Shown piece after piece: positions 1-64,000 of a stretch of DNA of 64,000 nt. Below the pieces are notes generated by a model. That model searched no databases. It saw only the letters and a program-made list of their open reading frames with translations, and was not told where the DNA came from. Position 1 is the first letter of the stretch, and each line of letters starts with the position of its first letter. The position numbers and the translations under genes were made by a program. The stretch is from the NCBI RefSeq assembly GCF_036365525.1, contig NC_090399.1, positions 42,688,430 through 42,752,429 of the forward strand. Direction: 5' to 3'. This DNA comes from Heterodontus francisci. Taxonomy: Eukaryota.

Positions 1-26457: not shown

Positions 26458-28477
26458 TAACAGCCACTTAAGGGCCTTCGCCTGCCTCCACGTGGATTTT
26501 ACATGTGGCAAGCGGGCGTCCTAGACCAGAGAAAAGCCACATGACAAAAGCAGGTGGCTTTCTGACGGCCTGTGGGGGGTGGGGAGGCCCTCATGATCAG
26601 GCACCCTGTGCCCAACGAAAGGCCACCCCTGATGTCCCAACCAATCCCAACCTGCCCCTCGTCCCCTCATTCAACCACCCTGGCCTCACCAGGGGCCGAA
26701 CAATCACCCCGGTGTGGCAACAAAAAACTTACTTGCGTTCCAGTGTTCACCCATATCATCTTTGCGATATTAGGACAGAGATCTGCCTGTCCTCTGATTG
26801 GCCGGCAGCTCCATTAGGCGGGACTTCCTACTTCAAGTGGGTGGAAGTCCCGCCTCAAACTAATTAAAGCCCGGGGACCCGCAAAATACGGGACGGATCC
26901 CCAGGCCAGGAGGAAGTGGGTTCGCCACCGACTTTTCAGTCAGTGGACGGTTCCGTCCGCCTAGGGTAAAATCCCTGCCTATGTGTCAGAATTTCAACAA
27001 AGACTCACAAAAGTTTGAGAGATGGCCAGAGAACATAAAGATTTGTCAGCAAGTGATGTAAACCCAAGCAGATAGAATAGCTGAGGCATAAAGTTTGCAG
27101 CCTGGAGACAAGCTGTTTGCTTTCAATGGTTCCCCAGGCAAAGTGAATAAAACTAGGTTCAGTGGACCTTACTTCATGAAGAGGAAACTCAATGAGGTGA
27201 ACTAGTTAGTACCCCAGATAGATGGAAAGGTAAAACGGTGTGTCACATGAATATGTTGTAAAAATACTAAGATCATGAACCTTGTCAGCCAGTAAATGAA
27301 TGTCAAATGACGGAAGAGGAGGATAAGGGTAGTGTTATTTTTAATGAACTGGATGAAGGGGCAGACACTGAGAACTCTCAGATTGAACCTCCTGCTGTAA
27401 AACTGGCAAACACAGAAGTGTTAGAAAGCTTAGATACAGTTCGACACTATCTTTCCGAACAACATAAAAATGATACAGTTGAGCTGTTAAGCATTTAAAG
27501 CAGTATGTGCAGATGAACTCTGGCTATTCATGAGGTTGATGTAGGGACAGCTACACCCATTAAACAGAACCCTTATCGACTCAATCCTCATACATTGGCT
27601 CAGGCCGGACAGTAGATTCAATAAATGCTCAAGAATGATATAAATGAACCCGGTCAATGTAGCTGGAGTTCTCCAGTTGTGCTGGTACCAAAATCAGATG
27701 GTTCCAAAAGATTTTGTATTGATTATCAGAAAGTCAGTGCATAACTAAAACAGACTCTTATCCAGAACTATGACTCGAGGATAATATTGACAGAGTGGGG
27801 AATTCCATCTTTATTAACAAGATTACTTGCTGAAAAGGTTATTGGCAAATCCCCTTGACCGCCCAAGCTAAAGGTGTTTCCGTCTTTGTGACCCCAGATG
27901 GCCTATTTCAGGGTAAGGTCATGCCTTTTGGTATGAAAAATGGACTGGCCATATTTCAAAGGTTGACTAACCAGATGATTGCTGGACTGAGCAAATGCAT
28001 TGTATACCTGGATGATCTGTTGGTAGACAGTGACACTTGGGAGGATCATGTTGAATGCTTAAGGTTCTGTACGACAGGTTACAGTAAGCCAATTTGGTAG
28101 TGAACTTAGCAAAGAGTAAGTTTGCCAAGGCTAAGTTTGTGGGTCAAGGTCAAGTGTTGTCTATAGAAGCTAAGCTTCAGTCGATAATAGACTTCCCAGT
28201 CCCAAGACAAAACAGAGATACTGCGATTCCTCGGGATGTGTGGGTTCTACCAGAAGTTCATTCCCAACTTCAGCACGTAGCTACCTCACTGAAGATTTTG
28301 TTTAAAATAAAGGGTGCGAAGGATCAGTGGACAGAATCCTGTCAAATAGTGTTTGAAAAGTTAAAGGCCATTTTAATAAAATGAGCCCATTCTAGTGGCA
28401 CCAAATTTAGGCAAGCTCTTTAAGGTAACTATTGATGCCAGTGATGTACGAGTAGGAGCAGTGTTACTCTAGGATGA

Positions 28478-29640
28478 CACAATTCAGCAGAGCGGTGCCT
28501 CATCAGACCCCTTTCCCATCCTGAGTGATGTGAAACAGAGCAGTGTTCTCGCACCTACACTGTTTGGGATCTTCTCACTGTTGCTCTCTCACATGTTCAA
28601 GTCTTCAGAAGAAGGAATTTTCCTCCACATAAGATCAGATGGCAGGTTGTTCAACTTTGCCCATCTTAGAGCGAAGACCAAAGTACGGAAGGTGTTCATC
28701 AGGGAACTCCTCTTTCCTGACGATGCTGCATGAACATCCCACACGAAAGACTGTCTGCACAGACTCATCGACAGGATTGCAGCTGCCTTCAATGAATTTG
28801 GCCTAACCATCAGCCTCAAGAAAATCAAAATCATGGGGCAGGACGTCAGAAATGCTCCATCAATATTGGCGACCACGCTCTGGAAGTGGTTCAAGAGTTC
28901 ACCTACCTAGGCTCAACATCACCAGTAAACTGTCTCTCGATGCAGAAATCAAAAAGCACATGGGAAAGACGTCTGCTGCTATGTCCAGACTGACCAAGAG
29001 GGTGTGGGAAAATGGAGCACTGACACGGAACACAAAGGTCCGAGTGTTTCAAGCCTGCGTCTCTGTATCTTGCTCAACGGCAGCGAGGCCTGGACAACGT
29101 ATGTCAGCCAAGAGTGACGTCTCAACACATTCCATCTGTCTCCGGAGAATTCTTGGCATCAGAAAGCAGGACCGTATCACCAATGCAGAAGTCCTTGAGG
29201 CAGCCAACATCCCCAGCACGTACGCCATACTGAGCCAGCAGCACTCGAGATGGCTTGGACATGCGAGCCGCATGGAAGATGGCAGGATCCCCAAGGATGC
29301 ATTGTACAGTGAGCTAGTCACTGGTATCAGACCCAACTGCCGTCCATGTCTCCGCTTTAAAGACCTCGACAAATGTGACATGAAGTCCTGCGACACTGAC
29401 CACAAGGCGGGGCTAAAGAGAGGCGAGTCGAAGAGACTTAGCAGTTGGCAGGAAAAGAGACAGAAAGTGCAAGGAGAGAGCCAACTGTATAACAGCCCCG
29501 ACAACCAATTTTATCTGCAGCGCCTGTGGAAGAGTCTGTCACTCTAGAATTGGCCTTCATAGCCACTCCAGGCACTGCTCCACAAAGCACTGACCACCTC
29601 TAGGTGCTTACCCATTGTCTCTCGAGATAAGGAGGCCAAA
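28478..29640 (+). mobile_element. 5'-truncated RTE-clade LINE
   Basis: Homologous to the RT C-terminus and 3' UTR of the RTE at 31831-35640; flanked by a diverged duplication of about 36 bp. Confidence 0.92.
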
Positions 29641-29793
29641 GTAGATGATGCAGGAGTAGGAGCAGTGTTACTCCAGGATGATACTGGTATTGAAAGACCA
29701 TTTATTTCTCTAGAAAACTCACCACGTACCAGAAGTACTCCACTATTGGAAAGGGAGCTTTAGGTCTCATACTGGCTCTTCAACAATCTGAAG

Positions 29794-30101
29794 TAGAGGC
29801 CTGCTCGGGTCAGGAAAAAAGAACCCGACCGAACCACAGCAGACACGAGACCGACCCGGCTCTAGTCCCTCCCATTTTGCCCCGAGCCTGACCCGACCCG
29901 AGCATCCGTTTACTTACCTTCCTGACACCAAACCCGCAAGAAGCTGCAGCACACACATGATGACATTATAGTGATGTCACTCGTTCACTGCATGGACTCA
30001 ATTTCGTCCCAGAGTCCAGGCTCAGATAAGTTTTTTTTAAATTTCAACACATCCCAGCAGAGCACTAACCGTGTGCGTCCGGCCCAATCCGACCCGAGCC
30101 A
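29794..30101. mobile_element. Truncated MITE-like repeat
   Basis: Begins tagaggcctgctcgggtc, has repeated acccga motifs, and interrupts element A RNase H. Confidence 0.5.
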
Positions 30102-30602
30102 AAAGCTGTTCCTTCACTGTCGCTGGGTCAAAATCCTGGAACTCCCTTCCTAACAGCACTGTGGGTGTACCTACCCCACATGGACTGCAGCGGTTCAAGA
30201 AGGCAGCTCACCACCACCTTCTCAAGGGCAATTAGGGATGGGCAATAAATGCTGGCCTGGCCAGCGACGCCCACATCCCGTGAATGAATAAAAAAAAAAA
30301 TCCTTTGATCCCTTTAAACCCAAGAGCTTTTCTCATTCCTTCTTGAAAACATAGTGTTTTGGCCTCAACTGCTTTCTGTGGTAGCGAATTCCACAGGCTC
30401 ACCACTCTCTGGGTGAAGACATTTCTCCTCATCTCAGTCCTGAAAGGTTTACCTCGCATCCTTAGACTATGACCCCTGGTTCTGGACTCCCCCACCATCG
30501 GGAACATCCTTCCTGCATCTACCCTGTCAAGTCCTGTTAGAATTTTATAGGTTTCTATGAGATCCCCCCCTCACTCTTCTGAACTCCAGCGAATATAATC
30601 CT
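30102..30602. mobile_element. Tail-to-tail LINE 3' fragments: CR1/L2-group (+, 30102-30300, poly-A) and CR1 (-, 30301-30602)
   Basis: The + part matches the family tail and ends gaatgaataaaaaaaaaaa; the - part translates MFPMVGESRTRGHSLRMRG...WNSLP, the CR1 ORF2 C-terminus. Confidence 0.85.
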
Positions 30603-30873
30603 CGAGAAATTTAAAACCAAGAATACCAGATTATTTCAGTGGAGTTTAATCCTGCAACAATTTACCCTAAACATTGTACATGTTACAGGAAAGAGCAATG
30701 TAACTGGTGATACTCCAGTCAGAATTTAAGGAAAAGGTATAATGGAGGAAAGTAACTCAGATATAAAATATTGTTACCTGTATAAAGTATTAATAGAAAT
30801 ATTTACAATGCTATATGCTGATAATGTTGAGAAATCATTACTACAGCAATGAATTTTCTATTTTTGGGAGAGA

Positions 30874-31706
30874 TATTGTGAACACTAGACTTTGTAACAT
30901 GATTAAGTTTTTTTTAAATTGGAATTTTCCAAATTTTAAGATGGAGTCAGAAGTCAGGTGACCTCACATCAACACTGCTTAAAGACAGGGATCTTGGTTA
31001 CCAGGACAACAAAAAAATCAGATCAAAGACCTTTCTGAAAAACAAAGATTGCAGGGGGTATAACACCTGAAGAACAATGGGTTTCACTCTCCCAGACTTT
31101 CAGATCATAAACAAGAAGCCAGTGACTCTGAATGTAAACAATGGAAAGCCTGGGTGGCTTTGCGGCAGCCAGACTTGTGGACTTTGCATATTCTAAGAGA
31201 CGACTGGCTATTGACTATTGATTCCAGATAAATTCAACAGATCTTCTGAAGGCAGGCAGTAAGGAAGACGACCAACGGTGACAGCCTCAGAAGGAGAAAC
31301 AGAGAGAACATCTGCTCTCAGAAGACTGATACAGTGAAAGGCTGCGAAGAATTGAAGCCATTTTGAAAGCTGAGGTTTGCAGAGAAGTAAAAGACCAATA
31401 TGATCACCAGAAATCGCCTTATTCACAGATGTCCAGGTGGAAAGTGCTCGGAAGAAGTGAGCAAAGAGGACATTGACTTTGAGAAAGGTCTGGGAGATCC
31501 AATCCATTGCAACAGGCAGGAGTTTTAGCTGCACACATTTCACTGTCAAGGAGGGCTGCGTAATGTACAAGTGTGGTGTGAGGTTTTCAAATATTTTAAT
31601 AAGTGAAGAAAATACCTTTATCTGTAATTTGGGATATCAGCTACTTACAAAATATTGTTTGGTTAATGGGGATTTCTTTTAAGTTTGGTGTGATAATAAA
31701 AGTCTT
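30874..31706 (+). repeat. 3' LTR of element A, first part (remainder at 36796-36887)
   Basis: Aligns with 12718-13578; the remainder ending ctcactgaggtggaaaca resumes after the SINE. Confidence 0.88.
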
Positions 31707-31830
31707 CTGCTGAACAGCAGTGAAGACTGCTTAGGTGTGACTTCCCTCAAATTCACTCGTAAGGGTATACTTCAAATCAGTGGTTCAGATTGGAACTGAG
31801 AAGAGCTGATATCATATCAGTTGATGGTGT

Positions 31831-34800
31831 TTTTCTTTTTTTTTCTTTTGGGCCTCCTTATCTCGAGAGACAATGGATACGCGCCTGGAGGTGGTCAGTG
31901 GTTTGTGAAGCAGCGCCTGGAGTGGCTATAAAGGCCAATTCTGGAGTGACAGGCTCTTCCACAGGTGCTGCAGAGAAATTTGTTTGTCGGGGCTGTTGCA
32001 CAGTTGGCTCTCCCCTTGCGCCTCTGTCTTTTTTCCTGCCAACTACTAAGTCTCTTCGACTCGCCACAATTTAGCCCTGTCTTGATGGCTGCCCGCCAGC
32101 TCTGGCGAATGCTGGCAACTGACTCCCACAACTTGTGATCAATGTCACACGATTTCATGTCGCGTTTGCAGACGTCTTTATAGCGGAGACATGGACGGCC
32201 GATGGGTCTGATACCAGTGGCGAGCTCGCTGTACAATGTGTCTTTGGGGATCTTGCCATCTTCCATGCGGCTCACATGGCCAAGCCATCTCAAGCGCCGC
32301 TGACTCAGTAGTGTGTATAAGCTGGGGGTGTTGGCCGCTTCAAGGACTTCTGTGTTGAGATATAGTCCTGCCACCTGATGCCAAGTATTCTCCGAAGGCA
32401 GCGAAGATGGAATGAATTGAGACGTCGCTCTTGGCTGGCATACGTTGTCCAGGCCTCGCTGCCGTAGAGCAAGGTACTGAGGACACAGGCCTGATACACA
32501 CGGACTTTTGTGTTCCGTGTCAGTGCGCCATTTTCCCACACTCTCTTGGCCAGTCTGGACATAGCAGTGGAAGCCTTACCCATGCGCTTGTTGATTTCTG
32601 CATCTCGAGACAGGTTACTGGTGATAGTTGAGCCGAGGTAGGTGAACTCTTGAACCACTTCCAGAGCGTGGTCGCCAATATTGATGGATGGAGCATTTCT
32701 GACGTCCTGCCCCATGATGTTCGTTTTCTTGAGGCTGATGGTTAGGCCAAATTCATTGCAGGCAGACGCAAACCTGTCGATGAGACTCTGCAGGCACTCT
32801 TCAGTGTGAGATGTTAAAGCAGCATCGTCAGCAAAGAGGAGTTCTCTGATGAGGACTTTCCGTACTTTGGACTTCGCTCTTAGATGGGCAAGGTTGAACA
32901 ACCTGCCCCCTGATCTTGTGTGGAGGAAAATTCCTTCTTCAGAGGATTTGAACGCATGTGAAAGCAGCAGGGAGAAGAAAATCCCAAAAAGTGTGGGTGC
33001 GAGAACACAGCCCTGTTTCACACCACTCAGGATAGGAAAGGGCTCTGATGAGGAGCCACCATGTTGAATTGTGCCTTTCATATCGTCATGGAATGAGGTG
33101 ATGATACTTAGTAGCTTTGGTGGACATCCGATCTTTTCTCGTAGTCTGAAGAGACCACGTCTGCTGACGAGGTCAAAGGCTTTGGTGAGATCAATGAAAG
33201 CAATGTAGAGGGGCATCTGTTGTTCACGGCATTTCTCCTGTATCTGACGAAGGGAGAACAGCATGTCAATGGTCGATCTCTCTGCACGAAAGCCACACTG
33301 TGCCTCAGGGTAGACGCGCTCGGCCAGCTTCTGGAGCCTGTTCAGAGCGACTCGAGCAAAGACTTTCCCCACTATGCTGAGCAGGGAGATTCCACGGTAG
33401 TTGTTGCAGTCACCGCGGTCACCTTTGTTTTTATAGAGGCTGATGATGTTGGCATCGCGCATATCCTGGGGTACTGCTCCCTCGTCCCAGCACAGGCATA
33501 GCAGTTCATGTAGTGCTGAGAGTATAGCAGGCTTGGCACTCTTGATTATTTCAGGGGTAATGCTGTCCTTCCCAGGGGCTTTTCCGCTGGCTAGGGAATC
33601 AATGGCATCACTGAGTTCCGATTTGGTTGGCTGTATGTCCAGCTCATCCATGACTGGTCGAGGCTGGGCTGCATTGAGGGCAGTCTCAGTGACAGCATTC
33701 TCCCTGGAGTACAGTTCTCGGTAGTGCTCAACCCAGCGGTCCATCTGTTTGCGTTGGTCAGTGATTATGTCCCCCGATTTAGATTTGAGGGGGGCTATCT
33801 TCTTGATGGTTGGCCCAAGAGCTCTCTTCATGCCATCATACATTCTTCTGATGTTTCCGGTGTCTGAGGCCAGCTGAATATGACTGCATAGGTGTTGCCA
33901 GTAATCGTTTGCGCAACGCCTAGCTGTTCTTTGTGCAGTACTTCTGGCTGCTTTAAGTGCTGCGGATGTTAAATCGCTGGGGGCTTTCTTGTAGTTCAAC
34001 AGTGCAATGCGCTTTGCGGCTATGACAGGTTCCAGCTCTTCATTATGAGATTGAAACCAGTCTGCATTTCTCTTCGCACTTTTGCCGTAGGTGGTCAAAG
34101 CTGACTCATAGATGGCGTCTCTGATGTGGGCCCACTTGGTCTCAGCATCCCCTGTGGGAGTGTTTGGAAGGGCTGTTACAAGTGAATTTAGAAATTTTTG
34201 TAACAGCTGTGGGTGAGAAATTCTGCTCGTGTTGATGCGCGGGTGGCCCTTCTGCTTGGAATGATGCAACTTCTTTGGTCTGAGTCTAACCTTGCTGCAC
34301 ACCAGGGAGTGGTCGGTGTCGCAGTCCGCACTGTGGAAGCTGCGTGTGATTTGAACACTGTTTAAGGCGGCTCGCCTTGTGACAATGAGGTCTAGCTGGT
34401 GCCAACGACGTGATCTTGGGTGCCTCCATGAAACCTGGTGACAGGGTTTAGTGTGAAAGAACGAGTTGGTGATGCAGAGGTTATGATAGGTACACAACTC
34501 AAGCAGTCTCTGCCCGTTCTCATTCATCCTTCCAACGCCATAGCGCCCAAGGCAGGAGCGCCATGAGTTATGGTCGGCCCCAACCCTGGTATTAAAGTCC
34601 CCCAGCAGGAATAGGTGTTCGGTGTTGGGGATGCTGCTAATGATGTTATGGAGTTGTTCATAGAACTGGTCTTTAGCTTCAGGTGGGGAGCAGAGTGTTG
34701 GAGCATAGATGCTGAGTAGGTGTACTGGACCAGAGGTGGTGAGCAGTCGGATGGACAGTATGCGTTCCGAGCCATTTGAGGGAGGCTCTATCATGCTGAG

Positions 34801-35640
34801 CAAAGAGTTTCTGATGGCGAAGCCCACTCCATGCTGTCTTGGTTCTTCAGGATCCCTGCCCTGCCAGAAGAAGGTGTAGTCTTGCTCTGCTGGAGAGCCA
34901 CTCGCGGGGAGGCGAGTCTCCTGAAGTGCTGCAATGTCCACATTGAATCTACTGAGCTCGTTGTTAATGATGGCGGTCTTCCGAGAATCGTTGATTTGTG
35001 TAAGGTCTTCCGACAGGCCAGGACACATAGTTCTGACGTTCCAGCTTGCAAAGCGAAGGCTGGTACCTTCTTTCCTTTTTTCATGTTGTTTGGTGCGGTG
35101 TATCAGTCCACCTTTCGGGCAATGACCCTGAGCTCCAAGCACCCATTGAAGCAGGCAGACTGTGGCGGGACAGAACCTTACTGACCGGGGGCTGCCCGGT
35201 TTGAGGCGGACGGTAGCTGTCCAGTGAGGTGCAATGACTTCTCCCACCAACAAAGGCAACCCGTGGCGCCCAGTTTCTACGCCAATTTATCTGGACTTAT
35301 AACCCGTAACTGCTGCCTTCCGTGTTGTTTTAGTCGCTGTGAGGCAACTATGGAGTGACCTCTCCATGGCGCACGCCTGGGCAAATTTATGGAGGTTGAG
35401 AGTTGCCCAGTCGTCAAAACCCCCCTCTCGGCCTTTCTGGTGGGGTCCAAAGGAGTGCAGAGCATGACGTTTGGCACCAGTATGGCTGCAGGAACTGCCG
35501 GAAACATGCCAAAGGTGACACATGACCGCCTACGGGGTTCCGCTCCGGATTTTCTGTTAGGGTTTACTCCCTTAGCCTTGGTCTCTCCCGAGACGCCCAC
35601 AAGGCAGTGGGGTTGTTGGGGCCCCTACACAGGTGTAGGA
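31831..35640 (-). mobile_element. Apparently full-length RTE-clade LINE
   Basis: 5' UTR, single EN-RT ORF, short 3' UTR and A-rich tail. The 5' boundary is uncertain (about 35640, possibly out to about 35882). Confidence 0.95.
32305..35259 (-). CDS. RTE endonuclease/reverse transcriptase ORF (984 aa, C-terminal frameshift)
   Basis: APE motifs ASWNVRT, ALQETRL, LGDFN, DTDHSLV; RT motifs FIDLTKAFD, GVKQGCVLAP, LFADD, YLGS. The true C-terminus continues in ORF 31895-32539 (NTEVLEAAN...CSTCGRACHSRIGLYSH). Confidence 0.93.
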   Translation of the reverse strand: MPLLVGEVIAPHWTATVRLKPGSPRSVRFCPATVCLLQWVLGAQGHCPKGGLIHRTKQHEKRKEGTSLRFASWNVRTMCPGLSEDLTQINDSRKTAIINNELSRFNVDIAALQETRLPASGSPAEQDYTFFWQGRDPEEPRQHGVGFAIRNSLLSMIEPPSNGSERILSIRLLTTSGPVHLLSIYAPTLCSPPEAKDQFYEQLHNIISSIPNTEHLFLLGDFNTRVGADHNSWRSCLGRYGVGRMNENGQRLLELCTYHNLCITNSFFHTKPCHQVSWRHPRSRRWHQLDLIVTRRAALNSVQITRSFHSADCDTDHSLVCSKVRLRPKKLHHSKQKGHPRINTSRISHPQLLQKFLNSLVTALPNTPTGDAETKWAHIRDAIYESALTTYGKSAKRNADWFQSHNEELEPVIAAKRIALLNYKKAPSDLTSAALKAARSTAQRTARRCANDYWQHLCSHIQLASDTGNIRRMYDGMKRALGPTIKKIAPLKSKSGDIITDQRKQMDRWVEHYRELYSRENAVTETALNAAQPRPVMDELDIQPTKSELSDAIDSLASGKAPGKDSITPEIIKSAKPAILSALHELLCLCWDEGAVPQDMRDANIISLYKNKGDRGDCNNYRGISLLSIVGKVFARVALNRLQKLAERVYPEAQCGFRAERSTIDMLFSLRQIQEKCREQQMPLYIAFIDLTKAFDLVSRRGLFRLREKIGCPPKLLSIITSFHDDMKGTIQHGGSSSEPFPILSGVKQGCVLAPTLFGIFFSLLLSHAFKSSEEGIFLHTRSGGRLFNLAHLRAKSKVRKVLIRELLFADDAALTSHTEECLQSLIDRFASACNEFGLTISLKKTNIMGQDVRNAPSINIGDHALEVVQEFTYLGSTITSNLSRDAEINKRMGKASTAMSRLAKRVWENGALTRNTKVRVYQACVLSTLLYGSEAWTTYASQERRLNSFHLRCLRRILGIRWQDYISTQKSLKRPTPPAYTHY

Positions 35641-36084
35641 TGGTGCCGGTGGGAGGAGGGGATGCAAGGGGGGAGGGGTGCGGGGTGAAGATGGTGCGAG
35701 GGGGGCGGGCTGGGACGGGGTTGTGAGGGGGTGAGCTGAGAGGGTGGAGCAGGGAAGTGGAAGGGGGGTAAAGGGGGGGGGGGGAGGGGGGGGCGGCGGA
35801 AGCTGGTGCAGGTAATAAGCCATTTCCTCAGTGCCCACCATCGACGTCCGGAAAGCTCATAGCTCATCCACGTCCTTCGGGAGGTGAAGCATCATTTGGC
35901 AGACTTAGAGCCAAAAAGACCAGGAAGATCCCCAATATTTCTTTTTGATCTGTGATCTGATCTCATTGGAATGGTGATGAGTGTGCTAGTTATCTTGACT
36001 TCCTTGAATTATGAAGCTGGGGGAGAAAGTCCATCAGGATTTCCATTCCCAATTACTATTATGTCTGGGAAATGGATGTGTATT

Positions 36085-36425
36085 ACACCACCATGGCTGC
36101 AGAGTATACTATCTACGTGATGCACTGCAGCAGCACACTGAAGCTACGTCTACAGCTCGTACCAAACTCTCAACCTCCACTACCGAGAAGGATAAGGGCA
36201 GTAGGTACATAGGAACACAATCACCTCCAAAGTTCCCCTCCAAGTTACAAACTATCCTGATTTGGATTGCATTGCCATCCGTTAGTCCAGGAACTCGCTC
36301 CCTAATAGCACTGCTGGAGCACATTCAGCACATGGATTGCAGTAGTTCAAGATGGCAACCAATCACCACCTCAGAGCAACTCAGAGGTGGCAATTAATGT
36401 GGCCTTGCCAGGTGTACTTGCATCT
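36085..36425 (+). mobile_element. Old diverged 3' end of the CR1/L2-group LINE family
   Basis: Recognisable but heavily mutated match to the tail of the 56598-59815 family (aagttcccctccaag, catggattgcag). Confidence 0.7.
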
Positions 36426-36459
36426 TGAATTAATTTTAAATTATTCACCCTTATTTTGT

Positions 36460-36798
36460 ACAGCAGTGGTTAGCACAGCAGCCTCACAGCTCCAGCGACC
36501 CAGGTTCGATTCTGGATACTGCCTGTGTGGAGTTTGTAAGCTCTCCCTGTGACGGTGTGGGTTTCCGCCGGGTGCTCCGGTTTCCTCCCACAGCCAACGA
36601 CTTGCATGTTGATAGGTAAATTGGCCATTGTAAATTGCCCCTAGTGTGGGGAGGTGGTAGGAGAATTGAGGGAAGGTGGGGATGTGGTAGGGAATATGGG
36701 ATTAATGTAGGATTAGTATAAATGGGTGGTTGATGGTCGGCACAGACTCGGTGGGCCGAAGGGCCTGTTTCAGTGCTGTATCTCTAAACTAAACTAAA
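36460..36798 (+). mobile_element. HE1-type (V-SINE) tRNA-derived SINE
   Basis: A-box gtggttagc, B-box ggttcgattc, V-domain gggtgctccggtttcctcccaca, CR1-like tail gggccgaagggcctgtttc, (taaac)n end. Confidence 0.88.
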
Positions 36799-36998
36799 AG
36801 TTAAATTTTGTTGTGTATTTCTTGAAATTGCTCTGGGAAGATCATATCTTGTGTTTTACCATAAACGGTCTCACTGAGGTGGAAACACTGTGTATCCTGG
36901 GCCTCAGCCTGTCCCGGGCTGGTAGCTCAGCACTAACCCTCCCTCCGATGCTCCAGCTCCGAGGCTGGGACCCCTATAACAGTGAGAGACAGTCTTAC

Positions 36999-37262
36999 CG
37001 TAAATCACCACCATCGTCTCCGTCAGCCCGCTGTGCTCCACCCGACAGGAATACTCAGCCTGGTCTTCCGGATCAAACTCTATCCATTTCCGGATCTGGT
37101 AGGTTCTGTCGTGATTGGGTAAAATCCCAGAGGACAGGGTCTCATCGATCATCACTCCATCTCTCCACAGAGTCACCTCGATGGCCTGAGGGTAAAACCC
37201 AGTGACGACACAGGACAGCCGGTTAGAACCACCCAGACGGGTAAAGGACACGACGGGAGTCA
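36999..37262 (-). CDS. MHC class I heavy chain, alpha3 (Ig C1-set) exon
   Basis: tctctcag|TG...TACG|gtaaga, 264 nt, phase 1-1; translates LSCVVTGFYPQAIEVTLWRDG...LPNHDRTYQ...YSCRVEHSGL. Confidence 0.97.
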
Positions 37263-37319
37263 CTGAGAGAGAAAAAAAGAGGAATCAGTACAAGAACCTT
37301 GAGGTACTGTGCCCCGGCT

Positions 37320-40300
37320 CCCCATTCACCGAACCCTCGACCCCCACCTTCCCTCACTCCCTCGCCGACCCTCGCCCCCCCCACCTCCCCTCACTCCCTC
37401 GCCACCCACCTCCCCTCACTCCCTCGCCGACCCCCGGCCCCCAATGCCCCACATTCCCTCGCCGACGCTCGGCCCCCGCCTCCCCTCACTCCCTCGCCCC
37501 CCGACTCCCCTCACTCCCTCGTCGACCCTCGCGCCCCACCTCCCCTCGCCGACACTCGCGCCCCCACCTCCCCTCGCTCCCTCGCTGACCCTCGCCCCAC
37601 CACCTCCCCTCGCTCCCTCGCTGACCCTCGCCCAACCACCTCCCCTCGCTCCCTCACCCCCCCACCACCTCCCCTCGCCCCTTGACCACCTCCCCTCACT
37701 CCCTCGCCCCCTCATCACCTCCCCTCGTACCCTCGCGCCCCCCCACCACCTCCCCTCGCTCCCTCACCCCCCACCACCTCGCCTCACTCCCTCGCCTCCC
37801 CTCCCCTCACTCCCTCGCCCCCCCCATCACCTCCCCTCACCCCCTCATCCCCTCGCTCCCTCACCACCTCCCCTCGCTCCCCCCACCACCACCCCTCGCT
37901 CCCTCGCCCCCCCACCACCACCCCTCGCTCCCACACCACCTCCCCTCGCTCCCTCGCGCCCTTCACCACCTCCCCGCGTACCCTCGCGCCCCCCCACCAC
38001 CTCCCCTCGCTCCCCCCCACATCCTCCCCTCGCTCCCTCGACCCCCACTTCTTTCCCTCGATCCCTCCCCCCCCCACATCCTTCCCTTGTGCCCCCCACC
38101 TCCCCTCGCCCCACCGCCGACCATCGCCCCACCGCCGACCATCGCCCCACCGCCGACCATCGCCCCCACCGCCGACCATCGCCCCCACCGCCGACCATCG
38201 CCCCCACCACCTCCCCTCGCTCCCTCGTCCCCACCACCTCCCCTCGCTCCCTCGCCCCCACCACCTCCCCTCGCTCACTCGCCCCCACCACCTCCCCTCG
38301 CTCACTCGCCCCCACCACCTCCCCTCGCGCCCAACACCTCCCCGCCTCCTCCCTTAACCCCACCACCTCCCCTCACTCCCTTGCTCCCCCTACCTCCCCT
38401 CACACCCCCCTCCTCCCCTCACTCCCTCGCCCCCACCGCCTACCCCCGGTCCCTCGCCCCCACCGCCTCCCCCCGATCCCTCGCCCCCACCGTCTTCCCC
38501 CGCTCCCTCGCCCCCACCGCCTCCCCCCGCTCCCACCTCCCTTCGTACCCTCGCCCCCACCAGTTCACCTCACTCCCTCGCCCACTCGCTCCCTCGCCCC
38601 CACCACTTCCCCTCGCTCCCTCGCCCCCAGCACTTCCCCTCACTCCCTCGCCCCCAGCACTTCCCCACTTCCCCTCGCTCCCACTTCCCCTCGCTCCCTC
38701 ACCCTCCCTCGCCCTCGTTCCCTCGCCGACCCTCGCCCCCACCACTTCCCCTCGCTCCCTCGCCGACCCTCGCCCCCCCCCTCGCCCCCACCACTTCCCC
38801 TCGCTCCCTCGCCGACACTCGCCCCCCACGCCCACACCACTTCCCCTCGTTCCCTCGTCCCCACCAACTTCCCCTCGCTCCCTCGCCCCCAACAATTTGC
38901 CCCGCCCCCACCACCTCCCCTCGCTACCTCGCCGACCCTCGCCCCCACCACTTCCCCTCACTCCCTCGCCGACCCTCGCCCCCACCACTTCCCCTCACTC
39001 CCTCGCCCCCACCACTTCCCCTCACTCCCTCGCCCCCACCACTTCCCCTCACTCCCTCGCCCCCACCACTTCCCCTCACTCCCTCGCCCCCACCACTTCC
39101 CCTCACTCCCTCGCCATCCATCGCCCCCACCACTTCCCCTCGCTCCCTCGCCGACCCTCGCACCCCCACCTCCCCTCGCCGACCGTCGCCCCCCCACCTC
39201 CCCTCGCCCTCACCACCTCCCCTCGCTCCCTCGCCCCCACCACCTCCCCTCGCCCCGTCGCCGAAGCTCGCCCCGTCGCCGAAGCTCGCCCCGTCGCCGA
39301 AGCTCGCCCCGTCGCCGAAGCTCGCCCCATCGCCGAAGCTCGCCCCATCGCCGAAGCTCGCCCCATCGCCGAAGCTCGCCCTCCACCTCCCCTCACTCCC
39401 ACCACCTCCCCTCACTCTGTCGCCCCCACCACCTCCCCTCACTCCCTCGCCCTCACCACCTCCCCCCCTCCCTCGCACCCACCTCCTCCCAACACCTCCT
39501 CCCCTCACTCCCTCGCCCCCCCACCTCCCCTCACTCCCTTGCTCCCCCTACCTCCCCTCACACCCCCCACCTCCCCTCACTCCTTCGCTCCCACCGCCTC
39601 CCCCCGGTCCCTCGACCCCACCGCCTCCCCCCGATCCCTCGCCCCCACCGTCTTCCCCAGCTCCCCCGCCCCCACCGCCTCCCCCCGCACCCTCGCCCCC
39701 ACCAATTCCCCTCACTCCCTCGCCCCCACCACTTCCCCTCGCTCCCTCGCTGACCCTCGCCCAACCACCTCCCCTCGCTCCCTCACCCCCCCACCACCTC
39801 CCCTCGCCCCCCCACCACCTCCCCTCACTCCCTCGCCCCCCTCATCACCTCCCCTCGTACCCTCGCGCACCCCCACCACCTCCCCTCGCACCCTCGCGCA
39901 CCCCCACCACCTCCCCTCGCTCCCTCACCCCCCCACCACCTCCCCTCGTTCCCTCGCCCCTCCTCACCCCCTCGCCCCCCCACCACCTCCCCTCGCTCCC
40001 TCGCCCCCCCACCACCTCCCCTCGCCCCCCCACCACCTCCCCTCACTCCCTCGCCCCCCTCATCACCTCCCCTCGTACCCTCGCGCACCCCCACCACCTC
40101 CCCTCGCACCCTCGCGCACCCCCACCACCTCCCCTCGCTCCCTCACCCCCCCACCACCTCCCCTCGCTCCCTCGCCCCCCACCACCTCCCCTCGCTCCCT
40201 CGCCCCCCCACCACCTCCCCTCGTTCCCTCGCCCCTCCTCACCCCCTCCCCTCGTTCCCTCGCCCCCCCACCACCTCCCCTCGTTCCCTCGCCCCTCCTC

Positions 40301-42470
40301 ACCCCCTCGCCCCCCCACCACCTCCCCTCGTACCCTCGCGCCCCCCCACCACCTCCCCTCGTACCCTCGCGCCCCCCCACCACCTCCCCTCGTACCCTCG
40401 CGCCCCCCCACCACCTCCCCTCGCGCCCCCCCACCACCTCCCCTCGCTCCCCCCCACCACCTCCCCTCGCTCCCCCCCACCACCTCCCCTCGCTCCCCCC
40501 CCACCACCTCCCCTCGCTCCCCCCCCACCACCTCCCCTCGCTCCCCCCCCACCACCTCCCCTCGCTCCCCCCCACCACCTCCCCTCGCTCCCCCCCCACC
40601 ACCTCCCCTCGCTCCCTCGCCCCCTCACTTCCTTCCCTCGCTCCCTCGCCCCCCCACATCCTTCCCTCATGCCCCCCACCTTCCCTTGCCCCCCACCACC
40701 CCTTGCACCCTCGCCCACCCAAATCCCCTCGCCCACCCTCGCCCCACCACCACCTCCCCTCGCTCCCTCGCCGACCATCGCCCCACCACCTCCCCTCGCT
40801 CCCTCGCCGACCATCGCCCCACCACCTCCCCTCGCTCCCTCGCCGACCTTCGCCCCACCATCTCCCTTCGCCGACCCTCGCCCCCACCACCTCCCCTCCC
40901 TCACACGCCCCCACCACCCCTCACTCCCTCGCCCCCACCACTTCCCCTCGCTCCCTCGCCGACCCTCGCCCCCCCCTCACCCCCACCACTTCCCCTCACT
41001 CCCTCGCCGACACTCGCCCCCCACGCCCACACCACTTCCCCTCGTTCCCTCGCCCCCAACAATTTGCCCCGCCCCCACCACTTCCCCTTGCTACCTCGCC
41101 GACCCTCGCCCCCACCACTTCCCCTCACTCCCTCGCCGACCCTCGCCCCCACCACTTCCCCTCACTCCCTCGTCCCCACCACTTCCCCTCGCTCCCTCGC
41201 CATCCATCGCCCCCACCACTTCCCCTCGCTCCCTCGCCGACCCTCGCCCCCACCACCTCTCCTCGCTCCCCCACCTTCCCTCATTCCCTCGCCCCCACCA
41301 CTTCCCCTCACTCCCTCGCCGACCCTCGCCCCCACCACCTACCCTCGCTCCCCCACCTTCCCTCGTTCCCTCGCCCCCACCACCTCCCCTCGCTCCCTCG
41401 CCCCCACCACCTCCCCCCCCCTCCGTCGCCCCCACCACCTCCCCCCCCCTCCGTCGCCCCCACCACCTCCCCCCCCCTCCGTCGCCCTCACCACCTCCCC
41501 CCCCTCCGTCGCCCTCCCTTCGCCCCCACCACCTCCCCCCCTCCCTCGCCGACACTCGCCCCCCACGCCCCCACCACTTCCCCCCCCTCCACCACCTCCC
41601 CCCCCTCCGTCGCCCCCACCACCTCCCCCCCCTCCGTCGCCCTCACCACCTCCCCCCCCTCCGTCGCCCTCCCTTCGCCCCCACCACTTCCCCTCGCTCC
41701 CTCGCCGACCCTCGCCCCCACCACTTCCCCTCGCTCCCTCGCCGACACTCGCCCCCCACGCCCCCACCACTTCCCCCCCCTCCCTCGCCCCCCCCACCGC
41801 CTCCCCCCACTCCCTCGCCTCCCCCCACTCCCTCGCCCCCCCCCACCGCCCCCCCCACTCCCTCGCCCCCCCCCCCACCGCCTCCCCCCACTCCCTCGCC
41901 CCCCCCCCCACCGCCTCGCCCCCCCCCCCACCGCCTCCCCCCACTCCCTCGCCCCCCCCCCCACCGCCTCGCCCCCCCCCACCGTCCCCCCCCACCGCCT
42001 CGCCCCCCCCCACCGTCCCCCCCCACCGCCTCCCCCCACTCCCTCGCCCCCCCACCACCGCCTCCCCCCACCGCCTCCCCCCACTCCCTCGCCCCCCCAC
42101 CACCGCCTCCCCCCACTCCCTCGCCCCCCCCCACTCCCTCGCCCCCCCCACCGCCTCCCCCCCACTCCCTCGCCCCCCCACCGCCTCCCCCCACTCCCTC
42201 GCCCCCCCACCACCGCCTCCCCCCACTCCCTCGCCCCCCCACCACCGCCTCCCCCCACTCCCTCGCCCCCCCACCACCGCCTCGCCCCCCCACCACCGCC
42301 CCCCCCCACTCCCTCGCCCCCCCCACTCCCTCGCCCCCCCCCAACCGCCCCCCCCCACTCCCTCGCCCCCCCCCACCACCACCCCCCCCACTCCCTCGCC
42401 CCCCCCCACCACCACCCCCCCCACTCCCTCGCTCGCCCCCCCCCCCCTCACTCCCTCGGCCACCACCTCC
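37320..42470. repeat. C-rich (+) / G-rich (-) minisatellite filling MHC intron 3
   Basis: Variant units ctccctcgcccccaccac(c/t)tcccctc(a/g); embedded 18-bp array ctcgccccRtcgccgaag x7 near 39248-39380. Confidence 0.97.
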
Positions 42471-42476
42471 ACTCAC

Positions 42477-42749
42477 CAACACTCAGTTCTCGCTGTCCGT
42501 ACTGCAGAAATTTCCTCAGCCATTCAAAACACATAACCTCCAGGTTGTGTTTGCATTGCTGTTTGTTAGCGCTGTTCTGGTTCAACTTGCTTTGGATGCC
42601 CTGCGCCCATGGGACCGGAGTCTCCCACACAATGTTATCCTTGTCAAAGTTCATGAAGTCTCGTCCGTCCCATCCCGTCTGAACAAACGCATTCCTGGTC
42701 CCATCATCCCGCAGCTCACAGCCGAGTTGGATCTGGTACGTGTGGATCC
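42477..42749 (-). CDS. MHC class I heavy chain, alpha2 exon
   Basis: gattgacag|GG...GTTG|gtgagt, 273 nt, phase 1-1; GIHTYQIQLGCEL...GWDGRDFMNFDKD...CFEWLRKFLQYG with both canonical cysteines. Confidence 0.97.
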
Positions 42750-42767
42750 CTGTCAATCAGGCGCACA

Positions 42768-42940
42768 CAGCCAATAAAGCAGATCCGACTGGGAGGCCAC
42801 GCCCACTATTGCACAGCCAATCAAAAGCAGTATCACCGGGAGACCCCGCCCACTACGTCAGCCAATGAAAACTGGCCTCACTGGGAGACCCCGCCCACAC
42901 TGCCTGTCCCACATCTCCTGGGGAGCTGCGGCTATTTAAA
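42768..42940 (+). promoter_or_regulatory. Putative antisense promoter module in MHC intron 2 (3 x CCAAT plus GC box, then TATA-like box)
   Basis: CCAAT at 42771, 42817 and 42862; CCACGCCC/CCCCGCCC at 42797, 42844 and 42889; TATTTAAA at 42933-42940. No expression evidence. Confidence 0.5.
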
Positions 42941-43162
42941 GGGCCCCTTTGTATTTTAAGGACATCGCGTTTGCCAGTCTTTGGATAAATGTTCATGAAG
43001 TGATGTGAGGCCGCTCGCTTTGACTGCCGGCTCTGCTCTGGGAGACGGAGCCACGTTTCTTGTTATCCTGGCTCCCGCACTATTCCCGACTTTTCCCCAT
43101 CCCCGCCCGGATCCCTCATCCCACAGAAAGAGGCAGAGTGAGGCGGAAGGGTGAAGACTCAC

Positions 43163-43423
43163 CTTCCGACTGGTTGGACTGGGATGTGAGTATTGGGAGG
43201 TAGATTTTAGAATACATCTCCTGCCTCTGCATGAGCTCTGTCTTCTGCATCCAGGACTCAGGCCCCTCGCTTTCCACCATCCACTGCTCCCGGGGAATCA
43301 ACTGCTTCCGATCGCTGTCGTACATAACAAACTGGACATCGTCAACATAACCAACACCCACAAACTCCGGGAAACCGGGAATCGGAGTCATGCGGGTAGC
43401 GAAATACCGGAGAGAGTGAGAGC
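43163..43423 (-). CDS. MHC class I heavy chain, alpha1 exon
   Basis: tttttcag|GC...GAAG|gtgagt, 261 nt, phase 1-1; GSHSLRYF...PEFVGVGYVDDVQFVMYDS...NQS (N86 glycosylation sequon). Confidence 0.97.
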
Positions 43424-43607
43424 CTGAAAAACAAAGAGAAACATCAGGACACAAACCCCAAAACACCAATATAAGAAATTGTAGTTTTAAGGATATTATT
43501 AAATTACTAGAAATAGTTGTAGGAGAAATGCTGGGACTTTGTCTTCTTAGCAAAGGTTCTTTCTTTCTCGCTCACTTCAAGCAATTCTCCAACTATATGC
43601 TCAAGGT

Positions 43608-46447
43608 AAGAACATAAGAAATAGGAGCAGGAGTAGGCCATTCGGCCCCTCGAGCCTGCTCCACCATTTATTAAGATCATGGCTGATCCGACTGTGGCTT
43701 TAACTCCACTTTCTTGCCACCACCACCCCAGTAACCTTTTGACTCCCTGGAGGATCAAAAATCTATTTCACTCGGCCTCCACTGCTGTCTGGGGAAGAGA
43801 ATTCCAAAGATTAACAATCCTCCGAGAGAAGAAATTCCATCTCATCTCCATCCTAAAAGGGAGACCCTTTATTTTGAATACGTGTCCTCTAGTTCTAGAT
43901 TCCCCCATGAGGAGAAACATCCTTTGAGCATCAGCCCTGTCAAGTCCCTCAGAAACATATGTTTCAATAAGATCACCTAAATCATCTAACTGCAATAAGT
44001 ATAGGCACAACCTGCTCAACCTTTGCTCAGAAGACAAACCCCTCATCCCAGGAATCAACCTAGTGAACCTTCTCTGAACTACTGCCAATGGAGGTATATC
44101 ACTCCCTCAGCAAGGAGGGCAAAATTATACTGAGTAATCTAGGTGCAGTCTCAGCAATGGCCTGTACAATTGTAGCAAGATTGCCCTATATATTCCATCC
44201 TCCTTTCAATAAATAGCAAAATTCCAATTGCCTTCCTAATTACTTACTTACTACTTACATGCTAACTTTTTGGGATTCATGTACAAGAACACCCAGCTCC
44301 CTCTGTACCGCAGCTTTCTGCATTCTCTGTTTTTTCATTCACAGGATGTGGGTGTTGCTGGCTAGACCAGCATTTATTGCGTATCCCTAATTGCCCTTGA
44401 GAAGGCAGTGGTGAGCTGCCTTCTTGAATCGCTGCAGTCCTTGGAGTGTAGGTATGCCAATAGTGCTGTTAGGAAGGACGTTCCAAGATTCTGACCCAGC
44501 GACAGAGAAGGATTGACAATATATTTCCAAGTCAGGATGCTGTGTGGCTTGGAGGGGAAATGCAGCTGGTGGTGTTCTCATGCATCTGTTGCCCTTGTCC
44601 TTCTAGGTGGTAGAGGTCACGGGTTTGGAAGGTGCTGTTGAAGGAGCCTTGGTGATTTGCTGCAATGCATCTTTTAGATGGTGCACACTGCTCCGAATAA
44701 ATAATCTGCTTTTCTATTCTTCCTGCCAAAGTGGCTAATCTCACATTTTCCCACTGTTACAACCAGGTGAGAAAGGTGTCTAGGGGTTTTTTACGGTCTT
44801 CACCTGGTCTTATTATAACAGACTTTAATTTTAAATGCACTGTGTTTTGAGCTTCTCCCTTTGTGAATCCTTGTTCACAGTTTTCCAATTATATGGCAAA
44901 GAAATTTGCATAAACAGGCTTCCTTAGGTGTAAAGAAGAAAAGTGTAATTTATTAAACCTTAAACTGAAACTCTAATATGGTTAATGCTGATGGATACAC
45001 GATGTGTCCACGCCAGCATGCACACACGATACACACATGCAAATAGGGACAGAAAAGAGTAGAAGAAAAATAAAATGGAGAGGTTTGAGGCAGTCTCTAA
45101 AGGGTATTTTTTTGTTACTGTTTCTGTGGCTGCAGCTTGCTGTAGAGTCCTTGATTGTAGACAGCTCTTACTTTTCATTGTAAGAGCTTAAATCTTGTTC
45201 ACTGCAACAGACTTTTCTATCTTGGGATTCAGATGTCTTCAGTGCTTCCGAAGCTGGTGAAAGCGAGATTAGAGCAGGCAGGAGAGGTGTTCTCAGTCCA
45301 GGAGCTAACAGCCTTCTGATTTTCAAACATTCTGTTGGAAACTCTAATTCAAAAATCTCCAACAGTCAGTCAGTCATGTGACCAAACTGTTCTGACCACA
45401 TCTGTTTGTGTATTCGGCCATCTTAGTAGTTATGGAATGCTTCAATGTCTGGTAATCAAAAGTGGATTAAATTGGAGCAGGGAACAGCTCCTTTGTTCTT
45501 TGAAGTACTGTCTGTGGATATGTTAATGTCTCTCTCCAGCCAAAGATTTCAATAGTTTTTTAAAGTAAGTTCTATCTTCACCATCAGCAGTTTAAAATCA
45601 ATGTTCATGCGATGAAATGATTTTTCCTCCTTTCTTGGCAGGTAGGGTTTGCCTGACACCACATTATACTCCATCTGCCAAATTTTTGTCCACTTACTTA
45701 ACTGATCCATATCCCTTTGCAGACACTTTGTCTTCCTCACAACTCACTTTCCTAGCTATCTTTGAATTGTCTGTAAATTTGGCTACAATACACTCACTCC
45801 CTTCATCCGTCATTAATATAGATCGTAAATACTTGAGGCCCCAGCACAGATCCCTGTGGCAATCCACTAGTAACAGTTTGGCAGTCTGAAAATGCCCCAT
45901 TTATCCCGACTATCAATTTCTTATTAGTTAGAAATCCTCTATCTATGCTAATATATTACCCTCAACACCATCAGCTGTTATCTGTTTAGTAACCTTTTAT
46001 GTGGCACCTTATGGAATGACTTTTGGAAATCCAAATACACTAGATCTACTGATTCCCCTTTATCTACCCTGCCTGGTACATCCTTAAACAACTCCAATGA
46101 ATATGTCAAACACAATTTCAGGTTCATAAAACCATGTTGACTCTGCCTGATTTGTATTATGATTTTCTAAATGTCCTACAACTACTTCCTTAATGCCGGA
46201 TTCTAGTATTTTCCCAATAACAGATGTTGGGCTAACCGGCCTACAGTTTCCCACTTTCTGACACCACCCCCACCAAAACTTTCTTGTATAGGGGTGTTAC
46301 ATTTGTAGTTTTCCAATTCGCTGGGACTTTTCCAAAATCTAGGGAATTTTGGAAAGTTACAACCAATGCATCCATTATCTCTGCAGCCACTTACTTAGAG
46401 ATACTAAGATGCAGGCCATCAGGTCCAAGGGACTTGTCAGCCTTTAA
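43608..46447 (-). mobile_element. Old CR1 LINE 3' part, interrupted by a LINE fragment (44326-44692) and a solo LTR
   Basis: VQRRFTRLIPGM, WNSLP and KFTDNSK fragments; the tail ends at aagaacataagaa on +. Confidence 0.88.
44755..45658. mobile_element. Solo LTR (904 bp)
   Basis: TGTTAC...TGACA termini with exact CCAC TSD (44751-44754, 45659-45662); the CR1 sequence resumes across it. Confidence 0.85.
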
Positions 46448-47095
46448 TCAACAGCCAAGATGGATTGTATTTGCCAGTTGATCGTTGTCTAAATTACCTA
46501 GCTGGAGACATAGCTCTGCCAGGCACATGCCTTTGTGTGGAATATACCTGGCCCAATCAGATGGGGCCTCATACCCATATATCTAAATGACTATCTGGTG
46601 AAACTAATGAGATGACTTCAAGGGCTGGGCACTGAAAAAGGTGGGGTTTTCATTACGTACCTGTCTCTGAACAACTGGATAATTGGAATGGGAAGATGTA
46701 ACCAAACGAGTGATTGGAATGGGACAACCACCAGCCCTAAAAATAGAGTATATAAACAAGCTGTTCAAAAGGAAAAAAAGGACAGGTTGAAGGGAGGAGG
46801 CGCTTTAGGGTTGCTCGCTTCCAGTTAACACCCTGATCAGCCTGAAGGGGTGAAAGTGGTTTAAGAGATCGTTACAGTAGGGGGCAGTGGCCAAGCCATT
46901 CTGTCTGTCCAATCCACGAACTGTATGCCTTCTCAGCTGTCAGGGGTCATATGTCTACTATAGCGATTCGGATGATGTGTTGTATTTGAACTGTAACTTC
47001 TCAATAAACTGCATTTAAACCTTTAAACTGAACCACTTGTGACTGCTCAACTCTTCTGAATAATCTGTTACTCGTGATCAAATCTTACGCAATCA
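46448..47095 (+). mobile_element. Probable partial LTR
   Basis: ccaat about 46553, TATATAAA 46749 and AATAAA 47003 in LTR-like order; termini and TSD not resolved. Confidence 0.4.
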
Positions 47096-47626
47096 TCAAA
47101 GAGAGTTCAGAGCATGAACTCCAAAACACCAACCCCACACAGAGAGACACATCAGAACATGACCCCCAAATACCAACCTCACAGAGAGACAGGTATCCGG
47201 GCATGAACCCCAAAACACCAGCCCCACAGAAAAAGAGACATCAGGGCATGAACCCCAAAACACCAGCCCCCCACAGAGAGATATCAGGGCATGAACCCTA
47301 AAACATCAATGCCACACCTCCAAACCCACAAAGAGAGAAAGAGGTGTCCATACCCCACAATCTCCCTCCCCAACCTCCGACCGTGCTCTCTAAGCCTGTG
47401 ATCTCCCTCCCCAAAATCTCACTGGCCTCCCCATCAGAGACTCTGTGAACTCATGTCTCACCTGTTCCTCCTCCAGTCCCCCCACAATCTAACCTAATTT
47501 GGGGGTCATGTCCTGATGTGTCTCTCTGTGTGGGGTTGGTGTTTTGGAGTTTATGCTCTGAACTCTCTTTGATGATTGTGTAAGATTTGATTATGAGTAA
47601 CAGATTATTCAGAAGAGTTGAGTAGT
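47042..47626. repeat. 130-bp inverted repeat (47042-47171 / 47497-47626) enclosing a short minisatellite of about 45 bp
   Basis: The arms are near-exact reverse complements; catgaaccccaaaacaccagcccc units lie at 47110-47320. Confidence 0.92.
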
Positions 47627-47629
47627 GAT

Positions 47630-47922
47630 GGGCGGCGCAGTGGTTAGCACCGCAGCCTCACAGCTCCAGGGACCCGGGTTCGATTCTGGGTACTGCCTGT
47701 GCGGAGTTCTCCCTGTGTCTGTGTGGGATTTCGCTGGGTGCTCCGGTTTCATCCCACATCCAAAGACTTTCAGGTGATAGGTAAATTGGCCGTTGTAAAT
47801 TGCCCCTAGTGTAGGGAGCTGATAGGGAATATGGGATTACTGTAGGGTTAGTGTAAATTGGTCGGCACAGACTCGGTGGGCCGAAGGGCCTGTTTCAGTG
47901 CTGTATCTTTAAATAAATAAAA
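47630..47922 (+). mobile_element. HE1-type (V-SINE) SINE
   Basis: gggcggcgcagtggttagc...ggttcgattc...gggccgaagggcctgtttcagtgctgtatc(taaa)n. Confidence 0.9.
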
Positions 47923-48109
47923 TTACCTGGAACTTGGTGCACTAACCTTTCAATACATTAAAGGTGATATATAAATATAAATTATTGTTATAATCTGTGT
48001 GGCCTCCTCCTGCAGCATCATCTACAATATGATGAGCTCTGAGACCCAAAATCTGCAGCTTCTTGGAGCTCAGCATTGGAGTGCGGACTGTTAACACCAT
48101 GTGAGGTGG

Positions 48110-49037
48110 GGGAGCTCTTGAATATAACCCCAGAGAATTTTATATCGAAGTTTGCTGTCGACACTAAGTCGGGTGGCTCAGTAAATTGTGTGGACAGGAG
48201 GCAGGAAGTTACAAAGAGACACTGACAGATTAAATGAATGGGCAAAACTATGGAAGATGGAGTTCACTGTGGGGAATATGAGATCATCCACTTTGGGTCT
48301 AAGAAAGATAAATGGGTATATTTTCCATCCGGTGGGAAACTTGAACCTGGGGAGAGCAAATGGAGAAATCATTACAGACCTGTGGACAGGGACAATAAGG
48401 ATTTGGAAAGCTGGCCTTTATCTTGAGGGGACTGCAATACAAAGGGGTGAAAGTTATGTTCCAGTTTATATAAAGCTCTGGTCAGACTCCATCTGGAGTA
48501 ACTGTGTTCAGTTCTGGGCCCCGGACCTCAGGAAGGATAGATTGGTCTTGGGGAGAGAGCAACACAGATTCACCAGAATGATCCTGGGAGTTAGAGGGTT
48601 AAATTACGAGGCCATGTTGTTTAGACTCGGCTTGTATTCTCTCCATTATGGAAGATTGAAGGTGATGTGATCGAGGTGTTTAAAATGTTACAAGGATTTG
48701 ATAGAATCAATATGAAGAAACGATTTCCCCTAGTGGGGGAATCAAGAACGAGGAGACATAATCTTAAAATTAGAGCCAGACTGTTCTGGAGTGAAATCAG
48801 GAAGCACTTCTTCACACAAAGAGCAGTGGAAACCTGGAACTCTCTTCCCCCAAAAGGCTGTGGATACACGGGATCGATTGATGCTTTCAGAGCTGAGATA
48901 GACTTTTGTTGGATCAGTGTCTCGACGGAGATTGAGCAAACGTAGGAAAATAGAGTTGAGACATAGATCAACCATGATCTAATTGAATAATGGAACAGGC
49001 TCAAGGGGCTGAATACTCTACTCCTGTTCTTATGTTC
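48110..49037 (+). mobile_element. Old CR1 LINE 3' fragment
   Basis: LQRDTDRLNEWAKLW, CVQFWAP, FPLVGESRTR and WNSLP fragments; tail ctcctgttcttatgttc. Confidence 0.88.
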
Positions 49038-49179
49038 CTCTCTCTCCATCTCTCCTGCCCCATATCCCTGTCCCTCAGTCCGCTGTCCACACCCTGCTCC
49101 CACCATGGTCTCTCCTTCTCCAGCCCCAGTACCGAGCCTGCTCCCGTCTCCTTCAGACTCCATTACCCACTGAGCAAGG

Positions 49180-51262
49180 GGAAATGCTCCGGTAAAAAGA
49201 ATAACAGGGAAGGTGAAGGGTAGGGGAGATTAAATGACAAAAGGGTTGATGGTGGAAAGCCAAAGGGAGTGGCAATGGGACAAGTAAAGAAACAAAAGTT
49301 GAGTCTGGAGGTGTAAATGACGGAATCATGAACAGCTGCTTCCGAAAGCAAAAACAATAGAAAAACGAGTTAAAATCAAAATCTGCAAAAAAAAAGGAAA
49401 CAAGAAAGGGGCCAGAGATGACAATCTGAAATTGTTGAACTCAATGTTGAGTCCAGAAGGCTGTAAAGTGCCTCAATGAAAGATGAGGTTCAGTTCCTCG
49501 AGATTCAATTGAGCTTCATTGGAACAGGAAGCCGAAGACAGAGAGATCAGAGTGGGAGCAAAGCGGAAAATTACAATGGAAGGCTGCTGGAAGCTCGGGA
49601 TCCTGCTTGCAGATTGAACAGAGGTGTTCTGCAAAGCAATCACCCAATCTGCATTTCATCTCCCAAATGTAGAGCAGACCACATCGTGAGCAGTGAATAC
49701 AGGAGACTAAATTGAAAGTACACAAAAATTGCTCTTTTACCTGGAAGGACTCTGTGGCCTTGGAAAGTGAGAAGGGAGGAACTAAATGGACAGGTGTTAC
49801 ATCTCCTGTGCTTGCAACGGAAAGGGGCCCAGGAAAGGGGAGAGGCTGTTGGGGGTGATTGAGGAGTGGACCAGGGTGTCGTGGAGGGAACTGTCCCTTT
49901 GGAATGTTGAAACTGGAGGGGGGAGATGCATTTGGTGGTCGTATCATGCTGGAGGTGGTTCAAATGGCCAAGGATGATCTGTTGAATACGGAGGCTGGTG
50001 GGGTGAAAGGTGGGGACAAGGGGAACTTCATCATGGTTCTGGGAGGGGAAGGGGTGAGGGCAGAAGTGCAGGAAATGGGACGGACACGGTGGGGGGACTC
50101 CTTGGTTGAGGAAAAAGGAAGACATATCGGAAGCATTGGGATGAAAGGTTGCATCATCAGAACAGATATGATGGGAGACGGAGAAACTGGGAGATTGAAA
50201 TGGAGTCGGAGTGTGAGGAAGAGTAATCGAGTTAGCTGAAGGAATCAGTGGGCCTATTGTGAATATTGGCTGATTGTCTCCATTCCTGGATGTAGGCTGA
50301 GAGGTCAAGGAAGGGAAGAGTTGGAGATGCAACATGTGAAGGTGAGTGAAGGGTGGAAATTGGAAGTTGATGCAATTTTCCAGATCAGTGTGATATCAGG
50401 AAATGGCACCAATACACTTTGTTTCCAATTTCCACTGATGAAAGGTCACAGACCTGAAACTTTAACTCTGTTTCTCTCTTCACAGATGCTGCCAGACCTG
50501 CTGTGCATTTCCAGAACTGTTTTAATTTCAGATTTCCAGCATCTGCATTATCTTTTATTTTAGCGATTTAATTAAAGCTCTTTCAATCTAGTATACTGTA
50601 TTCACTGCTCAGAATGTGATCTCCTCTGCAATGTGGAGAAAGCAGATTGGGTGACCGCTTTGCAGAACATCTCCATTCAGTCCGCATGCGTGACCCAAGC
50701 TTCCCGTTCCGTTATTTTAATTCTCCACCTTGATCCCACTCTGACATCTCTGTCTTCAGCCTCATACACTGTTTCAATGAAGCTCGAGGAACAGAACCTC
50801 ATCTTTCAATAAGGCATTTGACAGCCTTCCAGACTCAACATTGAGTTCAACTATTTCAGATTGTAATCCCTTCCTTTTTCTTTGCGGGTTTCAGTTTTAC
50901 TTTTGTTTTTATTCCTTTTCTTTGCTTTAGAAGGGCAGGTTTTCATGATTTTGCCAATCACACCTCCTCTTTACTTGTCCCATTACCACTCCCTTTGGCC
51001 TTGCAGCAACAACCCTTTTTTTCATTTAATCCCTTCTCCCGTCCACCCGATTACAGACATTCCCTTTTGCTCTATTTCCAACCTTCCCCGTTCCACCTGC
51101 TTAAACCCGATTACATTCCGAACATTTCCCAGTTCTGACAAAAGGGCATCGATCTTAAACGTTGGCAGTTTTGGCATCATCTGTAGAGAAATTGTTGAGT
51201 ATTTCCAGCATTTTCTATTTTTATTCAGATTTCCAGCAACCACAGTATTTTGCTCTTGTATT
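49180..51262. mobile_element. Penelope-like element remnants in inverted arrangement (- 49180-50410; + 50430-51262)
   Basis: GIY-YIG-type NLVSCIHCSRCGLLYIWE...RLGDCFAEHL on -, and a second NLVYCIHCSEC copy on + (about 50583); terminal repeats carry hammerhead-like cores. Confidence 0.8.
50431..50468 (+). ncRNA. Minimal hammerhead ribozyme motif (degenerate), Penelope-associated
   Basis: CTGATGA (50435-50441), AGGTC-ACA-GACCT stem II, GAAAC (50456-50460), then tttaact. The stem I 5' arm and stem III palindrome appear damaged. Confidence 0.6.
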
Positions 51263-51264
51263 GA

Positions 51265-54200
51265 TGCCCCAGTATCCAGCCTGGCACTGTCCCTCTCACA
51301 CCCCATTACTCACTGACTGAGGATTAATGCCCCAGCACCCAGTCTAGCACTATCCCTCTCACACACCATTATTTACTGACTGAGAACAACAAAGAACAAA
51401 CAAGCCTGTGCCGATCCAGATCCTCTATCTAAACATGTCGCCTATTTTCTTAGGGTCTGTATCTCTTTGCTTCCTGCTCATTCATGTATCTGTCTAGATA
51501 CATCTTAAAAGAAGCTATCGTGCCCGCGTCTACCACCTCCGCTGGCAACGCGTTCCAGGCACCCACCACCCTCTGTGTAAAGAACTTTCCACACATATCC
51601 CCCCTAAACTTTTCCCCTCTCACTTTGAACTCGTGACCCCTAGTAATTGAATCCCCCACTCTGGGAAAAAGCTTCTTGCTATCCACCCTGTCTATACCTC
51701 TCATGATTTTGTACACCTCAATCAGGTCCCCCCTCAACCTCCGTCTTTCTAATGAAAATAATCCTAATCTACTCAACCTCACTTCATAGCTAGCGCCCTC
51801 CATATAAGGCAACATCCTGGTGAACCTCCTCTGCACCCTCTCCAAAGCATCTACATCCTTTTGGTAATGTGGCGAACAGAACTGCACGCAGTATTCCAAA
51901 TGTGGCCAAACCAAAGTCTTATACAACTGTAACATGACCTGCCAACCCTTGTACTCAATACCCCGTCCGATGAAGGAAAGCATGCCGTATGCCTTCTTGA
52001 CCACTCTATTGACCTGCGTTGCCACCTTCAGGGAACAATGGACCTGAACACCCAAATCTCTCTGTACATCAATTTTCCCCAGGACTTTTCCATTTACTGT
52101 ATAATTCACTCTTGAATTGGATCTTCCAAAATGCATCACCTTGCATTTGCCCTGATTGAACTCCATCTGCCATTTCTCTGCCCAACTCTCCAATCTATCT
52201 ATATTCTGCTGTATTCACTGACAGTCCCCTTCACTATCTGCTACTCCACCAATCTTAGTGTCGTCTGCAAACTTGCTAATCAGACCACCTATACTTTCCT
52301 CCAAATCATTTATGTATATCACAAACAACAGTGGTCCCAGCACGGATCCCTGTGGAACACCACTGGTCACACGTCTCCATTTTGAGAAACTCCCTTCCAC
52401 TGCTACTCTCTGTCTCCTGTTGCCCAGCCAGTTCTTTATCCATCTAGCTAGTACACCCTGGACCCCATGCGACCTCACTTTCTCCATCAGCCTACCATGG
52501 GGAACCTTATCAAACGCCTTACTGAAGTCCATGTATATGACATCTACAGCCCTTCCCTCATCAATCAACTTTGTCACTTCCTCAAAGAATTCTATTAAGT
52601 TGGTAAGACATGACCTTCCCTGCACAAAACCATGTTGCCTATCACTGATAAGCCCATTTTCTTCCAAATGGGAATAGATCCTATCCCTCAGTATCTTCTC
52701 CAGCAGCTTCCCTACCACTGAGTTCAGGGTCACTATAATAATGCTATAATTACCTGGATTTTCCCTGCTACCCTTCTTAAACAAGGGGACAACATTAGCA
52801 ATTCTCCAGTCCTCCGGGACCTCACCCGTGTTTAAGGATGCTGCAAAGATATCTGTTAAGGCCCCAGCTATTTCCTCTCTCGCTTCCCTCAGTAACCTGG
52901 GATAGATCCCATCCGGACCTGGGGACATGTCCACCTTAATGCCTTTTAGAATACCCAACACTTCCTCCCTCCTTATGTCGACTTGACCTAGAGTAATCAA
53001 ACATCTGTCCCTAACCTCAACATCCGTCATGTCCCTCTCCTCGGTGAATACCGATGCAAAGTACTCGTTTAAAATCTCACCCATTTTCTCTGACTCCACG
53101 CATAACTTTCCTCCTTTGTCCTTGAGTGAGCCAATCCTTTCTCTCGTTACCCTCTTGCTCCTTATATATGAATAAAAGGCTTTGGGATTTTCCTTCACCC
53201 TGTTTGCTAAAGATATTTCATGACCCCTTTTAGCCCTCTTAATTCCTCGTTTCAGATTGGTCCTACATTCCCGATATTCTTTCAAAGCTTCGTCTTTCTT
53301 CAGCCTCCTAGACCTTATGTATGCTTCCTTTTTCCTCTTAGCTAGTCTCACAATTTCACCTGTCATCCATGGTTCCCTAATCTTGCCATTTCTATCCCTC
53401 ATCTTCACAGGAACATGTCCCTCCTGCACGCTAATCAACCTCTCTTTAAAAGCCTCCCACATATCAAATGTGGATTTACCTTCAAACAGCTGCTCCCAAT
53501 CTACATTCCCCAGCTCCTGCCGAATTTTGGTATAGTTGGCCTTCCCCCAATTTAGCACTATTCCTTTAGGACCACTCTCGTCTTTGTCCATGAGTATTCT
53601 AAAACTTACGGAATTGTGATCACTATTCCCAAAGTAGTCCCCTACTGAAACTTCAACCACCTGGCCGGGCTCATTCCCCAACACCAGGTCCAGTATGGCC
53701 CCTTCCCGAGTTGGACTATTTACATACTGCTCTAGAAAACCCTCCTGGATGCTCCTTACAAATTCTGCTCCATCTGGACCTCTAACACTAAGTGAATCCC
53801 AGTCAATGTTGGGAAAATTAAAATCTCCTACATCTTTCCATAATCTGTTTACATATTTGTACCTCTATCTCACGCTCGCTGTTGGGAGGCCTGTAGTACA
53901 GCCCCAACATTGTTACTGCACCCTTCCTATTTCTGAGTTCTGCCCATATTGCCTCACTGCTCGAGTCCTCCATAGTGTCCTCCTTCAGCACAGCTGTGAT
54001 ATCCTCTTTGACCAGTAATGCAACTCCTCCACCCCTTTTACCTCCCTCTCTATCCCGCCTGAAGCATCGATATCCTGGGATATATAGTTGCCAATCATGC
54101 CCTTCCCTCAACCAAGTCTCAGCAATAGCAATTACTTATTAAGGGTTAAGCCCAAGTACCCAGTCTAGAACTGTCCCTCTCACACACCATTACTCACTGA

Positions 54201-54692
54201 CTGAGGGTTAATGCCCCAGTACCCAGTCTGGCACTGTCCCTCTCACAATCCATTACTCACTGACTGAGGGTTAATGCCCCAGTACCCAGTCTAGCACTAT
54301 CCCTCTCACACCCCATTACTCACTGACTGAGGGTTAATGCCCCAGTACCCAGTCTAGCACTATCCCTCTCACACCCCATTATTCACTGACCAAGGATTAA
54401 TGCCCCAGTACCCAGTCTAGTACTATCCCTCTCACACCCCATTACTCACTGACCAAGGATTAATGCCCCAGTACCCAGTCTAGCACTATCCCTCTCACAC
54501 CCCATTACTCACTGACCGAGGGTTAATGCCCCAGTACCCAGTCTAGAACTGTCCCTCTCACAATCCATTACTCACTGACCAAGGATTAATGCCCCAGTAC
54601 CCAGTCTAGCACTGTCCCTCTCACACACCATTATTCACTGACTGAGGGTTAATGCCCCAGTACCCAGTTGGCTCTGTCTCTCACACCCCATT
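51265..54692. repeat. 63-bp minisatellite split by a CR1 insertion (about 2 units at 51265-51384, about 9 units at 54133-54692)
   Basis: Unit gccccagtacccagtctagcactatccctctcacaccccattactcactgactgagggttaat; starts at 54213, 54276 and 54339. Confidence 0.93.
51385..54132 (-). mobile_element. CR1 LINE with most of ORF2 (pseudogene)
   Basis: ORFs 53818-54111, 52215-53684 (489 aa; SDHNSV, YMDFSKAFD, FADDTK) and 51450-52193. Confidence 0.95.
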
Positions 54693-56597
54693 AAGAACAT
54701 CAGAAATAGGAACAGGAGTAGGCTATTCGGCCCCTCAAGCCTGCCCTGCCAATCAATAAGATCACGGCTGATCTGCCCAAGACCTCAACTCCTCTGCCAT
54801 GCCAGCTCCTCATAGCCCTCAACTCCCCAATATTTCAAAAATCTACCTCTTTTTTAAATACTTTCAGTGATCTAGTCTCCACAACTTTCTGGGGGAGAGA
54901 ATTCCAGACATTCACTACCCTCTGAGAGAAGAAATTCCTTCGCATCTCAGTTTTAAATGAGTGTCCCCTTATTCTGTAACTATGTCTCCTAGTTTGAGAT
55001 TCCCCCACTAGTGAAACATCTTCTCAACATCTACCCTGTAAAGCCGCCTCAGTATCTTGTACCTTTCAATAAGATCACCCCTCATTCTTCTAAATTTCGA
55101 ATGAATAAAGGCCTAACCTGTTTAGCTGTTCTTGATATGTCAACCCCTTCATCCCAGGAATCAGCCTCGTGAACCTCTTTTGAACTGCCTCCAATGCCAG
55201 TAAATCCTTTCATAAATACGGGGACCAAAATTAGACGCAGTACTCCAGGTGCGGTCTCACCAACACCCGGTACAGTTGTAATAAGATTTACCTATTTTTA
55301 AACTCCAACCCCCGAGCAATAAAGGCCAAAATTCCTTTTGCCGCCTTAGTTACTTGCTGCACCTGCATGCTAACTTTGTGTTTCATGCACAAGAACACCC
55401 AAATCCCTCTGTGCATTTAAATAATAGTCTGCCTTTTGATCTCACACTTCCCCACATTAAACTCCATCTGCCAGGTTTTTGCCCACTCACTCAACCTATC
55501 TATATCCCCTTTCAGATTCCTTATGTCCTCATCACAACATGGCTTCCCACCTATTTTGTATCATTAGCAAATTTGGATATATTACACTCTGCTCCCTCCT
55601 CCAAGTCATGAATATAGATAGTAAATAATTGAGGCCCCAAGCCTGATCCTTATGGCGCTCCATTAGTTATGTATTTCCAACCTGAAAAAGACCCATTAAT
55701 CCAGAATCTGTCTTCTGTGAGTTAACCAATCCTCAATCCATGCTAATACATTACCTCCAATACCATGAGCTCCTATCTTGTGCAATAATCTTTTATGTGA
55801 CACCTTATCAAATGCCTTCTGGAAATCTAAATACACTCCATCTACCGGTTCCCCGTTATCCCAAATAACTCTAGCAAATCTGTCAAACATGATTTCCCTT
55901 TCACAAAACCATGTTGACTCTGTTTGATTACGTTAAGCTTTTCTAAATGTCCTGCTATTTCTTTCTTAATAATGGACTCCAGCATTTTCCCAATGACCGA
56001 TGTTAAGCTGACTGGCCTGTAGTTTCTTGCTTTTTGTTTCCCTCCCTTCTTGAACAGGGGCATCACATTAGTGGTTTTCCAATCCGCTGGACCCTCCCAG
56101 AATCCAGTGAGTTCTGGAATATTTCGACCAATGCCTCCACTATCTCTGCAGCCACCTCCTTTAAAACCCTTGGATGTAGGCCATCAGGTCCTGGGAACTT
56201 GTCTGCCTTTAGCCCCATTAGTTTGTCAAATACTTTGTCCATCGTGATAGAGACTGTTACAAGATCTTTCCTCCCATTAGCTCCTTGCTATCTGATATCT
56301 GTGGGATGTTTATAGTGTCCTCCACCGTGAAGACTGATGCAAAATATTGGTTTAAATTATCTGCCATTTCCCTGTTCCCCGTTATCAATTCTCCAGTTGC
56401 ATCCTCCAAGGGTCCCACACTCACTTTAGCTACTCTCTTTTTATATATCCGTAGAAGCTCTTGCTGTTTGCTTTTATATTTTTTGCCTATTTACTTTCAG
56501 AATCAATTGTCTCCCTCATTATTAGCTTTTTAGTCATCCACTGCTGGTTCCTAAAAAATTCCCTGTCGACTGGCCGACCATTAGTTTTTGCTGCTTT

Positions 56598-59500
56598 TTT
56601 AAAAATTCATTCATGGGATGTGGGCGTCGCTGGCCAGGCCAGCATTTATTGCCCATCCCTAATTGCTTTTGAGAAGGTGGTGGTGAACTGCCTTCTTGAA
56701 CCGCTGCAGTCCATTTGGGGTAGGTACACCCATGGTGCTGTTAGGAAGGTTGTTCCAGGATTTTGACCCAGCAACAGTGAAGGAACAGCAATATAGTTCC
56801 AAGTCAGGATGGTGTGTGACTTGGAGGGGAACTTGCAGGTGGTGGTGTTCCCATGTACTTGCTGCCCTTGTCCTTCTAGTTGGAAGAGGTCGCGGGTTTG
56901 GAAGGTGCTGTCTGAGGAGCCTTGGTGCATTGCTGCAGTGCATCCTGTAGATCGTACACACTGCTGCCACAGTGCGTCAGTGGTGGAGGGAGTAAATGTT
57001 TGTAGATGGGGTGCCAATCAAGTGGGCTGCTTTGTCCTGGATGGTGTCGAGCTTCTTGAGTGTTGCTGGAGTTGCACCCATCCAGGCAAGTGAAGAGTAT
57101 TCCATCACTCTCCTGACTTGTGCCTTGTAGATGGTGGACAGGCTTTGGGGAGTCAGGAGGTGAGTTACTTGCCTCAGGATTTCTAGCCTCTGACTTGCTA
57201 CTCCAGTTCAGTTTCTGGTCAATGGTAACCCCGAGGATGTTGATAGTGGGGGATTCAGCGATGGTAATGCTGTTGAATGTCAAGGGGAGATGGCTAGATT
57301 CTCTCTTGTTGGAGATGGTCATTGCTTGGCACTTGTGTGGCGCGAATGTTACTTGCCACTTATCAGCCCAGGCCTGGATATTGTCCAGGTCTTGCTGCAT
57401 GTCGACACGGACTGCTTCAGTATCTGAGGAGTCACGAATGGTGCTGAACATTGTGCAATCATCAGCGAACATCCCCACTTCTGACCTTATGATTGAAGGA
57501 AAGTCATTGATGAAACAGCTGAAGATGGTTGGGCCCAGGACACTACCCTGAGGAACTCCTGCAGTGATGTCCTGGAGCTCAAATGATTGACCTCCAACAA
57601 CCACAACCATCTTCCTTTGTGTTAGGTATGACTCCAGCCAGCGGCGGGTTTTCCCTCTGATTCCCATTGACCTCAGTTTTGCTAGGGCTCCTTGATGCCA
57701 TACTCGGTCAAATGCTGCCTTGATGTCAAGGGCAGTCACTCTCACCTCACCTCTTGAGTTCAGCTCTTTTGTCCATGTTTGAACCAAGGCTGTAATGAGG
57801 TCAGGAGCTGAGTGGTCCTGGCAGAACCCAAACTAAGCATCACTGAGCAGGTTATTGCTAAGCAAGTGCCGCTTGATAGCACTGTTGATGACATCTTCCA
57901 TCACTTTACTGATGATTGAGAGTAGGCTGATGGGGCGGTAATTGGCCGGGTTGGACTTGTCCTGCTTTTTGTGTACAGGACATACCTGGGCAATTTTCCA
58001 CATTGCAAGGTAGATGCCAGTGTTGTAGCTGTACAGGAACAGCTTGGCTAGGGGCGCGACAAGTTCTGGAGCACAGCTTTTCAGTACTATTGCCGGAATA
58101 TTGTCAGGGCCCATAGCTTTTGCAGTATCCAGTGCCTTCAGTCGTTTCTTGATATCACGCGGAGTGAATCGAATTGGCTGAAGTCTGGCATCTATGATGC
58201 TGGGGACTTCAGGAGGAGGCCGAGATGGATCATCAACTCGGCACTTCTGGCTGAAGATTGTTGCAAATGCTTCAGCCTTATCTTTCGCACTGATGTGCTG
58301 GGCTCCCCCATCATTGAGGATGGGGATATTTGTGGAGTCACCTCCTCCAGTTAGTTGTTTCATTGTCCACCACCATTCACGGCTGGATGTGGCAGGAGTG
58401 CAGAGCTTAGATCTGATCTGTTGGTTATGGGATCGCTTAGCTCTGTCTATCGCATGCTGCTTACGCAGTTTGGCATGCAGATAGTCCTGTGTTGTAGCTT
58501 CACCAGGTTGACATTTTGAGGTATGCCTGGTGCTGCACCTGGCATGCCCTGCTGCACTCTTCATTGAACCAGGGTTGGTCTCCTGGCTTGATGGTAATGG
58601 TAGAGTGGGGGATATGTCAGGCCATGAGGTTACAGATTGTGGTTCAGTACAATTCTGCTGCTGCTGATGGCCCACAGCTCCTCATAGATGCCCGGTTTTG
58701 CATTGCTAGATCTGTTTGAAATCTATCCCATTTAGCACGGTGATAGTGCCACACAACACGATGGACGGTATCCTCAATGTGAAGGCGTGACGTCGTCTCC
58801 ACAAGGACTGTGCGGTGGTCACTCCTACCAATGCAGTCATGGACAGAAGCATCTGCAGCAGGCAGATTGGTGAGGACGAGGTCAAGTATGTTTTTCCCTC
58901 GTGTTGGTTCCCCCAGCACCTGCCACAGACCCAGTCTAGCAGCTATGTTCTTTAGGACTCGGCCAGCTCGGTCAGTAGTGGTGCTACCGAGCCACTCTTT
59001 GTGATGGACATTGAAGTCCCCCACCCAGAGTACATTCTGTGCCCTTGCCACCCTCAGTGCTTCCTCCAAATGGTGTTCAACATGGAGGAGTACTGAGTCA
59101 TCAGCTGAGGGAGGGCGGTAGGTGGTAATCAGTAGGAGGTTACCTTGCCCATGTTTGACCTGATGCCATGAGACTTCATGGGGTCCGGAGTCGATGTTGA
59201 GGACTCCCAGGGCAACTCCCTCCGTACTGTATACCACTGTCCCGCCACCTCTGGTGGGTCTGTTCTGCTGGTGGGACAGGACATACCCGGGGATGGTGAC
59301 GGCAGTGTCTGGGACATTGCCTGTAAGGTATGATTCTGTGAATATGACTATGTCAGGCTGTTGCTTGATTAATCTGTGGGACAGCTCTCCCAACTTTAGA
59401 ACAAGCCCCCAGATGTTAGTAAGGAGGACTTTTCAGGGTCGACAGGGCTGGGTTTGCCGTTGTCGTTTCCGGTGCCTAGGTCGATGCCAGGTGGTCTGTC

Positions 59501-59815
59501 CAGTTTCATTCCTTTTTAATGACTTCGTAGCGATTAGGTACAACTGAGTGGCTTGCTAGGCCATTTCAGAGGGCATGTAAGAGTTACCCACATTGCTGTG
59601 GGTCTTGAGTCACATGTATGCCAGACCAGGTAAGGACAGCAGATTTCCTTCCCTGAAGGACATTAGCGAACCAGATGGGTTTTTACAACAATCGACAATG
59701 GTTTCGTGGCCATCATTAGACTAGCTTTTAATTCCAGATTTATTAAACAAATTCAAATTCCACCTTCTGCTGTGGTGGCATTCGAACCCATGTCCCCAGA
59801 GAAATACCCTGGGTC
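56598..59815 (-). mobile_element. Near full-length CR1/L2-group LINE lacking ORF1, with tRNA/Deu-SINE-like 5' head
   Basis: EN (TNIWGL, TESYL, VGDFN, SDHR) and RT (LDIKAAFDRVWH, GVPQGSVLGP, FADDC) in ORFs 58644-59393, 57833-58675 and 56876-57787; B-box ggttcgaatgcc at 59777-59788 on -. Confidence 0.88.
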
Positions 59816-60310
59816 TTTGTATGCCTTAGTTTTTGATTGGATACTCTCCTTGACTGCCTTTGTTAACCATGAGTGGTTCATCGTTCTCATCAGGTCCTTC
59901 TTTTTGGCCGCGATAAATTTTTGCTGAGCATTATGAAATATTTGCTTAAATGTCTGCCACTGCTCATCCACTGACCTTCCTGTGAGTCTATTTTCCCAGC
60001 CCGCTTTAGGCAACTCTTTCTTCATACCTCCGTAATTGCCCTTGTTTAAGTTGAGGACACTGGTTTGAGACCCGAGTTGCTTGCCCTGAAACTGAATTTG
60101 AAATTCTACCATGTTGTGATTGCTACCCCCTAGAGGATCCTGAACTACGATATCTCTTATTAATCCTACCTCATTACACATTACTAGATATAAAATAGCC
60201 TGTTTCTTGGTAGGTTCTGCAACGTATTGCTCTAAGTAACAATCCCTGATGCACTCTACAAATTTCTCTCCCATGTTATCTCTGCTAATCTGATTTGTCC
60301 AGTCAATATT

Positions 60311-63300
60311 AAGAGTTGGTGCAGGAGGGAGGGTTTTAGATTCCTGGACCACTGGGACCTGTACAAGCGGGACGGTCTGCATCTGAACCAGAGGGGGACT
60401 AACATCCTTGCTGGAAGGTTTGCTGGTGCTGTTGGGAGGAGTTTAAACTAATTTGGCAGGGGGAGGTGACGCAGACTCCTAGCAGAATAGGGACACAGCT
60501 AAACACAGGAAAGCAAGCAAGCCAGAGGGAATACAGCGGAAGTAAGTTTCAAGGGAGTAAGACCAGGATGGATGGCCTCTACTTTAATGCCAGGAGTATT
60601 ACAGGTAAAGCGGATGAGTTAAGGGCAAGGATTGACACGTGGAATTGTGATATAGTAGCCATCACGGAGACATGGCTGAGGGAGGGGCAGGATTGGCAGC
60701 TCAATATCCTGGGATATACAATCTTCAGGCGAGACAGAGGAAGGGGTAAAAGAGGGGAGGGCATTGCAATATTAGTTAAGGAGTCAGTTACTGCAGGAAG
60801 GAGAGATGATATCTTGGAGGGGGCATCAAATGAAGCTTTATGGGTAGAGTTTAGGAATAAAAAAGGGACAGCCACATTGCTAGGTGTTTATTATAGACCC
60901 CCAGATAGTCAGCAGGAAATTGAGGAGCAAATATGTGCACAATTCGCAGAGGTGTGTAAAAATAATAATTCTTTGGCCTCCTTATCTCGAGAGACAATGG
61001 ATACGCGCCTGGAGGTGGTCAGTGGTTTGTGAAGCAGCGCCTGGAGTGGCTATAAAGGCCAATTCTAGAGTGACAGGCTCTTCCACAGGGGCTGCAGAGA
61101 AATTTGTTTGTCTGGGCTGTTGCGCAGTTGGCTCTTCCCTTGCGCCTCTGTCTTTTTTCCTGCCAACTACTAAGTCTCTTCGACTCGCCACATTTTAGCC
61201 CCGTCTTTATGGCTGCCCACAGAGGTGTGTAAAAATAATAATAGGGTAATTATATTAGATGATTTCAACTTTCCCAACATTAATTGGGATAGTCATCGTG
61301 TTAAGGGCTTAGATGGACTGGAGTTCTTAAAATGTATACAGGAGAACTTTTTAGCTCAATATGTAGAGGGTCCAACAAGAGAAGGTGCAGTGCTGGAGCT
61401 AATTCTTGGGAATGAAGCCGTACAGGTGGTTGATGTGTTGGTGGGGGTGCATTTTGGTGATAGCAACCACAACATGGTAAAATTTAAGCTTGTTATGGAG
61501 AAAGAAATAGACAAGTTGCAAAAAAAGGTTTTGGATTGGGGGAGAACGAATTTTAGTATAATAAGGCAGGATCTGGCCAAGGTAGACTGGAAAGAGTTAC
61601 TTGTCGGGAAATCTGCAGAAGAACAGTGGGGTGCATTCGAAAAGGAAATGGGGAGGGTACAGGCCCAACATGTTCCCTCTAGGGTAATAGGTAGGAGCAA
61701 CAAGCCCAGAGAACCATGGATGACCAGAAACATTCAGGGTACGATGAGAAGGAAAAGAGAGGCTTTTAGCAAATACAAGGAGAGCAAATCAACGGAAGCA
61801 TCAGTGGAGTACAGAAAGTGTAGGATGGAGCTTAAGAAAGCAATTAGGAGAGCAAAGAGGGGATATGAGAAAGCTCTGGCTGGTAAAAGCAGGGAAAATC
61901 CCAAGATATTTTATAAGCATATCAATGGAAAGAGGATAACCAGGGAAAGAGTAGGACCCATTAGGGACCAATGGGGAAATCTGTGGGTGGAGCCAGAGGA
62001 CATTGGTAGGGTGTTGAATGAATACTTCACATCTGTCTTCACCCAAGAGAATGAGGATGTAGATATGGAACTCAAAGAGACTGTGAGGTTCTTGAGCAAA
62101 TTGTCATAGGGAGTGACAAAGTATTGGAGGTTTTGGCAGGCTTAAAAGTGGACAAATCTCCAGGTCCAGACGATTTGTGTCCCAGGATGCTGTGGGAGGC
62201 GAGGGTGGAGATTGCAGGGGCTCTGACCTTAATTTTTAATTCCTCTTTGGCCACGGGGGAGGTGCCAAAGGACTGGAGAACAGCTAAAGTGGTCCCACTA
62301 TTTAAGAAAGGTTGTAGAGATAAGCCAGGGAACTACAGACCAGTGAGTCTCATGTCAGTGGTAGGGAAACTATTGGAGAAAATTCTGAAGGAGAGAATCT
62401 ATCTCCACTTGGAGAGCCAAAATTTGATTAGGAATAGTTAACATGGCTTTGTCAGAGGGAGGTCATGCCTAACAAATTTGATTGAATTTTTTGAGCATGT
62501 GACCAGGTGTGTCGATGAGGGTAGTGCAGTTGATGTAATTTACCTGGATTTCAGCAAAGCCTTTGACAAGGTCCCACATGGGAGACTTATCAAGAAAGCA
62601 AATGCACATGGGATACAGGGTAACTTGATGAGATGGATTCAAAATTGGCTTAGCGTAGGAGACAGAGAGTGATGACAGACGGCTGTTTTAGTGACTGGAA
62701 GCCAGTGTCCAGTGGCGTACCACAGGGATCTGTGCTGGGTCCCCTATTGTTTGTCATTTATATAAACGACATAGATGACTATGTGGGGGGCAGGATCAGT
62801 AAGTTCACGGATGACACAAAGATTGGCCGAGTGGTTAACAGTGAGGTTGAGTGTCTTGGGTTACAGGAAGATATAGACGAGATGGTCAAGTGGGCAGAAA
62901 AGTGACAGATGGAATTTAACCCTGAAAAGTGTGAGGTGATACACTTTGGAAGGAGTAATGTGACACGGAAGTATTCAATGAATGGCCTGACACTGGGAAG
63001 TTCCAAGGAACAAAGGGAACTTGCCGTGTTTGTCTATAGATCTCTGAAGGCAGAAGGGCAGGTTAATAGGGTGGTGAAAAAGGCATATGGGACACTTGCC
63101 TTTATCAATCGAGGCATAGATTACAAAAGCAGAGAGGTCATGTTGGAGTTGTATAGAACTTTGGTAAGGCCACAGCTGGAGTACTGTGTGCAATTCTGGT
63201 CGCCACATTATTGGAAGGTTGTGATTGCACTGGAGGGGTTCAGAGGAAATTCAGCAGGATGTTGCCTGGGATGGAACATTTAAGCTATGAAGAGAGGTTG

Positions 63301-63715
63301 GATAGGCTTGGGTTGTTCTCGCTGGAGCAGAGAAGACTGAGGGGTGACCTGATTGAGTTGTACAAGATTATGAGGGGCATGGACAGGGTGGATAGGGAGC
63401 AGCTGTTCTCTACTTGAAGGATCAGTTACGAGGGGACACAAGGTTAAGGTGAGGGGCAGGAGGTTTAAGGGGGATTTGAGGAAGAACTTTTTTGACAGTC
63501 TGGAATGCACTGCCTGGGAGGGTAGTAGAGGCGGGTTGCCTCACATCCTTTAAAAAGTACCTGGATGAGCACTTGGCATGTCATAACATTCAAGGCTATG
63601 GGCCAAGTACTGGCAAATGGGATTAGGTAGACAGAGAGGTATCTTTAATGCATCGGTGCAGACTCGATGGGCCGAAGGGCCTCTTCTGCACTGTATTATT
63701 CTGTGATTCTGTGAT
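60311..63715 (+). mobile_element. CR1 LINE with the end of ORF1 (SGNH-esterase-like) and disrupted ORF2; same family as 22541-25310
   Basis: WCRREGFRFLDHWDLYKRDGLHLNQRG ORF1 tail, YFNARSI EN start, RT motifs and attctgtg tail. Confidence 0.95.
60970..61219 (-). mobile_element. Short 3' RTE fragment inserted in the CR1
   Basis: Matches 31843-32096; flanked by a 23-bp duplication cagaggtgtgtaaaaataataat (60947-60969, 61220-61242). Confidence 0.93.
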
Positions 63716-64000
63716 TATTTGAATATGCAGATTAAAATCACCCATGACAATTGCTGTGCCCTTCTTACATGCTTCCATTATTTCCCAATTTATACTTTGT
63801 CCTAAAATGAGGCAACTCTTCAGGGGGCCTACAGACGACTCCAACCCATGACTTCTTCCTCTTGCTATTCCTTATTCCCACCCAAACTTATTCCACATCA
63901 CAATCTATTGCACCTATATCACTACTCACCACCGCACTGATACCTTCCTTTATTAACAAAGCTACCCTACCTCCTTTTCCTTTTTACCTATTTTTCCGGA

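What the first reader, a model, noticed from the sequence alone, without database searches (positions are those of the whole stretch)
42477..43423. Open-frame class I gene that has lost 6 of 8 peptide-anchoring residues: a non-classical shark MHC-I with a probable unusual ligand
Seen, by manual alignment to the class I framework (HLA-A2 numbering): Y7 and K146 are kept; Y59 is S (EGPESW), R/Y84 is Q, T143 is I, W147 is L, Y159 is N and Y171 is F. C101-C164, N86 and the alpha3 fold motifs are intact and there are no stops. Known: these eight residues bind peptide termini in classical molecules, and cartilaginous fish have several non-classical lineages. Inference: a structurally maintained molecule with a remodelled groove that may bind a non-peptide ligand or none. 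I cannot assign the lineage by eye; it may be a known non-classical lineage such as UCA or an undescribed branch.
Basis: partly seen in the sequence, partly recalled or inferred. Interest (0 to 1): 0.75.

Follow-up and report, generated by a model that had tools for sequence, protein, structure and literature searches.

The report
Anchor-poor shark UBA class I copy
This is a shark MHC class I gene (likely horn shark) that has lost six of the eight residues that normally grip peptide ends, but it is one more copy of the long-known multicopy non-classical UBA family, several of whose members have lost as many; it likely holds a small part-greasy, part-polar ligand such as an acylated peptide, which is untested.

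Summary
Exons 43423-43163 and 42749-42477 (minus strand) encode class I alpha1 and alpha2 with Y7 and K146 kept and S59, Q84, I143, L147, N159, F171. Alpha3, transmembrane and one cytoplasmic exon lie downstream in the window; the leader does not. The five exons match RefSeq XP_067865800.1 (Heterodontus francisci) at 100%.

It is neither UCA nor a new lineage. It falls in a 99/96-supported clade with the published nurse shark UBA reference (AAC60347). It is 76% identical to the 1997 horn shark cDNA AAC60348 and 27-32% identical to UFA and UGA. All 42 complete UBA-clade rows lack Y59, and 7 of 42 keep two anchors or fewer.

Contigs from four probable RNA runs (one sample) join alpha1 to alpha2 at the intron and carry a leader, so it is probably expressed. 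The gene has 40 private substitutions in alpha1-2 and none in alpha3.

The groove is not CD1-like: 23 of 38 positions are apolar, the same as peptide-binding nurse shark UAA. Best guess is an amphipathic, non-canonically held ligand (about 40%). Verdict: a new member of a known family with an open ligand question.

The parts
43163..43423 (-). Exon 2, alpha1 domain (Y7, S59, K63, L66, Y77, P79, Q84, N86 sequon)
   Evidence: 100% to XP_067865800.1
42750..43162 (-). Intron 2, 413 nt, GT..AG; skipped by a contig joint in 4 of 4 runs
   Evidence: (table 5)
42477..42749 (-). Exon 3, alpha2 domain (C101, I143, K146, L147, extra C156, N159, C164, W167, F171)
37263..42476 (-). Intron 3, almost all a low-complexity tandem array (C-rich on the + strand)
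36999..37262 (-). Exon 4, alpha3 Ig-C1 domain, 94-98% identical to the close horn shark UBA paralogues and 83% to nurse shark UBA
12471..12575 (-). Exon 5, connecting peptide and transmembrane helix (after a 24.4-kb intron 4)
11816..11853 (-). Exon 6, cytoplasmic, keeps the GYNP tyrosine motif; 34 nt up to a gtaag donor, and the RefSeq model reads on into a TAA at 11818-11816, so the Ser-rich tail of the paralogues is missing from the model
43424..64000 (-). Part of intron 1 (over 20.5 kb). No leader and no other class I piece here; the leader lies beyond the window
   Evidence: leader in RefSeq model and as a loose end on contigs at the exon 2 acceptor (table 7)

Best explanation
This is a class I heavy-chain gene of the elasmobranch non-classical UBA clade, likely from horn shark and probably expressed, whose product is predicted to pair with beta-2-microglobulin at the cell surface and likely holds a small amphipathic ligand, such as an acylated or hydrophobic peptide with unanchored ends, rather than a canonical terminally anchored peptide. 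Shown: exon structure, UBA placement, loss of 6 of 8 anchors, conserved framework residues, spliced alpha1-alpha2 contigs. Inferred steps: (1) The A-pocket network cannot hold a free peptide N-terminus, because Y59, Y159 and Y171 are gone and position 63 is Lys (39 of 42 UBA rows, 0 of 26 classical-type rows). (2) The F-pocket network cannot hold a C-terminus except through K146 (R84, T143 and W147 gone; Y77 and P79 on the alpha1 wall). (3) Smaller side chains (A9, G24, S74, T116, L147, C156, N159) leave the cleft open rather than filled. (4) An apolar floor, polar mid-walls, no acidic residues and one lysine at each end suit a ligand with a greasy part and an anionic or polar part, as in chicken YF1*7.1. 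(5) It is a young sub-branch seen only in horn shark so far (sister model XP_067865917.1), made by birth-and-death duplication. Identity as UBA about 0.95; this ligand class about 0.4.
For: 100% match of five exons to XP_067865800.1. IQ-TREE, 52 of 98 rows: a 27-row clade with AAC60347, which PMC10751288 S10 labels UBA, at 99/96; per-domain FastTree trees of alpha1, alpha2 and alpha3 each join the UBA reference before any UAA reference, some at weak support. Identity over alpha1-3: 76% to AAC60348, 67% to AAC60347, 54% to UAA 6LUP, 32% to UGA 9CH4, 27% to UFA 8GM8. UBA-type residues K63, L66, P79, I143, M35 are present. Of 27 framework or beta2m-contact positions (list recalled), 26 equal the UBA reference or 6LUP with M35 and G117 as in UBA, and none is private. 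AlphaFold model: normal class I fold, mean pLDDT 82, best PDB match 6LUP. 40 substitutions absent from four horn shark paralogues lie in alpha1-2 (14+26 of 178) against 0 of 88 in alpha3. Side-chain volume at 38 groove positions is lower than in 38 of 41 other UBA rows; mean hydropathy 0.95 exceeds all 26 eight-anchor rows; 0 acidic and 2 basic residues. Contigs with 0 differences cover gene-specific stretches in 4 of 4 runs and a joint skips intron 2 in 4 of 4. [quoted passage not shown]
Against: The apolar count at the 38 groove positions is 23, identical to peptide-binding 6LUP and to horn shark eight-anchor P0062; the hydropathy margin over the best classical row is slim (0.95 vs 0.89; floor 2.08 vs 2.04) and partly follows from the anchor changes themselves. 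Private changes are not significantly enriched at groove positions (13 of 38 vs 27 of 140, p=0.08; versus the sister 6 of 33 vs 14 of 128, p=0.25). The fold search does not separate ligand classes: UGA, CD1-1, classical class I, HFE and ZAG tie at Z 22.4-23.5. Signs of decay exist: a probable one-base insertion in exon 6 and no Ser-rich last exon found; the sister model lacks leader and TM and has a 6-residue deletion and Y27S. The runs are RNA only by guess and are one sample of one study; no listed contig shows this gene's own alpha2-alpha3 or TM joint.
Confidence: 0.5

Rival explanations
1. Same UBA gene, but it still binds unmodified peptides in a non-canonical, open-ended register, held by side-chain pockets and K146 rather than by both termini.
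For: Groove composition matches classical shark molecules (23 of 38 apolar); polar wall residues Q70, S74, N152, Q155, N159 remain; Y7, K146 and W167 are kept; a review states that UBA derives from UAA (PMC12562908, passages).
Against: Both terminal networks are dismantled and K63 puts a positive charge where a peptide amine would sit (structural role recalled).
Confidence: 0.22
2. It is a ligand-free class I (like HFE, TL or MIC; examples recalled) that signals to an NK-type or other receptor through its helices.
For: Molecules that lose both anchor sets are often empty (recalled); 27 of the 40 private changes lie outside the 38 groove positions; HFE ties with ligand binders in the fold search.
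Against: Groove side chains are small, not bulky (volume below 38 of 41 other UBA rows), which argues against a filled cleft.
Confidence: 0.15
3. It is a young duplicate under relaxed selection, on its way to becoming a pseudogene, and the anchor losses are drift.
For: Probable one-base insertion in exon 6 with loss of the Ser-rich tail; a damaged-looking sister model; groove enrichment of changes not significant.
Against: No stops in five exons; 40 private changes in alpha1-2 against 0 in alpha3; alpha1-2 differ from the sister at 20 of 162 sites against 2 of 88 in alpha3 (Fisher p=0.009); framework intact; spliced contigs. Gene conversion of the alpha3 exon among paralogues could mimic this contrast.
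Confidence: 0.13
4. It is a CD1-like pure lipid presenter, or a member of UCA, UFA, UGA or an undescribed lineage.
For: Top VIA-align row is shark UGA (Z 23.5, rmsd 4.9 over 266), hydropathy above all 26 eight-anchor rows.
Against: That Z ties with classical class I; identity is 32% to UGA and 27% to UFA; UCA rows lack C101-C164; strong UBA placement; apolar count 23 against 28-30 in the truly greasy UBA rows P0034, P0004b, P0063, P0068.
Confidence: 0.1

Closest known systems
Elasmobranch MHC-Ib UBA lineage (nurse shark AAC60347; horn shark AAC60348)
   Same: Same clade (99/96); 67% and 76% identity over alpha1-3, 83% and 94% in alpha3; shared loss of Y59 and T143 and shared K63, L66, P79, M35; multicopy on one contig.
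   Different: Keeps 2 anchors against 4 (AAC60347) and 5 (AAC60348): it also lacks R84, W147 and Y171, has N159 and C156, and keeps K146. Smaller groove side chains; shortened cytoplasmic tail in the RefSeq model.
Classical shark UAA (nurse shark, PDB 6LUP)
   Same: Best solved-structure match (54% identity); same fold, framework and apolar count in the groove.
   Different: UAA keeps 8 of 8 anchors and E63; it lies outside the UBA clade.
Chicken YF1*7.1 (MHC-Y), binder of N-myristoylated peptides
   Same: Classical architecture with an apolar floor and basic residues at the groove ends (PMC2998441 passages; PMC12212280 abstract and section 11). Functional analogy only.
   Different: Separate lineage; its ligands are shown by mass spectrometry and crystals, whereas none is shown here. 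I did not align YF1 groove residues to this protein.
Shark UFA and UGA (CD1-like, PDB 8GM8, 9CH4)
   Same: Non-classical shark class I fold (Z 18.4 and 23.5); reported as lipid binders by personal communication in PMC12562908.
   Different: 27% and 32% identity; single or low copy; this gene nests in UBA and its groove is not enriched in apolar residues.

Membership tests
UBA lineage (elasmobranch MHC-Ib) | Groups with labelled UBA sequences in alpha1-3 trees | tested here: met
   27-row clade with AAC60347 at 99/96, in 100% of 200 bootstrap trees (52 of 98 rows); per-domain trees agree; label from PMC10751288 S10
UBA lineage (elasmobranch MHC-Ib) | Multicopy, expanded family | tested here: met
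   Nine horn shark gene-model groups in the clade, all with the same 74,466,956-nt longest contig, which I read as one chromosome; multicopy per PMC10751288 section 9
UBA lineage (elasmobranch MHC-Ib) | Lacks part of the eight peptide-terminus residues | tested here: met
   2 of 8 kept; clade range 0-6, mode 5; Y59 absent in 42 of 42 and T143 absent in 40 of 42 complete rows
UBA lineage (elasmobranch MHC-Ib) | Derived from classical UAA | tested here: inconclusive
   Clade is nested among UAA-type rows but the joining branch has 93/76 support, unstarred
UBA lineage (elasmobranch MHC-Ib) | Maps to the MHC cluster flanked by c4 and rxrb | not testable with these tools
   No genome held; no second class I piece in the window and I identified no neighbouring host gene
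UBA lineage (elasmobranch MHC-Ib) | Low polymorphism or tissue-restricted expression (general class Ib criteria) | not testable with these tools
   Only one sample of unlabelled runs
Classical UAA (MHC-Ia) | Y7, Y59, R84, T143, K146, W147, Y159, Y171 conserved | tested here: not met
   2 of 8
UCA lineage | Resembles labelled UCA rows, which lack the C101-C164 pair | tested here: not met
   By eye, both UCA rows have V101 and L or V at 164; the window has C101 and C164. No UCA row was in my trees
UFA / UGA (CD1-like) | Sequence kinship and a strongly apolar groove | tested here: not met
   27% and 32% identity; apolar count 23 of 38 equals classical 6LUP
UDA / UEA | Groups with UDA (single copy) or UEA | not tested
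   No stored UDA or UEA protein was in my trees. By eye the three labelled UDA rows are unlike the window and the nurse shark row keeps Y59 and W147; no row labelled UEA appears in S10. Excluded only indirectly by the UBA placement

The most novel reading that the evidence does not exclude
Young UBA copies have repeatedly and independently shed their peptide anchors (horn shark, smooth-hound, sawfish; AU test rejects one origin for the horn shark and smooth-hound sets, p=0.00025) and switched to lipopeptide or lipid ligands, making UBA a replicated natural experiment in turning a classical-type class I groove into a non-peptide presenter in the oldest jawed-vertebrate lineage.
Probability: 0.2. 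Interest if true: 0.55.

Novelty: new member of a known kind. Interest (0 to 1): 0.22.

Why it matters
As a lineage discovery it does not matter: UBA has been known since the 1997 nurse and horn shark cDNAs, and this copy already has an automatic RefSeq model. The residual value is that elasmobranch class Ib lineages are described as of unknown function (PMC10751288 section 9), no UBA structure turned up in my PDB searches, and this gene has close paralogues (about 76% identity) that keep 4-5 anchors. That makes a clean paired test of what happens to ligand choice when anchors go. Greasier UBA relatives (Mustelus XP_078075045.1, Pristis XP_051899850.1, horn shark XP_067865827.1) are better candidates for lipid binding than this copy.

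Tried and rejected
Own genome: none held, so no synteny, leader position or paralogue DNA, and no codon-level dN/dS. Leader and last cytoplasmic exon: exact-word, tblastn and profile searches of all six frames found neither; 2,295 N bases at 8239-11606 could hide the last exon. Second class I gene in the window: none; a look-alike of the exon 2 acceptor tract at about 47100-47530 has no exon behind it. RNA search: no holder on record as RNA was listed; contig depths were not used to rank expression. Foldseek and VIA-align: confirm the fold, do not discriminate ligands; the many MR1 rows are redundant entries at 37-39% identity, and I reject an MR1 assignment. One origin for the low-anchor UBA genes: rejected by AU test, with the caveat that I named the group after seeing earlier trees. 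Groove enrichment of private changes: not significant. Literature: Almeida 2020 and 2021 were not held and Bartl 1997 was seen only as a reference, so they may already describe UBA anchor loss in detail; six searches listed no paper on a UBA ligand or on this gene. PMC6523485 passages added nothing. Earlier findings of this scan: none by sequence or words. A complex prediction with beta2m was not run, as it is a textbook pair.

Full report
Observation. The rest of the gene lies downstream: alpha3 at 37262-36999, the transmembrane exon at 12575-12471 and a cytoplasmic exon from 11853. The leader is not in the window, so intron 1 exceeds 20.5 kb. No second class I piece was found in six frames. 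All five exons match RefSeq XP_067865800.1 of Heterodontus francisci at 100%, so the window is likely horn shark DNA. Pfam MHC_I scores E=2.1e-43.

Anchors. In an alignment of 98 class I rows the gene has Y7, S59, Q84, I143, K146, L147, N159 and F171, that is 2 of 8. The register is sound, because 26 complete rows, among them nurse shark UAA (PDB 6LUP), show all eight at the same columns. HLA-A2 numbers were read by eye from Supplementary File 10 of PMC10751288. C101-C164, C203-C259, the N86 sequon and the recalled beta2m-contact positions are kept. The AlphaFold model from a 67-row alignment has the normal class I fold, mean pLDDT 82, with 6LUP as best match.

Lineage. Supplementary File 10 labels nurse shark AAC60347 as UBA; it was recovered as stored protein P0056. 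An IQ-TREE tree of 52 of the 98 rows puts the window gene in a 27-row clade with it at 99/96. FastTree trees of all rows and of each domain alone also reach the UBA reference before any UAA reference, though some of those nodes are weak. Identity over alpha1-3 is 76% to the horn shark cDNA AAC60348, 67% to AAC60347 and 54% to UAA, but 32% to shark UGA and 27% to UFA. Both labelled UCA rows lack C101-C164 (by eye). UDA and UEA were not in my trees and are excluded only indirectly. PMC10751288 (passages, section 9, supplement parts 1, 97, 98 and a term search) describes UBA as a multicopy cluster between c4 and rxrb; PMC12562908 (passages) calls it an expanded family derived from UAA. Nine horn shark gene-model groups fall in the clade. 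Synteny could not be tested.

How unusual is 2 of 8? Of 52 UBA-clade rows, 42 were complete at all groove columns; 10 were dropped for gaps, and isoforms and near-copies are included, so rows are not independent. Anchors kept range from 0 to 6 with mode 5, and 7 of 42 keep two or fewer. Y59 is absent in 42 of 42, T143 in 40 of 42, and K63 is present in 39 of 42 against 0 of 26 eight-anchor rows. The published ray UBA row keeps about one anchor (by eye). So part of the loss is a lineage trait and the rest is at the low end of a known range. The low-anchor Mustelus genes nest in a Mustelus clade, and an AU test on 28 rows rejects a single origin with the horn shark pair (p=0.00025; group named after seeing trees).

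Is it alive? Four coded runs, RNA by guess, one sample and one study, were laid on 42470-43600. A contig joint skips exactly the 413-nt intron 2 in 4 of 4 runs. Contigs with no differences cover stretches where the sister model differs (for example 43167-43246 and 42555-42641). Loose ends at the exon 2 acceptor read as the end of the leader. No listed contig shows this gene's own alpha2-alpha3 or TM joint; the listed alpha3 loose ends fit paralogues. At least two further close alpha2 forms occur in the sample, one restoring W147 with S159. Forty residues in alpha1-2 differ from all four compared horn shark paralogues, none in alpha3, and the sister XP_067865917.1 differs at 20 of 162 alpha1-2 sites against 2 of 88 in alpha3 (p=0.009). 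This fits selection on the ligand-binding domains or conversion of alpha3, and fits plain decay less well. Against that: exon 6 has 34 nt up to its donor where paralogue proteins imply 33, best explained by one inserted base (inferred from protein, real or assembly error); the Ser-rich last exon was not found; and the sister model looks damaged.

Mechanism. Shown: both terminal anchor sets are dismantled, the framework is intact, groove side chains are small (volume below 38 of 41 other UBA rows), there are no acidic and two basic residues, K63 and K146, among 38 groove positions (position list recalled). Inferred: a free N-terminus and a C-terminus cannot be held in the usual way, the cleft is open, and it suits a ligand with a greasy part and a polar or anionic part. 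Chicken YF1*7.1 is the precedent: charged residues only at the rim and ends (PMC2998441, passages) and N-myristoylated peptides as ligands (PMC12212280, abstract and section 11). Results against a lipid reading must be weighed: the apolar count is 23 of 38, the same as 6LUP; mean hydropathy exceeds all 26 eight-anchor rows only narrowly (0.95 vs 0.89); private changes are not significantly groove-enriched (p=0.08); and the fold search ties UGA, CD1, classical class I, HFE and ZAG. Other UBA rows reach 28-30 apolar positions. I put an amphipathic non-canonical ligand at about 0.4, open-ended plain peptide at 0.22, no ligand at 0.15, decay at 0.13 and pure lipid at 0.1.

Verdict. A real, probably expressed, new member of the known UBA family at the low end of its anchor range. 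It is not a new lineage. Six literature searches listed no paper on a UBA ligand, but the primary lineage papers (Bartl 1997, Almeida 2020 and 2021) and their supplements could not be read and may already cover the anchor pattern. Interest 0.22.

Noticed in passing
window 31211-31543 (-), intron 4: The last exon of the sister RefSeq model XP_067865917.1 (no leader, no TM) is 111 of 111 residues identical to this intronic stretch. Either a very recent partial duplicate, or the sister's alpha1-3 exons sit upstream in this gene's long intron 1 as a second cassette sharing leader and TM (my estimate about 0.15). Needs chromosome coordinates.
   Followed up: partly
window 11816-11853 (-): Cytoplasmic exon appears to carry one extra base relative to paralogues; the RefSeq model ends at a TAA in the donor site, keeping the tyrosine motif but losing the Ser-rich tail.
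   Followed up: partly
window 42544-42555 (-), alpha2 helix: Extra cysteine at position 156, shared with the sister, with paralogue P0043 and with Mustelus P0004b; the sister also has C147. Possible groove-facing thiol.
   Followed up: no
P0034, P0035, P0004b (Mustelus asterias), P0068 (Pristis pectinata), P0063 (horn shark): UBA-clade proteins with 0-2 anchors; the four counted have 28-30 of 38 apolar groove positions and are better lipid-binding candidates than the window gene.
   Followed up: partly
P0052, P0053, P0054, P0025, P0108, P0110: RefSeq class I models with repeated alpha1-alpha3 or alpha1-alpha2 units in sawfish, stingray, smooth-hound and a frog; annotation fusions or real exon duplications.
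   Followed up: no
window 32308-35286 (-), intron 4: 993-codon open frame with endonuclease and reverse transcriptase domains, a young non-LTR retrotransposon; further RT fragments at 23293-24381, 52218-53864 and 56879-57832.
   Followed up: partly
window 37333-42476 and 3140-8238: Two 5-kb low-complexity tandem arrays (C-rich in intron 3; 22-nt GA-rich unit downstream of the gene) and 2,295 N bases at 8239-11606.
   Followed up: no
window 47042-47626: Inverted repeat (130 nt, 95%) around a 45-nt tandem array that resembles the tract upstream of the exon 2 acceptor (36 nt at 86%); no exon follows.
   Followed up: partly
P0006 vs P0040: The 1997 horn shark cDNA AAC60348 differs from a current RefSeq model by one residue (by eye), suggesting that this paralogue is nearly monomorphic.
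   Followed up: no
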